The notes under the pieces: model-generated
Databases searched by the model: none
What the model was told of the DNA's origin: nothing
What the model saw: the letters and a program-made list of their open reading frames with translations, nothing else
Position numbers and translations under genes: made by a program
Assembly: GCA_023251725.1 (NCBI GenBank)
Contig: JAHEYG010000004.1
Span: 7,066-71,065, forward strand
Origin: Sphingobacteriaceae bacterium
GTDB taxonomy: Bacteria; Bacteroidota; Bacteroidia; B-17B0; Aurantibacillaceae
Direction: 5' to 3'
Length of the DNA: 64,000 bases
Shown here: positions 1 to 64,000 of the stretch, piece after piece
Layout: the number at the start of each line of letters is the position of its first letter
How positions within the stretch are numbered: position 1 is the first letter of the stretch

Positions 1-14
1 TTCAAAAATCAATT

Positions 15-3000
15 ATGAAAAAACTTTTATCCCCGATATTATCAGTAATTATTTTGCTGCTAATTTCAATCCTAGGTTTCTCACAAAGAATTACTGTAGG
101 TTCTAATCATTCAGATTCAATGTCAGGCTTCAACTATTTAGGAGCCATGAATCATACTAAGGAAATGAAAACCGACATAGAAAAATTTAATTTTTTAAAT
201 CACGCTAAACGTACTTTCAAAATTCAAAAATATGATTTATATCCTCAAGCCAGTGGAGGAAATGCCGCAAATACCAATGCAAAACCCGGCGACGGAAATT
301 CAATTTTACAAGGTCCTCAGCCTGCTGGATGTTCCAATATTGATTTTGAATCTCAAAACACAACAGGATGGACGGTTACAGGAGATAACACAATTGTAAC
401 GGGTGGTGTTGATCCGTATGGTGGATTTCCAAGAGTATTTCCTGGTGGAACCGCTTCTTTAAAATTAAATGATGATAATATTTCAGGAACAAAAACCACC
501 TATAGCGCACAAGCCACGCGAGTGATTCCCGTGACCGCTGTTAATTCACAATTTCAACTTCACTTTGCTTTCGATATTTTAAATTTTCCTCACCCTTCAA
601 GTGCCGCTGCAATTTTTTATGTTTCCTTTTTTAATGCCGCAAATACATTATTGACTTGCCCGAGTTATTCTTGTTATTATGCAAATCCTCCGGGACAATT
701 TTTCGGAATGCCTCTTGGAGTTCCTCAAACTTCTTCCGTAACCGGACAAAATATCGGATTCCAGGTTTATCCTGTAACGTATGTTCCATGGCAAACAGTA
801 TCAATGGATTTAACGCCATACATTGGCCAAAACATTACCGTTAAAATTGGTTGTAATTGGTGTTTGTATAATTACGATTGGGGGTATTGTTATATCGACG
901 CCGATTGTTTTTCTACTATGCCTACCAATACAACTTGCCCAGGCCCGCTCTGTGGACCGGCAGGAATGTTAAGTTATACGTGGACGCCACCGGTCGGGCC
1001 GGTGGTTACTACCAGTTGTATTACTGCCTTAACCCCCGGAACCTATACTTGTGCCTATACTCCATTTACTACTTGTGGAGCTGCTGTACTTACTGCTACT
1101 TATTTGGTAACTCCGCCACCAACTGCAGGATTTACTACAGCAAATACGTGCGCATCTTATACTTTTAATAATACAGGTACTGGTGCGCCTGCTATACAAA
1201 CATATTCCTTTGCAGGAGCTGGAGCACCGGCTACATTTACTTCGAATGTTGCAGCTAATCCTGTGAACTTTCCAACAGCCGGAACTTTTACGGTATACCA
1301 AACTATTACATTGGGAGCGTGCGTCGCAACGGCATCTATGGTCGTCAATCCGCCGGTTGCTCCTAACCCCGCCTTTAATGCTGTGCCGAGTTGGACACAA
1401 TGTTTTACAGGAAATGCATTTACATTTAATGCTGTTATTGCCGGTGGCGTACAAACTTATTCTTTTAGTCCTCTTGCAGGAGCACCTGCACCTGGGGCGA
1501 CTGCTAATTATGGTCCGGTCAGTTTTACCGCACCTGGCACTTATACAGTAACGCATACTATTAATACAGGAGGTTGTACAAATATTACTACTTCTTTAGT
1601 TGTTGTTAATCCACAACCAACTGTTGCCGTAAATAATAATGGACCAATTTGTACCGGATCAAATTTACTTCTTACAGGATTAGGTGGAGGAACTTATTCG
1701 TGGGCCGGACCTTTAGGATTTACTTCTGCATTACAAAATCCAACTATTACCGCAGCTACACCTGCAAACGCCGGGGTATATACGGTGACCGTTACCTTGC
1801 TCGGTTGTAAAACCACCGGAACAACAAATGTTTCTATAACTACTCCAACAGCTTCAGCAAGTAACACAGGGCCTTATTGCGCTGGTACAACCATTCAATT
1901 AAATACTCCGGCAGGTACAACTTATACCTGGACCGGACCTGCAGCTTTTGCTTCTAATTTGCAAAATCCGACCCGACCGGCTTCTACTATAGCAATGGTC
2001 GGTACATACACTGTTTTTGTTACTACCGGTGCATGTACTTCATCAGCTACAACAAATGTAGTAGTTAACGCCCTCCCAACACCGACAGCTACAAGTAACA
2101 GTCCGGTTTGCGCAGGAACACCAATTAATTTTACAGGAACAGGTGCAACTACTTATACATGGACGGGGCCCGGTGCATATAATTCTCCTACACAAAATCC
2201 AATTATTGCCGCGGCTACAGCAGCCAATGCCGGAACTTACACCCTCACTGTTACAAATGCAGCTGGATGTACAAATTTCACAACTACGAATGTTGTTGTA
2301 AATCCATTACCTGTTCCTATTGCAAATAATAACGGACCATTATGTGTTGGAAATAATTTGAATCTTACAGCAGGCGGCGGCGGAACATACGCCTGGACCG
2401 GTCCGGCTGCGTTTGCTTCAGCATTGCAAAATCCGGTTATTCCTGCAGCCGTACTTGCTAATGGAGGAGTGTACACTTTATTGGTGACATTAAATACCTG
2501 TACAGCTTCTATTACTACTAATGTTACAATTTCAACAGCCACTACTTCTGCAAGTAATCCCGGTCCGTTTTGTGCGGGTACAACTTTGCAACTTAATACT
2601 TCACCCGCTACCACTTATACATGGACTGGTCCGGGAGGATTTAATTCTAATATTCAAAATGCAACGCAGCCAAATTGTACCACACTTATGTCGGGCACAT
2701 ACACTGTTATGATTTCCATTGGAACTTGTACTGCTTTCGCTACTACTAATGTTGTGGTTAATGCACTTCCAGTTCCAATTGCGAATAGTAACAGCCCTGT
2801 TTGTGTAAATACACCTATTAATTTTACGGGTTCCGGCGGAACAACTTATTCATGGGCGGGTCCCGGTTTTATTTCGGCTTTACAAAATCCCGGAATTGCT
2901 TCTGCAGTTGCTGCTAACTCCGGAACTTATACTTTAACTGTAACGGATGTAAATAATTGTACAAATACTATCACAACCAATGTGGTTGTAAATCCATTGC

Positions 3001-4928
3001 CGGTTATTGTTGTAAATAATCCAACAGTATGTTTAAATCAAACAATAAATATCACCGCGAATGGTGGAACAGGTTATGCCTGGACTGGCCCGGGTGGATT
3101 TGCTTCGGGAGTTCAGAATCCGGTTTTACCAAATGCTACCTTAGGAATGAGTGGTGTTTATAATGTAATTGTAACCAGCGCCGCCGGATGTACAAGTTCT
3201 GCTGTTTCAAATGTAAATGTGTTCCCATTACCAAATCCTTCTATCACCAGCAACACACCTTGCGTAGGAAATACTTTGAATCTTACAGGTGGTGGTGGTG
3301 CCGTGTTTGCATGGACCGGCCCAAATAATTTTAACAGCAATGCACAAAATCCAAATATAAATTTAGTAACTTTGCCTGCTGCCGGTGTTTACACACTGTT
3401 AGTTACTTCCGGAAGCTGTACTGCAAATATTACCAGTGTTATTTCAATTAATCCTTTGCCTACTCCATTAATTGTGAGCAACAGTCCGGTGTGTATTGGA
3501 ATGCCAATTAATTTTACCGGAAGCGGTGGAACTTCTTATTCATGGAACGGCCCAGCAGGTTTTTCTGATCCTACACAAAATCCAAACATTGCTAATTCTA
3601 TTTTAGCAAATGCCGGTTTCTATACATTAACAGTTACCGACGCTAATGGTTGTATAAATTCTATTTCCGCAGGCGTGCAAGTTAATCCGCAACCCATTGT
3701 TACTGCAAGCGGCACTACTGTTTGTCAAAATGCAAATGCAAATTTAAGTGCGAATGGCGGCGTTACTTATAGCTGGAACGGTCCGGCTGGATTTACATCC
3801 GGTTTACAAAATCCTACAATTGTTGGCGCTACAATGGTTAATGCAGGGCAATACACTGTTTTAGTTACCGATGCTAATACTTGTACTAATACGGCTATTA
3901 CAAGTATTGGAATTAATCCGGCACCAACTCCCAGCATAATTACAAATAGCCCTATTTGTATAAACGACATTATGAATTTAGCAGCAAGTGGCGGAGTTAC
4001 TTATGTTTGGAGCGGACCGGGTGGATTTACTTCTACTTCTCCTAATCCAACTATTTCAGCAACTTCTGTTAACGTTGGCGGAAACTATATTGTTACTGCC
4101 ACCGATGCTAACGGTTGTGTTGCAAGTACAAATTTAAATACGGTAGTTAATCCAAATCCTCCGTTAAATATTGTTTCGAGTCCTAATAGAGGTTGCGCAC
4201 CATTATGTGTTACTTTTACCTGTGTAAGTTCTGCTTCAATTGCAACTTGTAATTGGACATTAGGTGACGGAAACAATCCTTCGGGACCATTAGATGCGAC
4301 AACCTGTTATAACACAACAGGTATTTATAGTATTACAGCCTCTGTAACCGACATAACAGGTTGTAAAAATTCTACAACGTATACAGCCGAAATTTATCCT
4401 AAACCAATTGCTGATTTTAATTACCACCCTTATCATCCAATAGTAAATGATGGTATTACTTTTACCGATGCTTCTTTTAACGCCACTATCGCAGGATGGA
4501 ATTGGTATTTTATGAGTACCGCTCAGTATCAATCGGTTTATCAAAATCCCAATTTTATTTATACTGAAGCGGGTGTGTATCCTATTACACTTATCGTAAA
4601 AAGCGATCACGGCTGTTTGGATACTGTTATAAAAACAATTATTGTTGGTGAAGATTTTGGAATTTATGTTCCTAATACATTTACTCCAAATGGCGATGGT
4701 TTAAACGATGTGTTTCAACCGAAAGGTTATGGTATTGTAAAATATGCCTTGCGGATTTTTGACCGATGGGGCGAACAATTATATTATACCGAAGATTTTT
4801 TCCAGGCATGGGACGGTGTTTACCATGGCGTATTATCGCAGGAAGATATTTATATTTGGAAAATTAACGTTGTGGATGTGTTTAGTAAAGCACACGAATA
4901 CACCGGCCACGTAACTCTAATAAAATAA
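15..4928 (+). CDS. Giant cell-surface adhesin-like protein: signal peptide, ~11 tandem Ig-like Cys-containing modules, two PKD-like domains, C-terminal gliding-motility-associated (T9SS type B) sorting domain
   Basis: 1637-aa ORF. N-terminal signal MKKLLSPILSVIILLLISILGFSQ. Repeated ~73-aa modules (GPxCxG..L.L.a.GG.tY.WtGP.gF.S..QNP.I......aGvYT..VT...GC). PKD-like segments (CNWTLGDGN..GIYSITASVTD; WNWYF..GVYPITLIVKSDHGC). C-terminal YVPNTFTPNGDGLNDVF motif typical of CHU_C / gliding motility C-terminal domains. Confidence 0.85.
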   Translation: MKKLLSPILSVIILLLISILGFSQRITVGSNHSDSMSGFNYLGAMNHTKEMKTDIEKFNFLNHAKRTFKIQKYDLYPQASGGNAANTNAKPGDGNSILQGPQPAGCSNIDFESQNTTGWTVTGDNTIVTGGVDPYGGFPRVFPGGTASLKLNDDNISGTKTTYSAQATRVIPVTAVNSQFQLHFAFDILNFPHPSSAAAIFYVSFFNAANTLLTCPSYSCYYANPPGQFFGMPLGVPQTSSVTGQNIGFQVYPVTYVPWQTVSMDLTPYIGQNITVKIGCNWCLYNYDWGYCYIDADCFSTMPTNTTCPGPLCGPAGMLSYTWTPPVGPVVTTSCITALTPGTYTCAYTPFTTCGAAVLTATYLVTPPPTAGFTTANTCASYTFNNTGTGAPAIQTYSFAGAGAPATFTSNVAANPVNFPTAGTFTVYQTITLGACVATASMVVNPPVAPNPAFNAVPSWTQCFTGNAFTFNAVIAGGVQTYSFSPLAGAPAPGATANYGPVSFTAPGTYTVTHTINTGGCTNITTSLVVVNPQPTVAVNNNGPICTGSNLLLTGLGGGTYSWAGPLGFTSALQNPTITAATPANAGVYTVTVTLLGCKTTGTTNVSITTPTASASNTGPYCAGTTIQLNTPAGTTYTWTGPAAFASNLQNPTRPASTIAMVGTYTVFVTTGACTSSATTNVVVNALPTPTATSNSPVCAGTPINFTGTGATTYTWTGPGAYNSPTQNPIIAAATAANAGTYTLTVTNAAGCTNFTTTNVVVNPLPVPIANNNGPLCVGNNLNLTAGGGGTYAWTGPAAFASALQNPVIPAAVLANGGVYTLLVTLNTCTASITTNVTISTATTSASNPGPFCAGTTLQLNTSPATTYTWTGPGGFNSNIQNATQPNCTTLMSGTYTVMISIGTCTAFATTNVVVNALPVPIANSNSPVCVNTPINFTGSGGTTYSWAGPGFISALQNPGIASAVAANSGTYTLTVTDVNNCTNTITTNVVVNPLPVIVVNNPTVCLNQTINITANGGTGYAWTGPGGFASGVQNPVLPNATLGMSGVYNVIVTSAAGCTSSAVSNVNVFPLPNPSITSNTPCVGNTLNLTGGGGAVFAWTGPNNFNSNAQNPNINLVTLPAAGVYTLLVTSGSCTANITSVISINPLPTPLIVSNSPVCIGMPINFTGSGGTSYSWNGPAGFSDPTQNPNIANSILANAGFYTLTVTDANGCINSISAGVQVNPQPIVTASGTTVCQNANANLSANGGVTYSWNGPAGFTSGLQNPTIVGATMVNAGQYTVLVTDANTCTNTAITSIGINPAPTPSIITNSPICINDIMNLAASGGVTYVWSGPGGFTSTSPNPTISATSVNVGGNYIVTATDANGCVASTNLNTVVNPNPPLNIVSSPNRGCAPLCVTFTCVSSASIATCNWTLGDGNNPSGPLDATTCYNTTGIYSITASVTDITGCKNSTTYTAEIYPKPIADFNYHPYHPIVNDGITFTDASFNATIAGWNWYFMSTAQYQSVYQNPNFIYTEAGVYPITLIVKSDHGCLDTVIKTIIVGEDFGIYVPNTFTPNGDGLNDVFQPKGYGIVKYALRIFDRWGEQLYYTEDFFQAWDGVYHGVLSQEDIYIWKINVVDVFSKAHEYTGHVTLIK
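1600..4160 (+). repeat. In-frame tandem array of ~220-nt coding repeats (Ig-like modules) with a higher-order ~660-nt three-module super-repeat
   Basis: Module starts NNNGPIC / SNTGPYC / SNSPVCAGTPINF are followed by NNNGPLC / SNPGPFC / SNSPVCVNTPINF, so a 3-module unit is duplicated. Further diverged modules continue to ~4160. Confidence 0.8.
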
Positions 4929-4957
4929 AATTATCCCCCTTAATGGGTGAGAATACA

Positions 4958-4988
4958 AGAGTCGGTATATTTTACCGGCTCTTTTTTT
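4958..4988 (+). terminator. Rho-independent terminator after the adhesin gene
   Basis: agagtcgg-tatatttta-ccggctct stem (one G-U pair) followed by a T run, ~30 nt after the stop at 4928. Confidence 0.7.
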
Positions 4989-5107
4989 ATCCCTGAATTA
5001 GAGCGGAAATCAAACCCCTTTACCGTTTAACCAAAAGCCACCCGTAAATTTCACTATGTGTCAAAATTGACCTATTTTTATGTCCTAAAGTAATAATCTC
5101 ATAAACT

Positions 5108-5851
5108 ATGAAAATCGTAATGAAAGTATTAGCAATTATTTTAATTAGTATTTTTTCTTTTGGAACGCAAGCGCAAACAATGGATGAAATAATTAAAAAA
5201 CACATTGATGCCATTGGCGGAAAAGACAATTGGGCAAAATTAAAATCCATGAAAATGGTATGTACTATGAAAGCAAATGGTGCCGACATAAAAATTACTA
5301 TTACTCACATAGATAAAAAAGCCATGCGCCAGGATATTGCTGTAATGGGAATGAATGGGTATAGTATTATTACCGAAAAAGAAGGTTGGAGTTATATGCC
5401 TTTTCAGGGACAAACAAAACCTGAACCCATGACGGCCGATGATGTAAAAAATTCGCAGGAAGGATTATTTATTCAGGATGATTTTATTACTTACAAAGAC
5501 CAGGGGAAAAAATTAGAATACATTGGTAAAGATGATGTGGATGGAACAGAATGTTTTAAAATTAAAATGACCGATAAAAACGGACAGGAAACTTCTTACT
5601 TTATTGACCCGAGCAATTATTATACTATTAAACAAACTACCAAATATAAAGCCGACGGAAAAGAGCAGGAAGGCTCGAGCATGTATAGCAATTACAAAAA
5701 ATTACCGGAAGGAATTGTTTATCCAATGACTATTTCGGGGGGATTTGGAACCACCGATGTAGCCACACTTGAAATTAATCCTAAAATTGATGAGAGTGTT
5801 TTTAAACCTACTGTTCCACCGGCAACACAATCGGTAACACCAACAAAATAA
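5108..5851 (+). CDS. Secreted protein, LolA-like / outer-membrane lipoprotein-sorting-protein-like fold (tentative)
   Basis: 247-aa ORF with a signal peptide (LAIILISIFSFGTQAQ). The pattern IIKKHIDAIGGKDNWAKLKSMKM resembles Bacteroidota LolA-like sorting proteins. Family assignment was not verified. Confidence 0.6.
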   Translation: MKIVMKVLAIILISIFSFGTQAQTMDEIIKKHIDAIGGKDNWAKLKSMKMVCTMKANGADIKITITHIDKKAMRQDIAVMGMNGYSIITEKEGWSYMPFQGQTKPEPMTADDVKNSQEGLFIQDDFITYKDQGKKLEYIGKDDVDGTECFKIKMTDKNGQETSYFIDPSNYYTIKQTTKYKADGKEQEGSSMYSNYKKLPEGIVYPMTISGGFGTTDVATLEINPKIDESVFKPTVPPATQSVTPTK

Positions 5852-5892
5852 TTTTTTTGTTTTATTTTTATTTCACCACGTAATTATTTTTT

Positions 5893-8800
5893 ATGCAAAA
5901 AATTGTCGTATCAGCTTTTGTAATTTGTTCATTTAATATTAATTCGCAAACTGCTGTTAGCTCGGGTATGTTTGGGATGATGGAAGCACGTTGTTTAGGT
6001 CCGGGCACCATGAGTGGGCGTATTACTTCTATTGAAGGAGTAAATAAAGATGAAGGCAAAACTATTTTTATCGGCACAGCAGGTGGTGGCGTTTGGAAAT
6101 CAACTAACGCGGGTGCTTCTTACACAAGTAAATTTGATAAATATTGTCAGAGTATTGGTGCACTCGCCATTAATCAGAAAGAACCGGATGTTGTTTACGT
6201 TGCCACCGGCGAAAGCAATATGCGTAACTCTGTTTCTATCGGAAACGGAATGTATAAAACTACCGATAGCGGCGACAACTGGAAAAAAATTGGATTAGAC
6301 AGTGTTGAACATATTTCTAAAATTGTTATTCACCCAGATAAACCCGAAATTATTTATGTAGCGGCGCCGGGGGCTTTGTGGAGCAACAGTAAACATCGCG
6401 GGCTTTATAAATCATCTAACGGTGGAGAAACGTGGGACAAAATATTTTACATTGATGATCAAACCGGTTGTGCCGATTTATTAATGGATCCCAGCAATCC
6501 TGATATTTTATTTATTTCGATGTGGCAATTCCGCAGGCAGCCTTTTAGTTTTAATTCGGGAGGAAAAACCAGCGGACTTTATAAAAGTGTGGATGCAGGA
6601 AAAACCTGGAAAGAAATTAAAAACGGATTGCCTGCAAAACCATTCGGAAGAATTGCAATGACTTTAGCGCCGAGCGATCCCAAACAAATGTTAGCCATTG
6701 TTGAAAGCACCAATACAGGATTATATATTTCGTCGGACGCAGGAGAAACCTGGAAAAATCAAAGCGCTACTTTAAATGTTTGTGCGCGTCCGTTTTATTT
6801 TAGTACAATTGTTATTGATCCGAAAGATCCTAAGAGAGTTTATCGTCCGGCTTTTAATTTTGCATATAGCAGCGATGGCGGTTATTCTTTTACCGAGGCG
6901 AGTTACGATGGCGGATGGGTGCATAGCGATATGCATGCGCTCTGGATAAATCCTGTTCATACAAATATAATGTACGTGGGAACCGATGGCGGAATTTATG
7001 TGAGTATTGATAGAGGAATTACCTGGCAATTTAATCACGGTTTACCCGTGGGACAATTTTATCATGTAGCTTACGATTTAAAAGATCCTTACAATGTTTA
7101 TGGAGGTTTGCAGGATAACGGAAGTTGGACAGCACCGAGCGCAGCCCCGGGCGGAATTGGAAACGGAAGCTGGAACAGAGTTGGTGGTGGCGATGGATTT
7201 TGGACAGTGCCTGATGTGGATGGAAAAACAGTTTATGCTGAATATCAGGGTGGAAATATGGATAGAACAACATTAGCAACAATGAAATCGGAATATATTC
7301 AGCCGCAAAAAACGGCGAAGGAAGAAAAATTAAGATGGAATTGGAATACACCGATTGTTACGGGCGCGAAAAATCCGAAAAATTTATATGTGGGTTCGCA
7401 ATATTTATATAAGTCGAACGACCAAGGGAGAACGTGGAAAAGAATATCGGCTGACTTAAGTACCAATGATAAGAAAAAACAAAATCAGGAAGAGAGCGGT
7501 GGATTGAGTGCTGATAATACTTCGGCCGAAAATCATTGTACTATTTTTACTTTGGCCGAATCCCCTTTTGATGAAAATATTATTTGGGCAGGAACGGATG
7601 ACGGAAATTTACAAGTAACAACTAACGGTGGAGAAACATGGACAAACGTATCGACTAACGTTGCTAAATGTGGCGTTGCCAATCAGGCTTGGGTGAGCAG
7701 TATTGAACCTTCTCATTTTGATAAGAATACAGTGTATGCTACTTTCGAAAATCACATGTATGGCGATTTTAAAACTTATTTAGGAAAAAGTACCGACTTG
7801 GGAAAAACCTGGAAACGTATTAACAGTACAGAGTTTTGCAGCTTTGCTCATAAAATAAAAGAAGACCTTGAAAATAAAAATTTATTGTTTTTAGGAACAG
7901 AAATGGGATTGTTTGCAACGGTGGATGGCGGCGACAACTGGTTTCGCATGAAAAATAAAATTCCGGAATATGCTTTAGTGCGCGATATTCAGATTCATCC
8001 GAAGACACCCGATTTAATTATTGCAACACATGGAAGAGGAATTTTTATTTTGGATGACATTCGCCCGATGCGCAGTTTAACCAAAGAGGTTTGGGAACAG
8101 GATGTATATTTATTTCAAACGCCGGATATTACATTGGGTAACGGAAGATTTGGCTGGGGCGGAACAGATGTTTCGGGGGGATGGGGCGAAGGAAATCCTT
8201 CTTCAATTCCATCCATTAATTATTATTTAAAATCGCGCATTAGCACCGGGAAGATTACTGTAGATATTTATGATGATAAAGATAAATTACTGCAATCGAT
8301 ACCCGGAAGTGTACGTAAAGGAATTAATATGGTAGATTGGAATTTGCGTGGTACACCGCCGGTGGTTGCCGAGGGAAGTACCAAATTTGATGGCGCCGGA
8401 TTTACCGCCCCAATGATTTTGCCGGGAACATACACCATTAAATTAAAAATAAATGAGAAAGAATATAAAAGCACGGTAAAATGTTTACACGATACGGCTA
8501 ATAAAGATTTGAGTGTTGAGGATAGAAAACAAGTTTACGAAAAAGCCATGCAGCTGCAAACACTTTATAGAAATGTAAATAATACAATTGACAGTATTAG
8601 TTTTTACCAGAAAAGTTTAAAAGCGGATACGATTGCTTTCGCGAAAAATAAAAACGCACAAATTTTTTACAACGATTTGCAAAAAGTAAAAAGCGATTTT
8701 ATGGCCGTAACAAAAACAAGTATTTTTGCCGATGAAGAACGTTTACGCGAAAAAATTTCGAAGCTGTACGGAAGTTTTTGCGGCATGGAAGCCAAACCAA

Positions 8801-8931
8801 ACTCCACCCAATTAGAAGCCATTGGTGTTTTAGAAGGCGATTTCAAAACACAAAAAGAATCGTTCGAAAAAACAATCGTAAAAAATCTTCCAAAGAATCC
8901 GGAGTTGAAGAACCCGAAGGTGTTTAAGTAG
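5893..8931 (+). CDS. Sortilin/VPS10-type BNR (Asp-box) repeat protein, glycosyl-hydrolase-like
   Basis: 1012-aa ORF with multiple Asp-box motifs S-x-D-x-G-x-T-W (TTDSGDNWKK, SSNGGETWDK, SVDAGKTWKE, SSDAGETWKN, SNDQGRTWKR, TTNGGETWTN, STDLGKTWKR). Confidence 0.85.
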   Translation: MQKIVVSAFVICSFNINSQTAVSSGMFGMMEARCLGPGTMSGRITSIEGVNKDEGKTIFIGTAGGGVWKSTNAGASYTSKFDKYCQSIGALAINQKEPDVVYVATGESNMRNSVSIGNGMYKTTDSGDNWKKIGLDSVEHISKIVIHPDKPEIIYVAAPGALWSNSKHRGLYKSSNGGETWDKIFYIDDQTGCADLLMDPSNPDILFISMWQFRRQPFSFNSGGKTSGLYKSVDAGKTWKEIKNGLPAKPFGRIAMTLAPSDPKQMLAIVESTNTGLYISSDAGETWKNQSATLNVCARPFYFSTIVIDPKDPKRVYRPAFNFAYSSDGGYSFTEASYDGGWVHSDMHALWINPVHTNIMYVGTDGGIYVSIDRGITWQFNHGLPVGQFYHVAYDLKDPYNVYGGLQDNGSWTAPSAAPGGIGNGSWNRVGGGDGFWTVPDVDGKTVYAEYQGGNMDRTTLATMKSEYIQPQKTAKEEKLRWNWNTPIVTGAKNPKNLYVGSQYLYKSNDQGRTWKRISADLSTNDKKKQNQEESGGLSADNTSAENHCTIFTLAESPFDENIIWAGTDDGNLQVTTNGGETWTNVSTNVAKCGVANQAWVSSIEPSHFDKNTVYATFENHMYGDFKTYLGKSTDLGKTWKRINSTEFCSFAHKIKEDLENKNLLFLGTEMGLFATVDGGDNWFRMKNKIPEYALVRDIQIHPKTPDLIIATHGRGIFILDDIRPMRSLTKEVWEQDVYLFQTPDITLGNGRFGWGGTDVSGGWGEGNPSSIPSINYYLKSRISTGKITVDIYDDKDKLLQSIPGSVRKGINMVDWNLRGTPPVVAEGSTKFDGAGFTAPMILPGTYTIKLKINEKEYKSTVKCLHDTANKDLSVEDRKQVYEKAMQLQTLYRNVNNTIDSISFYQKSLKADTIAFAKNKNAQIFYNDLQKVKSDFMAVTKTSIFADEERLREKISKLYGSFCGMEAKPNSTQLEAIGVLEGDFKTQKESFEKTIVKNLPKNPELKNPKVFK

Positions 8932-9018
8932 GTATCTCTCATTATTATTTTTATTGTTAGAACTATACTATTTCTTTTTTAATTAGTAATGTTTAAATTT
9001 AAACAGGCTAATAATTAA

Positions 9019-10269
9019 TTGGAAACCAAAAATAAAATAGAAAACAAAAATCCAGCGATTGGCAGCGAAACGCTTAAGGCTGATGAATTCAATGCCTTAT
9101 CCTTTGAATTGCGTAACAGCCATCCTAAACAAGCCATGCAAAATGCAGAGGAGGCACTTACCCTCTCTAAAAAAATAAATTATAGAAAAGGAGAAGCCGA
9201 CGCCTTTTCCAATATTGGTTTTTTATTTATACACGAAGCTAAGAACGAAGATGCCTTAACATTTTTAATTGATGCCCTATCTATTTACGAAAAACTTAAT
9301 GATGAAAATGGTATTGGTAATGCGCAATATAATTTAGGTGTATTAAATGTAAGAATCGGCAATTTTGACCAAGCAATAAATTTTTTACATAAAAGTTTGG
9401 CCATTAGAGAAAAACAAAATGATAAATCAGGTTTGGCTGCCTGCTATTTTCAGCTCACTTATTTGAACCGACATTTTAACGATGATGAAAGTGCTTTTGA
9501 GAATGCAAACAGAGCAGTAGCGCTTCGAAAAGAAATAAATGACACAGCGGGTTTGGCTGCAGCGTTAATGGTATTGGGAGATGTGTATTTTAAAAGAAAC
9601 GATCTTGCCAGTGCTAAAGAATTGTTCGCGCAAAGTTTAGAGCTGCGAAAAATAAGTAAAGAACGCATTGGCTATTTTGTTTCTCTGGTAAGATGGGCCG
9701 ATCTTCATATCGCTTTAAAGGAATTTGATAAAGCTCGTGAGTTTTGCGAATTCGGAATTAAGAATGCAACTGAAGATGGGATAAAATTTGGGGTGTTAAG
9801 ATTTAAGCAAACGCTTGGAAAAATAGAACTGGCGCAAAACAATTTGCAAAAGGCGTGTAACATTTATAGTGATGCTTTAAAATACGCCGAAGAATATTCT
9901 TTCAAATCTATAGAATACGAATTGCTTGCAGCTATGACCGAAGTGTTAAAAGCTCAAGGCAAACATAAAGAGGCATTAGAGCATTACGAAAAATATCACA
10001 AAATAAAAGAAGAGGTAGTAAGCATGCAAAATAATTCGCAACTAAAAACGGTTACCCTAATTAACCAAATTGAGTTTGCACGTAAAGAAGCCGAACTCGA
10101 AAAAACAAAGAACGCACAATTGCAGGAAGCTTATCAAATCATTGAATTAAAAAACAAAGACATCACCGACAGCATTCGCTATGCAAAACGCATACAAACT
10201 TCATTGCTCCCCACGGAAATTTACATTGAAAGAGTTTTGAAAATGATGGAGGAAAAGGAGTTTGAGTAA
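9019..10269 (+). CDS. TPR-repeat sensor-like protein, apparently 3'-truncated just after the start of a PP2C/SpoIIE phosphatase domain
   Basis: TTG start, so the N-terminus is uncertain. Successive TPR-like units and a coiled coil are present. It ends ...RYAKRIQTSLLPTEIYIERVLKMMEEKEFE*, and YAKRIQ.SLLP is the motif that normally opens the SpoIIE/RsbU-type phosphatase domain, which is missing here. Confidence 0.6.
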   Translation: METKNKIENKNPAIGSETLKADEFNALSFELRNSHPKQAMQNAEEALTLSKKINYRKGEADAFSNIGFLFIHEAKNEDALTFLIDALSIYEKLNDENGIGNAQYNLGVLNVRIGNFDQAINFLHKSLAIREKQNDKSGLAACYFQLTYLNRHFNDDESAFENANRAVALRKEINDTAGLAAALMVLGDVYFKRNDLASAKELFAQSLELRKISKERIGYFVSLVRWADLHIALKEFDKAREFCEFGIKNATEDGIKFGVLRFKQTLGKIELAQNNLQKACNIYSDALKYAEEYSFKSIEYELLAAMTEVLKAQGKHKEALEHYEKYHKIKEEVVSMQNNSQLKTVTLINQIEFARKEAELEKTKNAQLQEAYQIIELKNKDITDSIRYAKRIQTSLLPTEIYIERVLKMMEEKEFE

Positions 10270-10304
10270 GGCAAACAAAAAATAAACAAATTAGTGTTTC
10301 CAAA

Positions 10305-10392
10305 ATTATTTTAAGTTTACCCCATTCTCAAACAAGCTCAAAACATTGCCTCCGTAATGGTCGGGCACTCTTTCGGTTTTACTTAAATTATC
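10305..10392 (-). pseudogene. Remnant (last ~25 codons) of a GNAT acetyltransferase paralogue
   Basis: 10317-10390 aligns with 11441-11516 with a few mismatches. The minus-strand translation DNLSKTERVPDHYGGNVLSLFENGV matches QYLSKTEVVPNHYGGNVLSLFENGV* of the intact GNAT gene. Confidence 0.75.
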
Positions 10393-10409
10393 CCTATCTT
10401 TACTCCACA

Positions 10410-10784
10410 ATGTCACGCCAACAAACCATATTAAACTACATAAGCAGAACCATATTTGTATTGCTATTCTTATTTATTGTTTCGGCTTTCACGGGTAAGA
10501 AAGATAAACCGCTTGTTAAGGATACTCATACTGCATTCAGCATGAGACAAAGTCCTGCTATTATAAGTAAGCTAAATGTTTCGTTTCAAAAAAAACAATT
10601 ACCTCCTCTACAGAATATTTTAGTACATCCTTCTCTGCCGGTTACGCTTCAACTCTTCTCAGAGTGTTTTGTGAATAGTGTGTGCATTGCTAAATTTCAA
10701 ACCAGTATAAGACCTTTGTTGTTTAACGGGCTTTGTGTGTATCCCCATCTTCCACAATCTGAGGAACCATCGCTTATCGCTTAA
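10410..10784 (+). CDS. Hypothetical protein (doubtful ORF)
   Basis: 124-aa ORF with one N-terminal hydrophobic segment and no recognisable motif. It lies in a rearranged junction region. Confidence 0.25.
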   Translation: MSRQQTILNYISRTIFVLLFLFIVSAFTGKKDKPLVKDTHTAFSMRQSPAIISKLNVSFQKKQLPPLQNILVHPSLPVTLQLFSECFVNSVCIAKFQTSIRPLLFNGLCVYPHLPQSEEPSLIA

Positions 10785-10879
10785 TTTCCAATTTTATTTT
10801 AATTTCTTAAGGTGTTCTTACAAAAGAATCCTTAAACATTATTAATTATATGTTAAACATTATTTAAAAAAATTTACAA

Positions 10880-11392
10880 ATGAAAAAAATAATCATATTG
10901 GCTTTAGCCATATTAATCATAGTGAGCTGTGCATTTTGTGGCTCTAAAAAAAATAAGCCTTTGCAAGACGGTTTTTATCTTGTTGAACAAAAAGGTTTCG
11001 ATACTACCAACTTTGGTAACATAAGCACTGATCAAGCTGTAATTGGTTTTGATACCGAGTTTTTAATGAATAATCCGCAGGAGTTTTCAAAAATAAAAAT
11101 AGATATTTCTGAATTCGTTCCTTTAGTACTCGAAAAATTACCAGAAGCGCAGCAGCAAACCGAATTAAAAAAATTGCTGCTAATCTCACTAACACCCGAG
11201 GCAACTGAAAAGGTAAAATTATTTACTTCTAAAAATGTCATGCACAGTATTGCCATCGTATTAAAGGGCAAAGCCATTACGATGCATAAAATAAAAGAAG
11301 CTATTACCGACGGAAAAATACAAATTACCCGCTGCGATGATAACGCTTGCGAATATTTATACGTGAGAATGAAAGATAACGTGAAGAAATAA
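10880..11392 (+). CDS. Putative lipoprotein with a SecD-P1-head-like segment (tentative)
   Basis: Signal peptide plus Cys (LAILIIVSCAFCG). The segment IAIVLKGKAITMHKIKEAITDGKIQIT resembles the AIVLDGKVISAP...I.GG.aqItg pattern of the SecD periplasmic domain. Confidence 0.65.
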   Translation: MKKIIILALAILIIVSCAFCGSKKNKPLQDGFYLVEQKGFDTTNFGNISTDQAVIGFDTEFLMNNPQEFSKIKIDISEFVPLVLEKLPEAQQQTELKKLLLISLTPEATEKVKLFTSKNVMHSIAIVLKGKAITMHKIKEAITDGKIQITRCDDNACEYLYVRMKDNVKK

Positions 11393-11410
11393 TTTTTTTG
11401 AAAATAAAAA

Positions 11411-11442
11411 GTCCCGCGACAAATTGTTTCGGGATTTTTTTT
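11411..11442. terminator. Bidirectional hairpin terminator between convergent genes
   Basis: tcccg-N13-cggga stem flanked by an A run upstream and T8 downstream. It overlaps the stop of the GNAT gene. Confidence 0.65.
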
Positions 11443-11947
11443 ACACCCCGTTCTCAAACAAGCTCAAAACATTCCCCCCATAATGATTGGGCACTACTTC
11501 GGTTTTACTTAAATATTGCTGACCTATATAATTAAAACCGCAGCTGATGTAATAGTCGCACAGGGTTTTGTTATTGCCCCAGGTATCCATTCTTATAAAT
11601 TTTTTACTTTCTTGCTTCGCATGTTGCGTCGCCCACTCTTTTATAACACACATTATTTTTTTGCCTTTATGCAAAGGATTTATAGTAATGCGGTGTAAAT
11701 AAATGGCATCCTCCTTATCTTTTTCGCCCCAAATAACCGGGTCGTTGTACATTACCGAAAAAATACAAATGATAACATGGTTCTCAATAATTTTAAAATG
11801 ACGTTTCTCTTTTATTTCTGTTTCAATTAATGTTCTGCTAAACTCGGGCCACAATTCGTATCCCTTTTTTTTCTGGTACTCAACTGCTCTATCAAATAAT
11901 TTAAAAATTATTTCTAAATCGTTTGTATTAGTATTAATAATTTCCAT
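11441..11947 (-). CDS. GNAT family N-acetyltransferase
   Basis: 168-aa ORF with GNAT core pattern IYLHRITINPLHKGKKIMCVIKEWATQHAK....IRMDTW..N..L.DYY...GF. Confidence 0.8.
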   Translation of the reverse strand: MEIINTNTNDLEIIFKLFDRAVEYQKKKGYELWPEFSRTLIETEIKEKRHFKIIENHVIICIFSVMYNDPVIWGEKDKEDAIYLHRITINPLHKGKKIMCVIKEWATQHAKQESKKFIRMDTWGNNKTLCDYYISCGFNYIGQQYLSKTEVVPNHYGGNVLSLFENGV

Positions 11948-12208
11948 TCAGTTTATTCAATCGCCATCCATTTTAAGAAAAGCAGAAAACACCTATCAGA
12001 GTAATTGTTACTATAACGAATTTTTTCAAAGTCTTGCGATATCATCTTATTATTCGTCTCCCATGCCACTAACTTATTTAATCATTAATTCTCCCAACTA
12101 AATCTACAAAAAAAATTCCGCTTGTCAAATATTTTTCTTTTTAAAATCTCAGCTTATTCTTTATCTATATGGTTACAAACACAATTGCCCCCGGGTTACC
12201 GGCCGTGC

Positions 12209-12796
12209 TTATTTTTCGGCGTATGAAAATTGTCCGCATGGAATTATTAATGTGTCGTTTACTTTTAGTTTAAATAATATTGTAGATGAGTTTTCATTTG
12301 AAGTTAAAAGTTTTGTGTTAAAGGGAGTTGTTGGGTCGGGATATTTTGTGGAGGTAAGAAACCCAAAGGTCATAGTATATTTTTCAGTGGGACTTAATAT
12401 TTTATCCAAATGCTCAGACTTATCAATCTCAGAATCCAAAAATATTTTTAGTTCCTTTGAGATACCATGGTCAAAGTGTTGTTCTTTTGGAGTCAAGTGC
12501 CTCGGTAATAAAAATACTTTTGATTTGTACTTGTCCATTAAAAGTTCTGCTGTCTTAGGAAAATAAATTACAAGATGAATCGGAACAATTGAGTCATTTG
12601 TAATTGTCATTGTATAATATCTATAATTATACTCAGTCATAATAGAATCAAAATATTGAAAGCCTTGTCTTGGTCCGTTCTCAATATAAGGTCCTGATTG
12701 CGTTTTAAATATTGTACTGGTTCCGTCGGCTGTATTGGCTGTACAAGAATAAAGGCAAACCAAAATTACGAATCGAAATAAATGTTTTACTGTCAT
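12209..12796 (-). CDS. Hypothetical lipoprotein
   Basis: 195-aa ORF with lipoprotein-type signal FVILVCLYSCT. No recognisable family. Confidence 0.65.
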   Translation of the reverse strand: MTVKHLFRFVILVCLYSCTANTADGTSTIFKTQSGPYIENGPRQGFQYFDSIMTEYNYRYYTMTITNDSIVPIHLVIYFPKTAELLMDKYKSKVFLLPRHLTPKEQHFDHGISKELKIFLDSEIDKSEHLDKILSPTEKYTMTFGFLTSTKYPDPTTPFNTKLLTSNENSSTILFKLKVNDTLIIPCGQFSYAEK

Positions 12797-12818
12797 GTTA
12801 TTTGTTTTGGCATTGCTT

Positions 12819-13100
12819 TTAGTTCCCGGCGTTTACACCCAGCGATAAATCTGCAATACATTTTTCTCTAATTATCCACATGTCAGCCAAACTAAATGAA
12901 ATGTCCGGGTTTTGTAAAAGCCAGTTTTTTAATATAGCTTGATGATAACTTACTTTAAAATTAGTAATTTGTTTTGGTTCTATTTCAATTTCTTCCAGCA
13001 AATCTGCAATGAAGTCTTCTTTTGAAGAGTTTTGTTTTGTGCAATCAATTATTTCACCATCAACCATTAAATAATTATGAGCTTCGGGTATATATTGCAA
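12819..13100 (-). pseudogene. Probable 5'-truncated gene fragment (His-Asp half of a transglutaminase-like/cysteine-protease-like core?)
   Basis: The ORF starts exactly where the IS-derived remnant begins (13098-13100). The first residues, EAHNYLMVDGEIIDC, resemble the H...D part of a Cys-His-Asp core, and no upstream Cys segment is present. Confidence 0.35.
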
Positions 13101-13423
13101 AAAACCGAGCCTCTAAATACGATGGTAAATTAAAAATTACAGGAACGTTGGATGAAGTTTTAAAAGTGTCTTTACGAAAATAGAGGCGGGAAGTCAAAAA
13201 AATTAAAAAAGCAATAGGTTCTACAATTTTAACAATTGTCTAGTTGTTGATAAGTCTGATGAAATAATGAATTATTTACATTAAATACTTAACTAATAAG
13301 TATTTATGTTGTTATTTAGAATTATTATAAATTGTTATTTATGTTGAAAAGTAGTGTTTTTGTTGAAAATAGTTGAATTTCTTGACGTAAATTTGTAGTA
13401 GGAATTTATTCCATTACAACCCT

Positions 13424-14113
13424 TTGAAGAATATTCTTAGGATAAGCCCTCGCAAGAGGGCTTTACTTTTTATCCCAATTAAAGAAACTGAAAAAATAAA
13501 AAAAAGAGTTATCGTCTATATTGACGGATATAATTTTTATTATGGTTTAAGGGAAAATGGGTGGAAAAAATTTTATTGGTTGGATATAGTTTCTTTTTGC
13601 AAAAAATTTCTATCAGATAATCAAGAATTAGTTTGTGTAAAATATTTTTCGGCGCACACCACTCATCCTTCAAAGGGGCCACGTCAAAGCAAATTATTTT
13701 CAGCAAATAAAGAAAATCCTCAATTTCAACTTATTTTAGGGAGTTATTTAAATAAAAATGTTACATGTAGGAACTGCGAAACGACTTTCCAAGTTCCAGA
13801 AGAGAAAAAAACAGATGTAAATATTGCAACGAATTTAATATCTGATTGTATTCATAATAATTGTGATATATCAATATTAATTTCTGGAGACAGTGATTTA
13901 ACGCCTCCTTTAGAATTTATAAAAAATCACAATTCAAATCACACTGTTACCGTTTTTTTTCCTCCAAAACGAGTTGGACATCATTTAAAAATGATTGCTC
14001 ATAATTCAATGTATTTAGAACAGTATAAGGCAAGATTTAAAAATTCTCTACTTCCTGAAAAAGTAGAACTTTCAAATGGGATAATTTTAAATCAACCTGA
14101 TAAATGGAAATAA
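13424..14113 (+). CDS. NYN-domain (LabA/PIN-like) putative ribonuclease; start codon uncertain
   Basis: The motifs VIVYIDGYNFYYG, KKTDVNIATNLISD and ILISGDSDLTPPLEFI match the acidic-residue pattern of NYN domains. The only in-frame start upstream of the domain is the TTG at 13424. There is no ATG, GTG or TTG between the hairpin and the conserved core. Confidence 0.7.
   Translation: MKNILRISPRKRALLFIPIKETEKIKKRVIVYIDGYNFYYGLRENGWKKFYWLDIVSFCKKFLSDNQELVCVKYFSAHTTHPSKGPRQSKLFSANKENPQFQLILGSYLNKNVTCRNCETTFQVPEEKKTDVNIATNLISDCIHNNCDISILISGDSDLTPPLEFIKNHNSNHTVTVFFPPKRVGHHLKMIAHNSMYLEQYKARFKNSLLPEKVELSNGIILNQPDKWK
13444..13472 (+). terminator. GC-rich hairpin with GCAA loop and T-rich tail inside the annotated 5' end of the NYN ORF
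   Basis: aagccctc-gcaa-gagggctt (8-bp stem) followed by tacttttta. Confidence 0.4.
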
Positions 14114-14130
14114 TAAAAAAATTTCATTAT

Positions 14131-14366
14131 CTTTAATTTATACAAATCGTTTTTGGCCGTAAATCGTGGTTCTTAAATCATTAAAAAAATGAAGACAACG
14201 GTTAGTTTGTATAGCGTGCAATTGTTCATTACAACGGCGTATGCCAATATTAGTTGACTCTCGCTAAACGAGCGCTATTTTCTACGGCGGGCTAATATTC
14301 TAAAAAATACCTCCAATAATTCTATATTAAAAACATTTTCTTTGTCCCATTTGGTATATAGGTGCC
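14131..14366 (+). repeat. Copy 1 of the 236-bp non-coding direct repeat (right arm of element X)
   Basis: Aligns end to end with 18044-18280 with roughly a dozen substitutions or indels by eye. It ends TTCTTTGTCCCATTTGGTATATAGGTGCC. Confidence 0.9.
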
Positions 14367-14455
14367 CATATTTCAGCGTTTAAACCAAAAATTATTTTAT
14401 TTCAAATTTAATACCTCAGCCTCCTCTGTATCCCTCTGGTATCAAGCATTTCGCT

Positions 14456-14483
14456 GGCATCTATATACATTGTGGGACAAGAA
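14456..14483. repeat. Left terminal inverted repeat of element Y
   Basis: GGCATCTATATACATTGTGGGACAAGAA compared with the reverse complement of 18252-18280, GGCATCTATATACCAAATGGGACAAAGAA. The first 13 nt are identical, and GGGACAA and GAA are conserved. Confidence 0.7.
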
Positions 14484-14489
14484 AATTTT

Positions 14490-15551
14490 TTAAAAAAGTT
14501 TTAGCTGTCCTTCGGTAGTTATTTTTCTTAGTTGTTCCAAAAACAAATCAGTGTCAAGATAATAATTTGGAAACGCCAACTTGAGAGCCTCAATTGAATC
14601 GGCTGACACTAATACCGCATCTCTATTCCCATTGGCTATTCTCTTTTCAAGAGTAATATAATCGGATGAAGCAGTAGCTAACTGAGTTTGACTATATGCC
14701 TTTATTCTAACTGTTCCTTCTGAGGGGTCTAATTCCAAAAGATAATAATGTGCATTTTTCACTACTTTACTTCCACTTAGTACTTCTATTGAATCTCTAA
14801 AGGTTGTTAAATGCCCTTCAACGCCTAATTTATCTGATAGCAATTTGATTTGTTTTTTTAGTTCATTAATGTCATCAGGCGTTTCTGGTACAATAGGCTT
14901 ACCTTCTTCTATTGCGATTGCAGAACTCATCAAAGCGAAAAATCGCAACCAATCAGCTTCACCTTGACTTGATTTTAAAGATTGTTTAATAAAAGTTCCT
15001 ACCGTTTCAACAGCAGTAGCCCAAGCGTGTTGCATCAATGTTCTAACTTGTATTTCAATTCGCATATCATCATATAGTTTCATTTTATCACTTCGATATT
15101 TGTAAATTAAATGAATACCTCGATAACCTGATTTCTTTGGATTTAAAATATAATCCTGCTCTTTGCTTAATTTATGCTTAATTCCACTACTTGCATTTTT
15201 ATAAATGTCGACTAAAAAATCTACCTCTTCAACATTTTTCATAATTGCCCTACACCCACCTATGTCTTGTATTTGAGCCATATTCATATCGGGAAACCTT
15301 TCAAGTTTGTATTTAATGGAAGCAAGTCGTTTAATTCGTTGCGCTATCAAACTTTCTTGATTTATCTCATTAGCAACTCTCCTAAGTCTTTTTTGAAATG
15401 TATTTAATGGAAAATTATGCGAGGCACGCCAATTATTGATAATAGATAAAGCTAAATCTTTTTCTAAATCAGAAGCAGCATTGTTCACTAAGACCAAGCC
15501 TGCCTTATTAACTTCTCGCCTTGAATTTTCTGGTTTGGGATATGTAGACAT
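14490..15551 (-). CDS. RelA/SpoT-domain (small alarmone synthetase / toxSAS-like) nucleotide pyrophosphokinase with an uncharacterised ~150-aa C-terminal domain
   Basis: 353-aa ORF with the synthetase-domain motifs RIKRLASIKYKL, DIGGCRAI, GYRGIHLIY and EIQVRTLMQHAWA. There is no HD hydrolase domain. Confidence 0.85.
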   Translation of the reverse strand: MSTYPKPENSRREVNKAGLVLVNNAASDLEKDLALSIINNWRASHNFPLNTFQKRLRRVANEINQESLIAQRIKRLASIKYKLERFPDMNMAQIQDIGGCRAIMKNVEEVDFLVDIYKNASSGIKHKLSKEQDYILNPKKSGYRGIHLIYKYRSDKMKLYDDMRIEIQVRTLMQHAWATAVETVGTFIKQSLKSSQGEADWLRFFALMSSAIAIEEGKPIVPETPDDINELKKQIKLLSDKLGVEGHLTTFRDSIEVLSGSKVVKNAHYYLLELDPSEGTVRIKAYSQTQLATASSDYITLEKRIANGNRDAVLVSADSIEALKLAFPNYYLDTDLFLEQLRKITTEGQLKLF

Positions 15552-15577
15552 CTCTAAATTATTTATCCTTCAAATAT

Positions 15578-15610
15578 ACATGCGTTTTACATGCGTTTTA
15601 CATGCGTTTT
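15578..15610. repeat. Three perfect tandem copies of the 11-mer ACATGCGTTTT
   Basis: 15578-15588, 15589-15599 and 15600-15610. The first copy begins 27 nt upstream of the RelA/SpoT start (minus strand), and the array lies ~100 nt upstream of the transposase ATG. Confidence 0.9.
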
Positions 15611-15711
15611 ATAATTAGTTGATTATCAGTATGTTTATTTTACTTTTTAACAATAGTATATTAGGTATATATAGGGACAAATTATATCTTTACATTATAA
15701 AACTAAACGCC

Positions 15712-16650
15712 ATGAATTTTAAATCACTTCCGCAACTACTCGATTACTTCAAAAAAGAAGAAACGTGTATAAAATATTACGAGAAACTTCGTTGGAATAA
15801 TAATCCTACGTGTCCACATTGCGGGAGTGAAAATCCTTATGCAACAACGAGAGGTTATAAATGTTCTGATAGTACGTGCTACAAAAAATTTACCGTGAAA
15901 GTTGGAACCATATTTGAAAATTCTAAAATTCCTTTTCGTATTTGGTTCGCCGCAATTTATTTATGCACATCACATAAAAAAGGAATTAGCTCTGTGCAAT
16001 TAGCCATTGATTTAAACATTACACAAAAAACTGCGTGGTTTGTTTTACATCGCATTCGTGAAATGCTGAAAAAATCTGCACCACAAATGCTGGGAGATAA
16101 CGGGAGTATTGTAGAAAGTGATGCTACGTTTATTGGTGGAAAAGAAAAAAACAGACATACTAATAAGAAACGTAATTTGCTTTATCCCGAATTAAAAAAT
16201 GACGGCACGCCGTACGTTAAAAAGAAAACGGTAATCGGAATTATTGAACGTAACGGTAAAGTCGTTTTAAAACACGTATCTGCGGAGATTGCCGAAAATA
16301 TGGTACCATTTGTACAAGACACGGTTAAAGACGGCGCTAAAGTATTTACAGACCAACACGGCGGTTATTCTGAATTAGCTAAAGTTTATACTCACAATAC
16401 AGTTAACCATTCATTACGTGTTTATGTACAAGGGGAAGTACACACAAATACTATTGAAAATTTTTGGAGTGTTTTAAAACGTGGCTTGTATGGTATTTAT
16501 CATCAGGTAAGCGATAAGCATTTAGAAAGATACTTAAATGAATTTGCGGCTCGTTTTAATGCTCGTCATACAAGCCCTTATGAAAATTTTAATTCTTTTC
16601 TTACCAAAAGCGAAGGCGGGTTGCTTTACAAAAATTTAATTTCAAAGTAA
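15712..16650 (+). CDS. IS1595-family (ISXO2-like) DDE transposase with N-terminal zinc ribbon
   Basis: MNFKSLPQLLDYFKKEETCIKYYEKLRWNNNPTCPHCGS..., GISSVQLAIDLNITQKTAWFVLHRIRE, ESDATFIGGKEKN, VFTDQHGGY, HTNTIENFWSVLKRGLYGIYHQVSDKHLERYLNEF. The ATG at 15712 is preferred over the track start at 15619. Confidence 0.85.
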   Translation: MNFKSLPQLLDYFKKEETCIKYYEKLRWNNNPTCPHCGSENPYATTRGYKCSDSTCYKKFTVKVGTIFENSKIPFRIWFAAIYLCTSHKKGISSVQLAIDLNITQKTAWFVLHRIREMLKKSAPQMLGDNGSIVESDATFIGGKEKNRHTNKKRNLLYPELKNDGTPYVKKKTVIGIIERNGKVVLKHVSAEIAENMVPFVQDTVKDGAKVFTDQHGGYSELAKVYTHNTVNHSLRVYVQGEVHTNTIENFWSVLKRGLYGIYHQVSDKHLERYLNEFAARFNARHTSPYENFNSFLTKSEGGLLYKNLISK

Positions 16651-16665
16651 TTTGTATCTTTGAAT

Positions 16666-16797
16666 ATGGTGAAGAAAAAAGTAAAGAAGAAAATAAAAAA
16701 GAAGCCCACTAAAAAACGGGCTTCTAATTATAACAATAAATTAAAAATTATTGGTTCTTTTGATGATGTTCTAAAGGTGTCAATTTCTTCCAAATAG
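16666..16797 (+). CDS. Small basic ORF (43 aa) conserved at the transposase-distal side of the IS module
   Basis: MVKKKVKKKIKKKPTKKRASNYNNKLKIIGSFDDVLKVSISSK*. It is not in the ORF track (<60 aa). Its C-terminal half is conserved at protein level in the remnant at 13100-13183, which argues for coding selection. Confidence 0.45.
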   Translation: MVKKKVKKKIKKKPTKKRASNYNNKLKIIGSFDDVLKVSISSK

Positions 16798-16798
16798 A

Positions 16799-17098
16799 CT
16801 ATATTGTATTAGCGACCCCTATTATCCCACCCCAAGGATTAACTGAAAAGGTGACACACCTAAGTAAAATTATTGGTGTATTTTCAGCTTGCATAGCGGT
16901 TATAGTTGAATTAAGTTCGTTCAACGCTTTAGCAAAATCTGTATCAACTTTCCATAATAAAGAAGTTGGAAGATTATAAATCTCACTTGGATTATTTGGC
17001 TTTGTATTAAGCCATCTATCATAGTACCCTAATGCCTTCATTCTTTTTCTAAGTTCAGGCAAATTTTCGGTAACATCAAATACAATAGCTACGTTCAT
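16799..17098 (-). CDS. Hypothetical small alpha/beta protein (cargo operon gene 3)
   Basis: 99-aa ORF, 9 nt downstream of the preceding gene. Its stop abuts the IS small-ORF stop. No recognisable family. Confidence 0.6.
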   Translation of the reverse strand: MNVAIVFDVTENLPELRKRMKALGYYDRWLNTKPNNPSEIYNLPTSLLWKVDTDFAKALNELNSTITAMQAENTPIILLRCVTFSVNPWGGIIGVANTI

Positions 17099-17107
17099 TT
17101 TAAATTA

Positions 17108-17401
17108 TTAAGTTATAGATTTTTTTAAATGAGAAATTACAGCCATTAAATAACCAACTATAAAAGGTATGTTTGAATTTTGTTTATCATAAGTTTTTTT
17201 TCTTTCACTTAAATAAGACTCATAAGAGTTTATTCCATTATCTCTCATTTTAGAAATAATGTAATCTTTTTCAACAGATGAAATAAAATAATTCAATAAC
17301 TCTAAGTCTTCAGGAGTTTCTTTACTATCTTTTATTTTACTCTCAATATTGTTTAATAAATCTAAGCTTATTTTTGGATTTTCTATTCCCATTGTTATCA
17401 T
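17108..17401 (-). CDS. Hypothetical small helical protein (cargo operon gene 2)
   Basis: 97-aa ORF, 16 nt downstream of the preceding gene. No recognisable family. Confidence 0.55.
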   Translation of the reverse strand: MITMGIENPKISLDLLNNIESKIKDSKETPEDLELLNYFISSVEKDYIISKMRDNGINSYESYLSERKKTYDKQNSNIPFIVGYLMAVISHLKKSIT

Positions 17402-17417
17402 ATTTCAATTATTTATA

Positions 17418-17942
17418 TCAAACTTGCGGCGGCGGGTTCATTGTTCCTCCAGCATTCATGTCTTTCGCTAGTTCATGCTCCCCTTTTATTAAAGCGACAA
17501 GTTGTTTTGCATCACTTAATTGTTTTTCAATTTCAATTTTATAAATATCATAATTATCTTTCATGTGTTTTTCTACCTCGTTAGAAGTTTTAATATAAAC
17601 ACTAACATTTATGGCTAATAGCAATGTTATAACTATTCCTGCAAAAATATAAAAATCATTAATTCGTGAGTTCAATGAAGCTATTTTTTCGTCAAGTTCT
17701 GTTATATTTTTTGTTTCTTTCTTGAAAATAGAAATTAAATTTGTTAAAGAATCTCTTGATATATTTAAATAATGCAAGCAGTTTTTACTACATTTTTTAC
17801 TACACTTATTACAATTTATTCCTTCATCTTTACTTAAAAGAACTTTGTTAGTATAGAAGCAAAATACAAGTAAAATTATTATAGTGCCTAATAATGAACC
17901 TAAAAAATATCTATACCAATGCGACTTAAAATCCTTAATCAT
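17418..17942 (-). CDS. Two-TM membrane protein with Cys-rich loop and C-terminal coiled coil (cargo operon gene 1)
   Basis: 174-aa ORF with hydrophobic segments YFLGSLLGTIIILLVFCFYT and FYIFAGIVITLLLAINVSVYI, the Cys cluster CNKCSKKCSKNC, and the heptad-like tail EIEKQLSDAKQLVALIKGEHELAK. Confidence 0.65.
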   Translation of the reverse strand: MIKDFKSHWYRYFLGSLLGTIIILLVFCFYTNKVLLSKDEGINCNKCSKKCSKNCLHYLNISRDSLTNLISIFKKETKNITELDEKIASLNSRINDFYIFAGIVITLLLAINVSVYIKTSNEVEKHMKDNYDIYKIEIEKQLSDAKQLVALIKGEHELAKDMNAGGTMNPPPQV

Positions 17943-18013
17943 TAATTGAAACCTTACAAAACCCTAAAGTAGTAAATATTTCAGATTTGTTAGATTTTTA
18001 CCAAAATTTAGGA

Positions 18014-18039
18014 CGATTTTTAGAATGTTGTAAAAATCG
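18014..18039. promoter_or_regulatory. 9-bp inverted repeat (candidate operator) upstream of the cargo operon
   Basis: CGATTTTTA-gaatgttg-TAAAAATCG lies ~70-100 nt upstream of the 17942 start and directly abuts repeat copy 2. Confidence 0.35.
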
Positions 18040-18043
18040 CTAA

Positions 18044-18280
18044 CTTTAATCTATACAAATCGTTTTTGGCCGTAAATCGTGGTTCTTAAATCATTAAAAA
18101 ATTTAAGACAACGGTTAGTTTGTATAGCGTGCAATCGTTCATTACAACGGCGTATGCCAATATTAGTTGACTCTCACTAAACGGGCGCTATTTTCTTCGG
18201 CGGGCTAATATTCTAAAAAAACACACCCAATAATCCTATATTAAAAACATTTTCTTTGTCCCATTTGGTATATAGATGCC
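18044..18280 (+). repeat. Copy 2 of the 236-bp non-coding direct repeat (right arm and right IR of element Y)
   Basis: See 14131-14366. It ends TTCTTTGTCCCATTTGGTATATAGATGCC (18252-18280). Confidence 0.9.
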
Positions 18281-18502
18281 TTTATACCCCCCTATTTATC
18301 CGATAACAAATGGCTACAACTGTTTTTAAAGGGATAGATGCGTATTTAAGCGGTTAAAAGTCGAGTATCGTTTTTTGGTGGCCGTACATTTGTCCCATCA
18401 AAAAAACCAAACGATGCGCATCCCAAAGTTTTCTTGAACGAACAATTAAATAAATAAAATAAAAACAAAGTCCGCAACGTTGCGGCATTAAAAAAAGAAA
18501 AC

Positions 18503-18847
18503 ATGATGACAATTAAGAACCGCGTACAGTTAGTAGGTAATTTAGGCGCAACACCGGAAGTAAGAAATTTCGACGGCGGTAACAAAGTAGCACGCTTCTC
18601 TGTAGCCACATCCGACAGCTACACAAACAAAAAAGGTGAAAAAGTAAAAGAAACGCAATGGCACAACATTGTAGTATGGGGCAAGCTGGCCGGCATAGCC
18701 GAGCAAATTCTTGAAAAAGGCTCGCAGGTAGTAATCGACGGTAAATTAAACACCGGCACATACAACGATAAAGAAGGCGTAAAAAAATATTACACCGAAA
18801 TTGTAGCCAACGAATTTTTACTAATCAATAAAAAAAACAATAATTAA
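18503..18847 (+). CDS. ssb: Single-stranded DNA-binding protein, short form without acidic C-terminal tip (paralogue 1)
   Basis: OB-fold SSB pattern NRVQLVGNLGATPEV...VARFSVATSD.Y.NKKGEKV..TQWHNIVVWGKLA..A...L.KGSQV.IDGKL....Y.DK.GVKKY.TEIVANE. It ends LLINKKNNN. Confidence 0.85.
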   Translation: MMTIKNRVQLVGNLGATPEVRNFDGGNKVARFSVATSDSYTNKKGEKVKETQWHNIVVWGKLAGIAEQILEKGSQVVIDGKLNTGTYNDKEGVKKYYTEIVANEFLLINKKNNN

Positions 18848-18863
18848 TAACAAAAAATAAAAT

Positions 18864-18897
18864 CCCGAACCTGGGCCGGGCTCTATTCGGGTTTTTT
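18864..18897 (+). terminator. Rho-independent terminator after ssb paralogue 1
   Basis: cccgaa...ttcggg stem enclosing a GC-rich loop, followed by T6. The same sequence recurs after paralogue 2. Confidence 0.7.
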
Positions 18898-18968
18898 AAA
18901 AAAACAATTAACCATTCAACAAATAACAATTTAACCATTCAACAATTAACCATTTAACAATAAAAATT

Positions 18969-19310
18969 ATGACAACAATCAACAACAGAGTTCAACTCAT
19001 AGGAAACTTAGGGGCAACACCCGAAGTAAAATCATTCGACGGCGGAAACAAAGTAGCCCGCTTCTCGGTAGCAACATCCGATAACTACACCAATAAAAAA
19101 GGCGAAAAAGTAACCAACACCAATTGGCACAATATAGTGGCCTGGGGTAAATTAGCCGATGTAGCCGCCGATCTTTTCCAAAAAGGTTCACAGGTTTCTA
19201 TCGACGGTAAATTAACCACCCGTAATTACACCGATAAAGCAGGCGTAAAAAAATACATCACCGAAGTTGTGGCCAACGAATTATTATTAATCGATAAAAA
19301 CAATAACTAA
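18969..19310 (+). CDS. ssb: Single-stranded DNA-binding protein, short tail-less form (paralogue 2)
   Basis: 113-aa ORF, with most positions identical to paralogues 1 and 3. It ends LLIDKNNN. Confidence 0.85.
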   Translation: MTTINNRVQLIGNLGATPEVKSFDGGNKVARFSVATSDNYTNKKGEKVTNTNWHNIVAWGKLADVAADLFQKGSQVSIDGKLTTRNYTDKAGVKKYITEVVANELLLIDKNNN

Positions 19311-19321
19311 AAATTAAAACC

Positions 19322-19355
19322 CCCGAACCTGGGCCGGGCTCTATTCGGGTTTTTT
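19322..19355 (+). terminator. Rho-independent terminator after ssb paralogue 2
   Basis: Duplicate of the 18864-18897 hairpin plus T run. Confidence 0.7.
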
Positions 19356-19478
19356 AAATCAAAAAGGTTAACCGTTATCTGTTAATAGTTAACCGTTAAA
19401 TAAAAAATAAAATAAAGTATAACCAATAACTGATAACAAATAACGAATCACTGATAACCGTTAAAATAACTAAACAAT

Positions 19479-19811
19479 ATGACAACAAACAGAGTACAAT
19501 TAATCGGGAATTTAGGCGCAGCCCCGGAAGTAAAATCGCTTGATGGCGGAAACAAAGTTGCACGATTCCCAATGGCAACTTCAGAAAATTACATCAATAA
19601 AAAAGGTGAAAAAATAACCGACACACACTGGCATAACATTGTAGTGTGGGGAAAACTTGCAGGTATAGCCGAACAGCTTTTACAAAAAGGCGCACAAATA
19701 GCGGTCGACGGTAAATTAACTACCCGCAATTACACCGATAAAAAAGGAGTAAAAAAATACGTAACCGAAGTGGTGGCAAACGAATTGCTTCTGGTAGGTA
19801 AAAAACCCTAA
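19479..19811 (+). CDS. ssb: Single-stranded DNA-binding protein, short tail-less form (paralogue 3)
   Basis: 110-aa ORF with the same OB-fold pattern. It ends LLLVGKKP. Confidence 0.85.
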   Translation: MTTNRVQLIGNLGAAPEVKSLDGGNKVARFPMATSENYINKKGEKITDTHWHNIVVWGKLAGIAEQLLQKGAQIAVDGKLTTRNYTDKKGVKKYVTEVVANELLLVGKKP

Positions 19812-19860
19812 GCAAAAAAACAAATTTCATTCATGGTGTGAAGTTTGTACAAATAAAAAA

Positions 19861-19890
19861 GGCGTCACAATAATTGTGGCGCCTTTTTTT
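19861..19890. terminator. Bidirectional terminator between ssb3 and the convergent T9SS gene
   Basis: ggcgtcaca-ataat-tgtggcgcc stem (one G-U pair) flanked by an A run and T7. Confidence 0.75.
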
Positions 19891-19904
19891 ATGACTAGAA
19901 AAAA

Positions 19905-22568
19905 TTAATTCTGTGATACAAAAAACTTTTGTGCGTAGTTTTTATCCGGAGTTATTACTTTAATAACCACAATTTGTTCTTTTGCTGATAAATTTAAATA
20001 CACTCTATCAGAAACACACTCCACATTTTTAGTAATCATAATCTCCTGACCCAAAATATTACTTGCTGAAATAATTGCTTTTGTGTTTTTTTCAAAACTC
20101 AAATCCACATAAACACCATTCTTATCTTGTTTAATTAAAACATTTTCGGCTACAGTATTTACATTGTTTACACCTGCCACAATGTTACCGCAAATAGTTA
20201 ATTCAAAGCGTGGAGCTGCTGTTGTATCGTTAATGTTAAACACATAAGGTCCGGTAAATAAATCATGAATCGTTCCTGTTACTTTATCTTTCAATGTGGC
20301 GCAAGTTCCGGCCGCTAAATTATTTAAACCTACAGGTGTAATGGTATGTGAACCGCTTGCATAAACCTTAACCAGAACCGGAATAATAACATTTCCAAGA
20401 GTAGCATAAGGCAAACTATTAATAGAATAATCTTTATTTAAACTTTTTGTTGAAATGGTTGTGCGGGCTGTCCAAACACCAGGGTAACCTATATATCCCG
20501 GAGAATCCCAATATTTAGTGGCATCTAAATTATTATCGAAAGCGGTTGTTGCAGAACCATGGAAACGAATAGCTGTTCCATCAGTATAACCGCCACCGGC
20601 TAAATTTAAACGAATAACATTTCCAATAGCTGCCGCAGTAGCTGTATTTTTTAATAAAGGATCGGCAGAAGTATTGTAAGCCACTTTATCAGATTCGGCA
20701 ATAGCTAAATTACCTGCGCCCAATGCGTTTACATAAAATCCTTGTCCCATTGGTATAGTAGTTGTTGCACTTCCCGCCCCGCCCGGAACCGAAACCCCTC
20801 CTGCATAAGAAGTGGTTAATCCTAAATCGGCATTATAAATATAAATTGAACCATCAGTTAAGCCGGCATTATTTGCTACAATTTTATCCCACGAAATAGG
20901 TGATGCGTATGGATTTGCCAATAAACAACTTCCTTTGTTTGCCCCAGCACCGGCAGAAGTTACCGGCAAACTTTGGGCGCCTGAAACAGGAGTACCGGTA
21001 ACTGTAGTGGTAATGGCACCTGTTACGCCGAGTGCAGTACCAACATAAAGCCAATATCCTACTCCTTTTGTAATAGCAGTTGTTACCAGAATTGTAGTAT
21101 CATATTGCGAGGTAGATTCTGTCCAACCTTGAACTGATTCAAAATATTTTCCACCTGCCGATGTAACTCCGGTTGCCGAACCTTCAATTGCCATTGGAAT
21201 AGTTGGATACCAAGAATTAAATGTTAAACCGCTTACTCCGCTTCCTCCTAAAACAGCCCAATCAGTGGTTCCGCCGGGTATATAAGTTTCTACCTTAACA
21301 GAACCTGAAATGGATCCGGTGCCACTTATTTCTGCAATTCGGGCTTTTAATGCTGATGTTGATTTTAATGTGACATTGGTAATTGTTACCGCACCCCCAG
21401 TTATTCTAATTGAGTCAGTCAAATTTGTTGCATTGGAAAAACTTAAGGAGCCTGTTCCGCTTTTTTCAATTGCATTCATAGTAGTAACACCTGTTGCTCC
21501 CGAAACAATATGTGCTCCGGAGCCAGTAAACATTAATAAACCGGTATTTACTGCAAACACACCCGTAGTTGTACGAGCGAAATTTCCATTTATATCGATA
21601 AAAGAACCGGCAGTAACATTCAAAGTTGCACCGGTTTGAATATTAATATTATCAAAATAAGCTCTAGTACTAGAAGTATTACCCGAAGTGATTAATGCTG
21701 AAGAAGTGTAAAAATTAGTTGTTGACGTTCCAGTTGTGAAAGAACTAATATTCGTATTTAACCAAGTTCCAACTAATGAAATATGTCCGCTTAGCGCCAC
21801 AGCACCAGTGGTGTTAATGGTTATATTACCCAATTTGTTGCGACCTGCTGCTGAAGCACCAACGATAGTTGCGGATGCGCCGTTAAAATTAAAAATTCCT
21901 GTATTCCCAGCAGGTACACTTGTATTAGAACCTTGAATATCGAGTTGGTTAGAAAGACTGATTGTTCCTTTATAAGCGAACGGCCTCGTACCTCCTGCAA
22001 GAAATAAATCATTGGTAACAGTTGATGATGCACTAAAATCCAATGTTCTTAACGCAGCAGTTAGTGGAGTTGCATCTTTGACATGCATATCATAAAAGGT
22101 AAAAGCACCTGAAATAGTTATGGTTGTGCCGGAACCAATATCAATTTCTACATCACCGCTATTGTCGGTAAAAGTACCACCAGTTTTTGTAAGATTACCA
22201 CCGAAAATTAAAGTATTACTGGACGAAATAAATGTTCCAGCTGCTAAAGTAAAAACACCGGCAAAAGTTGAATTTGTGGCTTTTGCATCAACAACTCCGG
22301 TATAACCGGCATTAATAGAAAGTTTATTAACATTAACATCTGCATCAAAATCACAATTTTTTGTGCCTGTGCCATCAAAAATAATGTCTTCAACTCCTGT
22401 ACCAAAACCTGGGCCTATGCCACCTACCCAATTACCGGCTGTGCTAAAATTATTATCTGCACCACCGCCATTCCAAGTAAATGTTTGCGAAAAACCCAAA
22501 CTGCAATACGTAAGGGTAAAAATAAACGCTAATTTTTTTGCCGAATTTTTAAAGTAGTTAGTTTTCAT
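19905..22568 (-). CDS. T9SS-secreted surface protein with Thr/Gly/Ser-rich beta-helix-like repeats and type A C-terminal sorting domain
   Basis: 887-aa ORF with a signal peptide (FIFTLTYCSLGFSQ) and long runs of G/T/S/N-rich beta-strand repeats. The C-terminal ~80 aa (VLIKQDKNGVYVDLSF...ASNILGQEIM...VVIKVITPDKNYAQKF) fit Por/T9SS CTD. Confidence 0.8.
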   Translation of the reverse strand: MKTNYFKNSAKKLAFIFTLTYCSLGFSQTFTWNGGGADNNFSTAGNWVGGIGPGFGTGVEDIIFDGTGTKNCDFDADVNVNKLSINAGYTGVVDAKATNSTFAGVFTLAAGTFISSSNTLIFGGNLTKTGGTFTDNSGDVEIDIGSGTTITISGAFTFYDMHVKDATPLTAALRTLDFSASSTVTNDLFLAGGTRPFAYKGTISLSNQLDIQGSNTSVPAGNTGIFNFNGASATIVGASAAGRNKLGNITINTTGAVALSGHISLVGTWLNTNISSFTTGTSTTNFYTSSALITSGNTSSTRAYFDNINIQTGATLNVTAGSFIDINGNFARTTTGVFAVNTGLLMFTGSGAHIVSGATGVTTMNAIEKSGTGSLSFSNATNLTDSIRITGGAVTITNVTLKSTSALKARIAEISGTGSISGSVKVETYIPGGTTDWAVLGGSGVSGLTFNSWYPTIPMAIEGSATGVTSAGGKYFESVQGWTESTSQYDTTILVTTAITKGVGYWLYVGTALGVTGAITTTVTGTPVSGAQSLPVTSAGAGANKGSCLLANPYASPISWDKIVANNAGLTDGSIYIYNADLGLTTSYAGGVSVPGGAGSATTTIPMGQGFYVNALGAGNLAIAESDKVAYNTSADPLLKNTATAAAIGNVIRLNLAGGGYTDGTAIRFHGSATTAFDNNLDATKYWDSPGYIGYPGVWTARTTISTKSLNKDYSINSLPYATLGNVIIPVLVKVYASGSHTITPVGLNNLAAGTCATLKDKVTGTIHDLFTGPYVFNINDTTAAPRFELTICGNIVAGVNNVNTVAENVLIKQDKNGVYVDLSFEKNTKAIISASNILGQEIMITKNVECVSDRVYLNLSAKEQIVVIKVITPDKNYAQKFFVSQN

Positions 22569-22779
22569 AATATATAGGATTTAAGTATGTCTTTTTTATT
22601 GTCTATGTAAATATATGAAAAAAAAATTATTATTTAAAAAAAAATTGAAATGTTTTTATTGGGTGGCAATCTTAATTGTTAAATGACTGATTTTTGACTA
22701 TTAATTAAAATCTAAATTCTACCGTTCCTCCCAAAGTAGCTAAACAATTCCTAATAAATTTATACCTTTGCCACCTTTA

Positions 22780-25146
22780 ATGAGTCCAAAAAATCACATA
22801 AAATACCTTCTAACAGTTATTTATTGGTTGGCACTTTGCTTTCCGTATTTTTCACAAACCACCGGTTCTGTTAAAGGGGTACTTTATAACAAAGAAAACG
22901 GCGAAGGAATCCCTTTTAGTAATGTGTTTTTAAAGGGAACAACCATTGGAACCAATACCGATTTAAACGGACTTTTCACCATCACCCGAATTCCACCGGG
23001 AAATTATATTTTAATGGTAACCAATTTAGATTTTGATACCATTAAAGAAAACATCATCGTAAAAGCGGGCGAAATGATTACTAAAAAATATTTCTGCGCA
23101 AAAGGCGGTATCAACTTAAGTGAAATAGAAGTGACCACCAACCAAACCGAAAAAATTGAAAACACCACGGTTGGAGTTCAAAAAGTAGATCCTATTATTA
23201 TTGCCAAACTTCCAAGTATCGGCGAACCCGATTTAGCGCAATATTTACAGGTAATTCCCGGTGTTGTTTTTACCGGCGATCAGGGCGGACAATTATACAT
23301 ACGCGGTGGTTTACCCGTGCAAAATAAAGTGTTAATGGATGGAATGGTAATTTACAATCCTTTTCATTCAATTGGTTTATTTTCGGTGTTTGATAATGAT
23401 ATTATGAAAAACGCTGATGTATATTCGGCCGGTTTTGGTGCTGAGTATGGCGGCAGAACTTCTTCTGTTATGGATGTTACTACACGCGACGGAAATAAAA
23501 AACGCCTCAGCGGAAAAGTAGCCGCCTCTACATTTGCAGCAAAAATTATGTTGGAAGGTCCGTTCGTTAAATTAAAAGAAGATGGAAAAGGAAGTTCTTC
23601 ATTTATTTTTTCTGCCAAACATTCTTACCTGCCCGAAACTTCAAAAGGTTTATATTCTTACGCTAATAAAGATGGATTACCTTTTTATTTTACCGATGTT
23701 TATGGCAAGGCCTCTATTAACTCCACCAACGGAAGTAAAATTAATTTTTTTGGATTTAATTATACCGATAAAGTTCAATACCCATCCGTTGCTACTTACA
23801 GTTGGAATTCGTTTGGAGCCGGTTCAAATTTTGTTTTAATTCCAAACAATTCCGATTTATTAATTGAAGGAGTATTTGCATATTCTCAATATAAAATAAA
23901 TTATTCCAATCCCAATATTGAAACCGATACCAAATCAAGTACTGTTAACGGATTTAACGCAGGATTTAATTTTATAAAATTTATTGGACGCAGCGAAATA
24001 AAATTTGGATTTGAAGGCGTAATTACCGGTGCCGAATACCAATTACAAAATCCGTTTTTCGCCAAAGTTGAAGTAAAGCGTTCTACCACCGACCTTGGCG
24101 GTTTCATAAAATATAAATTTGTAAGTGCCAAACGCCGTTTTGTTTTTGAACCCAGTTTCAGAGCACAATATTATGCATCATTAAATGCTTTTTCGCCGGA
24201 GCCTCGTATTAGTTTAAAATTTAATATCACTCCTAAAATAAGGTTTAAAGGGGCGGCCGGACTTTACAGTCAGAGTTTAATGAGTGCGAGCAGCGACCGC
24301 GATGTGGTAAATTTATTTTATGGATTTATTAATGCGCCTGAAAATGATCAATTGCCAAAAACGTATTTAGATAAAAACGGACAAACGTTAAGTGTAACTT
24401 CTTCTGTTCAAAAAGCAACGCATATTGTTGCGGGAATTGAACTGGATGTTTTAAAATATTTAGAATTAAATATTGAAGCCTATCAAAAATCATTTGATCA
24501 GGTTATAAATGTGAACCGCGATAAACTATTTGATGATATTCCGGCTAATGCCGACAAACCCGAAGCTTACAAAAAAGATTATGTTATTGAGCAGGGCCAG
24601 GCGCAAGGAGTAGATTTTGTGGCGAAGTTTGAATATAAACGTTTTTATTTATGGGCGGTTTACTCTTTAATTTATAATACCCGTTGGGTAGGAAATACAG
24701 TTACGGGTGTGGTTTCGTCTTATCCTCCTAATTTCGACCGGCGTAATAATATAAATATTGTGGCCTCTTATACTTTTGGAAAAAAACGCAATTGGGAATT
24801 AAATGCCCGCTGGAATTATGGTTCTCCCTTTCCCACAACTCCCACGCAAGGATATTATCCGCAGCTTAATTTTAATTACAACTTAAATTATAATTACACA
24901 AACACCAATGGTAATTTGGGTTACCTTCCGGGAGATTTAAATTCGGTGCGATTAACTGATTTTCACCGCTTGGATATTGGTGTAAAGTATCGGTATAACT
25001 GGACACAAAAAATCCAGCTCGAGGTAAGCGCCGGTGCCACCAATATTTACAATCGCGATAATATTTTTTATGTAAACCGATTTACTTTTCAGCGAATTAA
25101 TCAATTACCAATTTTGCCATATCTTAATTTAGCGCTGGTGTTTTAA
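22780..25146 (+). CDS. TonB-dependent receptor-like outer membrane protein with carboxypeptidase-regulatory-like N-domain
   Basis: GSVKGVLYNKENGEGIPFSNVFLKGTTIGTNTDLNGLFTITRIPPGNYILMV (CarbopepD_reg-like), a plug-like region (LAQYLQVIPGV...QLYIRGG) and a beta-barrel C-terminus ending in an aromatic residue (LALVF). The ATG at 22780 is preferred over the TTG at 22768. Confidence 0.8.
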   Translation: MSPKNHIKYLLTVIYWLALCFPYFSQTTGSVKGVLYNKENGEGIPFSNVFLKGTTIGTNTDLNGLFTITRIPPGNYILMVTNLDFDTIKENIIVKAGEMITKKYFCAKGGINLSEIEVTTNQTEKIENTTVGVQKVDPIIIAKLPSIGEPDLAQYLQVIPGVVFTGDQGGQLYIRGGLPVQNKVLMDGMVIYNPFHSIGLFSVFDNDIMKNADVYSAGFGAEYGGRTSSVMDVTTRDGNKKRLSGKVAASTFAAKIMLEGPFVKLKEDGKGSSSFIFSAKHSYLPETSKGLYSYANKDGLPFYFTDVYGKASINSTNGSKINFFGFNYTDKVQYPSVATYSWNSFGAGSNFVLIPNNSDLLIEGVFAYSQYKINYSNPNIETDTKSSTVNGFNAGFNFIKFIGRSEIKFGFEGVITGAEYQLQNPFFAKVEVKRSTTDLGGFIKYKFVSAKRRFVFEPSFRAQYYASLNAFSPEPRISLKFNITPKIRFKGAAGLYSQSLMSASSDRDVVNLFYGFINAPENDQLPKTYLDKNGQTLSVTSSVQKATHIVAGIELDVLKYLELNIEAYQKSFDQVINVNRDKLFDDIPANADKPEAYKKDYVIEQGQAQGVDFVAKFEYKRFYLWAVYSLIYNTRWVGNTVTGVVSSYPPNFDRRNNINIVASYTFGKKRNWELNARWNYGSPFPTTPTQGYYPQLNFNYNLNYNYTNTNGNLGYLPGDLNSVRLTDFHRLDIGVKYRYNWTQKIQLEVSAGATNIYNRDNIFYVNRFTFQRINQLPILPYLNLALVF

Positions 25147-25218
25147 TTTTTTTTCTTGTTTTTTGTTTCAGATTTTTTCCTACATTAGTCAAAGACTTCC
25201 CATCGGGGTAAATATACA

Positions 25219-25773
25219 ATGGCTACCAAAATTTATACAAAAACGGGGGATAAAGGACAAACTTCTTTAATTGGTGGAACACGCGTTCCTAAACATCACA
25301 TTCGTATTGAAGCTTACGGTACCATTGATGAATTAAATTCGTTTATTGGTTTGGTGAGAGATAATATTAGTGAGAAAGAATTGTTTGATTTATTAATTGA
25401 AATTCAGGATCGTCTTTTTACCATTGGTTCTTTATTGGCAGCCGATCCAAATAAAAATAAAATGCAATTGCCGCAAATTTTTGAAAGTGATATTATTGTT
25501 TTAGAAAAAGCAATCGATAAAATGAATGAAACACTTCCCGAAATGAAACATTTTATTTTACCGGGCGGAAATAGAATTGTTTCTTATTGCCATATTGCCC
25601 GATGTGTTTGTCGCCGTGGCGAAAGGGCAGTTTTAAAATTAGCAGAAAACGAAAAAGTAGACGAACTTATTTATAAATATTTAAATCGTTTATCGGATCA
25701 TTTATTTGTGTTGTGTCGTAAATTATCGAAAGATTTGAATGCGAACGAAATTCAGTGGAAACCGCGATTGTAA
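25219..25773 (+). CDS. PduO-type ATP:cob(I)alamin adenosyltransferase
   Basis: IYTKTGDKGQTSLIGGTRVPKHHIRIEAYGTIDELNSFIGL... and the C-terminal YLNRLSD.LF are typical of the MMAB/PduO family. Confidence 0.85.
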   Translation: MATKIYTKTGDKGQTSLIGGTRVPKHHIRIEAYGTIDELNSFIGLVRDNISEKELFDLLIEIQDRLFTIGSLLAADPNKNKMQLPQIFESDIIVLEKAIDKMNETLPEMKHFILPGGNRIVSYCHIARCVCRRGERAVLKLAENEKVDELIYKYLNRLSDHLFVLCRKLSKDLNANEIQWKPRL

Positions 25774-25779
25774 TTTTTT

Positions 25780-26190
25780 ATGCCAAGTGCCAATGAAATA
25801 ACAAATACGATGATGACTAAAGATTATTTTAGTCAGTGGCTGGGCGTAAAAGTTATTGCAAGCGGAAATGGGATTTCAAAATTATCAATCACCGTTAAAA
25901 AACAAATGCTTAACGGTTTCGGCATTGCCCACGGAGGCATTACTTATTCGTTAGCCGATAGTGCTTTGGCATTTGCTTCTAACTCTCACGGTAAAAAAGC
26001 AGTTTCGGTAGAAACCTCTATTTCGCATATTGTTTCTTTAGTTGAAGGCGACGAAATTATTGCAGAAGCCAAAGAAGAAAATTGCTCCAATAAAATTGGA
26101 GTGTATTCTATAAAAATTTACAAAGCAAACGACAATATTTTAGTTGCTCTTTTTAAAGGAACAGTTTATCGTACCTCAAAAGATTGGTAA
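25780..26190 (+). CDS. PaaI-family hotdog-fold acyl-CoA thioesterase
   Basis: 136-aa ORF. NGFGIAHGGITYSLADSALAFA matches the PaaI/4HBT-type motif. Confidence 0.8.
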   Translation: MPSANEITNTMMTKDYFSQWLGVKVIASGNGISKLSITVKKQMLNGFGIAHGGITYSLADSALAFASNSHGKKAVSVETSISHIVSLVEGDEIIAEAKEENCSNKIGVYSIKIYKANDNILVALFKGTVYRTSKDW

Positions 26191-26279
26191 AATTTGTTAA
26201 CGCATTAAACTTATAGCTATTATTTAAGTCAAATTATTAAACCATCCCGAAGGGAAGCCTTCGGCTAAAAACTAAAATT

Positions 26280-26717
26280 ATGTATTTCATTAAAAAAATG
26301 GTATTCACATTAATAGCAGTAGCATTAATAGGATCAGTAAATTTATTTGCACAAAAAGGAGGGCACGGTCATGGTGGTCACGGCGGAATCCGTCACGGCG
26401 GTAAAGTGGCAGTTATAAAAGGAAGTCGGTTCAGACCCGCAAAAATAGTTGTGTGGCATCCGGGTTGGGGACCAAAACGCGCATTTAATCGCCGGTGGAT
26501 ATTTTTTCCTCGTTACAATTTTTATTGGGATAATTGGAGAAACGTATATGTTTACCGCAATGGTACAGTTTGGGTAAATAATTCAACTCCGCCTCCAACA
26601 GTTGTAAATGTTAACATTGATAATGAAAAACATTATGAGTTAAAAGAAAATGAAGATGATACGGATGAAGTTTATTCGAATAACGAATCGCATTCAAAAG
26701 ATTACAAGCCTGAATAA
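26280..26717 (+). CDS. Secreted hypothetical protein with His/Gly-rich N-region and Trp/Arg-rich core
   Basis: Signal peptide, then GGHGHGGHGGIRHGG, then WHPGWGPKRAFNRRWIFFPRYNFYWDNWRN. Confidence 0.65.
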   Translation: MYFIKKMVFTLIAVALIGSVNLFAQKGGHGHGGHGGIRHGGKVAVIKGSRFRPAKIVVWHPGWGPKRAFNRRWIFFPRYNFYWDNWRNVYVYRNGTVWVNNSTPPPTVVNVNIDNEKHYELKENEDDTDEVYSNNESHSKDYKPE

Positions 26718-26835
26718 TTTAATTGGTGAGATAATGAATTTGTGAGGTGGTGAGTTTTTAAAATGATTTGCTATCGAACTATTTAATAATATATAATGTT
26801 GGATTAAATAGAATATTCAATTTTAAATGTACGAA

Positions 26836-26867
26836 ACCCTTTCTGTTCACACGGGAAGGGTTTTTTA
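26836..26867 (+). terminator. Rho-independent terminator
   Basis: accctttc-N10-ggaagggt stem (one G-U pair) followed by T6. Confidence 0.6.
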
Positions 26868-26933
26868 TTTTTATACTATTCCGAAAAAATATTTCATTTA
26901 ATCTCTTATATTTATACTCTTTAAATTTACCTC

Positions 26934-28139
26934 ATGAATCAAGCGTATATCATAAATGGAGTTCGCACGGCCATCGGAAATTTTGGAGGAACACTTTCTG
27001 TTGTTCGCACCGATGATTTAGCAACTATAGTTCTTAAAGAATTAATTAAAAAAAATTCGTCGGTGAACTGGTCGCAAGTAGGCGATGTAATTATGGGATG
27101 CGCTAATCAGGCGGGCGAAGATAATCGTAATGTTGCGCGAATGGCTTTATTATTGGCGGGTTTACCAATTACCGTACCCGGACAAACCGTTAACCGTTTA
27201 TGCGCATCCGGTTTAAGCGCAACCCTTGATGCCGCAAGATATATTCAATTAGCTGAAGCAGATTTAATGATTTCGGGTGGAGTTGAAAATATGACGCGCG
27301 GTCCGTGGGTGATGAGCAAAGCAGGTTCTGCTTATGGAAGAGACCAGCAATTATTTGACAGCAGTTTTGGCTGGCGTTTTATCAATCCTAAGATGAAAGA
27401 AGTTTATGGTGTAGATGCAATGGGAGAAACGGCGGAGAACGTTGCAGAGCTTCATAAAATAAATCGTGATGACCAGGATAAATTTGCTTTATGGAGTCAG
27501 CAAAAAGCGGCGAAGGCTATTTCGAGCGGAAGATTTGAGAAAGAAATTATTAATGTGGAGATTCCGCAAAAAAAAGGGGATGCAATTATTTTTAATAAAG
27601 ATGAATTTGCTAAACCCAATACAACACTCGAAGGATTACAAAAATTAAAAGCGTCTTTCAGAACTAACGGTTCCGTTACCGCGGGTAATGCATCGGGATT
27701 AAACGACGGAGCAGCCGCCATTTTATTAGCATCTGAACAAGGTATAAAAAATAATAATTTAAAACCACTGGCACGAATTGTTTCGAGCAGTGTGGTTGGT
27801 GTGGAGCCAAGATTGATGGGATTAGGCCCGGTTGAAGCAGCTAACCAAGCTTTGAAACGAGCAGGTTTAAGCTGGAAAGACATTGACATTATTGAATTAA
27901 ATGAAGCTTTTGCCGCTCAAAGTTTGGGCTGTACCCGCCAATGGAAACTGGATGATAATGATCCAAGAATTAATCCTAACGGTGGAGCCATAGCTCTCGG
28001 TCATCCTTTAGGAATGAGCGGCGCCCGCATTTTAAATTCGGCTGCAGTTGAATTGCAATTGCAAAATAAAAAATACGCTTTGGTAACAATGTGTATCGGG
28101 GTAGGACAAGGATACGCCGCCATCATCGAAAAATGTTAA
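26934..28139 (+). CDS. Thiolase (acetyl-CoA C-acyltransferase / 3-oxoadipyl-CoA thiolase type)
   Basis: 401-aa ORF with the motifs NRLCASGL (active-site Cys), NEAFAAQ, GGAIALGHPLGMSGAR and CIGVGQG. Confidence 0.9.
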   Translation: MNQAYIINGVRTAIGNFGGTLSVVRTDDLATIVLKELIKKNSSVNWSQVGDVIMGCANQAGEDNRNVARMALLLAGLPITVPGQTVNRLCASGLSATLDAARYIQLAEADLMISGGVENMTRGPWVMSKAGSAYGRDQQLFDSSFGWRFINPKMKEVYGVDAMGETAENVAELHKINRDDQDKFALWSQQKAAKAISSGRFEKEIINVEIPQKKGDAIIFNKDEFAKPNTTLEGLQKLKASFRTNGSVTAGNASGLNDGAAAILLASEQGIKNNNLKPLARIVSSSVVGVEPRLMGLGPVEAANQALKRAGLSWKDIDIIELNEAFAAQSLGCTRQWKLDDNDPRINPNGGAIALGHPLGMSGARILNSAAVELQLQNKKYALVTMCIGVGQGYAAIIEKC

Positions 28140-28217
28140 GATTCTTTTCCCTAAGTATATTTAACAAAAATATATTTTACACCTTCTCAAACCATTTGTT
28201 TCAAGTAAGAAATAGAA

Positions 28218-30326
28218 CTAAGCAATCTTCGACCAGCTTGGTCGGGTTTTTCCGGGTGTAGAAAAATAATTCAACAACACTTTATTTTTTTCAGAAATTA
28301 ATTCAGGGTCTTCATTTAAGATTGCCTGCGCGGCGGTTCTTGCTAATTGTAAAATTTGCCCGTCGGTGGCGAGGTTTGCAATTTTTAAATCCATTATGCC
28401 GCTTTGCATTGTGCCATCAATATCACCGGGGCCGCGCAACTTTAAATCTACTTCGCTAATTTCAAAACCATCGTTGGTTCTTACCATTGTTTCCATTCGT
28501 GTTTTGCTATCTGCTCCTAATTTATAACTCGTTAATAAAATACAATATGATTGTTCGGCACCGCGCCCCACTCTACCGCGCAGCTGATGCAATTGCGATA
28601 AACCAAAACGCTCGGCACTTTCTATAATCATTACACTTGCATTCGGAATATCAACTCCTACTTCAATTACAGTGGTAGCTACCATAATTTGCGTTTCTTT
28701 TTTTATGAAACGTTGCATTTCAAAATCTTTTTGTGCGGCCGGTAATTTTCCGTGAACAATACTAATTTGATATTTCGGCTGCGGAAAATCCAAAACTAAA
28801 TTATCATAACCCTGCTGCAAGTTTTGTAAATCTATTTTTTCACTTTCCTTTATTAAGGGATACACAATATAAATTTGCCGCCCCAAAACAATTTGCTCTC
28901 TTATAAAACCAATTACTCTTAAACGTTGAGTTTCCATATAATGAGAAGTTTTTATCGCTTTTCTTCCCGGCGGCATTTCATCAATAATGGAAGTATCTAA
29001 ATCGCCATAAAAAGTCATTGCTAACGTTCTGGGGATTGGCGTAGCGGTCATAATTAAAATATGCGGCGGTTCTTTCCCTTTATCTCTTAATTTAGCTCTT
29101 TGCGCCACACCAAAACGATGTTGCTCATCTATTACCACAAAACCTAAATTCAAAAATTTTACATGGTCTTCAATTAAAGCATGCGTACCAATTAATATTT
29201 TTATTGTTCCGTTCTCTAATTGTTCCGCAATTTCTTTCCGTTCCTTTTTTGTTGACGAGCCGGTTAATAATGCCACTTTTACATTGAGTGGATCTAAAAA
29301 TTTTGTAAGCGTAACTAAATGCTGATTCGCTAAAATTTCGGTCGGTGCCATTAAGCAAGCCTGGTAATTATTATCGAGCGCTAATAACATACTTAACAGC
29401 GCAACTAATGTTTTCCCGCTTCCAACATCGCCTTGTAATAAACGGTTCATTTGGTGTCCGCTTCCTACATCAGCTCTAATTTCTTTCACCACTCGTTTTT
29501 GCGCACCGGTTAGTTCAAAGGGTAAATATTTATTATAAAATTCATTAAAAATATTTCCCACCTTATTAAATACCGGACCACGAACCGTTTTTACATTAAT
29601 GTGATGCAGTCGTAACAATTTTAACTGCACAAAAAATAATTCTTCAAATTTTAATCTGTATTCGGCTTTTTGCATCAACGAATTACTTTCCGGTAAATGA
29701 ATTTGCTTTAAGGCCTCCGCTTTTCCCAACAATTTAAAATCTGTAATTAATTCGGCCGAAAGGTTTTCTTCAATTGATTTTTCAGTTACTTGTAAGATTA
29801 ATTGCTTTATTAATTTTCGTAATCCTTCGCTATCGAACCCTTTTGTTTTTAACTTTTCTGTTGAATGATAAACGGCTTGAAAAGCAGATTTCCCTTTTAG
29901 ATTATCTGGTGTTGCTAATTCAATTTCGGGATGCGGAATATTGTATTTCCTATTAAACAAAGTGGGCCTTCCGAAAATAATATATTCGGTATTTGTATTT
30001 AATTTATCCGCCATCCAGCGATGCCCCTGAAACCAAACCAATTCAACAGTCCCCGAATTATCTTTAAATTTTGCTACTAATCGTGCGGTGCGTTTTTCTC
30101 CGAGCGTTACAACACTTTCCAACATTCCTCTTAATTGCACATAAGGCATTTCCTCATTAATATCTTTTACCATTTGAAATTTGGTTCGGTCGACATACCG
30201 AAAAGGATAATGCATTATTAAATCGCGAAACGTAAAAACAAAAAGTTCTTTTTTTAGAATATCGGCGCGTTGCGTGCCAATCCCCTTCAAATATTCAATA
30301 GGTGTATCTAAAAAAACAGAGGCCAT
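28218..30326 (-). CDS. recG: ATP-dependent DNA helicase RecG
   Basis: Wedge domain plus SF2 helicase motifs (GDVGSGKT, DEQHRFGV, TATPIPRT, HGKL, QLHQLRGRVGRG). The ATG at 30326 (MASVFLDTPIEYLKGIG) is preferred over the extended track start. Confidence 0.9.
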   Translation of the reverse strand: MASVFLDTPIEYLKGIGTQRADILKKELFVFTFRDLIMHYPFRYVDRTKFQMVKDINEEMPYVQLRGMLESVVTLGEKRTARLVAKFKDNSGTVELVWFQGHRWMADKLNTNTEYIIFGRPTLFNRKYNIPHPEIELATPDNLKGKSAFQAVYHSTEKLKTKGFDSEGLRKLIKQLILQVTEKSIEENLSAELITDFKLLGKAEALKQIHLPESNSLMQKAEYRLKFEELFFVQLKLLRLHHINVKTVRGPVFNKVGNIFNEFYNKYLPFELTGAQKRVVKEIRADVGSGHQMNRLLQGDVGSGKTLVALLSMLLALDNNYQACLMAPTEILANQHLVTLTKFLDPLNVKVALLTGSSTKKERKEIAEQLENGTIKILIGTHALIEDHVKFLNLGFVVIDEQHRFGVAQRAKLRDKGKEPPHILIMTATPIPRTLAMTFYGDLDTSIIDEMPPGRKAIKTSHYMETQRLRVIGFIREQIVLGRQIYIVYPLIKESEKIDLQNLQQGYDNLVLDFPQPKYQISIVHGKLPAAQKDFEMQRFIKKETQIMVATTVIEVGVDIPNASVMIIESAERFGLSQLHQLRGRVGRGAEQSYCILLTSYKLGADSKTRMETMVRTNDGFEISEVDLKLRGPGDIDGTMQSGIMDLKIANLATDGQILQLARTAAQAILNEDPELISEKNKVLLNYFSTPGKTRPSWSKIA

Positions 30327-30406
30327 ATTAATAAAGGCGGTTCTAAAAATTCTGATATCGAGGCAGGACAAACAGCCAATGGTTGTTTGAGCCAGCTTGT
30401 GTGTTT

Positions 30407-30456
30407 GCAAAATTTAAATCTGAGTTTACAAAAGTAAACTCAGATTTAAATTTTGC
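30407..30456. repeat. Perfect 23-bp inverted repeat with 4-nt loop in the divergent recG / 30575 intergenic region
   Basis: gcaaaatttaaatctgagtttac-aaaa-gtaaactcagatttaaattttgc. Confidence 0.9.
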
Positions 30457-30574
30457 CGTTCAACGAAGATAGCAGGATTTTTCGGACCGCCCTTAAAATT
30501 ACTACAAGGCTACTGTTAATACAATTATATTTTTCACAATTATAAACAGTGTTTTTAAAAGTAATTTTGTTATA

Positions 30575-31258
30575 TTGAAATGTATTAGAAATAGTTTTGT
30601 TTTATTATTGCTGATTTTATTTGAAACAAAATCACAAGCACAGCTTTTTGATACTCTTCGTCAACTATTTAAAAATAAATCTACCATCGATCTTCGTTTA
30701 GAATCGCGAAATTCTTTTATCACCAACAATGCAGCATTGGTATCCGGCATACGAATTGGCGTCGATTTCAATCGAAAATTAAGATTTGGCGGTGGCGCAA
30801 GCTGGCTCGACAGCGAAATAAAAGAAAATAATTTTATTTTAAATGAAAATAATGTTTTGGTCAATGTTCCCAAATATTTTAAGTTTACTTATATATGTTA
30901 TTACGCCGATTTTGTTTTTTACAAAACCCAGCGCTGGCAATTGAGCGTTCCTATACAATTGGGCACAGGCATGTCGTGGTTTCAGGATAATACGACTTAT
31001 GATTTGGGTGGACCAGAGACCAAATATTTTTTATTACTATACGAACCGGGAATAACCATTCAATTTAAAATTTTTAAATGGTTTGGTTTGGGCGCAGATG
31101 TAGGTTACCGATTTACTTTAAAAAACAATAATTATGTTGGAGAAAAATTAAACTCACCCACTTATTCTTTTAGAATTTCCTTTTGGCCGGAACAATTATT
31201 TTTCGAATTGTTTCCTAAATCAAAAATCTCTCAAAAATTCGGGCCGGCTTATTGGTAA
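30575..31258 (+). CDS. Hypothetical outer-membrane beta-barrel-like protein
   Basis: TTG start, a signal peptide (VLLLLILFETKSQAQ), an alternating hydrophobic beta-strand pattern, and a C-terminal aromatic residue (AYW). Confidence 0.55.
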   Translation: MKCIRNSFVLLLLILFETKSQAQLFDTLRQLFKNKSTIDLRLESRNSFITNNAALVSGIRIGVDFNRKLRFGGGASWLDSEIKENNFILNENNVLVNVPKYFKFTYICYYADFVFYKTQRWQLSVPIQLGTGMSWFQDNTTYDLGGPETKYFLLLYEPGITIQFKIFKWFGLGADVGYRFTLKNNNYVGEKLNSPTYSFRISFWPEQLFFELFPKSKISQKFGPAYW

Positions 31259-31321
31259 TTAAAAATGAAGAATTAAGTATTGTTATCCAAAATTTTTAAT
31301 TTTTAATTCTCAATTTTTAAT

Positions 31322-31864
31322 TTATTTAGTAAGAGCTGATTTTATTTCTTTGAGAATTTCTCTTGCTTCTTTATCATCTAATTGCATCCCCAATCTTATT
31401 ATTTTTCCCCGACATTCAAATTCTATACGTTCGCCGCCCTTTACCCAAAAACTCTGATTAAAATTATCGGCGAAACTAATGTGGTCCACCTCAATATAAT
31501 CAAATACGGTAATTAAATTAACATCGAACTCTTTTATTTTTCCTTTTCCTGAAACTTCGCGCTGATAATATAATGTTCCGCCACGTATCCATAATTTTTC
31601 TTTCCCAAATTTTTTCCATAAAAAAGCACGGGCAATTTTATATTCGAAATAAAACCAAAACGATAAATACACAATGATAAATGTTTTTGCATCCGCATTG
31701 TTTATTCTAAAATAATTAGCAAATACAATAACGCCACAAATAGTCCACGCAAAGAGCCAGAAAAATAAAATCCACAATTTACGTTTATCAACGGTTGGTA
31801 AAATAACCAGACTAAACACTTTATCGTTCGTAACCGTACTTACTCTTTCGCTTATTATTTTCAT
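31322..31864 (-). CDS. Hypothetical membrane protein (2 TM + soluble C-domain)
   Basis: 180-aa ORF with two hydrophobic helices (WILFFWLFAWTICGVIVFANYF; FIIVYLSFWFYF). Confidence 0.6.
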   Translation of the reverse strand: MKIISERVSTVTNDKVFSLVILPTVDKRKLWILFFWLFAWTICGVIVFANYFRINNADAKTFIIVYLSFWFYFEYKIARAFLWKKFGKEKLWIRGGTLYYQREVSGKGKIKEFDVNLITVFDYIEVDHISFADNFNQSFWVKGGERIEFECRGKIIRLGMQLDDKEAREILKEIKSALTK

Positions 31865-31962
31865 TTAAATACAAATCTATTTATTTTTGTGACTGATAAA
31901 ACTAAATATTTTAATAAATTAGCGCCTATTAATCATTTAATCCTAAAATCCTAGTCCCATTT

Positions 31963-33402
31963 ATGAATAAGCCCCAACGTACTCTAAATTTATTTGACAC
32001 GGTTATGCTGGTGTCGGGCTCCATGATTGGTTCCGGTATTTTTATTGTGAGCGCAGATATGAGCCGGAGTTTGGGCTCGCCATTTTGGTTACTGGTTTGC
32101 TGGATTTTATCGGGACTCATCACTTTATTTGCCGCTTTAAGTTACGGTGAATTGGCGGGTATGATGCCTGAGGCAGGCGGACAATTTGTGTATTTAAAAA
32201 GAGCGTTCGGAAAACTAACTGCCTTTGTTTACGGATGGACGGTTTTTTTGGTGATTCAAACCGGGGTTATTGCTGCTGTAGCAGTGGCCTTTGCTAAATT
32301 TACAGGAGTATTCATTGATTTTTTTGATGAGAAAAATGTGCTGATTGAGATTGGAAAATTTAAAATTACAAGCGCGCAATTATTAGCGATTGCTTCCATT
32401 GCTTTTTTAACCTGGATAAATACGAACGGAATTAAAAACGGAAAAATAATTCAGCGAACTTTTACTTCTGCAAAATTGATTGCGCTTTTTAGTTTAATTA
32501 TTTTGGGAATTTATTTTGGATGCCACACAGATGTGTTTTCTTTGAATTTTTCGGATCCATTTCCTGCTTTTAAAACTGATGTGATTAATAATGTTGTTAC
32601 TACTACGCCACTGGAAGGAATTGCCATTTTTACGGCCTTGGGTGTCGCTATGATTGGTGCTTTATTTAGCAGCGATGCTTGGAATAACGTAACTTTTATT
32701 GCCGGAGAAATTAAAGAACCACAAAAAAATATTCCGCTCGGATTATTTATTGGAACGAGTTTAGTAACTATTATTTATGTTTTAGCCAATCTGGCTTATT
32801 TAATGTTGCTTCCGGTTAAAGGCGATCCAAATTCGCACGAGGTAATGGCGCAAGGATTAATGTTTGCACAAAACGATCGTGTGGGAACCGCCGCCTTGTT
32901 TGTTGTTTTTGGAAATGTTTCGAAATACATTATGGCGGCTTTAATTATGGTTTCTACTTTTGGCTGCAACAACGGATTAATTTTAGCCGGCGCTCGCTTA
33001 TTTCAATCAATGGCGGCCGACGGATTATTTTTTAGTAAAGCAAAAGAATTAAACGAACATAGCGTTCCCGGAAAGGCATTAATTTTTCAGGCAATTTGGG
33101 CGAGTGTATTATGTTTAAGCGGTTCTTATGGCGATTTGTTAGATTACGCTACGTTTGCTTCATTGGTATTTTACATCATCACTATTTCCGGAATATTTAT
33201 TTTAAGAAAAAAAGAACCCGATACTCCTCGTCCGTATAAAGCGTTTGGTTATCCATTTATTCCGCTTATTTATATTTTGTTGGCCGGATTTATTTGCATT
33301 GATTTATTATTTTATAAAACTTTTAATACCGGCATGGGTGTGCTGATGATTTTATTGGGAATTCCGGTGTATTATTTGTTTAACCGGAAAACAAAAGTGT
33401 AA
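31963..33402 (+). CDS. APC-family amino acid permease
   Basis: 479-aa polytopic protein. The N-terminal pattern LFDTVMLVSGSMIGSGIF is typical of APC transporters. Confidence 0.85.
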   Translation: MNKPQRTLNLFDTVMLVSGSMIGSGIFIVSADMSRSLGSPFWLLVCWILSGLITLFAALSYGELAGMMPEAGGQFVYLKRAFGKLTAFVYGWTVFLVIQTGVIAAVAVAFAKFTGVFIDFFDEKNVLIEIGKFKITSAQLLAIASIAFLTWINTNGIKNGKIIQRTFTSAKLIALFSLIILGIYFGCHTDVFSLNFSDPFPAFKTDVINNVVTTTPLEGIAIFTALGVAMIGALFSSDAWNNVTFIAGEIKEPQKNIPLGLFIGTSLVTIIYVLANLAYLMLLPVKGDPNSHEVMAQGLMFAQNDRVGTAALFVVFGNVSKYIMAALIMVSTFGCNNGLILAGARLFQSMAADGLFFSKAKELNEHSVPGKALIFQAIWASVLCLSGSYGDLLDYATFASLVFYIITISGIFILRKKEPDTPRPYKAFGYPFIPLIYILLAGFICIDLLFYKTFNTGMGVLMILLGIPVYYLFNRKTKV

Positions 33403-34298
33403 TGAATTTTTTGCATCAGTTTTTAAGCGCCTGTTTCGGCTTTAATAAACAACAGCGCAATGGATTGCTGGTTTTGTGTTTAATAATTATTATTTTGTTT
33501 ATTGTGAGAATGAGTCTCACCGTTTTTATTAAGCCCGCTCCATTGTTAATGGCCGATTTCAGCCATATTCAATTTAAAGAAAATTTAATAAGTGCGGCAG
33601 ATTCTTCCAATGAAAAAACGAAGACAGCAGGCGCTTTATTTGTTTTTAACCCGAATACGGTTTCAAAAGAGCAATTAATATTATTGGGATTTAAAGAAAA
33701 AGCAGCTAACACATTTATTAATTATCGTAACAAGGGCGCACAATTTCATAAAAAAGAAGATTTAAAAAAAGTGTACGGTATTTCTGAAAAACTTTACAAT
33801 TCATTGTCGCCTTATATTTTTATTGAAAGTGCAAATGAAAATAAAAAACAACAAGATAAAACAGAAAACAAAACCGAAATAAAAAACACTAAACCCGAAA
33901 TAAATATCATTGAATTAAACTCTGCCGATAGCATATCATTATTATCCTTAAAAGGAATTGGTCCGGGTTTTACCAAACGAATTTTAAAGTACAGAAATTC
34001 GTTGGGAGGTTTTTACAGTGTAAATCAGTTAAGCGAAGTTTACGGTATGGATGACGCGTTATTTCAATCCATAAAAAATAACGTGAGTGTAAATGCAGGC
34101 AACATCACCAAATTAAATATTAATAACGAAAACTTTAAAGAGTTAAATAAACACCCTTACTTGGGTTACGAAAATGTAAAAGCTATTTTTAATTACAGAA
34201 GAAAAAACGGTTCAATTTATTCGATGGCGCAGTTAAAAGAAATAATAATTGACGAGGAAGTGATAAAGAAATTAACACCGTATTTATCTTTAGAATAA
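33402..34298 (+). CDS. ComEA-like helix-hairpin-helix DNA-binding protein
   Basis: N-terminal TM plus two HhH modules (LLSLKGIGPGFTKRILKYRNSLGGFYSVNQLSEVYGM). Its start overlaps the permease stop (TAATG). Confidence 0.75.
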   Translation: MNFLHQFLSACFGFNKQQRNGLLVLCLIIIILFIVRMSLTVFIKPAPLLMADFSHIQFKENLISAADSSNEKTKTAGALFVFNPNTVSKEQLILLGFKEKAANTFINYRNKGAQFHKKEDLKKVYGISEKLYNSLSPYIFIESANENKKQQDKTENKTEIKNTKPEINIIELNSADSISLLSLKGIGPGFTKRILKYRNSLGGFYSVNQLSEVYGMDDALFQSIKNNVSVNAGNITKLNINNENFKELNKHPYLGYENVKAIFNYRRKNGSIYSMAQLKEIIIDEEVIKKLTPYLSLE

Positions 34299-34419
34299 AA
34301 AAAAGAGAACCATTTCTGATTCTCCTAATAAAAAATAGTATTAAAAATTAAAAACTTATTCTTTCAAATCTCTCACACCTGCAGATTGTTCGCTTTGCTC
34401 ACAATGACACACGAAAGAT

Positions 34420-35358
34420 TTACGAAACTTTTAACTCACTCAACACTTTATTCATGGCGCGAACGGCATCCGCACTTTTTACAAAAGCTGCTTTCTCTTC
34501 GTCATTCAAATTAAAATCAACAATTTTTTCCCAACCGTTTTTTCCAATCACAACCGGCACGCCGATACAAATATCTTTTTGTCCGTATTCGCCATCCAAG
34601 GCAACACAGCAAGTGTATAATTTTTTATGATCGTTAACAATGCTGTCAACCAACGCGGCAACAGAAGCTCCGGGCGCATACCACGCCGAGGTTCCTAACA
34701 TTCCTGTTAAAGTGGCTCCTCCTACCATTGTATCAGCCGAAACTTTTTTTAATCTTTCGGCATCCATGTAATTCGAAACCGGAGTTCCGTTATAAGTTGC
34801 TAAACGTGTTAAAGGAATCATAGTGGTGTCGCCGTGACCGCCAATTACGTAACCCTGCACATCGGTAGCAGGCGCATTTAAGGCTTGAGATAAATAACAT
34901 TTAAAACGTGAGCTGTCTAAAATTCCGCCCATTCCTATAATTCTGTTTTTTGGTAATTTACTTTCTTTTAATGCTAAGTAAGTCATTGTATCCATCGGAT
35001 TACTTACAATAACAATAATTGCCTCAGGAGAATGTTTCAAAACATTTTCGGTAACATTTTTTACAATGCCAGCATTAATGCCAATTAATTCTTCGCGGGT
35101 CATGCCGGGTTTACGCGGAATACCACTGGTAATTACTACTACTTTGCTTCCTGCGGTTTTGCTGTAATCGCTCGTGCTGCCGCTAATGCGTGTATTGAAA
35201 CCATTTAAGGTTGCAGTTTGCATTAAGTCTAAAGCCTTTCCTTCGGCAAAATTTTCTTTAATATCTAAAATTACTACTTCGCTCGCAATGCGATTTAAAG
35301 CAATGTATTCTGCACAAGTTGCGCCAACATTTCCGGCGCCGATAATTGAAACTTTCAT
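34420..35358 (-). CDS. mdh: Malate dehydrogenase (LDH-like MDH)
   Basis: MKVSIIGAGNVGATCA..., ITSGIPRKPGMTREELI, GGHGDTMIP-type motifs. 312 aa. Confidence 0.9.
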   Translation of the reverse strand: MKVSIIGAGNVGATCAEYIALNRIASEVVILDIKENFAEGKALDLMQTATLNGFNTRISGSTSDYSKTAGSKVVVITSGIPRKPGMTREELIGINAGIVKNVTENVLKHSPEAIIVIVSNPMDTMTYLALKESKLPKNRIIGMGGILDSSRFKCYLSQALNAPATDVQGYVIGGHGDTTMIPLTRLATYNGTPVSNYMDAERLKKVSADTMVGGATLTGMLGTSAWYAPGASVAALVDSIVNDHKKLYTCCVALDGEYGQKDICIGVPVVIGKNGWEKIVDFNLNDEEKAAFVKSADAVRAMNKVLSELKVS

Positions 35359-35425
35359 AATTATTGGTTTTAAATTTTGTTTAAATATAAAGTATTTGAG
35401 GAACTAAGAAAATTATTTCGGAAAA

Positions 35426-35641
35426 TTATTTTTTTACCTCTTCGTAATCAACATATTCCCCCGCATCGGGTTTTAATTCGCCTTTTTTGGGAGAAGATTG
35501 AAAATTACTTTCGCTATTAAAATTTTGTTGATTGGTAGAACCGCTTCGTACTTTTTTTGCAGAGGAATTAATTTTTTTGAAAGCATCCACCACTCTCCAA
35601 ACCACCCAAAGAATAATTATAGTCCAGATTATATCTCTCAT
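35426..35641 (-). CDS. DUF4834-like small membrane protein
   Basis: MRDIIWTIIILWVVWRVVDAFKK... ending GEYVDYEEVKK. The internal ATG at 35641 is preferred. Confidence 0.55.
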   Translation of the reverse strand: MRDIIWTIIILWVVWRVVDAFKKINSSAKKVRSGSTNQQNFNSESNFQSSPKKGELKPDAGEYVDYEEVKK

Positions 35642-35717
35642 TTGTATCGCTTTTACAAGACAAATATCCGAAAAATTAGGATACAAAAAGCGTTAATTTT
35701 GACTAAAATCCAGTGAA

Positions 35718-38531
35718 TTACTTACTTAAATACAAATTCCGTTCGCTATAAACATTCTGAAAATATTCGTCTTGCAAATCGTCAATAAAATAAATGGCTT
35801 CGCCGGTGCTTTTCATTTCGGGGCCTAATTCTTTTTGTATCTCCGGGAATTTCTCATAGCTGAAAACCGGAATTTTTATAGCGTACCCTTTTTTGCGGGG
35901 ATTAAATTTAAAATCTTTCACCTTTTTTTCGCGCAACATCACTTTGGTTGCATAATTCACATAGGGCTCATCGTAAGCTTTCGCAATAAACGGAACCGTA
36001 CGGCTCGCACGCGGATTTGCCTCAATAATATAAACCACTTCATCTTTTACAGCAAACTGAATATTAATTAATCCTACAGTATTTAAAGCCAACGCAATTT
36101 TTTTTGTATGTTCTTCTATTTGCTTAATTACTTTATCGCTCAAATCAAAAGGCGGCAACACCGCATATGAATCTCCTGAATGAATTCCGGCCGGCTCAAT
36201 ATGTTCCATAATACCAATAATGTAAACATCGGTTCCGTCGCAAATAGCATCCGCTTCCGCCTCAATGGCATTTTCTAAAAAATAATCGAGTAAAATTTTA
36301 TTCTCAGGCAAATCTTCCAATATTTTTTGAACCTGCGCCCGTAATTCTTCCTCGTTAATAACAATTTTCATACTCTGTCCGCCCAAAACATAACTAGGCC
36401 TTACTAGCAATGGAAATCCTAATTCGCGCGATAATTTCACACCTTCATCCGCATCTTTTATAACACCAAATTTAGGATAAGGAATATTATTTTCTTTTAA
36501 TAAAGTCGAAAAACTTCCTCTGTCCTCAGCTAAATCCAATGATTTAAAATCGGTGCCAATAATTTTTACGCCGTAACGGTCCAATTTTTCCGCAAGTTTA
36601 AGAGCAGTTTGTCCGCCCAATTGCACAATTACACCTTCGGGTTTTTCATAAAGAATTATATCGTAAATATGTTCCCAAAACACCGGTTCAAAATATAATT
36701 TATCGGCCGTGCTAAAATCGGTACTAACGGTCTCCGGATTGCAGTTAATCATAATCGTTTCGTAACCGCATTCTTTCGCCGCAATTACACCATGCACACA
36801 ACTGTAATCAAATTCAATACCTTGTCCTATTCTATTGGGGCCGCTTCCCAAAATAATTACTTTCTTCTTATCAGAACGCACACTTTCATTCTCATCTTCA
36901 AATGTAGAATAGTAATACGGCGTTTTTGCCTCGAACTCCGCAGCACAGGTATCCACTAATTTATAAACGCGTTTTATTCCTAAATCATTTCGTTTCTTAT
37001 AAACTTCACTCTCCAAACATTTTAATAAATGCGCCACCTGCCTATCGGCATACCCTTTTTGTTTGGCTTCATACAATAAATCTTTTGGGAGATTATTTAA
37101 ATTATATTTTTCAATTTCCGCCTCCAGCGCAATAATTTCTTCAATCTGATTAAGAAACCAAATATCAATTCGCGTTAGTTTATGAATGGTTTCTATTGGA
37201 ATTCCGATTTTTAAAGAATCATAAATAATAAATAAGCGGTTCCAACTAGGCCGTTCGAGTGCTTTTAATAATTCGGCCTTGTTTTTATTTTCTCTACCAT
37301 CGGCACCTAATCCGTTTCGTTTAATTTCTAAACTTTGACAGGCTTTTTGTAAAGCTTCCTGAAAACTTCTTCCAATGGCCATTACTTCGCCAACAGATTT
37401 CATTTGAAAACCCAATTCTCTATTAGAGCCTTTAAACTTATCAAAATTCCAGCGCGGAATTTTTACAATAACATAATCTAATGTCGGTTCAAAATAAGCA
37501 GAAGTTGATTTTGTAATTTGATTAATTAGCTCGTCTAAATGATAACCGATTGCTAATTTAGAAGCAATTCTCGCAATAGGATAACCGGTTGCTTTACTCG
37601 CTAAAGCGGAAGAGCGCGACACCCGCGGATTAATTTCAATGGCAATAATTTTTTCCTCTGCATCATCACTCACTGCAAATTGCACATTACATCCGCCCGC
37701 AAAATTTCCAATACTGCGCATCATTTTAATAGCCATAGTTCGCATTTTTTGATACGTGCTGTCGCTTAAGGTCATTGCAGGCGCCACTGTAATACTGTCA
37801 CCCGTATGTACACCCATAGGGTCAAAATTTTCTATCGAACAAATAATTGCTACGTTATCATTTTTATCGCGTAACAATTCTAATTCATATTCTTTCCATC
37901 CTAAAACTGCTTTATCAATTAATACTTCGTGTATGGGCGAAGTTTGCAACCCGCGATTTAATAAACTGTCAAAATCTTCTTTATGGTAAACTACACTTCC
38001 GCCGCTTCCGCCTAATGTGAAAGAAGGACGAATTACCAATGGAAAACCAAATTCCTGAGCTACCGATTTACCTTCTAAAAAACTTTTTGCAATTTTACTC
38101 GGCGCCATCGCAACACCAATTTCATTCATGCGAATACGAAATAAATCACGGTCCTCAGTTACTTTAATCGCCTCTACATCCACACCAATCATGCGCACAT
38201 TATATTTTTTCCAAATGCCCATATCTTCACATTTCATAGCGAGATTTAAGGCAGTTTGTCCTCCCATAGTAGGAAGCACCGCATCAATTTTACGTTCTTC
38301 TAATATTTTTACAATGGATTTTACTTCGAGCGGCAACAAATAAATATTATCAGCAGTTACTTTATCCGTCATAATGGTAGCCGGATTACTATTGATAAGC
38401 GTTACTTCGATACCTTCTTCGCGTAAGCTTTTTGCGCTTTGTGAACCTGAGTAATCAAATTCGCAGGCCTGCCCGATTATAATTGGACCAGAACCGATAA
38501 TTAAAACTGATTTTATGGAGTTGTCTTTCAT
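35718..38531 (-). CDS. carB: Carbamoyl-phosphate synthase large subunit, short form (937 aa) lacking the C-terminal allosteric/MGS-like domain
   Basis: Two ATP-grasp halves (VLIIGSGPIIIGQACEFDYSG...; VIILGSGPNRIGQGIEFDY...). The protein ends about where the E. coli allosteric domain begins. Confidence 0.9.
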   Translation of the reverse strand: MKDNSIKSVLIIGSGPIIIGQACEFDYSGSQSAKSLREEGIEVTLINSNPATIMTDKVTADNIYLLPLEVKSIVKILEERKIDAVLPTMGGQTALNLAMKCEDMGIWKKYNVRMIGVDVEAIKVTEDRDLFRIRMNEIGVAMAPSKIAKSFLEGKSVAQEFGFPLVIRPSFTLGGSGGSVVYHKEDFDSLLNRGLQTSPIHEVLIDKAVLGWKEYELELLRDKNDNVAIICSIENFDPMGVHTGDSITVAPAMTLSDSTYQKMRTMAIKMMRSIGNFAGGCNVQFAVSDDAEEKIIAIEINPRVSRSSALASKATGYPIARIASKLAIGYHLDELINQITKSTSAYFEPTLDYVIVKIPRWNFDKFKGSNRELGFQMKSVGEVMAIGRSFQEALQKACQSLEIKRNGLGADGRENKNKAELLKALERPSWNRLFIIYDSLKIGIPIETIHKLTRIDIWFLNQIEEIIALEAEIEKYNLNNLPKDLLYEAKQKGYADRQVAHLLKCLESEVYKKRNDLGIKRVYKLVDTCAAEFEAKTPYYYSTFEDENESVRSDKKKVIILGSGPNRIGQGIEFDYSCVHGVIAAKECGYETIMINCNPETVSTDFSTADKLYFEPVFWEHIYDIILYEKPEGVIVQLGGQTALKLAEKLDRYGVKIIGTDFKSLDLAEDRGSFSTLLKENNIPYPKFGVIKDADEGVKLSRELGFPLLVRPSYVLGGQSMKIVINEEELRAQVQKILEDLPENKILLDYFLENAIEAEADAICDGTDVYIIGIMEHIEPAGIHSGDSYAVLPPFDLSDKVIKQIEEHTKKIALALNTVGLINIQFAVKDEVVYIIEANPRASRTVPFIAKAYDEPYVNYATKVMLREKKVKDFKFNPRKKGYAIKIPVFSYEKFPEIQKELGPEMKSTGEAIYFIDDLQDEYFQNVYSERNLYLSK

Positions 38532-38744
38532 TTTTTTGGTTGTGAGTTCGGTGTTGGGAGTTCGGTGTAAAGAAATTTTTCAAAACAAATCTACGAACTC
38601 CAAACCCCCAACTCTGAACTATTTAAATCGCGTAAAGATAATGGGATTGGAGGGTTTTTTAAAACAAGATATTCACGAGTTATTAAAATCTTATAATCCA
38701 ATTTTGTAATTTGTTTAATTGTTGTTTTATTTGTGCTTGGAAAA

Positions 38745-38854
38745 ATGATTTTAAATTATTTTGATAAGCGAAAACGTAAAGGCTCTCCCGAGCCGCGAAT
38801 ATAGTATTGAAAGCTATTTGTTTTCATTTTATCCCTGTAAAGGGACATTTTTTT
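38745..38854 (+). promoter_or_regulatory. Candidate lysC leader: 19-codon Lys/Arg-rich mini-ORF followed by a terminator-like hairpin
   Basis: ATG at 38745, MILNYFDKRKRKGSPEPRI*, stop at 38804. The ggctc-tccc-gagcc hairpin lies within it. tccct-gtaa-aggga plus T7 at 38832-38854 ends 32 nt before the lysC ATG. Confidence 0.3.
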
Positions 38855-38886
38855 CAATACATCATCAATAATTTATTAAACAAAAT

Positions 38887-40203
38887 ATGAAAATTTTAAA
38901 ATTCGGCGGAACCAGTGTAGGAAGTGCAGAGCGGATGCAGGCGCTGGTGAAACTCGTCGTAAATAACCAGTCGAAATTAGTTGTGCTGTCGGCAATGAGC
39001 GGTACAACAAACATTTTGGTAGAAATTAGTGAAGCTTTATATGAGAGAGATGCCGCAAAAGCCAACGGAATAATTGATGAGCTTCAGGAAAAATATAAAA
39101 AAGAAATTTCGAAACTTTATCAATCGGAAGAATATTTAAATAAGGCAGATGATTTAATTACCAATCATTTTAATTATTTGCGCTCTTTTACTTTGGATAT
39201 GTTTACCTCCAATGAAGAAAAAGCAGTTTTAGCACAGGGCGAATTATTAAGCACGGCTTTATTTCATTTTTATTTATCGGAATCTAATGTGAAATCGGTT
39301 TTGTTACCCGCTCTTAATTTTATGCGTATTGACGAGAATGAAGAACCCGATTTAAAATATATTGAAACTAATTTAAAAGCAGAATTAGAAAAACATCCCA
39401 AAGATATTTTATTTATTACGCAAGGATATATTTGCAGAAACGCCTTCGGAGAAATTGATAATTTAAAACGCGGCGGCAGCGATTATACAGCTTCTATTGT
39501 TGGTGCAGCATTGCGCGCAGAGGAAATTCAAATTTGGACCGACATAGACGGCATGCACAATAACGATCCGCGTTTTGTAAATAAAACTCATCCCATAAAC
39601 GAATTAAGTTTCGATGAAGCTGCTGAGTTAGCTTATTTTGGTGCTAAAATTTTACATCCCACTTGTATTTTACCGGCACAAAAACGAAATATTCCGGTGC
39701 GATTAAAAAATACAATGGAGCCCGAAGCAGAAGGAACTTTAATTGCTAACCTCGATACAAAAGTGGGAATTAAAGCAGTGGCAGCAAAAGACGGTATCAT
39801 TGCCATCAATATAAAAAGCGACCGAATGCTTTTAGCACACGGTTTTTTAAGGGCGGTGTTCGAAATTTTTGAACGCTACAAAACTTCCATTGATATGATT
39901 ACAACTTCAGAAGTGGCAGTTTCGTTAACGATTGATAATTCAAAGTATTTAAAAGAAATAAAAAAAGAATTGGAAGAAATTGCCAATGTAGATATCGATG
40001 AAAATCAAACTATTATTTGTATTGTAGGAAATGTTCCCAAAAATAAATCGGGTTTTGGATTTAAAGTGCTTGAAGCTTTTAAAGATATTCCTTTACGGAT
40101 GGTTTCTTATGGAGGAAGTCCGAATAATATTTCGGTTCTTATAAATTCGCAACATAAAAAAGAAGCGTTAATGTCGTTAAACAAAACTTTATTTAATTAT
40201 TAA
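38887..40203 (+). CDS. lysC: Aspartate kinase
   Basis: MKILKFGGTSVG..., GGSDYTASIVGAAL, WTDIDGM and C-terminal ACT-like repeats. 438 aa. Confidence 0.9.
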   Translation: MKILKFGGTSVGSAERMQALVKLVVNNQSKLVVLSAMSGTTNILVEISEALYERDAAKANGIIDELQEKYKKEISKLYQSEEYLNKADDLITNHFNYLRSFTLDMFTSNEEKAVLAQGELLSTALFHFYLSESNVKSVLLPALNFMRIDENEEPDLKYIETNLKAELEKHPKDILFITQGYICRNAFGEIDNLKRGGSDYTASIVGAALRAEEIQIWTDIDGMHNNDPRFVNKTHPINELSFDEAAELAYFGAKILHPTCILPAQKRNIPVRLKNTMEPEAEGTLIANLDTKVGIKAVAAKDGIIAINIKSDRMLLAHGFLRAVFEIFERYKTSIDMITTSEVAVSLTIDNSKYLKEIKKELEEIANVDIDENQTIICIVGNVPKNKSGFGFKVLEAFKDIPLRMVSYGGSPNNISVLINSQHKKEALMSLNKTLFNY

Positions 40204-40208
40204 GGGCT

Positions 40209-41369
40209 ATGTTTAACGACGATATCATAAAAAAATTAGAAAAACTGCCAACGCCGTTTTATTATTACGATACGGCGCTTTTAAAAAATACACTCGAAAA
40301 AATAAAAAAAATTACTGCGGCTAGTAAGTTTCACGTGCATTATGCTTTAAAAGCAAATTCAAATGCAAAATTATTGCAGATAATTCGTTCGTATGGTTTG
40401 GGAGCAGATTGTGTAAGTGGTAATGAAATAAAACGCGCCGATGAAACAGGATTTAAGGGTGAAAATATTGTTTTTGCCGGGGTTGGAAAAAGTGATGCTG
40501 AAATTAATTATGCTTTAGAAAAAAATATTTTTTGTTTTAATGTAGAAAGTATTCAGGAATTGGAAGTGATGAATGACTTAGCAAAAAAACAAAATAAAAT
40601 CGCCTCTATCGCCTTGCGAATTAATCCCAATGTTGATGCTTATACTCATAAATATATTACAACAGGACTGGAAGAAAATAAATTCGGGATTAATCCTTAC
40701 GAATTTGATTCGGTAATTTCCATTCTAAAAAATCTTCCCAACTTAAAATTAATAGGATTGCATTTTCATATTGGTTCGCAAATTTCGAGTTTGAGTCCGT
40801 TTAAAAAATTATGCCAACGTGTTAATGAAATTAATAAATGGTTTTTGAACAAAGGATTTGATTTAGCGCATTTAAATGTTGGCGGCGGATTAGGAGTTAA
40901 TTATCACGAACCCGATTTAGAATCCATTGTAGATTTCGAAGCTTTTTTTAACGTATTCAAAGATTTTTTAAAGCCCAGAAACAATCAGAAAATACATTTC
41001 GAGTTAGGCCGTGCAATTACTGCGCAATGCGGAAGCTTAATCTCGCGCGTTATTATTATTAAAAAAGCCATCAATACTAATTTTGCCATTTTAGACGCCG
41101 GCATGACTGAATTAATTCGTCCGGCATTGTATCAGGCCTATCACAAAATTGAAAACTTAACTGAGTATTCCGAAAATAAAAATTACAAATACGATGTGGT
41201 TGGTCCGATTTGCGAAAGCAGCGATTGTTTCGGAAAAGCGGTGATGTTACCCGAAACTTTTAGAGGCGATTTGATAGCAATAAGAAGCGCCGGTGCTTAT
41301 GGCGAAGTAATGGCTTCCCAATATAATCTTCGCGACAAGGCCCCTGCTTTGTACTCGGATGAGCTGTAA
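40209..41369 (+). CDS. lysA: Diaminopimelate decarboxylase
   Basis: PLP-dependent fold-III decarboxylase pattern (TPFYYYD, YALKANSN, HFHIGSQ, GGGLGV, GPICESSD, GAYG). It lies directly downstream of lysC. Confidence 0.9.
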   Translation: MFNDDIIKKLEKLPTPFYYYDTALLKNTLEKIKKITAASKFHVHYALKANSNAKLLQIIRSYGLGADCVSGNEIKRADETGFKGENIVFAGVGKSDAEINYALEKNIFCFNVESIQELEVMNDLAKKQNKIASIALRINPNVDAYTHKYITTGLEENKFGINPYEFDSVISILKNLPNLKLIGLHFHIGSQISSLSPFKKLCQRVNEINKWFLNKGFDLAHLNVGGGLGVNYHEPDLESIVDFEAFFNVFKDFLKPRNNQKIHFELGRAITAQCGSLISRVIIIKKAINTNFAILDAGMTELIRPALYQAYHKIENLTEYSENKNYKYDVVGPICESSDCFGKAVMLPETFRGDLIAIRSAGAYGEVMASQYNLRDKAPALYSDEL

Positions 41370-41406
41370 ATCAGTTCTTTAATGGTCCGAAAAAAGGCGT
41401 TTTTAT

Positions 41407-41436
41407 TTGTTGATTCTAAAAAAAACCTTATATTTG
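41407..41436 (+). promoter_or_regulatory. Bacteroidota-type promoter for rpmB (-33 TTG / -7 TAtaTTTG)
   Basis: TTG at 41407-41409 and TATATTTG at 41429-41436 with Bacteroidota-consensus-like spacing, ~40 nt upstream of the rpmB ATG. Confidence 0.45.
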
Positions 41437-41474
41437 CATCCCTTTTTAGAGGGAAAATTTAATCTTTTAGCAAT

Positions 41475-41714
41475 ATGTCACGTATTTGTCAGATCACAGG
41501 AAAAAAAGCAATGGGCGGTAATAAAGTATCGCACTCTAATCATAAATCACCTCGCCAGTTTAAGGTAAACTTAAAACGTAAAAAGTTTTTTGTTCCCGAA
41601 ACAGGAGAATGGGTTACACTTCGAGTGTCGACTACCGCTTTAAAATACATTAATAAAAAAGGAATTTTTGCCTGTTTAAAGGACGCCAAAGACAACGGCA
41701 TTTTCACAGCATAA
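41475..41714 (+). CDS. rpmB: 50S ribosomal protein L28
   Basis: MSRICQITGKKAMGGNKVSHSN.K..R.F.VNL is typical L28. Confidence 0.9.
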   Translation: MSRICQITGKKAMGGNKVSHSNHKSPRQFKVNLKRKKFFVPETGEWVTLRVSTTALKYINKKGIFACLKDAKDNGIFTA

Positions 41715-41751
41715 AAATAACGAATCATTTAATCATTAAATCATAGTCAAA

Positions 41752-41934
41752 ATGGCACGCAGTAAAAACAGAATTCAAGTTATTTTAGAATGTACCGAAC
41801 ACAAAGAAAGTGGTAAGCCGGGCACCTCGCGTTACATTACTACCAAAAATAAAAAAAATACGCCTGACCGAATTGAAATGAAAAAATTCAATCCGATTTT
41901 GAATAAAATGACAATGCATAAGGAAATTAAGTAG
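41752..41934 (+). CDS. rpmG: 50S ribosomal protein L33
   Basis: [18 protein letters not shown]......[24 protein letters not shown] is typical L33. Confidence 0.9.
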
Positions 41935-41999
41935 AAAAAACGTTATCAGTTAACCCTTAACCGTTAACAGATAACCATTAACCGATAACCTCAACCAAA

Positions 42000-42155
42000 A
42001 TGGCAAAGAAAGTAGTTGCAACACTAAAATCAGGAAAAGGAAAAGATTTTTCTAAAGTGATTAAAATGATTAAGTCACCAAAAACCGGTGCTTACACATT
42101 CAGAGAAGAAATCGTGCATAACGATCATATCGCAGAATTTTTAAAAGCTAAATAA
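42000..42155 (+). CDS. DUF4295-family small protein (conserved partner of rpmB-rpmG in Bacteroidota)
   Basis: Not in the ORF track (51 aa): MAKKVVATLKSGKGKDFSKVIKMIKSPKTGAYTFREEIVHNDHIAEFLKAK*. Both position and sequence are typical. Confidence 0.75.
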   Translation: MAKKVVATLKSGKGKDFSKVIKMIKSPKTGAYTFREEIVHNDHIAEFLKAK

Positions 42156-42201
42156 TGGTTCGGCCATTTCTCACCACAAGTATTTATCATAAATCAATAT
42201 T

Positions 42202-42240
42202 AAATTTCTTTCCCGTTTTTGGAAAGAAATTTTTATTTTA
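42202..42240 (+). terminator. Rho-independent terminator of the rpmB-rpmG-DUF4295 unit
   Basis: aaatttctttcc-cgttttt-ggaaagaaattt followed by a T-rich tail. Confidence 0.75.
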
Positions 42241-42254
42241 AGGAGGTTCGTAAA

Positions 42255-42995
42255 ATGGTTTTAAACAAATCAAAAATAATTTCTAGTGCAATAATTGGTA
42301 TTGCTTTGGTAATTACAGCTTGTGTGTTGGGAAAAAGCTGGCGCAAAACACATTTTTCTTATCAAACTATTTCGGTAACGGGACTAGGACAAAAAGATTT
42401 TGTTTCAGATCTAATTGTTTGGAATGCGGTATTTTCAAGAACTGCAAAAACTTTAGCGGATGCCAATACTTTAATTAAGGAAGATATTAAGTTGGTAAAA
42501 TATTTCTTGAAGAAAAAAAATATTGCTGACGCGGATATTACTTTCTCCACCGTAAAAATTAACCGCGATTATAAATCGCTTTACAACAACGAAGGTAATG
42601 TTACGGGAAATGAGTTTAACGGATTTACTTTAATTCAGGAAGTAATTATTGAATCGAAAGATTTAGCGGCGGTAGAAAAAATGGCCGGAGAGATTAGTGA
42701 CTTAATTGAAAAAGGAATTGAATTCTCGGCACAGGAACCTGATTATTATTTTACCAAATTAAAAGATTTAAAAATTGAATTGCTTAAAGCGGCTACCGAA
42801 GATGCATTTGTACGAGCGCAAACTATGGCCGAAAATGCGAAGAGCGGCGTAGGAAATTTAAAAAATGCCACCATGGGCGTGTTTCAAATTACCGGACAAA
42901 ACAGCAACGAAGATTATTCTTGGGGTGGTTCTTTTAATACCAAAGCAAAAGATAAAACCGCCAGCATCACCGTAAAATTAGAATTCGATTTATAA
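42255..42995 (+). CDS. SIMPL (DUF541)-domain periplasmic/membrane-anchored protein
   Basis: N-terminal TM anchor. The pattern GVFQITGQNSNEDYSWGG...ASITVKLEF resembles the SIMPL family. The ATG at 42255 is preferred because the TTG at 42219 lies inside the terminator. Confidence 0.65.
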   Translation: MVLNKSKIISSAIIGIALVITACVLGKSWRKTHFSYQTISVTGLGQKDFVSDLIVWNAVFSRTAKTLADANTLIKEDIKLVKYFLKKKNIADADITFSTVKINRDYKSLYNNEGNVTGNEFNGFTLIQEVIIESKDLAAVEKMAGEISDLIEKGIEFSAQEPDYYFTKLKDLKIELLKAATEDAFVRAQTMAENAKSGVGNLKNATMGVFQITGQNSNEDYSWGGSFNTKAKDKTASITVKLEFDL

Positions 42996-43957
42996 TGGGA
43001 TTCTTCACCAAACTATTCAGCAAAGAAAATAAAGAAAGCTTAGACCAGGGATTATCAAAAACAAAAGAAAGTTTTTTTGGTAAGCTGGCTAAAGTTGTTG
43101 CCGGAAAAAGTTCGGTAGATGCCGATGTGCTCGATAACCTCGAAGAAATTTTAATTTCGGGAGATGTGGGCGTTAAAACCACTATTAAAATTATTAAACG
43201 CATTGAAGACCGTGTAGCGAAAGATAAATACGTTTCTACCAACGAATTAAACAGTATTTTAAAAACAGAAGTGGCGGCGTTATTAAACGAAAATAATTCG
43301 GTAAGTAACGCTGTTAATTTTGATGCTGTCCTTGCTAAGAGACCGTATGTTATTATGGTAGTTGGTGTAAATGGCGTGGGAAAAACTACTACAATAGGAA
43401 AATTAGCATATCAATTTAAATTAGCAGGAAAAAATGTTATTTTGGGTGCGGCCGATACTTTTAGAGCAGCCGCCGTGGAGCAATTAATTATTTGGGGACA
43501 GCGTGTGGATGTACCTGTTGTTTCTCAGGGACAAAATGCCGATCCTGCCAGTGTAGCTTTTGATACTTTAAGCAGTGCCAAAGCAAAAGATTGCGATGTA
43601 GTTATTATTGATACGGCAGGACGTTTACACAACAAGGTTAATTTAATGAACGAATTAACCAAAATTAAAAACGTGATGAAAAAAGTTATTCCCGATGCAC
43701 CACACGAAGTGTTGTTAGTGCTCGACGGAAGTACAGGGCAAAATGCTATAGAGCAATGCACGCAATTTACCGCGGCCACCGATGTTACTGCTTTGGCGGT
43801 TACAAAATTAGATGGTACAGCAAAAGGCGGTGTTGTTATTGGAATTAGCGACGAATTTAAAATTCCGGTTAAATATATTGGTGTGGGAGAAAAAATGACG
43901 GACCTCCAAATATTCAATGCACCGGAGTTTGTGGATAGTCTTTTTAATAAATCTTAA
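42995..43957 (+). CDS. ftsY: Signal recognition particle receptor FtsY
   Basis: NG-domain motifs VVGVNGVGKTTTIGKLA, DTAGRLHNK, TKLDGTAKGG. Confidence 0.9.
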   Translation: MGFFTKLFSKENKESLDQGLSKTKESFFGKLAKVVAGKSSVDADVLDNLEEILISGDVGVKTTIKIIKRIEDRVAKDKYVSTNELNSILKTEVAALLNENNSVSNAVNFDAVLAKRPYVIMVVGVNGVGKTTTIGKLAYQFKLAGKNVILGAADTFRAAAVEQLIIWGQRVDVPVVSQGQNADPASVAFDTLSSAKAKDCDVVIIDTAGRLHNKVNLMNELTKIKNVMKKVIPDAPHEVLLVLDGSTGQNAIEQCTQFTAATDVTALAVTKLDGTAKGGVVIGISDEFKIPVKYIGVGEKMTDLQIFNAPEFVDSLFNKS

Positions 43958-44004
43958 GATATATCCGAATTTTTTTTTAATATTGATGTAAATAAATTAT
44001 TGGT

Positions 44005-45114
44005 ATGAAAAAAATTCTGATAATAATACTCTTCGGCATTATTTATTTTCCTTCAGCTGGACAAGCGCCGGTATTTGATGATTTACTATTTGACGCTGAT
44101 TCATTAACAAAATCGTATAAACCCAAGAGTAAACATTTTGCTTATTTTAAAGCAAAGCGTGGTGCCGGTGGAATTGTTACCAATTCTAAAGGCGATTCAA
44201 TTCGTTCATTTCCCATAAGTGATATTGTTCTTGTATTTTCTGAAACAAAAGCGGGTTCAATTGCAAATCGCGAAGGAGCAAACAAAGAACGCTGGGAAAA
44301 TCTTTTGATAGCCTACCCTGAATATTTTCAGCCGGGAACTACTTTAATAAATATGTGTCAGTGCAATGTTAACGGCGATACTGCTTCTTTTAGAAAAGCA
44401 GCAGGATTTTACGCTTACTTCACGGGCAAAGAAGAGCCTGTTGCCGAAGTGCCAAAAGTTGAACCTAAGAAAGTAACTTCGACAGGCTCAGTCACCGACA
44501 CTAAAGAAACCAAGTCTGAAAAAGTAAAAGATGTTCACAAGGAAGAAAAAGTAGTTAAAGAAAAAAAAGAGAAACCTGTTAAAGAAGATGCTTCGACGGG
44601 CTCAGCATCCGAATCAAAGAAAGCAGAGAAAAAAGAAGAACAGGTTCACGTTGCGCAACCTCCGGTAAAAGAAGTTCAACCAAAAAAAGAAGGATATACC
44701 ACCCCTAAGCGTTCAAAAGATCCGAAAGCTTGCAGGCCGCCTTGTTACGAAAACGGAGATGAAGACTTTAATAATTTTTTAAAGGATAATATTAATTTAT
44801 CCAAAAAACAAAAACACCATAGCGGAGATTTGCTAGCGGTATTAAGATTGCAATTGAATTTAGACGGCTCTGTAAAAAAATCTTTTATTCAGGGATTGGA
44901 TGAGGTATTTAATAAACAAATTGAAGCGATGGTAAGCAATATGAATTTATGGAACCCCGCGGTAAGAGGAGGAGTCACTATAAAGTCAGAAATTAAAATG
45001 ACATTAAAATATGATAAATCTTCGCATTCGATAAAACCATTCGATATAAACATCATCCCACGGCCGGGGCCCGCCTGTAAATGCGTATCGGATGCTGCGA
45101 TGTTTGGGGAGTAA
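44005..45114 (+). CDS. Secreted protein with Lys/Glu-rich low-complexity linker and TonB-C-like terminal domain (tentative)
   Basis: Signal peptide; a K/E/V-rich region with duplicated STGS(V/A)(T/S)(D/E)(T/S)K units; a C-terminal ~90 aa alpha/beta segment. Confidence 0.7.
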   Translation: MKKILIIILFGIIYFPSAGQAPVFDDLLFDADSLTKSYKPKSKHFAYFKAKRGAGGIVTNSKGDSIRSFPISDIVLVFSETKAGSIANREGANKERWENLLIAYPEYFQPGTTLINMCQCNVNGDTASFRKAAGFYAYFTGKEEPVAEVPKVEPKKVTSTGSVTDTKETKSEKVKDVHKEEKVVKEKKEKPVKEDASTGSASESKKAEKKEEQVHVAQPPVKEVQPKKEGYTTPKRSKDPKACRPPCYENGDEDFNNFLKDNINLSKKQKHHSGDLLAVLRLQLNLDGSVKKSFIQGLDEVFNKQIEAMVSNMNLWNPAVRGGVTIKSEIKMTLKYDKSSHSIKPFDINIIPRPGPACKCVSDAAMFGE

Positions 45115-45118
45115 TAAA

Positions 45119-45478
45119 TTATTTAGTTTCTTTTCGTTTTACGATTAACACCATTTCTTTATCCAATAATAAGTATCCGAATTCGTAACAATACACATAA
45201 GTGTTATTATTTTTTGTAAGAATTTGATTGGTGTAGAATTTAAAATTAAATCCTTTGTCGGAAAGTTTTTGTTTAGGTAGCGTCGTGGTTTCGCCTTTTA
45301 AATTTTCTTCGAGCAGGCGACGATTTTTTCGTAAAATATTATTTACGTTGCGTACATAATTATTGGTATCGCTGTTTAAACGATTATTGTGAGCATTGCG
45401 GCATAAATCGCTGCAAAACTTTTTATCTGAGCGCCCTTTAATAATTTCACCGCATTCGGTACAGATTTTCTTCTCCAT
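45119..45478 (-). CDS. Hypothetical zinc-ribbon protein
   Basis: MEKKICTECGEIIKGRSDKKFCSDLCRNAHNN contains a CxxC...C...C motif. 119 aa. Confidence 0.65.
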   Translation of the reverse strand: MEKKICTECGEIIKGRSDKKFCSDLCRNAHNNRLNSDTNNYVRNVNNILRKNRRLLEENLKGETTTLPKQKLSDKGFNFKFYTNQILTKNNNTYVYCYEFGYLLLDKEMVLIVKRKETK

Positions 45479-45484
45479 TAAAAA

Positions 45485-46462
45485 TTATTTTCTAAACCAA
45501 TTAATAGTTCGTTGTAATCCTTCTTCAAATAATATTTCGGGCAGATAACCTAAATTATTTTTTGCTTCTGTAATATCTGCCAGCGAATTTTTTACATCGC
45601 CAAAACGTTCTTCGCGGTGAATGGCTTTTGCATTGGGATTAATTTGATTTGCGATAAATTCAAACATTTTATTTACGCTTACGCTTTGTCCACAAGCAAT
45701 ATTAAATACTTTTCCTAAGGCATTTTTATTTTCATTCAATAAAGCTTTTATGTTTGCCTGTACCGCATTATCAATAAAAGTAAAATCGCGGCTCTGTTCT
45801 CCCGAGCCGTTTATATAAACCGGTTCGTTTTTCATTAACGATTCAATAAATAAAGGAATAGCCGCGGCGTAGGCACCGTTAGGGTTTTGCCGCGGACCAA
45901 AAATATTAAAATATCTCAACCCTATAATTTCCATATTATACGTTGAAGCAAAGATGGCGGCGTATTGCTCATTTACTTTTTTACTAACTGCATAAGGCGA
46001 AAGCGGTTTGCCAATGCGGTTTTCTACTTTCGGACTCTCATTCAAATCACCATAAACCGATGAAGAACTTGCGTATACAATTCGTTTTACCTTATTATTT
46101 TTTGCAGCAATTAAAATATTAATGAATCCGGTGGCGTTGGCCTGATGTGTTGCCAATGGGTTTTCGATACTGCGCGGTACAGAACCTAATGCCGCCTGAT
46201 GCGAAACATAATCAATTCCTATGCACGCTTTTTCGCAATCAACAGGATTAGTAATGTCGCCTTCGGTAAATTCGAAATTACTTAAAGATAAAAATGGTTT
46301 AATGTTTTCTAAATACCCTGTCGTTAAATTATCGAGAACACGAACTTTTTTGGCCTTATTATTCAATAAAAATTCTGCAATATGTGAGCCTATAAAACCG
46401 GCTCCTCCCGTAACAAGAAAAGTACTATTTTCTATTTGGTTATTTTTTAACACAGAGGTCAC
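45485..46462 (-). CDS. SDR-family NAD-dependent nucleotide-sugar epimerase (TviC/WbpP-like)
   Basis: TGGAGFIGSH Rossmann motif, YAVSK catalytic Y-x3-K. 325 aa. Confidence 0.8.
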   Translation of the reverse strand: MTSVLKNNQIENSTFLVTGGAGFIGSHIAEFLLNNKAKKVRVLDNLTTGYLENIKPFLSLSNFEFTEGDITNPVDCEKACIGIDYVSHQAALGSVPRSIENPLATHQANATGFINILIAAKNNKVKRIVYASSSSVYGDLNESPKVENRIGKPLSPYAVSKKVNEQYAAIFASTYNMEIIGLRYFNIFGPRQNPNGAYAAAIPLFIESLMKNEPVYINGSGEQSRDFTFIDNAVQANIKALLNENKNALGKVFNIACGQSVSVNKMFEFIANQINPNAKAIHREERFGDVKNSLADITEAKNNLGYLPEILFEEGLQRTINWFRK

Positions 46463-46490
46463 ACAGGTTTATGAGTTTCACAGAGAAACG

Positions 46491-47546
46491 TTATCGTTTT
46501 ACGTATTGAGCGTCGTAATATTTTTGGTATTCTCCCGAAGTAACATTTCTAAGCCACTCTTCGTTTTGCAAATACCAATCCACCGTTTTATCCAAACCTT
46601 CTTCAAATTGTAATGAAGGTTTCCAACCTAATTCTTTTTGCAGTTTTGTTGAATCAATGGCGTAACGTAAATCGTGACCGGCTCTGTCTTTTACAAACGA
46701 GATTAGTTTTTCATTTGTTCCTTCTGCCCTATTCAGTTTCTTATCCATTATTTTGCAAAGCAAACGTATTACATCAATGTTGGTCCATTCGTTATGTCCG
46801 CCGATATTGTAAGTATTACCGGGTTTTGTATTATGAAAAATTACATCAATGGCGCGAGCATGATCTTCAACAAACAACCAGTCTCTAACGTTCTCGCCCT
46901 TGCCGTAAATAGGAAGCGGTTTATTATTTTTAATATTGCTGATACAAAGCGGAATTAATTTTTCGGGAAAATGATTGGGACCATAATTATTAGAACAATT
47001 TGAAATAACAACCGGCAAACCATAAGTATCGTAATACGCCCGCACAAAATGATCGGAACTTGCTTTTGAGGCAGAGTACGGACTGTGCGGATCGTATGAA
47101 GTTGTTTCTGTAAACAAACCTGTATCGCCTAAGGAACCATAAACTTCATCGGTGCTGACATGATAAAACATTTTGAATTTTAAAGAATCAAGTTTGTAAA
47201 GTTGCTTTGCGGCATTTAATAAATTTACTGTTCCAATAACATTCGTATAAACAAATTCTAAGGGATTGGTAATACTTCTATCGACATGACTTTCGGCGGC
47301 TAAATGTATTACAGCATTAAATTTATGTTCTTCAAATAATTTATTAATAAAATTGGCATCAACAATATCGCCTTTAATAAATTTGTAATTTGGTTTATTT
47401 TCGATATCGGTTAAATTTGCCAGATTACCCGCGTAAGTCAATTTATCGAGATTGTAAATTGTAACATCGGGATATTTATTTACAAATAATCTCACCACAT
47501 GTGAACCAATAAATCCTGCGCCGCCCGTTATTAATATTTTCATCAT
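46491..47546 (-). CDS. rfbB: dTDP-glucose 4,6-dehydratase
   Basis: ITGGAGFIGSH, HLAAESHVDRS, STDEVYG, YSASKA. 351 aa. Confidence 0.88.
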   Translation of the reverse strand: MMKILITGGAGFIGSHVVRLFVNKYPDVTIYNLDKLTYAGNLANLTDIENKPNYKFIKGDIVDANFINKLFEEHKFNAVIHLAAESHVDRSITNPLEFVYTNVIGTVNLLNAAKQLYKLDSLKFKMFYHVSTDEVYGSLGDTGLFTETTSYDPHSPYSASKASSDHFVRAYYDTYGLPVVISNCSNNYGPNHFPEKLIPLCISNIKNNKPLPIYGKGENVRDWLFVEDHARAIDVIFHNTKPGNTYNIGGHNEWTNIDVIRLLCKIMDKKLNRAEGTNEKLISFVKDRAGHDLRYAIDSTKLQKELGWKPSLQFEEGLDKTVDWYLQNEEWLRNVTSGEYQKYYDAQYVKR

Positions 47547-47576
47547 TTAAAATTTATCATTCAACATTTAAAATTT

Positions 47577-48869
47577 CTAAAGACTCCAATAAGTAAATGA
47601 TTTTATTTTTCCCTTGTACATCCCTTTCACATCCACCACAATTCCGTTTTTATTTAAGATGCCCGAAAAATATTTATCATCAAAACCTTTATACTCTTTA
47701 TGATTTACAGCTACAATTACGCCATCGTAACCTTTTCCTAATTTATTTAAACCAAAACCGTATTCATGCTTTAATTCATCGCTGTCGGCATGCGGATCAA
47801 CAATTTCTACTTTCACACCAAACGATTTTAATTCTTTTACAATATCGGCCACTTTGCTATTTCTGATATCGCTTACATCTTCTTTAAAAGTTGCCCCCAT
47901 TACCAAAACTTTACTTTTGCTGATATTTTTATGCGCAGCAATTATTTTTTTTACGCAGGTTTTTGCAACATAAAATCCCATACTGTCGTTTACATATCGA
48001 CCACTATTGATAACACGCGCGTGATATCCGAGTTCTTCGGCTTTGTAAGTTAAGTAATACGGATCAACGCCAATGCAATGGCCGCCTACTAAACCCGGCG
48101 AGAATCTTAAAAAATTCCATTTTGTTCCGGCAGCTTCTAAAACATCGTAAGTATTAATTCCTAATCGCGAAAAAATAATAGAGAGCTCATTCATCAATGC
48201 AATATTTACATCTCGCTGTGTGTTCTCAATAATTTTAGCGGCTTCGGCCACTTTTATGGAAGATGCTTTATGAGTTCCGGGTTCTACAATAATTTCATAC
48301 ACACTCGAAATATTTTCCAAACTTTCTTTATCACAACCCGAAACAATTTTTAAAATTTTGGTAATGGTATGTTCTTTATCTCCGGGATTAATTCTCTCAG
48401 GAGAATAACCTACTTTAAAATCTTTTATAAATTTTAAACCCGAATGTTCTTCTAAAACAGGAATGCAATCTTCCTCTGTACAGCCGGGATAAACTGTAGA
48501 TTCATAAACAACGTAATCGCCTTTTTTCAAAACTTTTCCCACTGTAGTGGAAGCGCCCAGCAAAGGTTTTAAATCCGGTAAATTATGCTCGTCGATTGGC
48601 GTTGGAACAGCAATAATAAAAAAATTAGCCCTCTTTAAGTCTTCTAATTTATGAGTAAAGGAAATGCTGCAACCGGCAAAATCTTTTTTAGAAAGTTCGT
48701 TACTCGGATCCACCCCATTCTGCATCATCTTAACTCGCTTCTCATTTATATCGAAACCAATAACTTTTACTTTTTTTGCAAAAGCCAATGCAATTGGTAA
48801 TCCAACATATCCTAAACCAATAACTGCAATGGTAGAATTTTTTTTAATTATTTTCTCGTAAATATTCAT
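47577..48869 (-). CDS. Nucleotide-sugar 6-dehydrogenase (TviB/WbpO/VipA-like UDP-GlcNAc/UDP-GalNAc dehydrogenase)
   Basis: VIGLGYVGLP Rossmann motif and GLVGGHCIGVDPYY catalytic Cys motif. 430 aa. Confidence 0.85.
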   Translation of the reverse strand: MNIYEKIIKKNSTIAVIGLGYVGLPIALAFAKKVKVIGFDINEKRVKMMQNGVDPSNELSKKDFAGCSISFTHKLEDLKRANFFIIAVPTPIDEHNLPDLKPLLGASTTVGKVLKKGDYVVYESTVYPGCTEEDCIPVLEEHSGLKFIKDFKVGYSPERINPGDKEHTITKILKIVSGCDKESLENISSVYEIIVEPGTHKASSIKVAEAAKIIENTQRDVNIALMNELSIIFSRLGINTYDVLEAAGTKWNFLRFSPGLVGGHCIGVDPYYLTYKAEELGYHARVINSGRYVNDSMGFYVAKTCVKKIIAAHKNISKSKVLVMGATFKEDVSDIRNSKVADIVKELKSFGVKVEIVDPHADSDELKHEYGFGLNKLGKGYDGVIVAVNHKEYKGFDDKYFSGILNKNGIVVDVKGMYKGKIKSFTYWSL

Positions 48870-48877
48870 AGTACTTT

Positions 48878-49921
48878 TTAATTATTTTTTTTAAATAAAT
48901 TTTCGGGGCGCAAAGCATAAATACGTTCAATGATATCTACCACTTTTAATCCTTCGAGTGCGTTGGTTGAAATTTTATTTTTTCCGTTCAATGTATCAAT
49001 TACATTTTCAATTACAAAATTATGATTGTTGGCAGAACCTTTGTAAGCCCCGTAATCGTTGGCAGGATTTGTAGCCGCTAACAAAGGCATTTTATAATCT
49101 TTAATATTGCAAATTTCAATTTGATCCATGTACTGTCCGCCCACTTTAACCGAACCTTTGCTTCCTATAATGGTCAACGACGATTCTAAATTTTTATCCC
49201 ACACAGCGGTTGAATAATTTACACAGCCCATTCCGCCATTCACAAAATCGAAACTTACGAAACCGCTGTCTTCAAACGCCGTTGTATTTTGGTGATTAAA
49301 ATCGGCGAACTTTGCCTGTATGTTTGTAATATCGCCGAACAACCAATACATAATATCTATCCAATGAGAAAACTGTGTAAACAAAGTACCGCCATCTAAA
49401 TCCTGTGTGCCTTTCCAATTTCCTTTTTTATAATAACGTTCATCCCGGTTCCAATAGCAATTCAACTGCACCATGTAAATATCGCCAATGATTTTATTTT
49501 CAACTACCTCTTTTAACCAAACCGAAGGCGGCGAATAACGGTTTTGCATTACACAAAAAATAGTTTTATGTTGATGCAAGGCGGTAAAAACAATTTTTTC
49601 GCAATCGGCTTTTGTTAAGGCCATCGGTTTTTCGACCACCACATTTTTACCTGACTCCAACGCTTTAATAGCGTGCTGTGCATGTAAACCGTTAGGCGAG
49701 CAAACATTCACCACTTCCACTTCGGGATGCGCTTTTAGTAAGTCATCACTATTCTGATAAAATTTTTCTTTTAAATCCTCCAGTCCTAATTTATCTTTCT
49801 GCAACACATCGCACACAGCAATTAACTCACAATTAGGATTGCGACGCACCATTTCGGCGTGGCGTTTACCAATGTGACCTTGTCCGATGACTGCAAATTT
49901 TATTTTTTTATGCTGTTCCAT
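48878..49921 (-). CDS. Gfo/Idh/MocA-family oxidoreductase (WbpB-like)
   Basis: FAVIGQGHIGKRH N-terminal Rossmann motif and VVVEKPMA motif. It sits between a sugar dehydrogenase and a WbpD-like acetyltransferase. Confidence 0.8.
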   Translation of the reverse strand: MEQHKKIKFAVIGQGHIGKRHAEMVRRNPNCELIAVCDVLQKDKLGLEDLKEKFYQNSDDLLKAHPEVEVVNVCSPNGLHAQHAIKALESGKNVVVEKPMALTKADCEKIVFTALHQHKTIFCVMQNRYSPPSVWLKEVVENKIIGDIYMVQLNCYWNRDERYYKKGNWKGTQDLDGGTLFTQFSHWIDIMYWLFGDITNIQAKFADFNHQNTTAFEDSGFVSFDFVNGGMGCVNYSTAVWDKNLESSLTIIGSKGSVKVGGQYMDQIEICNIKDYKMPLLAATNPANDYGAYKGSANNHNFVIENVIDTLNGKNKISTNALEGLKVVDIIERIYALRPENLFKKNN

Positions 49922-50035
49922 CCTTTTTTACTCCGTGTTTGTTTTGTTTCAGTTTACGAATTCCTTTTTATTTATTTCCGGTTCGCTTGTTCAAATGTTC
50001 TATTGCTCAATTGTTCAAATGTTCGCTTGTTTTTT

Positions 50036-50614
50036 TTAAGAAACTCTCTTCACAAAATTATTTTCTAATTTATATTTCTGTCCGCTTTCATTACAGGCAG
50101 CATTTCCATCCTTATCAAATTCTAACTTGTGACCGAATTCACTCATCCATCCGGTTTGTCGTGCGGGATTTCCGATAACCAAAGCAAATGGCGGAACTGT
50201 TTTTGTAACAACAGCACCCGCACCAATGAAAGCGAATTCACCAATATCGTGTCCGCACACAATGGTAGCATTTGCACCAATGGATGCGCCTTTGCCAACA
50301 TGTGTTTTAGAATATTCTGATTTTCGATTAACAGCGCTTCTTGGATTAATTACATTGGTAAAAACCATCGACGGGCCCAAAAAAACATCATCATCACAAA
50401 TAACGCCGGTGTAAATAGAGACGTTATTCTGAACCTTTACATTTTTTCCCAAAACAACACCCGGCGAAATAACTACATTTTGACCAATATTGCAGTTTTC
50501 TCCCAATATGCTATCAGGCATTAAATGAGAAAAGTGCCATATTTTGGTTCCTTTTCCAATGGTACAACCTTCATCAATTAAGGCTGTGGGATGTGCAAAA
50601 TAGTGTGTTTTCAT
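50036..50614 (-). CDS. Left-handed beta-helix (hexapeptide) N-acetyltransferase, WbpD/WlbB-like
   Basis: Hexapeptide repeats (IGKGTKIWHFSHL, IGQNVVISPGVVLGKNVKVQNNVSI, IGANATIVCG). The ATG at 50614 is preferred over the TTG at 50635. Confidence 0.82.
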   Translation of the reverse strand: MKTHYFAHPTALIDEGCTIGKGTKIWHFSHLMPDSILGENCNIGQNVVISPGVVLGKNVKVQNNVSIYTGVICDDDVFLGPSMVFTNVINPRSAVNRKSEYSKTHVGKGASIGANATIVCGHDIGEFAFIGAGAVVTKTVPPFALVIGNPARQTGWMSEFGHKLEFDKDGNAACNESGQKYKLENNFVKRVS

Positions 50615-50811
50615 TGGGGTTTGTTCAATCTGCAAACTTAAAAAGAAATGTTACAATGTACAATTAATATCGTTTTTAAATGGCACAATTAGTGTGAAAA
50701 AAACATTTTTTTGAAAAACACCTCTAAAAATCAGTCTACTTTAAACGATAATTTACCAACAAAATTATCAATTTTAGCGACTTTTTTTGAAAAAATTCAG
50801 AAATTTTTGTA

Positions 50812-50830
50812 TTATATTTACATCCCTTTT
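50812..50830 (+). promoter_or_regulatory. Promoter-like -7 box plus conserved downstream CATCCCTTTT, upstream of the synthase operon
   Basis: TTATATTTACATCCCTTTT matches TTATATTTGCATCCCTTTT at 41428-41446 (rpmB promoter) in 18 of 19 positions. It lies 25 nt upstream of the ATG at 50855. Confidence 0.4.
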
Positions 50831-50854
50831 GTGCGAAATAAAAGCGGATGGAAA

Positions 50855-52933
50855 ATGACTAACTGTTATAAAAAAATTTCTTTGGTTTGCCTTTGTTTTT
50901 TGTGTTCAGTGTTTGGGAAAACTCAAACTTCGCTGGACTCCAATATTGATTCTTATATAAAGGATTTAAGCGCTGTTTGGAGTAAATACGATACTATTTC
51001 TTTTAACTCATTTTTTAGTGTAGATACCCTTGCCAAACCCACTTTTACCGTTTCTTTTTTTAATCCCGCCTCCAAACTAAAATCGTTGCAACTTCAAATT
51101 AACCGACAGGAACAACTCATAAAAAAGAAAGATTTGGGTTTTTCATTAAATGGTTTGTATCAATATAATTTTCAAAGACCATTTGCCGATCCTAATGAAA
51201 TTATTGTATTCAGGCAAAAAGCAACTTTTGGTATTGATTGGGATTTTTTGAATAACGGCTTATACGAAAATCGGATTTTATTCGGACAATTAAAAAATAA
51301 ATACAAAGCCATTAATGCTAAACGACTGGAAGAAAACGTTGCAAAATTTCAACAAAAAAACACAGAGAACATCATCAATTTTTTCAATAAACATAAACTT
51401 TCTGTTCTCCAAAAACGAAGAGAATTGGTGAATGACCAAAAACCCACAGTAGAAAAATTGTATGCACTTAAACAATTAACTACCGACAGTTATATTAAAT
51501 TATTCCAACACGAAACCGATATTTACGGACAACTTAATTTATACCGGGGATATAATGATGCGGCGCGATTAATTTCGAGCGACAGTAATTCAATAAAAGA
51601 AACTCCGCCTTTGGTGGATATTGATGTTCAGAAATTGTTTCAGATTTCTAACATTACCACTCCCGACTCCTCTGTTTATTACGAAAAAGAATCTTTAAAG
51701 CAGGGAAGCTATTTTTTGAGAGACTTAACCTTAAGAGCTTCTCTTAAATACAATTATTACGATCTTTATAATAACACAACGCTAGACCGCAACTTTGTTT
51801 CTGTAGGAATGAATTTTTCGATGCCCTTGGCTTTTAATTATTCGAACAAAAAAGAGTTGAACCGTTTGAACGGCGAATTGATTCAAACAAAAAACACAGC
51901 CCCTAATCAGGATTTAAATTATATTCTTATAAATACGTTTTACGAATACCGTTACAAACTTAAACAGTATTTTAATTTTATTGAGAAAAGAAAAGCGTTT
52001 GGCGAATTGATAAGAACCGAACAGGTGAAAAAACAAATGGGCGACATTGAATTTAATCCGAACACCGCTTTATATATTTTAGATGATTATTGGTCAATTA
52101 CCATTGAATTGCTCGATATAAAACAAGATTTGTATAAATTACTTCTCGCCATTAATGCCAAGCTTCCTAATCATGTTTTGAACGATTTTATTAAACCGGT
52201 CGAAATTGCACAGTATGCACAGCCGGTTGAAAAACCCTACCGAGCAATTTACATTTGGAGCGATGCATTTAAAAATCACGATGTACAAGTGCTTACTAAT
52301 TATTGCGAGTTAAACGAATTCAGTCATCTTCTTTTGTCCTATAACACTACTAAAAGTCATTTGCAAAATGTAAATCAGTTTATTTCTAAAAATTATACTA
52401 AAAATATTGCTTTAATGGTTGGAAGCAATAAATTATTTACCAATGGAAATATTTCATCTTACCTCGATTCTTTAAAACAAAATATTAATCTCACTTTCAT
52501 AAAAGAAATTCATTTAGATATTGAACCGCACACCATGGATGGCTTCAAAGAAAATAAAGATGCTTTTTTTGCAAAATATATTAAGCTATTAAAACTGGCG
52601 CAACAGTTTACCGGTAAAAACAAATTAAATTTATCGGTTTCCATTCCATTAAATTATCCCGAATCGGTACTCACCGAAATATTTAAATTATGCAGTAATG
52701 TGTATTTAATGGCTTATGAAAATGTGAAGCCTGAATTTATAAACGAAAAAATAAAAGAAGAAATTGCTTTAGGAAAAGATAAAATTGTAATTGCACTTCG
52801 CACAAAAGATTTCGAAAACCGTTCGGCCATGGACCAGCATTTTAAACTTTTCCAAATAAAAAAAATTGCCTATCACGATATTGATGACTTATTGAATTTT
52901 GATAATAAAAGTATTAATGTGAAAGATAAATGA
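50855..52933 (+). CDS. Outer-membrane factor (TolC-like) region fused to a C-terminal ~230-aa alpha/beta (TIM-barrel-like?) domain
   Basis: The start at ATG 50855 gives a signal peptide (ISLVCLCFLCSVFGKTQ). The N-terminal ~450 aa alternate beta-strands (LSLNGLYQYNF, ASLKYNYYDLY, VSVGMNFSMPL) with long helices, as in OEP/TolC. The C-terminal part shows repeated strand-helix units (IYIWSD, HLLLSY, IALMVGS, IHLDIEPH, LSVSIPL, VYLMAYE, IVIALR). Confidence 0.6.
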   Translation: MTNCYKKISLVCLCFLCSVFGKTQTSLDSNIDSYIKDLSAVWSKYDTISFNSFFSVDTLAKPTFTVSFFNPASKLKSLQLQINRQEQLIKKKDLGFSLNGLYQYNFQRPFADPNEIIVFRQKATFGIDWDFLNNGLYENRILFGQLKNKYKAINAKRLEENVAKFQQKNTENIINFFNKHKLSVLQKRRELVNDQKPTVEKLYALKQLTTDSYIKLFQHETDIYGQLNLYRGYNDAARLISSDSNSIKETPPLVDIDVQKLFQISNITTPDSSVYYEKESLKQGSYFLRDLTLRASLKYNYYDLYNNTTLDRNFVSVGMNFSMPLAFNYSNKKELNRLNGELIQTKNTAPNQDLNYILINTFYEYRYKLKQYFNFIEKRKAFGELIRTEQVKKQMGDIEFNPNTALYILDDYWSITIELLDIKQDLYKLLLAINAKLPNHVLNDFIKPVEIAQYAQPVEKPYRAIYIWSDAFKNHDVQVLTNYCELNEFSHLLLSYNTTKSHLQNVNQFISKNYTKNIALMVGSNKLFTNGNISSYLDSLKQNINLTFIKEIHLDIEPHTMDGFKENKDAFFAKYIKLLKLAQQFTGKNKLNLSVSIPLNYPESVLTEIFKLCSNVYLMAYENVKPEFINEKIKEEIALGKDKIVIALRTKDFENRSAMDQHFKLFQIKKIAYHDIDDLLNFDNKSINVKDK

Positions 52934-53023
52934 GAATTGAGAATTGAGAATTTAAGTGTAAAAATTGTCAATCTTTAAAATTGCTCCGAAGGAGTGCCTT
53001 CGGCTTAAATTGTAAATAATATA

Positions 53024-54157
53024 ATGAAAAGTATAAATTTTCAAAGAAACAAATCACTTATTCGTGTAGTAAACGAACCCGATAAAAAAGCGAAAAAACG
53101 CAATTGGGATAAGTTAATTTACATTGCTCTATTGGCGATTTTGGTGTGCTTTGGAACATATTATTTTATTGATAAGGGTTTTTTTGTGAATGCACAAGGT
53201 CAGGTTTTGATTGACGAAACTCACGTAAGATTAACCGATGATGTTCGGCTTTTAGAATATAAAGTTAAAGAAGGTGATAGCATCAGCATGGGCGATACTT
53301 TATTTTGCTACGCTTTTGGTTTAGATAAAGTAAACGGCACTTCAAGTATTGGCACCGATGGTTCAATAAATTTAAACGCCGGCGGTAATGAAGATATGTG
53401 GTGGTTTAAAGAATCATTTAGCATAAAAAAGAAAATAGCCACTAATAGAATTTCTCTCGAAAAAAATAAAATTTTAATTGATAGTTATGAAAAAGAAATA
53501 AAACGATTAACCAATGAAGTGGTGTTAGACGTATTACCAAAAACACGCTTAGATTATGCGCAAACACAAATACTAAATTTAAAAACCACCAATGCAAAAT
53601 TAGCAGCCGAAAATAGTGAATTTGCAGGTTTAGCGAGCACCTTACATCCCTTCGATAATAAAGGGAGGGTTGATTTTGTTAGAAGCGGAGGCTCGTTAAT
53701 TGGTAACGGTGGCTATTCGTTTTTTAAAGGCGGAACAGTAAGTAATTTCAGCGGTGAAATTTTAAGTGAACCTAAATTTTTTAGAGCCCCACTCGAAGGT
53801 ATTGTTACGCGTGTGTATATTCGTCAGCACGAAACTGCCTTGAAATCTGAAACTATTCTCACCATTCACAAACGTTATCCCACCACCATTAAAGCATTTT
53901 TTGAACAACAAGATTTACGTTATTTCAAAGTGGGCGATATTTTTACTTTAACGTTCCCTGACGGGACCGTTAGTCAGGGTATTTTACGCCGTTTTTACAT
54001 TGCCACTTATAATATGCCCGAAGAATTTCAGAAAAAATATGAATCTACCACCCGAGCCGTGGCAGCTGATATTTATCCGCTTACTAAAGAAGATTCCGAT
54101 AAATGGTGTGCCTTTCATAAAATGAGTGTAGAGATTACAAAATTTAAATACAATTAA
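53024..54157 (+). CDS. HlyD-type membrane-fusion (periplasmic adaptor) protein
   Basis: N-terminal TM (LIYIALLAILVCFGTYYFI), a lipoyl-like hairpin (VKEGDSISMGDTLFCY), a coiled coil (KKIATNRISLEKNKILIDSYEKEIKRLTNE), and a beta-barrel segment (GIVTRVYIRQHETALKSETILTI). Confidence 0.7.
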   Translation: MKSINFQRNKSLIRVVNEPDKKAKKRNWDKLIYIALLAILVCFGTYYFIDKGFFVNAQGQVLIDETHVRLTDDVRLLEYKVKEGDSISMGDTLFCYAFGLDKVNGTSSIGTDGSINLNAGGNEDMWWFKESFSIKKKIATNRISLEKNKILIDSYEKEIKRLTNEVVLDVLPKTRLDYAQTQILNLKTTNAKLAAENSEFAGLASTLHPFDNKGRVDFVRSGGSLIGNGGYSFFKGGTVSNFSGEILSEPKFFRAPLEGIVTRVYIRQHETALKSETILTIHKRYPTTIKAFFEQQDLRYFKVGDIFTLTFPDGTVSQGILRRFYIATYNMPEEFQKKYESTTRAVAADIYPLTKEDSDKWCAFHKMSVEITKFKYN

Positions 54158-54165
54158 TATCACAA

Positions 54166-55608
54166 ATGGAAACAAAGATTTTAAATAAAAGCATTGGGTT
54201 TAAAGATAACGTACTTACCTACGGCGATTATTCTCTTTGTTATATTGAAACCAACGGCGCACTTAAAATTGATCACGTTGAGTTTTTTGACGCTGTTATT
54301 TTAGAATCGCGTGACGCTGATTTTGCCCGGTTGATAATTAAAAAAATTCGGAGTAGTTTCGACATCAACGTTTATTTAAAACCCATTTTTTTAATTAATC
54401 ATAAGGAAACAACAGACAGTTACGTAAACGAATTGCACGACGGAATAATTTTTTCGTTCGATCAAATTCCTGAAAAAATAAATGACATTATCCATCTTCA
54501 AAATTTAGCCAAGCATTTAGATCATACACCTTCCAACTCTTTCGAAATTCAAATTTTTAAAAAAGCACTTAACTTTTTATACACGCGCGAAGACCGTTCA
54601 TTATCGCCGGTAGTTGACCCGGCTTCTTTTCTCAGTTATTCTTATCCGCTGCTCTCTGTAAATTTTGAAACCTACGAAGAATCAAAAGTGCTCGATATTT
54701 TAGAATGGGCTTTTCATGAAGATTTAATATGGCCCGATTATTTCGACAGAGTGTATTTATGTAATAATTGTAAAACCGGACGATTATCCATTCGCGAAAC
54801 TTGTCCTTCGTGCCAATCTTCTAATTTAAAACAAGAAGATTTAATACATCATTTTCCTTGCGGATATATTGGACCCATCTCCGATTTTAAAAATAAAGTG
54901 GATGGTTCTTTAAATTGTCCGAAATGTTCTAAAAGTATTCGCCACATTGGCGTGGATTACGATAAACCAAGCGTTATCAATCAATGTTTAAATTGTAATA
55001 ATGTGTTTCAGGATTATATTGTGAAAGCAAAATGCACACATTGCAGTCACGATACCGAAGTTCAATATTTAATTCCCAAAGAAATTAATATTTATAAATT
55101 AACCAAGAAAGGTCGCTTGGCTCCGGTTACAGGAATTGTTACTTCGGGTTTTGAAATTGGTGAAGAGATTAGCGGTACTGTAGGATTTAGTACTTTCTCA
55201 ACCATGATGCATTATGAGCAGCAGCGCATGAAATCAAATCCACAGTTGGTGAGTAATTATTCGGTATTGTATTTAGAAAACATTTTTGATATTCTTAAAA
55301 CCATGGGTATCATAAAAGAAAAAGCATTGCTTTCTGATTTAGCGCAAATTATTCGCGATAACATAACGGCGGCCGATTACATTACTTATCAAAATCCATC
55401 CTTAATTTGCATTTGCATTAACGACGAAAAATTAGTGGATGCGCAAATTTTAACCCAAACAGTCATTAAAAAATTAAAAGAATTATTTCATAATAACTTC
55501 AATAATTTTGAGTTGACTGTAAAATCAAAAACACAAGCATTGGTGCTCACCGAAAAATTTGATGACCGACTAAGAGAAATTACCAAAATCCTTGTCGAGG
55601 AAATATGA
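54166..55608 (+). CDS. Cytoplasmic protein: degenerate receiver-like N-domain + five CxxC pairs (TackOD1-like zinc-ribbon domain?) + C-terminal alpha/beta domain
   Basis: 480 aa. CxxC pairs at residues 199/202, 213/216, 251/254, 274/277 and 290/293. The N-terminal FDAVILESRD...NVYLKPIFLIN resembles the Asp pocket and K-P of REC domains. Confidence 0.75.
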   Translation: METKILNKSIGFKDNVLTYGDYSLCYIETNGALKIDHVEFFDAVILESRDADFARLIIKKIRSSFDINVYLKPIFLINHKETTDSYVNELHDGIIFSFDQIPEKINDIIHLQNLAKHLDHTPSNSFEIQIFKKALNFLYTREDRSLSPVVDPASFLSYSYPLLSVNFETYEESKVLDILEWAFHEDLIWPDYFDRVYLCNNCKTGRLSIRETCPSCQSSNLKQEDLIHHFPCGYIGPISDFKNKVDGSLNCPKCSKSIRHIGVDYDKPSVINQCLNCNNVFQDYIVKAKCTHCSHDTEVQYLIPKEINIYKLTKKGRLAPVTGIVTSGFEIGEEISGTVGFSTFSTMMHYEQQRMKSNPQLVSNYSVLYLENIFDILKTMGIIKEKALLSDLAQIIRDNITAADYITYQNPSLICICINDEKLVDAQILTQTVIKKLKELFHNNFNNFELTVKSKTQALVLTEKFDDRLREITKILVEEI

Positions 55609-56915
55609 TTAATTACATTGATAATTTCTTTAATTATATTTTTGCCGTGGGGCCGACAAAATTAATTAGAGTGTTTTGGTTTTTTGTTTTTTTCGAATTT
55701 CTCCGCTTTTTTGTTCTTGAACTTGCTGTTTTGTTGATTTGGAAATTAACTTCTAAATCTAAATTAATAAAATACGACGAAGCCCGCACAAAATTATTTA
55801 TTGAGCGGCCGCTTATTTCCATTATTGTTCCCGGTAAAAACGAGGGTAAAAATATTTATAAACTGGTTCGCTCAATGAGTGAACAAACTTATAAGAACCT
55901 TGAATTTATTGTGATTGATGATGGTTCGGACGACGATACCGAAATGATATGTAAAAGTCTGCAAAAAAACGGTTTGATTGATTTGTTTTTAAGAAACGAT
56001 GTGAGAGGGGGAAAAGCATCGGCTGCTAATTTAGGATTTCGTTATTCTTCAGGAAAAATTGTAGTGCATTTAGATGCCGATTGTTCTTACGACTACGATG
56101 CTATCGAAAAAATTATTATTCCATTTTATTTAGATGAAAATATTGGCGCTGTGGGAGGAAATATTTTAGTGCGTAATTACGATGATAATTTATGTACCAC
56201 CTTACAGGCCATTGAATACGCTGATACTATTTCGATAGGAAGAATTACCACCAGTTTCCTGGGATTGTACCGTGTGGTGTCGGGCGCATTTGGTGCTTTT
56301 AGTAAAGAGGCCTTAGACAGAGTTGAAGGTTGGGACATTGGCCCCGGATTGGATGGCGATATCACTGTAAAATTAAGAAAGCTGCGTTACAAAATTGTTT
56401 TTGAACCTGATGCAATTTGCCAAACGAGTGTGCCTAATTCTTACAACGGACTAAATAAGCAACGTTTGCGATGGGATAAATCCATTATCAGATTTCGGGT
56501 GAGAAAACATAAAGATGTATTTTTTCCGAACAACCTTTTTAATTTTTCCAATTTCGTTTCATCATTCGAAAATATTACTTACAACATTGTTTTAAATTTA
56601 AAATGGTGGGTGTATATTTTTGATATGATTATTAATTTTCATAATCTGTTAGGGTTTATTCTTCCCTTTAATATTTTGCTTTACACCAGCAGCAACTATT
56701 TAAAGTTTTTGGTTTTTTCTTTATTCCGCAAACGCAAAAACGAATCGGTGGCTTACTTTTTATTATACATACCTTGCATGGTTATTTATTTTGGATTGTA
56801 TTTGCGTATTGTAAGAACCACTGCGTATATACAGGAATTCTTCTTTAAAAAATCATACGACGATCCGTGGAATCCGGCAAAATCATCGCGACACGCAAAG
56901 GAATTAGGAATATGA
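55605..56915 (+). CDS. Membrane-embedded processive family-2 glycosyltransferase (polysaccharide synthase, BcsA/PgaC/NodC/HAS class)
   Basis: IIVPGKNEG, FIVIDDGSDD, HLDADC (DxD), GAFGAF and the QRLRWDK (Q-x-x-R-W) motif. Hydrophobic segments lie at both ends. Its ATGA overlaps the upstream stop. Confidence 0.85.
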   Translation: MINYIDNFFNYIFAVGPTKLIRVFWFFVFFEFLRFFVLELAVLLIWKLTSKSKLIKYDEARTKLFIERPLISIIVPGKNEGKNIYKLVRSMSEQTYKNLEFIVIDDGSDDDTEMICKSLQKNGLIDLFLRNDVRGGKASAANLGFRYSSGKIVVHLDADCSYDYDAIEKIIIPFYLDENIGAVGGNILVRNYDDNLCTTLQAIEYADTISIGRITTSFLGLYRVVSGAFGAFSKEALDRVEGWDIGPGLDGDITVKLRKLRYKIVFEPDAICQTSVPNSYNGLNKQRLRWDKSIIRFRVRKHKDVFFPNNLFNFSNFVSSFENITYNIVLNLKWWVYIFDMIINFHNLLGFILPFNILLYTSSNYLKFLVFSLFRKRKNESVAYFLLYIPCMVIYFGLYLRIVRTTAYIQEFFFKKSYDDPWNPAKSSRHAKELGI

Positions 56916-59572
56916 TGGGGGGGTTAAAAAATAAAATTTCAATTGTTTTTCTTTTCTGTGGACATTTGTTATTTTCTCAGATTTTAAGGGCGCCGTTATT
57001 TTCTTTTCCCGCCGGATTCTACAGCGATTCGGTAATTATTAATATTAATAGCCCCGATGCAGGCGTTACCATTCGTTATACTTTAGACGGAAGCACACCA
57101 AAAATAACTTCTGCCATCTTTAGCACACCGTTAGTAATGAAAGACCGAACGCCGCAGTTGAACCGATTTTCAAACATCCCTACAAATCCCGGATTTAATT
57201 ACCCAAAACCGGGTTACGATGTTTCCAGAGCCGATTCGAGAGGATGGCTACCGCCATATGGAACGGTTTTTAAGGGGACTGTATTAAAAGCGCTTTGTTT
57301 TAAAGCAGGAGCCATAACCACTATTGATTCGGTGAGCACCGCCACTTATTTAATCACCAATTTATTAAACACGCGTTATTCGTTTCCTGTTTTATCAATA
57401 TCTGTCGACAGCGCTGCTTTTTTTTCGGATAGCACCGGAATTTATGTTTATGGTATAGATACCGCTGCTCAGGGAAATTATAATGTAGATAAAGCTAATC
57501 GCAAAATTCACATTGAGTTTTTTGAAACCGACGGCACTAAAAAATTAAAACAATATTGCGATGCGCGCATTCACGGCAACGGCGGGCGGCATGCGCCTCA
57601 AAAAAGTTTACAACTTATTTCTTCTAAAATTTACGGTGTAAAAAAATTCGATTATAAATTTTTTAAAGATAAAATTACACATGTGTTTAACCGCCTACTT
57701 CTTCGTAACGGAGGCCATCGACCCGATTGCATGCCGCGCGATGATATTGCCACCGAAATTTTAAAAGTCTCCGAAAATAATGATGTACAGCATGTGCGGC
57801 ACGCTGTTGTTTTTTTGAATGGCGAATATTGGGGCTTGCAAAGTATACGCGATGTGTTCGACGATAATTACTTGGCCAATAAATTTAATTTAAAAAATTA
57901 TAATTTCGTTGTCCTCAAGGAAACCGGAACACTTGATGAAGGATTGCCCGGCGATGAAATTCCTTATCAAAATTTATTAAGTTTTGTTCAAACTAATAAT
58001 TTAAATATTTATTCTAATTATGCACAAGTGCGCGAAAAAATCGACCTCGAAAGTTTTACCGATTTCCAGTGCTCACAAATATTTTTGGGAAATGGCGATT
58101 GGCCCAATAACAATACCAAATTCTGGCGCTATAAAAGGGCAGTTAACGATACTTCAGTAAATACCATTTACGACGGCAAATGGCGCTGGTTTATTTTTGA
58201 CATGGACGCCGCCTGGGGCGGCGATTGCACCGGCTTCTATCCAAATTTTAATGCGGTTTTAAATGCCTTTGATATTTCTTACAACAGTTATACTGCCATG
58301 TTGCGTAATCTTATTTTAAACACTTCTTACAAAAATTATTTCATTAACCGTTTTGCTGATTTATTGAACACTACTTTTTTAATATCAAGAACAACTTCTA
58401 TTATCAATTCTCAAAATGCTGAACTGAATCCCGAAATGTTGGAGCACGTAAATCGTTGGCGGTATCCTTCGGTAGCCACTACACTTTTGGCTCGCTCAAC
58501 CGAAACACCGTCGCTTACCAAATGGAATGCGATTAATTCGGGGATGTTGAATTTTGCTTCACAACGGCCTGCTAAAACGTACAAACATTTTTTAAATTAT
58601 TTTTTACTTGCCGATACTGTAAAAACCACACTTAATGTAAACGATTCAACAAAAGGTAAAATCAGAATTAACAGTTTGTATTTAGATAAATGGCTGGTTG
58701 GCGCAAACCCGAATGTGTATCCCTGGAAAGGAACTTATTTCGATGGAAATAAAATTCAATTGGAAGCCATTGCTAAACCCGGGTTTAAATTTTTAAATTG
58801 GAGCACGCCTTCTTATACCACCACCAATTTAAACCTCAACGTTACACAGGATACAAATATTACTGCGGTGTTTGCCGTAGACAGCAGTTTTAAACCGCTG
58901 CATTATGTTTTTATAAATGAAATAATGGCCAGCAACACAAAAGGTATTGCCGACGATTACAACGAAAAAAATGATTGGATAGAAATTTATAACCCTAATA
59001 ATTTTACAATTAATCTTTCCGATTATTATTTGACCGACTCTGTAAATAACAAAACAAAATTTCAGATAAGCACTAAACGTTATCCGACGCACAACATTAA
59101 ACCTAAGGGTTTTTTATTATTATGGGCCGATAATGATGTAGAGCAAGGAAGTTTACATTGTAATTTTAAATTAAGCTTAGCCGCCGGATGCCTGTATTTA
59201 ATTTTACCGGATGGAAAAACAGTAGTGGATTCTATTTGCTATCCCACACAAAAATCGGATATATCGTGGGGAAGAGAAAAAGACGGCGCCGATAAATGGA
59301 TCGATTGGGATGTGCCCACTCCCAACGCCAGCAATCTTAAAATAATTAAACCACCTTACATCGGCGATTTATTGCTTTATCCCAACCCGGTAAAAAATGG
59401 TGAACTTTTAAATTTTACTTATTTAATTTCGGCCAATGTGTTTAATGTATTGGGACAAAAAGTTTCTGAAATTAATAATTCAAATATTTTAAATGTAGAA
59501 AGTTTTGCTTCCGGATTTTATTTTGTAAAAATAATAGACGGCCCCGTTTTAAAATTTATCAAAATAAATTAA
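56912..59572 (+). CDS. T9SS-secreted multidomain protein: chitobiase/hexosaminidase-C-like domain, CotH kinase-family domain, lamin-tail (LTD) domain, type A T9SS sorting domain
   Basis: The ATG at 56912 overlaps the GT2 stop (ATGA). Domain evidence: FPAGFYSDSVIININSPDAGVTIRYTLDGSTP, then a CotH-like core (LLLRNGG...FLNGEYWGLQSIRD...), then LTD (VFINEIMASNT...NDWIEIYNPNNFTINLSDYYLTD), then CTD (LLLYPNPVKNGELLNF...GFYFVKII). Confidence 0.8.
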   Translation: MMGGLKNKISIVFLFCGHLLFSQILRAPLFSFPAGFYSDSVIININSPDAGVTIRYTLDGSTPKITSAIFSTPLVMKDRTPQLNRFSNIPTNPGFNYPKPGYDVSRADSRGWLPPYGTVFKGTVLKALCFKAGAITTIDSVSTATYLITNLLNTRYSFPVLSISVDSAAFFSDSTGIYVYGIDTAAQGNYNVDKANRKIHIEFFETDGTKKLKQYCDARIHGNGGRHAPQKSLQLISSKIYGVKKFDYKFFKDKITHVFNRLLLRNGGHRPDCMPRDDIATEILKVSENNDVQHVRHAVVFLNGEYWGLQSIRDVFDDNYLANKFNLKNYNFVVLKETGTLDEGLPGDEIPYQNLLSFVQTNNLNIYSNYAQVREKIDLESFTDFQCSQIFLGNGDWPNNNTKFWRYKRAVNDTSVNTIYDGKWRWFIFDMDAAWGGDCTGFYPNFNAVLNAFDISYNSYTAMLRNLILNTSYKNYFINRFADLLNTTFLISRTTSIINSQNAELNPEMLEHVNRWRYPSVATTLLARSTETPSLTKWNAINSGMLNFASQRPAKTYKHFLNYFLLADTVKTTLNVNDSTKGKIRINSLYLDKWLVGANPNVYPWKGTYFDGNKIQLEAIAKPGFKFLNWSTPSYTTTNLNLNVTQDTNITAVFAVDSSFKPLHYVFINEIMASNTKGIADDYNEKNDWIEIYNPNNFTINLSDYYLTDSVNNKTKFQISTKRYPTHNIKPKGFLLLWADNDVEQGSLHCNFKLSLAAGCLYLILPDGKTVVDSICYPTQKSDISWGREKDGADKWIDWDVPTPNASNLKIIKPPYIGDLLLYPNPVKNGELLNFTYLISANVFNVLGQKVSEINNSNILNVESFASGFYFVKIIDGPVLKFIKIN

Positions 59573-60180
59573 AAACTATATTTTATTCCAAGCCCCGAAG
59601 AATTAATTGTAATTGAAACATCGTTCAAAATCTGGTCTAAATGCTTATTCCTAAGTTTTACGTTTAAATAAGTCATGGCAGCATCAAATACCAATAAAGC
59701 GCTTCCCTGCACAATAAACGAATTGCCAAAACCCGAGCACAAATTGCGGTCGTTGATACTGCTTTGGTTTTTAGATACTTCCTTTAATAAAAATCCTGCA
59801 GTAATGTAAGTAAGATCCAGCATGGCATTGGCAAGAAATACTTTTTCGGTTTTTGTATGGTCATTTAAGAGCGAAATTTTCGACTTATACTCTTTATTTT
59901 TAGCTAGTAGCGAGGGCAGAGCAATCCCTAAATTAATTAATCCCCATCCTGCATTCATGGCATAAAAATACTTTTCTTCGGGCAAATTCGATGCAAAATA
60001 TCCTGCTCCGCTCGCAAGGTTAATTGACGCCCAAGTGGTTAGAACAGTCATTCCGCGTTTACTTAATTGGTACCTTTTATCTGCAAAATCCTTAATGAGA
60101 TAACCACTTTGTGCCCTTAAACTTACCACGTATAAAGAAAATACGACCACTTTTAAAATGTTATACATTTTATGTTTCAT
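59569..60180 (-). CDS. Hypothetical multi-pass membrane protein
   Basis: 203-aa ORF with a signal/TM segment (VVVFSLYVVSLRAQ) and further hydrophobic helices. It is convergent with the CotH gene, and the two ends overlap by 4 nt. Confidence 0.55.
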   Translation of the reverse strand: MKHKMYNILKVVVFSLYVVSLRAQSGYLIKDFADKRYQLSKRGMTVLTTWASINLASGAGYFASNLPEEKYFYAMNAGWGLINLGIALPSLLAKNKEYKSKISLLNDHTKTEKVFLANAMLDLTYITAGFLLKEVSKNQSSINDRNLCSGFGNSFIVQGSALLVFDAAMTYLNVKLRNKHLDQILNDVSITINSSGLGIKYSF

Positions 60181-60197
60181 ATATTTCCTTTTATTTT

Positions 60198-60205
60198 TAT
60201 ATTTG
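60198..60205 (+). promoter_or_regulatory. Candidate -7 box (TATATTTG) for the 60249 gene
   Basis: Perfect TAnnTTTG match 44 nt upstream of the ATG at 60249. Confidence 0.35.
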
Positions 60206-60248
60206 AAAGGTCAAAGTTAAATTTATTAAATAATTTATAATTGTGGAT

Positions 60249-63200
60249 ATGATTTCAGGTTTATTTAAAAGAAAAGTAAAAAGCGCGCTTATCGCGGGAG
60301 CTTTATTAGTTGCTGGTAATTCTTACTCACAACTTGGTCTTAGTTGGTCAGAAATGGGTCCGGATGACGTGGCCGGTCGTTGCCGTGCAATGATTATTGA
60401 TAACACCGATCCTACCGGAAACACCATGTACGCCGCTGGTACAAGCGGTGGTATTTTTAAATCAACGGATGCTGCAAACAATTGGGCTCCTCTAAACGAT
60501 CAATCGGCCTCTTTAATAGTTTCCAGTATGGCACAGGCTCCTAACGGCGTTATTTACGTTGGTACCGGCGAAACATTTGCTCGTGGTGGTGATGGTTCAG
60601 GATTAACCGGCTTTATAGGAAAAGGTTTATACAAATTCTCGCCGGGTGCAACCAGCATCACTTTAGTGAAAGATTCAGCTTTATTTGGCAATATTAATGA
60701 GGTGGTGGTTGACCCAACTTCCAATAATAAAATTTATGTTGCGGGCGATAGGGGTTTATTTGTTTCAACAGATGCTGGTGCCACTTTTGCTTTAGGAAAC
60801 ACTACAGTTTCTGCTATGGACGTTAAAGTTACGCCCGACGGAACGGTTTATTATTCGGAAGGAACAAAAACAAGTTCTACTTCGCAAGTTTGGAAAAGTG
60901 TCAGCGGTACAGTGGGTACATTTTCTAATATTACCCCAACACTAACTACTAATAACGGACGAATCGAAATTGCAGTTTCACCAAGCAATCCTAATTACGT
61001 TTATATCTCCATTGCAAAAAAATTCACACCATCTACTCTTATTGGTGGCGGTTTATATGCATTTTACGCTTCTAATGATAAAGGCGTAACATGGAAATTA
61101 ATTATTTATGGAACGGCTCAATTAGATCCATTAACCAGTACAACCAGCAGCTCTTCCAGTTTCGGAGATTATTGCAATACTTTAGTGGTTGACCCTACAA
61201 ACCCGGGATCGGTTTACATTGCCGGTTATGTTATTTATAACTGGAGACAAATTTCGGGCGCCGCTTTTGGAACAGGTGGATGGACTCAAATTGGAACAGA
61301 ATTTGGTGCCGGTATCTTTCCACTATTTGTTCATACCAAAGTTCACGATATTAAATTTCTTCCTTCTAACTCTAAACAATATTTCATTGCTACCGACGGT
61401 GGTATTTACAAAACAGTATCGCTAACTAATGACCCTTATTTTTGGCCTACTGCTTTTTTACCATTTAATAAAGGTTTTAATATTTCTCAATTTAACTCTG
61501 TTGCTTATCAAAATTTTCCTAAAAACATTGCAGCAACCGGAAGCCCGAGCCTTAACCCGGCGGCAGGAGTAGCCGGTGGTACAAGCGGTAACGGACCTTG
61601 TTATTTACCCGGTACTTTAAATACACTTCAAACTTCTGTTGGTTATACAAGCGTTGATTCTTATCAGTCAGATTTTTCTAAACTTTTACCTAATGCATTA
61701 TTCGTTTCAAATGGATACGGCTCTATACAAAGAAGTAACGATATTGCCAATGTACCCCCATCTACTTTTTACGATGCTCCTTATAAAGTAGGGGCTGCCG
61801 GTGGACCGGGAACAACTACTTTTGCCAATGAAATAACCCCAATGAGATTGTGGGAAAATTACGGCAATGTTGCTCCTCCGGTGGATTTTGCTATTGTGTA
61901 TGATGTGCCTATTAAAAGCACTTTTGTAAATACCGGCAAAAACACATATTCGTTTGCTATTAATAGTACCCGACCTCAGGCAGCAGCAAAATATGATACC
62001 GTTTATATTACAGCTACCAGTACTAAAAAAGAAGGAATGAGTAATCATCCTGCAACTTACAATTACACAGTTGCTAATACTTTGCCGGTGGGGCCTACAG
62101 CAGTTACCGCAAATACAGTTACCTCTGCTGTAACTTTTACTGTTGTTAATACAAGACCAAACGCAAATATTAAATATTCTTCTATTGTAATGACTTCAAC
62201 ACCCATTCCAACCAATATTGTAGCGGCACAAAGCGTAACTTTTACTCCTGTTTATACAGGTAGTGTTGTTACGAGCGTTCTTACAACAGCCACTGCAACT
62301 GATAATGCAATATTTATTACTGCTACACCATCTGCTACTCCAACTGACAGTATGCATTTTACTTTTGATATAGCGCCTGATAATATTTCTTTAATTTCTT
62401 TTCAATTTAATTATCTGCCTACACAAACTCAATTTGTTTTAGCCACTACTCGGCCCTCTAGTATTTGCAGGTACGATACCATCGCGGTAAAATCTACAAA
62501 TCCATTACAAACTTTTACTATTTTACCTAAATACGATTACAATGCAAATGTGGTTTCTTATGCTTTCTTAGGAACAGGAGGAAATACTTTAGCAGTTGGC
62601 AATAACACAGTTACTCCATACGCATCTCTTACTGATAGTATTCGTTTCACGTTTAATACCGCTCCTCTTTTGTCTTCTTTAATTACCGTGCGAACGCATT
62701 TAAGATATGTACAAAACATTACTTTAGTTCCAACTTATTCCGGATCTACAGTTACCGCAGTTGCTGCCATTGGTTCGGCTAATACGGTTTCTCCTATAAA
62801 TAATTTTGTTTATCCTCTAAAGAGTTTAACAGATAGTATTAGATTTTATTTTAAAACCAAACCGGATGATTCGTGTACCATATCTTCGGTAGTTAAGCTA
62901 AGATATAATTCGGGCGATTATGTTACAGTTAACAATACCGATATAAGTAATAGTTTTTTTAAAGACAGTTTACTTCTTACCAGTACACTTACTTCAAACA
63001 GCATTCCGCCTTTTGTAAAAATTCCTTTAAGAAAATCGGCACGAATGGCGGTGGGAATTACCGCTGCGGTTTATGTTGTGAAACGACCATTGAATTTTGC
63101 TATTAATCCTGACTGGGTTAAAATAGCAGGTAAAAATTCGCGCCCGGATAGTGCATCGGGAATGCCAGCAAAAATATATAGTAATACTCCTGCTGTTCCT

Positions 63201-64000
63201 ATTTTAGGTGCGGTTACAAGATTAGAATGGGCTGTTGCCGGAAGCGAACTTTATTTTTCTACAAAAGTAAATGACAGTACTTTTTATATGTACCGCACTT
63301 CGCATTTAAATTTTATTGGCGATTTATCTTCGGCCGATTATAGCGGTATTTTTTCAACCGATTTAGATTCTGTTACACTGGTACGAAAAAGCGTTCCGCA
63401 AAGAACCACTGCATTAGGTAAATTTAAATATCCAATAACCAGTATTTCGGTATTGGCTAACAACACCGGAATTTTAGTTACTACCGGTGGTAATTACAAT
63501 AAAACTTCTACTGTGTATTCAAGTATTGGCGATGTTAGAACCGCAAATACCAACACGGTTGATAACACCACTAACTTTACCGATAAAACAGGAACAGGTT
63601 TACCAAAAACACCAGTTTATTCTTCCTTATATGAAATGACTAATAATACTCACGTATTAGTTGGAACAGAACAAGGCATTTATTCTACTTTAGATATTAC
63701 TGCTCCGAGTCCGGTTTGGGCGCAAGAAAATGTGGGAGCAAGTAAATTACCAAATGTTCCTGTGTTTCAAATACGCCAGCAAACATTGCCTAACTGGTTA
63801 TCATCTAACTCGGGTGTAATTTATGTAGCAACACACGGCCGTGGATTGTGGTCGACCGATAAATATTTAGCTCCTTACTCTATTGGAGTAAATGAAATTC
63901 AAAATAATAAAGCAAAGTTTGATTCGAACATTCGTTTGTATCCGAATCCGGCGAGCGATGCCACCACTTTATGGTTTAACCCGCTAGGAGATGCTTCTTA
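60249..64000 (+). CDS. Large BNR/sortilin-like beta-propeller surface protein with T9SS type A sorting domain; 3' end beyond the window
   Basis: Not in the ORF track because there is no stop in the window. I read the frame from ATG 60249 to 64000 without a stop. Signal peptide ALIAGALLVAGNSYSQ; Asp-box-like STDAANNW and STDAGATF; internal ~100-aa repeats ending (L/P)TDS(I/M)(R/H)F(T/Y)F; the last residues RLYPNPASDATTLWFNPLGDAS open a T9SS CTD. Confidence 0.8.
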   Translation, partial: MISGLFKRKVKSALIAGALLVAGNSYSQLGLSWSEMGPDDVAGRCRAMIIDNTDPTGNTMYAAGTSGGIFKSTDAANNWAPLNDQSASLIVSSMAQAPNGVIYVGTGETFARGGDGSGLTGFIGKGLYKFSPGATSITLVKDSALFGNINEVVVDPTSNNKIYVAGDRGLFVSTDAGATFALGNTTVSAMDVKVTPDGTVYYSEGTKTSSTSQVWKSVSGTVGTFSNITPTLTTNNGRIEIAVSPSNPNYVYISIAKKFTPSTLIGGGLYAFYASNDKGVTWKLIIYGTAQLDPLTSTTSSSSSFGDYCNTLVVDPTNPGSVYIAGYVIYNWRQISGAAFGTGGWTQIGTEFGAGIFPLFVHTKVHDIKFLPSNSKQYFIATDGGIYKTVSLTNDPYFWPTAFLPFNKGFNISQFNSVAYQNFPKNIAATGSPSLNPAAGVAGGTSGNGPCYLPGTLNTLQTSVGYTSVDSYQSDFSKLLPNALFVSNGYGSIQRSNDIANVPPSTFYDAPYKVGAAGGPGTTTFANEITPMRLWENYGNVAPPVDFAIVYDVPIKSTFVNTGKNTYSFAINSTRPQAAAKYDTVYITATSTKKEGMSNHPATYNYTVANTLPVGPTAVTANTVTSAVTFTVVNTRPNANIKYSSIVMTSTPIPTNIVAAQSVTFTPVYTGSVVTSVLTTATATDNAIFITATPSATPTDSMHFTFDIAPDNISLISFQFNYLPTQTQFVLATTRPSSICRYDTIAVKSTNPLQTFTILPKYDYNANVVSYAFLGTGGNTLAVGNNTVTPYASLTDSIRFTFNTAPLLSSLITVRTHLRYVQNITLVPTYSGSTVTAVAAIGSANTVSPINNFVYPLKSLTDSIRFYFKTKPDDSCTISSVVKLRYNSGDYVTVNNTDISNSFFKDSLLLTSTLTSNSIPPFVKIPLRKSARMAVGITAAVYVVKRPLNFAINPDWVKIAGKNSRPDSASGMPAKIYSNTPAVPILGAVTRLEWAVAGSELYFSTKVNDSTFYMYRTSHLNFIGDLSSADYSGIFSTDLDSVTLVRKSVPQRTTALGKFKYPITSISVLANNTGILVTTGGNYNKTSTVYSSIGDVRTANTNTVDNTTNFTDKTGTGLPKTPVYSSLYEMTNNTHVLVGTEQGIYSTLDITAPSPVWAQENVGASKLPNVPVFQIRQQTLPNWLSSNSGVIYVATHGRGLWSTDKYLAPYSIGVNEIQNNKAKFDSNIRLYPNPASDATTLWFNPLGDAS

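Follow-up and report, generated by a model that had tools for sequence, protein, structure and literature searches.

The locus described here raises the question of whether a processive polysaccharide synthase can discharge its product through a conduit built like a tripartite efflux pump. It lies in a stretch of 64,000 nucleotides, designated the window, from an uncultured Bacteroidota bacterium, in which the ORF calls placed five plus-strand genes between positions 50855 and 59572 (Table 1). The junctions were read directly from the sequence, and the layout given in the preliminary description was confirmed. The TGA of gene 1 (52931-52933) is separated by 90 nt from the ATG of gene 2 (53024), the TAA of gene 2 (54155-54157) by 8 nt from the ATG of gene 3 (54166), while genes 3 and 4 (55605-55608) and genes 4 and 5 (56912-56915) are joined by ATGA overlaps. 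A public copy of the gene 1 protein (P0121), 700 aa long, implies that translation starts instead from the in-frame GTG located at 50831.

Table 1. Positions in the window of the five genes, their domains and adjoining features
Feature	Coordinates	Strand	Description
Divergent nucleotide-sugar operon	45485-50635	-	TviC-like 4-epimerase, RmlB, TviB-like UDP-GlcNAc 6-dehydrogenase, WbpB-like Gfo/Idh/MocA oxidoreductase, NeuD/PglB-type acetyltransferase
Gene 1	50855-52933	+	692 aa; predicted OMF-like protein fused to a C-terminal domain
Gene 1, TolC-fold region	residues ~1-445	+	predicted from AF2 model and Foldseek
Gene 1, TIM-barrel-like domain	52220-52933 (residues ~456-692)	+	predicted from AF2 model and Foldseek
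Hairpin	52986-53003	+	CCGAAGG-AGTG-CCTTCGG; GC-rich, in the 90-nt gap between genes 1 and 2
Gene 2	53024-54157	+	377 aa; HlyD/EmrA-type membrane-fusion (periplasmic adaptor) protein
Gene 3	54166-55608	+	480 aa; TackOD1 and predicted degenerate GGDEF-fold protein
Gene 3, N-terminal domain	54166-54540	+	small alpha/beta domain in the AF2 model
Gene 3, TackOD1 domain	54559-55101	+	multi-Cys zinc ribbon, PF18551
Gene 3, degenerate GGDEF-fold domain	55153-55599 (residues ~330-478)	+	predicted from profile and Foldseek
Gene 4	55605-56915	+	436 aa; predicted membrane-embedded processive GT2, PgaC/IcaA type
Gene 5	56912-59572	+	886 aa; predicted secreted accessory protein: signal peptide, CHB_HEX_C/Fn3_assoc module, CotH, InlB-B-repeat-like module, LTD, T9SS CTD
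Gene 5, CotH kinase-like domain	57566-58570	+	PF08757, 1.7e-34
Gene 5, lamin-tail domain (LTD)	58907-59242	+	LTD, 1.5e-12
Gene 5, T9SS C-terminal sorting domain	59375-59542	+	Por_Secre_tail, 1.5e-6; TIGR04183, 5.6e-8

The spacer between genes 1 and 2 had a folding energy of -19.4 kcal/mol (z = -3.06), and the stem of its hairpin recurs at 26247-26264, there too about 15-20 nt 5' of a start codon. The idea that the hairpin is conserved and regulates the operon was rejected, since the closest relative (L046) lacks it. An Rfam scan of the whole window at the gathering threshold gave no match. Sigma-70 promoters, counted with a tool that does not cover Bacteroidota promoters, numbered 50 in the window, near the value for shuffled sequence (40.9 +/- 5.5), and the 15 terminator-like sites represented a modest excess over the shuffled expectation of 8.9 +/- 3.1.

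Gene order was compared in 80 related loci, each from the genome of a different Bacteroidota species. The succession of an outer membrane factor (OMF)-like protein, a membrane-fusion protein (MFP), a TackOD1 protein and a GT2 was preserved in 71-80 of them, with an HlyD-type MFP gene beside the synthase in 76. The TackOD1 and GT2 genes overlapped in 73 of 77 loci and the median gaps upstream were 2 nt (genes 1 and 2) and 6 nt (genes 2 and 3), an arrangement beyond chance. The cultured Portibacter marinus had the same gene order with proteins 24-56% identical, and counterparts 27-56% identical to three of the four were present in the cultured Spongiivirga citrea, the first gene corresponding by position only. 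The conserved unit consists of these four genes. The CotH/LTD/T9SS gene, which the preliminary description counted as part of a five-gene unit, followed the cassette in only about 18-19 of the 80 loci (directly 3' of the GT2 gene in 17-18) and neither of the two closest relatives has it, which makes it a recurrent accessory, not core. Its ATGA overlap with the GT2 gene was unique to the window, the gap in the 15 other CotH-bearing loci being 18-724 nt with no overlap. The five-gene layout is real in the window, and among the related loci synteny held for four genes in essentially all cases but not for the fifth.

The product of gene 4 has hydrophobic segments at both ends (residues ~12-50, and 341-359 and 382-400 within ~341-400) and the motifs DDGS105, DAD157-159, GLDGD and QRLRW286-290, with D250 aligned to the Asp of the PgaC TED motif. 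These residues, invariant in 76 orthologues, supply the D, the DxD, the catalytic D at the TED position and the QxxRW of processive GT2 enzymes. Hydropathy and the model alignment place TM helices on both sides of the catalytic domain, where they could form a translocation channel. The protein matched the PgaC_IcaA model (TIGR03937) with an E-value of 1.1e-49, residues 41-415 aligning to positions 20-394 of 407. The match extends through the C-terminal membrane region, and the earlier assignment as a processive GT2 was upheld. The product is not fixed as PNAG, since the score of 169.5 bits was far below the equivalog cutoff of 422.3. The identity to E. coli PgaC was 33% (E 6e-34), while the E-values for BcsA (9e-4) and NfrB (0.14) led to rejection of a BcsA-like or NfrB-like assignment. 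Hyaluronan synthase structures aligned to residues 112-388. There was no match to PilZ, and the protein ends directly after the last TM helix. On these sequence comparisons gene 4 is a PgaC/IcaA-type processive synthase and not a BcsA-like one.

The remaining core genes suggest how the polymer might leave the cell. Gene 2, taken from the outset as an HlyD adaptor, has a single N-terminal TM helix (residues 31-49). HlyD_3 was matched by 21 of 25 family members (best 6e-8), HlyD_D23 by 10 and Biotin_lipoyl_2 by 8; the family profile matched the EmrA structures 4tko (5e-4) and 8zar (2.7e-3), and gene 2 matched RND_mfp at 3e-5. Gene 1 had no match in Pfam or NCBIfam at E <= 0.1, including OEP (PF02321), and its full-length family profile none among PDB sequences at E <= 1. 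Its AF2 model (pLDDT 82) consists of four beta strands and long helix pairs, followed by seven beta-alpha units, and the secondary structure has the OMF pattern, an internally duplicated fold in which each protomer contributes four beta strands plus long helical hairpins. Foldseek searches of the PDB returned TolC, CmeC, OprN, OprM, CusC and VceC (E 1e-6 to 1e-4, probability 1.00, 400-480 columns), with low TM-scores for the AF2 monomer (TMq 0.25-0.30, rmsd 12-16 Å).

The C-terminal part of the model resembled TIM barrels (TrpA, TMt 0.56-0.59; GH18 SleL, E 7e-5). A profile of this domain had as its best PDB match 10yv_A, a 'putative GH97', at a sub-threshold E-value of 0.24, a Pfam scan of each family member at E <= 10 gave only noise, and no significant sequence relative of known activity was found in these PDB and Pfam searches. 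Invariant residues (Y466, W468, S469, N525, H553, D555, E557, M619, Y621, E622, R649, D652 and H674) lie at strand ends. They include the motif HLDxEPH/MxYE, whose H553-x-D555-x-E557 and M619-x-Y621-E622 presumably resemble the GH18 DxDxE and MxYD motifs. The model comparisons identify gene 1 as a TolC-fold, OMF-like protein with a fused TIM barrel; the TolC-like character proposed earlier was retained, to which a domain of 230 residues has to be added. The counterparts in Portibacter and Spongiivirga are shorter and lack the TIM barrel, and the C-terminal extension of the Portibacter protein had no significant similarity to it.

Proteins of the MFP and OMF families are typically found in efflux systems, and genes 1 and 2 could serve ordinary efflux or type I secretion with a pump encoded elsewhere, their proximity to the GT2 gene being incidental. 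This interpretation is extremely improbable and is largely refuted by the synteny, the four genes being nearly abutting and in the same order in 80 loci, even where identity falls to 24-30% in genera that have been cultured. Moreover, no ABC, RND or MFS pump recurred beside the cassette and no annotated neighbor cluster in the 80 loci was a pump, in agreement with the original interpretation. The fused TIM barrel would also be unusual among efflux OMFs.

A second alternative is that the exported product is not a matrix polysaccharide of high molecular weight but a small glycoconjugate or oligosaccharide, such as a chito-oligosaccharide-like signal or a glycolipid, made by a NodC-like GT2 and released through the MFP-OMF pair as an efflux conduit. 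Gene 4 did match NodC (1.2e-18) and the Chitin_synth_2 family, MFP-TolC ducts classically move small molecules and unfolded proteins, and none of the five proteins matched the TPR scaffold or beta-barrel porin families of exopolysaccharide systems in Pfam or NCBIfam, the export slot being held by the MFP and the TolC-fold protein. Several observations nevertheless make this alternative unlikely, 1) by far the best match of the GT2 is PgaC/IcaA, over its whole length, 2) QxxRW together with terminal TM helices is the mark of channel-forming processive synthases, 3) the recurrent neighbors encode secreted polymer-modifying proteins (CE4 deacetylase and CotH/LTD proteins with carbohydrate-associated modules) and 4) a true polymer of Sinorhizobium meliloti genetically requires TolC (PMC13438883).

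Gene 3, which has no TM helix, had been described as a pseudo-receiver with multiple CxxC motifs and zinc ribbons. The zinc-ribbon part was substantiated by a match of residues 132-312 to TackOD1 (PF18551, E 4e-52, 176.9 bits, cutoff 32). The eleven cysteines, H228 and H229 were invariant among 228 diverse family members and H260 was present in 211. The domain has been described as having ~180 residues with 11 conserved cysteines in CxxC pairs and an HxxC motif, and its function was termed obscure (PMC5847659). The receiver reading was rejected, as there was no Response_reg match in Pfam and a profile of residues 1-127 found no receiver among PDB sequences at E <= 10. In the AF2 model this N-terminal domain has a three-strand meander and, after it, about three beta-alpha units; it may be remotely flavodoxin-like.

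The statement that the operon has no visible c-di-GMP module also had to be abandoned. The gene 3 family profile matched GGDEF structures over residues 331-467 (3ign, 1.1e-5; 5euh, 1.3e-4), and the AF2 model (pLDDT 85.7) matched GGDEF domains in Foldseek with a TMt of 0.6-0.71. As modeled, the protein does have a module of the c-di-GMP type, for a GGDEF fold that is catalytically dead follows its TackOD1 zinc ribbons. QNPSL stands at the motif position and E371/N372 in place of the Asp pair, so that both the GG(D/E)EF motif and the metal-binding Asp of an active diguanylate cyclase are absent. The GGDEF motif was lost in all 228 family members, and G[GAS][DE]EF occurred in 0 of 227 relatives. 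The I-site of the PelD/PssE type was defined as RxxD five residues upstream of the degenerate motif on a GGDEF fold. The window has T401-A-A-D404 at this site, a TxxD without the Arg, which 21 of 81 close relatives and 106 of 228 (46%) diverse ones possess, the Asp being essentially invariant.

It is plausible, though short of probable, that the GGDEF fold is merely a docking scaffold and that gene 3, rather than sensing a nucleotide, is a structural co-subunit of the synthase, with a function like that of PgaD/IcaD, or a zinc or redox switch acting through its 11 cysteines. The universal loss of the GGDEF motif, the variable I-site Arg and the invariant Cys/His set are in keeping with such a role, as is the lack of any encoded small membrane protein resembling PgaD/IcaD. 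Use of c-di-GMP is not known from archaea. TackOD1 occurs there as well, adjoining type IV pilus loci (PMC5847659). On the other hand, RxxD is still the commonest state and the Asp is nearly invariant, a pattern difficult to account for if the site binds no ligand; moreover, PssE and PelD, degenerate GGDEF proteins encoded in the same operons as synthases, are proven c-di-GMP receptors (PMC4125290). Family members that retain RxxD probably sense c-di-GMP.

Gene 5 proved to be the T9SS-directed CotH/lamin-tail protein that had been predicted. In addition to the domains in Table 1, for which Por_Secre_tail and TIGR04183 scored above their cutoffs, CHB_HEX_C_1 and Fn3_assoc were each matched at 1.3e-9, and the sorting domain matched the solved T9SS CTD 8glj_D (7.9e-5). 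No accessory neighbor cluster was found in more than 18 of the 80 loci. The commonest after the core were polysaccharide-related, namely the CotH-T9SS gene (18 loci), an ArnC/GtrB-like GT2 (13) and a T9SS CE4 deacetylase (12), the last in three different positions flanking the cassette and absent from the window. The divergent operon upstream of gene 1 was identified by matches to TviB (1e-143), TviC (3.3e-97) and dTDP-glucose 4,6-dehydratase (1.7e-142), and by Pfam for the remainder. Of the 80 loci, only three (L046, L001 and L034) had these nucleotide-sugar genes close to the cassette, and the operon was rejected as a general part of it. It was retained as a lead because a TviB-like dehydrogenase, 50% identical to that of the window, is located inside the Spongiivirga citrea cassette, and precursor supply is a possible function. 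The flanking CE4 deacetylase, the CHB_HEX_C module of gene 5 and the TviB-like genes in or near cassettes suggest that the polymer is probably a beta-linked N-acetylhexosamine(-uronate).

Taken together, the cassette is probably a synthase-dependent exopolysaccharide secretion machine built on the synthase-MFP-OMF plan of a tripartite efflux pump. Gene 4, an inverting GT2, would polymerize a UDP-activated sugar at the inner membrane, most likely an N-acetylhexosamine and possibly its uronic acid, and thread the chain across. The EmrA-like MFP, anchored by its single helix, would form the periplasmic conduit and gene 1, a dedicated TolC-fold outer membrane factor, the exit duct. The TIM barrel may reside in the periplasm at the entrance of the duct and trim or edit the polymer, like BcsZ, the C-terminal domain of PgaB or XcsC. 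Gene 3, presumably cytoplasmic, would dock on the synthase as an obligatory regulator or co-subunit by way of the TackOD1 platform and the dead GGDEF domain. Where present, gene 5 would be exported by the type IX system and act on or bind the polymer at the surface.

The case for processive synthases plugging into MFP/TolC ducts is still an indirect one; the TolC gene is located elsewhere in the genome in both published cases, on account of which one review treats the model as unvalidated (PMC12430437, PMC13438883). Here, a single cassette keeps the synthase, MFP and OMF genes together in 80 species-level genomes, and the distant cassettes of the cultured Portibacter marinus and Spongiivirga citrea make the tripartite model testable by genetics, cross-linking and cryo-EM. 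The orphan TackOD1 domain gains a concrete partner in the GT2 synthase with its overlapping gene. To our knowledge, little c-di-GMP signaling has been described in Bacteroidota, and a degenerate GGDEF module joined to TackOD1 is of interest in that respect. The cassette also points to a surface polymer, as yet undescribed, of Bacteroidota from freshwater, soil and wastewater, about whose matrix polysaccharides little is known. It is a more tentative and somewhat doubtful proposition that this is the first operon-encoded, self-contained tripartite polysaccharide exporter, its duct equipped with its own periplasmic glycosidase-like domain, and that the N-domain/TackOD1/dead GGDEF protein represents an uncharacterized class of regulator that governs the synthase without canonical c-di-GMP binding in this lineage. 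The signal would then be zinc, redox or another nucleotide, for example, and TackOD1 would have its first functional context.

Literature searches found no paper describing this gene combination, in line with the initial impression that it is not a described system. Closer precedents had been missed at that stage: the BgsAB plus TolC and XcsAB-TolC tripartite models, PssE/PssC and the CotH genes at Pel loci. The closest characterized homolog of the synthase belongs to PgaABCD/IcaADBC, and some related loci share a deacetylase with that system. However, the five-gene operon has no homologs of PgaD/IcaD, the TPR-porin PgaA or PgaB by Pfam and NCBIfam, and export would proceed through the MFP and OMF. 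Unlike the canonical cellulose, PNAG, alginate and Pel systems, the cassette has neither a TPR scaffold nor a 16-18-stranded beta-barrel porin by these family searches.

PssE and PelD are membrane-anchored and are required for their exopolysaccharide synthases. Gene 3 resembles them as a predicted catalytically dead GGDEF protein encoded in a synthase operon, but it is soluble, has TackOD1 and an additional N-terminal domain, and has TxxD in place of the canonical RxxD I-site of PssE. The Listeria PssE receptor works with PssC, which is also an IcaA-like GT2 (PMC4125290). Secreted CotH genes are contiguous with Gram-positive Pel loci and affect Pel levels (PMC7112168, PMC12345266), SIR_1594 of Streptococcus intermedius being one of them (PMC12345266). 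Both there and here a secreted CotH protein, optional across species, adjoins the locus of a synthase-dependent polymer, of N-acetylhexosamine in Pel and probably in the cassette. The Pel-locus genes, however, are accompanied by a polyphosphate polymerase, DUF4956 and DUF4832, with the GT4 PelF as synthase, whereas gene 5 is a predicted T9SS cargo with LTD and CHB_HEX_C modules beside a GT2.

The published relatives of the proposed exporter are BgsAB-TolC and XcsAB-TolC, both with the TolC gene outside the synthase operon. In S. meliloti, TolC is needed for the synthesis of mixed-linkage beta-glucan by BgsA/BgsB, a processive GT2 encoded beside an HlyD-type MFP, and a tripartite model was proposed (PMC13438883). 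BgsA resembles cellulose synthases and has a C-terminal domain of its own that binds c-di-GMP (PMC5567048), whereas the PgaC-like GT2 of the window has only 436 aa and no extra domain, a separate TackOD1/GGDEF-like protein being the candidate regulator. The Bgs TolC is a housekeeping protein; the OMF of the window is dedicated, encoded in the operon and apparently fused to a TIM barrel. For cyanobacterial cellulose, a model of XcsA (Tll0007), the HlyD-like XcsB and TolC with the endoglucanase XcsC was put forward by Maeda et al. 2018 and called unvalidated in a review (PMC12430437). The cassette shares with it a synthase, an adjacent HlyD-like adaptor, a TolC-like channel and a fourth part, a glycoside hydrolase in Xcs and a candidate hydrolase-like domain here. 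XcsA, however, is a PilZ-bearing BcsA homolog. In the window the OMF includes the hydrolase-like domain, and the c-di-GMP-type module is a degenerate GGDEF fold on a separate protein.

Direct reading of the junctions, together with the ORF calls, bore out the layout given in the preliminary description, in which five genes lie on the same strand with gaps of 90 nt between genes 1 and 2 and 8 nt between genes 2 and 3, and ATGA overlaps join gene 3 to gene 4 (55605-55608) and gene 4 to gene 5 (56912-56915). A GTG at 50831, eight codons upstream of gene 1, is a possible earlier start, as in an identical 700-residue public protein (P0121). The 90-nt spacer contains a 7-bp GC-rich stem, CCGAAGG-N4-CCTTCGG, which occurs twice in the window (none expected by chance), each time in a same-strand intergenic gap with CT(A/T)AA after the stem and the next ATG about 15-20 nt downstream. 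The spacer copy was not found in the closest relative (L046).

Features of the operon, its surroundings and related loci (L-numbers)
Feature	Location	Strand	Remark
Gene 1, OMF-like/TIM barrel	window 50855-52933	+	ORF
Gene 2, MFP	window 53024-54157	+	ORF
Gene 3, TackOD1/GGDEF-like	window 54166-55608	+	ORF
Gene 4, GT2 synthase	window 55605-56915	+	ORF
Gene 5, CotH/LTD/T9SS	window 56912-59572	+	ORF
CCGAAGG-N4-CCTTCGG stem	window 52986-53003; 26247-26264		first copy in the gene 1/gene 2 spacer
DUF6992 gene	window 59569-60180	-	convergent with gene 5
Long ORF	window 60249-64000	+	continues past the window end
Divergent operon	window 45485-50635	-	TviC-like, RmlB, TviB-like, WbpB-like, NeuD/PglB-like
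Gene 1 counterpart, Portibacter marinus	L085 5339-6949		536 aa
Gene 1 counterpart, Spongiivirga citrea	L086 3890-5416		508 aa
TviB-like UDP-GlcNAc 6-dehydrogenase, S. citrea	L086 6603-7967		inside the cassette
ArnC/PgfS/GtrB-like GT2	L048 1680-2630		and 12 other loci
CE4 deacetylase	L001 12996-15095; L008 4432-6522; L011 4446-6542; L074 7758-9884		and eight other loci

A pattern-based scan covering a single genome for each GTDB species yielded 223 loci with a gene 3 relative, and synteny was determined from the 80 best, all of them uncultured Bacteroidota MAGs, by tblastn and unsupervised ORF clustering. The proposed check on neighbourhood conservation gave a clear result for the first four genes, which kept the same order and strand wherever the contig allowed (gene 1 in 71-73, gene 2 in 73-76, gene 3 in 80 and gene 4 in 78 of the 80 loci). 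The median gaps were 2 nt between genes 1 and 2 and 6 nt between genes 2 and 3, while genes 3 and 4 overlapped in 73 of 77 loci. Coupling of all five genes was seen in the window, but the CotH gene directly followed the GT2 gene in only 17-18 of the 80 related loci, was absent from the two closest relatives and overlapped the GT2 gene in none of the other loci that have it. Gene 5 encodes CHB_HEX_C/Fn3_assoc, CotH and LTD domains and a sorting domain that matches a solved T9SS CTD, as expected of the T9SS-secreted CotH/lamin-tail protein originally described, and its distribution suggests that it is an optional accessory at the cell surface. Genes for secreted CotH proteins are also attached to Gram-positive Pel loci, where deletion of one resulted in less Pel and less aggregation (PMC7112168, PMC12345266). 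Downstream, the stop codons of the DUF6992 and CotH genes overlap by 4 nt, leaving no space for a terminator between them. The long ORF beyond (>1250 aa) has a signal peptide and no Pfam match at E ≤ 0.001, and the last residues that fall within the window (LYPNPASD) look like the beginning of a T9SS sorting domain.

The product of gene 4 matched Glycos_transf_2 and Glyco_tranf_2_3 in Pfam, and its top NCBIfam match was PgaC_IcaA (1.1e-49), aligned nearly end to end with a score below the equivalog cutoff. Among E. coli proteins, it was closest to PgaC (6e-34, 33% identity), followed by BcsA (9e-4) and NfrB (0.14), and assignment to the cellulose synthase type was rejected on the difference between the PgaC and BcsA values. 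The hydrophobic helices at both ends and the D/DxD/QRLRW signature were present as reported (DDGS105, DAD157, D250, QRLRW286), and these catalytic motifs were invariant among 76 orthologues. Gene 4 is thus predicted to encode a processive synthase of the PgaC/IcaA type.

Gene 3, which overlaps the synthase gene, has a strong TackOD1 domain (4e-52), in agreement with a zinc-ribbon protein directly upstream of the synthase; the function of TackOD1 is called obscure in its only paper (PMC5847659). The further designation as a pseudo-receiver was not sustained, as no receiver homology was found in the N-terminal ~125 residues. Instead, the family profile matched solved GGDEF domains over residues 331-467, and the AF2 model (pLDDT 85.7) superposed on GGDEF domains with TMt 0.6-0.71. 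Since QNPSL replaces the GGDEF motif and none of 227 relatives has an intact one, the domain is predicted to be catalytically dead. The I-site position, RxxD in c-di-GMP-binding GGDEF folds, is a non-canonical TxxD in gene 3; the Asp was invariant, and RxxD occurred in 21 of 81 close relatives and 106 of 228 diverse ones. Consequently, the earlier statement that no PilZ or other c-di-GMP module is visible stands for the synthase, which lacks PilZ, but not for gene 3 with its degenerate GGDEF fold. Given the absence of a TM helix, the tight coupling of its gene to that of the synthase and this dead fold, the protein is best read, by analogy with PssE/PelD (PMC4125290), as a cytoplasmic regulator or co-subunit of the synthase. 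The architecture defines a large family (2,486 clusters at 50% identity, E ≤ 1e-3), of which the best 150 clusters were mostly 440-490 aa and matched nearly end to end; distant members were still from Bacteroidota.

Gene 2 alone gave a weak HlyD_3 match, and in its family HlyD_3 was found in 21 of 25 members, with matches to HlyD_D23 or Biotin_lipoyl_2 also among the members. The family profile also matched EmrA structures and there is a single N-terminal TM helix, so that the putative HlyD adaptor can be classed as a membrane-fusion protein (MFP).

Gene 1 had no sequence-family match in Pfam, NCBIfam or, as a family profile, among PDB sequences. In its AF2 model (pLDDT 82), residues ~1-445 have the strand and long-helix pattern of TolC, and Foldseek retrieved TolC, CmeC, OprN, OprM and CusC (E about 1e-6). 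This supports the TolC-like assignment at the level of the fold, with the caveat that the model is of a monomer and its TM-scores are low. In the same model, residues ~456-692 fold into a beta/alpha barrel, which Foldseek matched to TIM barrels, among them that of the GH18 enzyme SleL, with invariant residues at the barrel strand ends, notably H553-L-D555-I-E557 and M619-x-Y621-E622. Neither a profile search of the PDB nor a per-member Pfam scan revealed a significant sequence relative of the barrel with a characterised activity. The shorter Portibacter and Spongiivirga counterparts lack the HLDxEPH/MxYE core, so the fused barrel appears to be specific to the clade of the window.

These two cultured species, Portibacter marinus and Spongiivirga citrea, carry distant versions of the cassette, each with a GT2 56% identical to that of the window. 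The former has OMF-like, MFP-like, TackOD1 and GT2 genes; the latter has the same order, its first gene being equated with gene 1 by position alone, plus an inserted gene for a TviB-like UDP-GlcNAc 6-dehydrogenase that separates the MFP gene from the TackOD1 gene. This enzyme is 50% identical to the TviB-like protein of the divergent operon upstream of the window cassette, and its insertion hints that the polymer may include N-acetylhexosaminuronic acid. The five genes of that operon, none of which encodes an aminotransferase, are predicted to specify a UDP-GlcNAcA-derived sugar pathway. The divergent operon adjoins the cassette in L046, L001 and partly L034, and in no other related locus. Apart from the CotH gene, no neighbour occurred in more than 14 of the 80 loci, and the recurrent ones were polysaccharide-related. 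A CE4 polysaccharide deacetylase of ~700 aa with a T9SS tail flanked the cassette in 12 loci, on its upstream side, on its downstream side or following the CotH gene, with no homologue within the 64-kb window. In 13 loci, belonging to one subclade of the family, the gene that directly precedes gene 1 in the same orientation encodes an ArnC/PgfS/GtrB-like polyprenyl-phosphate glycosyltransferase. No recurring ABC, RND or MFS pump was present among the annotated neighbour clusters.

Sequence, predicted structure and gene context suggest the following mechanism. GT2 family enzymes are inverting, and for this reason gene 4 is proposed to polymerise and translocate a beta-linked polymer. The PgaC-like synthase, the recurrent CE4 deacetylase in related loci and CHB_HEX_C in gene 5 make an N-acetylhexosamine-based sugar probable, possibly with N-acetylhexosaminuronic acid, and the TviB linkage in Spongiivirga and beside the window cassette points to the same chemistry. 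To cross the periplasm and the outer membrane, the chain would pass through the MFP and the outer-membrane factor (OMF). The termini of TolC are periplasmic, which would place the fused barrel at the duct entrance, where it might trim the chain in the manner of XcsC, BcsZ or the C-terminal domain of PgaB. The same conduit plan has been proposed for BgsAB-TolC and XcsAB-TolC (PMC13438883, PMC12430437).

No paper describing the cassette was found in a literature search, consistent with the initial impression that the combination is not a described system. The canonical synthase-dependent systems have a TPR scaffold and porin that are absent here. A pga or ica system was ruled out, since PgaD/IcaD, PgaA and PgaB are missing and the score of the synthase falls short of the equivalog cutoff. 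The cassette resembles the Bgs and Xcs tripartite models in plan, yet is a member of neither, its synthase being unlike BcsA and having no PilZ or BgsA-type c-di-GMP domain. What is new is the TackOD1/degenerate-GGDEF partner of the synthase, the Bacteroidota and T9SS setting and, as modelled, a dedicated OMF encoded in the operon and fused to a TIM barrel.

Follow-up and report, generated by a model that had tools for sequence, protein, structure and literature searches.

The DNA analysed here (a stretch of 64 kb, referred to as the window) carries, directly upstream of a gene for a membrane polysaccharide synthase, a gene for a 480-aa protein with five CxxC pairs, and the question raised by the locus is what this protein does beside the synthase. 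Judged from the sequence, it is most likely a dedicated cytoplasmic regulator of the synthase, a reading which is based on the position of the gene directly upstream of the synthase gene across loci. The whole explanation, according to which the protein is a dedicated cytoplasmic regulatory/accessory subunit of a synthase-dependent exopolysaccharide module, is adopted on a slight balance of probability.

Gene order and gene overlap at the synthase locus

The genes concerned and the overlap between two of them are located as follows.

50711..52933, + strand: first module gene, encoding ~700-740 aa without a match in Pfam or PDB; translation may in fact begin at an internal Met
53024..54157, + strand: HlyD/MFP-like periplasmic adaptor, 377 aa
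54166..55608, + strand: regulator candidate, 480 aa, composed of a probable pseudo-receiver, TackOD1 and a degenerate GGDEF domain
55605..55608, + strand: ATGA stop/start overlap of 4 nt, with TGA (55606-55608) over the GT2 ATG (55605-55607)
55605..56915, + strand: processive GT2 synthase, PgaC/IcaA-like and HAS-like, 436 aa, membrane-embedded
56867..59572, + strand: CotH-LTD protein with a T9SS sorting tail (Pfam and NCBIfam matches), accessory

The proposed module would consist of the ~700-aa protein, the MFP-like adaptor, the TackOD1 protein and the GT2 synthase. Linkage to the GT2 gene, on which the original prediction had been staked, was found to be conserved: the order of ~700-aa protein, MFP-like protein, TackOD1 protein and ~436-aa GT2 was kept in 78/80 Bacteroidota loci (41-88% identity), and the core of MFP-like protein, TackOD1 protein and GT2 was present in 8/8 distant members checked individually. 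The ~700-aa gene was also present in distant members wherever the contig reaches, with REC-type and I-site-type members included. Because this linkage is so strongly conserved, a partner or regulator of the synthase is the best reading of the protein, and the partnership is best read as a post-translational one with a tripartite-type exopolysaccharide synthase.

The stop codon of the 480-aa ORF had been predicted to overlap the GT2 start, and the overlap was confirmed as a 4-nt ATGA, by which translational coupling is implied. Among the 78 loci holding both genes, the overlap with an ATG was 4 nt in 36, 8 nt in 11 and 1 nt in 4, i.e. a stop/start overlap was conserved in at least 51/78. Adjacency and overlap would also fit an assembly factor or a transcription factor dedicated to the module.

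For the first module gene, nothing was found in Pfam or NCBIfam, nor in PDB by single sequence or by family profile, and a TolC-like identity of the 740-aa product was rejected since no similarity was detectable in Pfam, NCBIfam or PDB. A conserved C-terminal domain with the invariant motifs HLDxEPH and MAYE was present in the family alignment. In practically all related loci whose contig extends far enough, the gene was the immediate upstream neighbour of the MFP-like gene; its counterparts in distant loci encode ~650-707 aa and lack a Pfam match. From its position, the product is presumed to be an outer-membrane or export component. The MFP-like gene, located immediately upstream of the gene for the TackOD1 protein in related loci, was weakly matched by Pfam HlyD_3 (E=0.01) and NCBIfam RND_mfp (3e-5); its family profile matched EmrA, MacA and ZneB at E 3e-3 to 9e-3, and a weak BSH_YknX match was obtained in distant loci.

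The GT2 was matched by Pfam Glycos_transf_2 (1.5e-27) and Chitin_synth_2 (3.5e-8), with TIGR03937 PgaC_IcaA as the best NCBIfam match (1e-49; 169 vs 422 bits, i.e. under the equivalog cutoff). It aligned with hyaluronan synthase 7sp7 across aa 112-388, possessed hydrophobic segments at both ends and showed 61-86% identity among the loci in which it was detected. The CotH-LTD gene was not assigned to the core, because it was located downstream in only ~20/80 loci. UDP-sugar dehydrogenase genes were present in the neighbourhood, and their presence suggests that the polymer contains uronic acid. The segment 59500-64000 is a long ORF (at least 1255 aa) running off the window, and nothing was found there by an Rfam scan.

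Domain composition of the regulator candidate

The domains and motifs of the 480-aa protein are located as follows.

54193..54522, + strand: N-terminal alpha/beta domain, probable pseudo-receiver (aa ~10-119)
54559..55101, + strand: TackOD1 domain (aa 132-312), with an acidic helical part (aa ~126-196) and then the zinc-ribbon cluster
54760..55044, + strand: Cys cluster with five CxxC and H229-x-x-C232, 12 candidate ligands
54940-54969, + strand: invariant motif RHIGVDYDKP (aa 259-268), inside the Cys cluster
55156..55575, + strand: degenerate GGDEF domain (aa ~331-470)
55366-55377, + strand: T401-A-A-D404 (TAAD) in the place of the I-site RxxD, five residues upstream of the GGDEF position
55390-55404, + strand: QNPSL (aa 409-413) in the place of the active-site motif GG(D/E)EF

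Residue states were scored on an alignment of 253 family members, and Pfam matches to TackOD1 and GGDEF were scored on 28 aligned homologues. The ORF 54166..55608 encodes no transmembrane-like segment (maximum KD19 hydropathy 1.02), and the protein is predicted to be soluble and cytoplasmic; it is acidic overall, with a pI of 5.7 and a net charge of -12. More than 500 homologues were found, mostly ~480 aa in length, and of the family clusters formed at 50% identity, 2384 have E<=1e-3 and 743 of these have E<=1e-30. Individual members were placed by their source names in Balneola, Prolixibacteraceae, Flavobacteriaceae and Nitrospirota. Full-text literature searches for TackOD1, degenerate GGDEF and synthase-dependent systems found no experimentally characterised family member. 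As for the domain content, the TackOD1 part had been recognised correctly in the original prediction, together with the ORF and the five CxxC at exactly nt 54760-55044, and the C-terminal third (aa ~331-470), i.e. the degenerate GGDEF domain, had been overlooked.

A degenerate receiver had also been predicted at the N-terminus. This assignment failed in all sequence tests: the proposed hmmscan check gave no match of the 480-aa protein to Pfam Response_reg (PF00072) at E<=1, the family profile gave no REC match among PDB sequences at E<=10, and hhalign of the domain against the REC domains of sister-clade homologues gave a probability of 0.5%. The AF2 model of the domain (pLDDT 84.7; secondary-structure order b-b-b-a-b-a-b-a-b-a) retrieved nothing by Foldseek at E<=0.001 (best E 0.019), and about half of the weak top 50 matches (E 0.02-0.4, TM 0.42-0.46, ~80 columns) were receivers or pseudo-receivers, including the FleQ REC and the CikA pseudo-receiver. 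In the whole-protein alignment, the canonical REC of sister-clade proteins occupies the same columns as this domain. On these positional and weak structural grounds the reading was kept, and the domain is a probable pseudo-receiver. E47 was located at the column of the phospho-acceptor Asp, which follows beta3 in true receivers, and their other phospho-transfer residues (DD pair after beta1, T/S after beta4, K after beta5) were missing; N78 and S97/D99 were located near the Thr/Ser and Lys columns of REC-type members, where the alignment is approximate. The acceptor column of the 243 pseudo-type members was occupied by D in 136, E in 44 and N in 18. The REC-type members (n=10) carried a canonical Response_reg (E down to 1e-23), and R401 was present in none of them.

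The TackOD1 domain was described in response regulators of TACK archaea, where it is an output domain, and is defined by 11 Cys, five CxxC and one HxxC; a PriA-like arrangement has been remarked on for it (Galperin et al. 2018, PMC5847659). The thaumarchaeal relatives (arCOG06883) have been described as cytoplasmic and as encoded in type IV pilus loci (PMC4858521). The likeness to TackOD1, pointed out in the original prediction, was borne out by hmmscan against Pfam PF18551, with a score far above the cutoff (176.9 vs 32 bits, E=4e-52, model positions 11-188 of 188), and PF18551 was matched by 28/28 aligned homologues. The five CxxC pairs (CNNC at aa 199, CPSC at 213, CPKC at 251, CLNC at 274 and CTHC at 290) were accompanied by an extra HxxC (HFPC, aa 229-232), and at least five CxxC were reached by a shuffled protein in 1/200,000 shuffles. 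The candidate ligands were paired as C199/202, C213/216, H229/C232, C251/254, C274/277 and C290/293, and since these 12 are enough for three tetrahedral Zn sites, the cluster is predicted to bind zinc at three sites.

Eleven Cys and H228/H229 were invariant or almost so in the 253 aligned family members. Identity to diverse representatives was 46% in the zinc part, whereas it was 20% in the N-terminal domain and 18% in the GGDEF* domain, and by this measure the zinc module is the most conserved segment and the invariant core of the family. The zinc-ribbon region was modelled by AF2 with low confidence (pLDDT 40-70).

Such a module might belong to a transcription factor, i.e. a one-component or orphan response-regulator-like protein that would control the polysaccharide operon through DNA binding by its TackOD1 (winged-helix-like part and zinc ribbons). 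The definition of TackOD1 as an archaeal response-regulator output domain and its PriA-like arrangement (PMC5847659) are in line with this, as are the frequent binding of nucleic acids by zinc ribbons and the AF2 secondary-structure order in aa 126-211, which is compatible with a winged helix. However, the protein is acidic not only as a whole but also in the helical TackOD1 part (pI 4.35 in aa 126-196), with a family median pI of 6.7 in the zinc part; no HTH family was matched (Pfam; 28 aligned homologues); the description of the thaumarchaeal relatives as cytoplasmic proteins of pilus loci (PMC4858521) points away from DNA binding; and a gene placed between MFP and synthase with overlapping codons is typical of stoichiometric subunits, not of regulators. 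Because the protein is acidic and its gene lies within the operon, the transcription factor was down-weighted and is considered improbable.

The C-terminal domain was identified by matches of the family profile to GGDEF structures in PDB (3ign, E=1.4e-4; 5euh, 6.9e-4) and by Foldseek with the full-length model, of which the top 50 were all GGDEF domains (E ~1e-6, target TM 0.64-0.73); since only GGDEF matches were returned, that search bears in no way on the TackOD1 fold. The Pfam GGDEF model (PF00990) did not match the window protein and weakly matched 5/28 homologues. GG(D/E)EF was lost in all 253 aligned family members, with the consensus xNxS[T/L] in its place, and the DxD/K/N/D positions (substrate/metal binding) were replaced in the alignment to 3ign, from which the domain is predicted to be catalytically dead across the 253 aligned members. 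An active diguanylate cyclase, as one Nitrospirota homologue is named by NCBI, was rejected on account of the loss of the GGDEF motif in 253/253.

For the I-site, the column was validated by alignment to DgcR (RKSD) and to the DgcR I-site mutant (AKSA). R401 was present in 91/253 family members (about a third), and an RxxD I-site in 64/135 diverse cluster representatives. R357, R401, D404 and R432 were found together in 44 pseudo-REC members, a joint occurrence of three arginines which may partly reflect shared ancestry and not selection. Nitrospirota MBI5055133.1 represents the type with R357, R401 and R432. The profile of these 44 members matched c-di-GMP-binding DGC structures, DgcR included, at 1e-13, and their RtsD motif aligned exactly with the positions altered in 6zxb, the I-site mutant of DgcR. 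Because RxxD is kept in about a third of the family, with two further arginines in the 44 members, c-di-GMP sensing is probably part of the family's repertoire.

The window protein might itself still be a c-di-GMP receptor of the PelD/BcsE/PssE type, with a non-canonical or rebuilt site, and turn the synthase on when c-di-GMP rises. The GGDEF fold is kept, D404 is retained in 236/253 sequences, R354 and R397 are conserved, and a complete I-site is present in numerous relatives that share this operon context. But the window copy has S357, T401 and T432, i.e. non-basic residues at all three of the co-occurring arginine positions, and position 401 is stably T, K or other residues across its clade. 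A weaker point against the receptor is that those larger ORFs of the window (64 kb) which were covered by the scan gave no GGDEF, EAL or PilZ match; in addition, c-di-GMP signalling is sparse in Bacteroidota. The receptor is considered quite improbable. The window copy probably makes no use of the canonical c-di-GMP site, and on the strength of S357, T401 and T432 a c-di-GMP-independent mode is plausible in its lineage; other ligand sites are possible despite the loss of the canonical I-site.

Proposed role of the protein

The preferred reading, a dedicated regulatory/accessory subunit of the synthase, can be outlined as a mechanism. The protein would have descended from the REC-TackOD1 type of response regulator joined to a GGDEF domain, would be synthesised together with the GT2 via the overlapping stop/start codons, and would most likely act post-translationally on the membrane GT2 or the GT2-MFP complex. 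Contact would be made via the invariant three-zinc TackOD1 core, which is the sole part under strong constraint, and the flanking domains would serve as exchangeable input modules across the family, with phosphorylation as the input in true-REC members and c-di-GMP, bound at the GGDEF I-site, in those that have RxxD and two further arginines. Because both inputs are degenerate in the window copy (E47 at the acceptor column; S357, T401 and T432), it would probably be a constitutive co-activator or scaffold, or a responder to another cue, e.g. the redox or metal state of the Cys cluster.

The original prediction had proposed that the protein could take the regulatory role of PilZ, PgaD or BcsE-type proteins at other synthases. 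The role of synthase partner was upheld and that of an entirely new type of regulator was given up, since the degenerate GGDEF domain puts the protein among the REC*/GGDEF* synthase regulators (BcsE, PelD and PssE), to which it is related in logic and partly in ancestry. More tentatively, and with considerable doubt, TackOD1 may be proposed as an effector module directly gating processive membrane machines (the GT2 synthase here, type IV pilus systems in Thaumarchaeota), with an input swappable among REC, I-site and neither, and with a c-di-GMP-independent and maybe redox- or metal-responsive form in the window's lineage.

If oxidation or metal loss at the 11-Cys cluster altered the conformation, the protein would be a redox/zinc sensor, by which polysaccharide synthesis is tied to oxidative or metal stress. 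The Cys cluster would then be the surviving input in lineages without REC or I-site. Zinc-thiolate redox switches are an established mechanism, e.g. in Hsp33 and RsrA, the eleven Cys and two His are invariant, and the module formed by them is the only strongly constrained one, with the other inputs degenerate in the window's lineage. However, an invariant Cys cluster would be no less expected if the zinc sites were purely structural, the sequence has nothing to tell a sensor from a scaffold, and no linked redox gene is found in the conserved module, so that the sensor is regarded as very unlikely. Equally unlikely is a non-regulatory assembly or stability factor of the trans-envelope complex (a GT2 chaperone or a dock for the MFP cytoplasmic tail, e.g.), which would agree with the degeneration of both recognisable sensory sites in the window copy, with the fixed stoichiometry suggested by translational coupling and with the scaffold-like roles also found in BcsE, by which BcsRQ is brought to the membrane (PMC7439463), but which is opposed by relatives that keep a functional-looking REC or I-site in the same gene context and so point to a regulated step.

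With the protein as a dedicated subunit of the synthase, the orphan TackOD1 domain obtains its first strong functional context in bacteria, as the constant neighbour of a HAS/PgaC-like synthase in Bacteroidota, and a widespread uncharacterised four-gene exopolysaccharide module is defined (743 clusters at 50% identity, E<=1e-30). The family represents a natural experiment in which one synthase regulator swaps its sensory input (phospho-REC, c-di-GMP I-site or none). The control of polysaccharide synthases becomes testable in lineages with weak c-di-GMP signalling, and residue-level predictions are available for R357, R401, R432 and the 11 Cys.

Comparison with known systems

The archaeal TackOD1 proteins share with the window protein the same 11-Cys pattern, the location of the domain downstream of a receiver or receiver-like domain, the cytoplasmic nature and a gene within a locus for a cell-surface machine. 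They differ in that the domain is here bacterial, is followed by a degenerate GGDEF domain and is fixed beside a GT2 synthase instead of pilus genes.

BcsE is a REC*-GGDEF* regulator of cellulose secretion with PelD as its closest structural relative (PMC7439463). Like the window protein, it is a soluble protein at the service of a synthase-dependent polysaccharide system and combines a degenerate receiver with a dead GGDEF domain. The BcsE receiver, too, lacks helix alpha1 and the phospho-transfer residues, and scaffold and sensor roles are combined in the protein (PMC7439463). In contrast to the window protein, BcsE, which belongs to E. coli-type cellulose secretion and carries the REC*-GGDEF* 'GIL' tandem, starts with a RecA-like domain and lacks a zinc module; its RxxD is intact and serves as the binding site of c-di-GMP, and it acts via BcsQ, BcsR and BcsF. 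The window protein has TackOD1 between the two domains and no I-site arginine, the sequence relationship having been compared at the GGDEF fold only.

PelD (Pseudomonas Pel) and PssE (Listeria Pss) resemble the window protein in having a dead GGDEF domain encoded beside, and needed for, a polysaccharide synthase (PMC7439463, PMC4125290), and by analogy the I-site-type family members probably work like them. PelD differs by its membrane anchor and GAF domain, and PssE by being a small GGDEF protein that stands alone; both require the RxxD that the window copy lacks, and neither possesses a TackOD1 or receiver-like domain. The receiver-then-GGDEF order is shared with PleD, WspR and DgcR, and the I-site columns of DgcR coincide with those of the I-site-type profile (E=1e-13), but these are active diguanylate cyclases with no 180-aa zinc module between their domains, whereas GG(D/E)EF and the substrate-binding residues are gone from all 253 aligned members of the present family.

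Tripartite synthase systems have been described in BgsBA-TolC for mixed-linkage glucan (PMC5567048, PMC13438883) and in the cyanobacterial cellulose system Tll0007/HlyD-like/TolC-like (PMC12430437). These systems and Alg44 are similar to the module in the combination of a GT2 with a HlyD/MFP-like adaptor and in the absence of BcsB- or PgaA/B-type partners. The c-di-GMP sensor is located inside the synthase or MFP there (PilZ or the BgsA C-terminus), whereas a separate soluble protein is intercalated between MFP and synthase here. PgaCD, finally, is comparable in that PgaC/IcaA was the best NCBIfam match of the GT2 and PgaC needs a small/accessory partner encoded alongside; it differs in that the present module has no PgaA, PgaB or PgaD genes and a GT2 scoring far under the equivalog cutoff.

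Domain composition of the 480-aa protein

The ORF of the protein under study was present at 54166-55608 on the forward strand. All five CxxC pairs claimed in the original prediction were found within nt 54760-55044 (CNNC at aa 199, CPSC at 213, CPKC at 251, CLNC at 274 and CTHC at 290), together with an additional HFPC at aa 229-232, and at least five CxxC were obtained in only 1 of 200,000 shuffles of the sequence. The eleven Cys and H228/H229 were all invariant or near-invariant in the alignment of 253 family sequences. The likeness to TackOD1 proposed in the original prediction was borne out by the Pfam search with a match to PF18551 (E=4e-52, 176.9 bits vs a cutoff of 32) spanning aa 132-312 and nearly the whole model, and membership in TackOD1 was confirmed at the level of sequence. 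This domain is defined by 11 conserved Cys as five CxxC and one HxxC, and was described as an output domain in response regulators of TACK archaea, also occurring "in some bacteria", with an obscure function (PMC5847659). The archaeal TackOD1 proteins (arCOG06883) are cytoplasmic and are encoded in thaumarchaeal type IV pilus loci (PMC4858521). No transmembrane-like segment was present in the 480-aa protein, which was therefore taken as cytoplasmic.

The GGDEF fold of a C-terminal domain overlooked in the original prediction was confirmed. The profile of 28 homologues matched GGDEF domains in diguanylate cyclases of known structure (3ign with E=1.4e-4, 5euh and 4zve), and the top 50 Foldseek matches to the AlphaFold2 model (mean pLDDT 79.9) were GGDEF domains without exception (50/50; E ~1e-6, target TM 0.64-0.73). 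The GG(D/E)EF position, xNxS[T/L] in the family consensus, is occupied by QNPSL, and the residues that bind substrate and metal are replaced; the domain is catalytically dead, and both cyclase and I-site-receptor features are absent from the window copy.

The N-terminal domain had been read as a degenerate receiver. This reading failed in all sequence tests: no receiver was matched in aa ~10-119 by Pfam or by the family profile against PDB sequences, and comparison with the sister-clade REC domains by hhalign gave a probability of 0.5%. The AlphaFold2 model of the domain (pLDDT 84.7, pTM 0.78) had the order b-b-b-a-b-a-b-a-b-a and gave no Foldseek match at E<=0.001. What spoke for the reading was a weak enrichment, receivers or pseudo-receivers (FleQ REC, CheY, CikA pseudo-receiver and FlrA included) accounting for roughly half of the top 50 weak matches (E 0.02-0.4, TM 0.42-0.46, ~80 columns), and the sister clade (e.g. 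homologues P0137, P0142 and P0165; ~483 aa), in which the corresponding place ahead of TackOD1 is taken by a canonical Response_reg (E 1e-20 to 1e-23). When whole proteins are aligned, D42-AVIL-E47 falls under 'DxxxxD' of REC b3; the N-terminal acidic pair, Thr/Ser and Lys of receivers are missing, with Glu (E47) at the acceptor column. The domain is thus probably a receiver-derived pseudo-receiver, REC membership not being demonstrated by the sequence searches and weak Foldseek matches and remaining inferential.

Family, gene order and neighbouring genes

The family is large. More than 500 close homologues were found, nearly all of them ~480 aa long and encoded in Bacteroidota MAGs, and searching 1.84 billion cluster representatives yielded 2384 clusters (50% identity) at E<=1e-3, 743 of them at E<=1e-30. 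Balneola, Prolixibacteraceae, Flavobacteriaceae and Nitrospirota are among the organisms named, and no characterised member was found in the literature searched. Members are named 'hypothetical protein', 'GGDEF domain-containing protein', 'response regulator' or 'diguanylate cyclase' in the databases, the last name being wrong.

The overlap of the stop codon with the GT2 start was seen as ATGA at 55605-55608, and is conserved, with ATGA in 36, 8 nt in 11 and 1 nt in 4 of 78 loci. Linkage to GT2 genes in other genomes, proposed as a check, held in 78 of the 80 loci (41-88% identity), where the GT2 gene lies directly downstream. The MFP-like and ~700-aa genes were directly upstream in the same order in essentially all of these loci that extend far enough. 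In eight much more distant members, examined individually and including REC-type and I-site-type ones, the core of MFP-like protein, family protein and GT2 (~434-447 aa) was found in 8/8, and the ~700-aa gene wherever the contig was long enough. The GT2 protein, with hydrophobic segments at its N- and C-terminal ends, is a processive synthase embedded in the membrane; it matched Glycos_transf_2 and Chitin_synth_2 in Pfam, its best NCBIfam match was PgaC/IcaA, far under the equivalog cutoff, and its aa 112-388 were alignable to hyaluronan synthase. The 377-aa protein upstream of the 480-aa protein is weakly MFP/HlyD-like. Other features of the window are as follows.

Features around the module and elsewhere in the window
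13424-14113, NYN-domain protein
14490-15551 (-), RelA/SpoT-domain small alarmone synthetase-like protein
15619-16650, IS1595-family transposase
45485-50635 (-), sugar-nucleotide gene set, divergently adjoining the module
50711-52933 (+), first gene of the module, ~740-aa product without database match
56867-59572 (+), CotH kinase-like protein with lamin-tail domain and T9SS sorting tail
59569-60180 (-), DUF6992 membrane protein, convergent to the CotH gene

The 740-aa product of the first gene had no match in Pfam, NCBIfam or PDB sequences, also when a 27-sequence profile was used, and could be an export or polymer-processing component. Two invariant motifs, HLDxEPH and MAYE, lie in its C-terminal ~230 aa and are reminiscent of a glycoside-hydrolase-like barrel.

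A uronic acid-containing polymer is suggested by the dehydrogenase neighbours, since UDP-sugar dehydrogenase genes adjoin the module in several distant loci (UDP-glucose dehydrogenase at L082, L083 and L090), the family member P0241 is fused to part of a UDP-sugar dehydrogenase, and the divergent set of the window encodes two NAD-dependent epimerase/dehydratases, a UDP-sugar 6-dehydrogenase, a Gfo/Idh/MocA oxidoreductase and a hexapeptide acetyltransferase. This set resembles the WbpA/B/D pathway, which leads to 2,3-diacetamido uronic acids.

The CotH gene begins (as called from GTG) before the GT2 gene has ended. Only ~20 of the 80 related loci have it along with the module, and it is therefore accessory, not core; the DUF6992 gene was not found in related loci and is therefore unlikely to be part of the module. 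A very long open frame at 60234-64000 (+), coding for 1255 aa or more, continues past the window end. The final residues that can be read, LYPNPASD, look like the beginning of a T9SS sorting domain, and the apparently 'gene-free' 3.8 kb is therefore read as a large surface-protein gene. The cluster at 13424-16650 may represent a mobile or defence-related islet.

Proposed alternative inputs across the family

Conservation along the protein is very uneven, identity of diverse representatives to the 480-aa protein being 46% in the zinc-ribbon part, 20% in the N-terminal domain and 18% in the degenerate GGDEF domain. Of 253 members, 91 have Arg in the I-site column (T401 in the window protein) and 236 retain D404. 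R401/D404 occur together with Arg at 357 and 432 in 44 members, a co-occurrence that shared ancestry may inflate. The profile of these 44 matched c-di-GMP-binding cyclases far better (DgcR 6zxm, 1e-13; 3ign, 2.5e-13); their 'RtsD' aligns exactly to RKSD of DgcR, the residues mutated to AKSA in 6zxb, the structure of an I-site mutant, and R432 aligns to the Arg in the helix after the GGDEF strand, the position of R390 in PleD. The family appears to use three alternative inputs, namely a phosphorylatable REC, a c-di-GMP I-site or neither, since R401 and the co-occurring Arg are found in some members and R401 in none of the 10 REC-type ones.

At three REC-type loci of the sister clade (L081, L085 and L088; proteins P0137, P0148 and P0165), a canonical and apparently phosphorylatable REC replaces the pseudo-receiver, and the I-site Arg of the GGDEF domain is missing. 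No histidine kinase gene adjoins these family genes in the stretches read.

The window protein is in the 'neither' state (S357, T401, D404, T432; E47), which is stable within its clade, most close homologues having T or K at position 401.

Proposed role and relation to known systems

The best-supported role is that of a putative dedicated cytoplasmic subunit, which would be co-produced stoichiometrically with the synthase and would control or complete it post-translationally, the invariant TackOD1 module serving as effector surface and the flanking N-terminal and degenerate GGDEF domains as exchangeable sensors. Canonical c-di-GMP sensing by the window copy is unlikely from its residues; this copy may act constitutively, as a co-activator or scaffold, or may sense something via the Cys cluster with its predicted zinc sites. 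A transcription factor is less likely, because the protein is acidic (pI 5.7, net charge -12), its helix-rich TackOD1 part has a pI of 4.35, and the gene is intra-operonic with overlapping codons.

An orphan domain, TackOD1, thereby gains a concrete, testable context, and a widespread, so far uncharacterised exopolysaccharide module is defined. As to the proposed new type of regulator, a variant with a TackOD1 core and swapped inputs stands, although the general principle of degenerate REC/GGDEF synthase regulators was already known. Within this class, the protein is best regarded as a new variant, distinguished by the invariant, predicted tri-zinc TackOD1 core and the evolutionary swapping of input domains. 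Its proposed logic follows that of BcsE, a protein with degenerate REC and GGDEF domains, to which PelD is structurally closest (PMC7439463); its receiver is without phospho-transfer residues and without helix alpha1, like the probable pseudo-receiver of the window protein. The logic is likewise similar to that of PelD and of PssE (PMC4125290), and the arrangement of MFP and GT2 in the module recalls BgsBA-TolC (PMC13438883) and the cyanobacterial tripartite cellulose system (PMC12430437).
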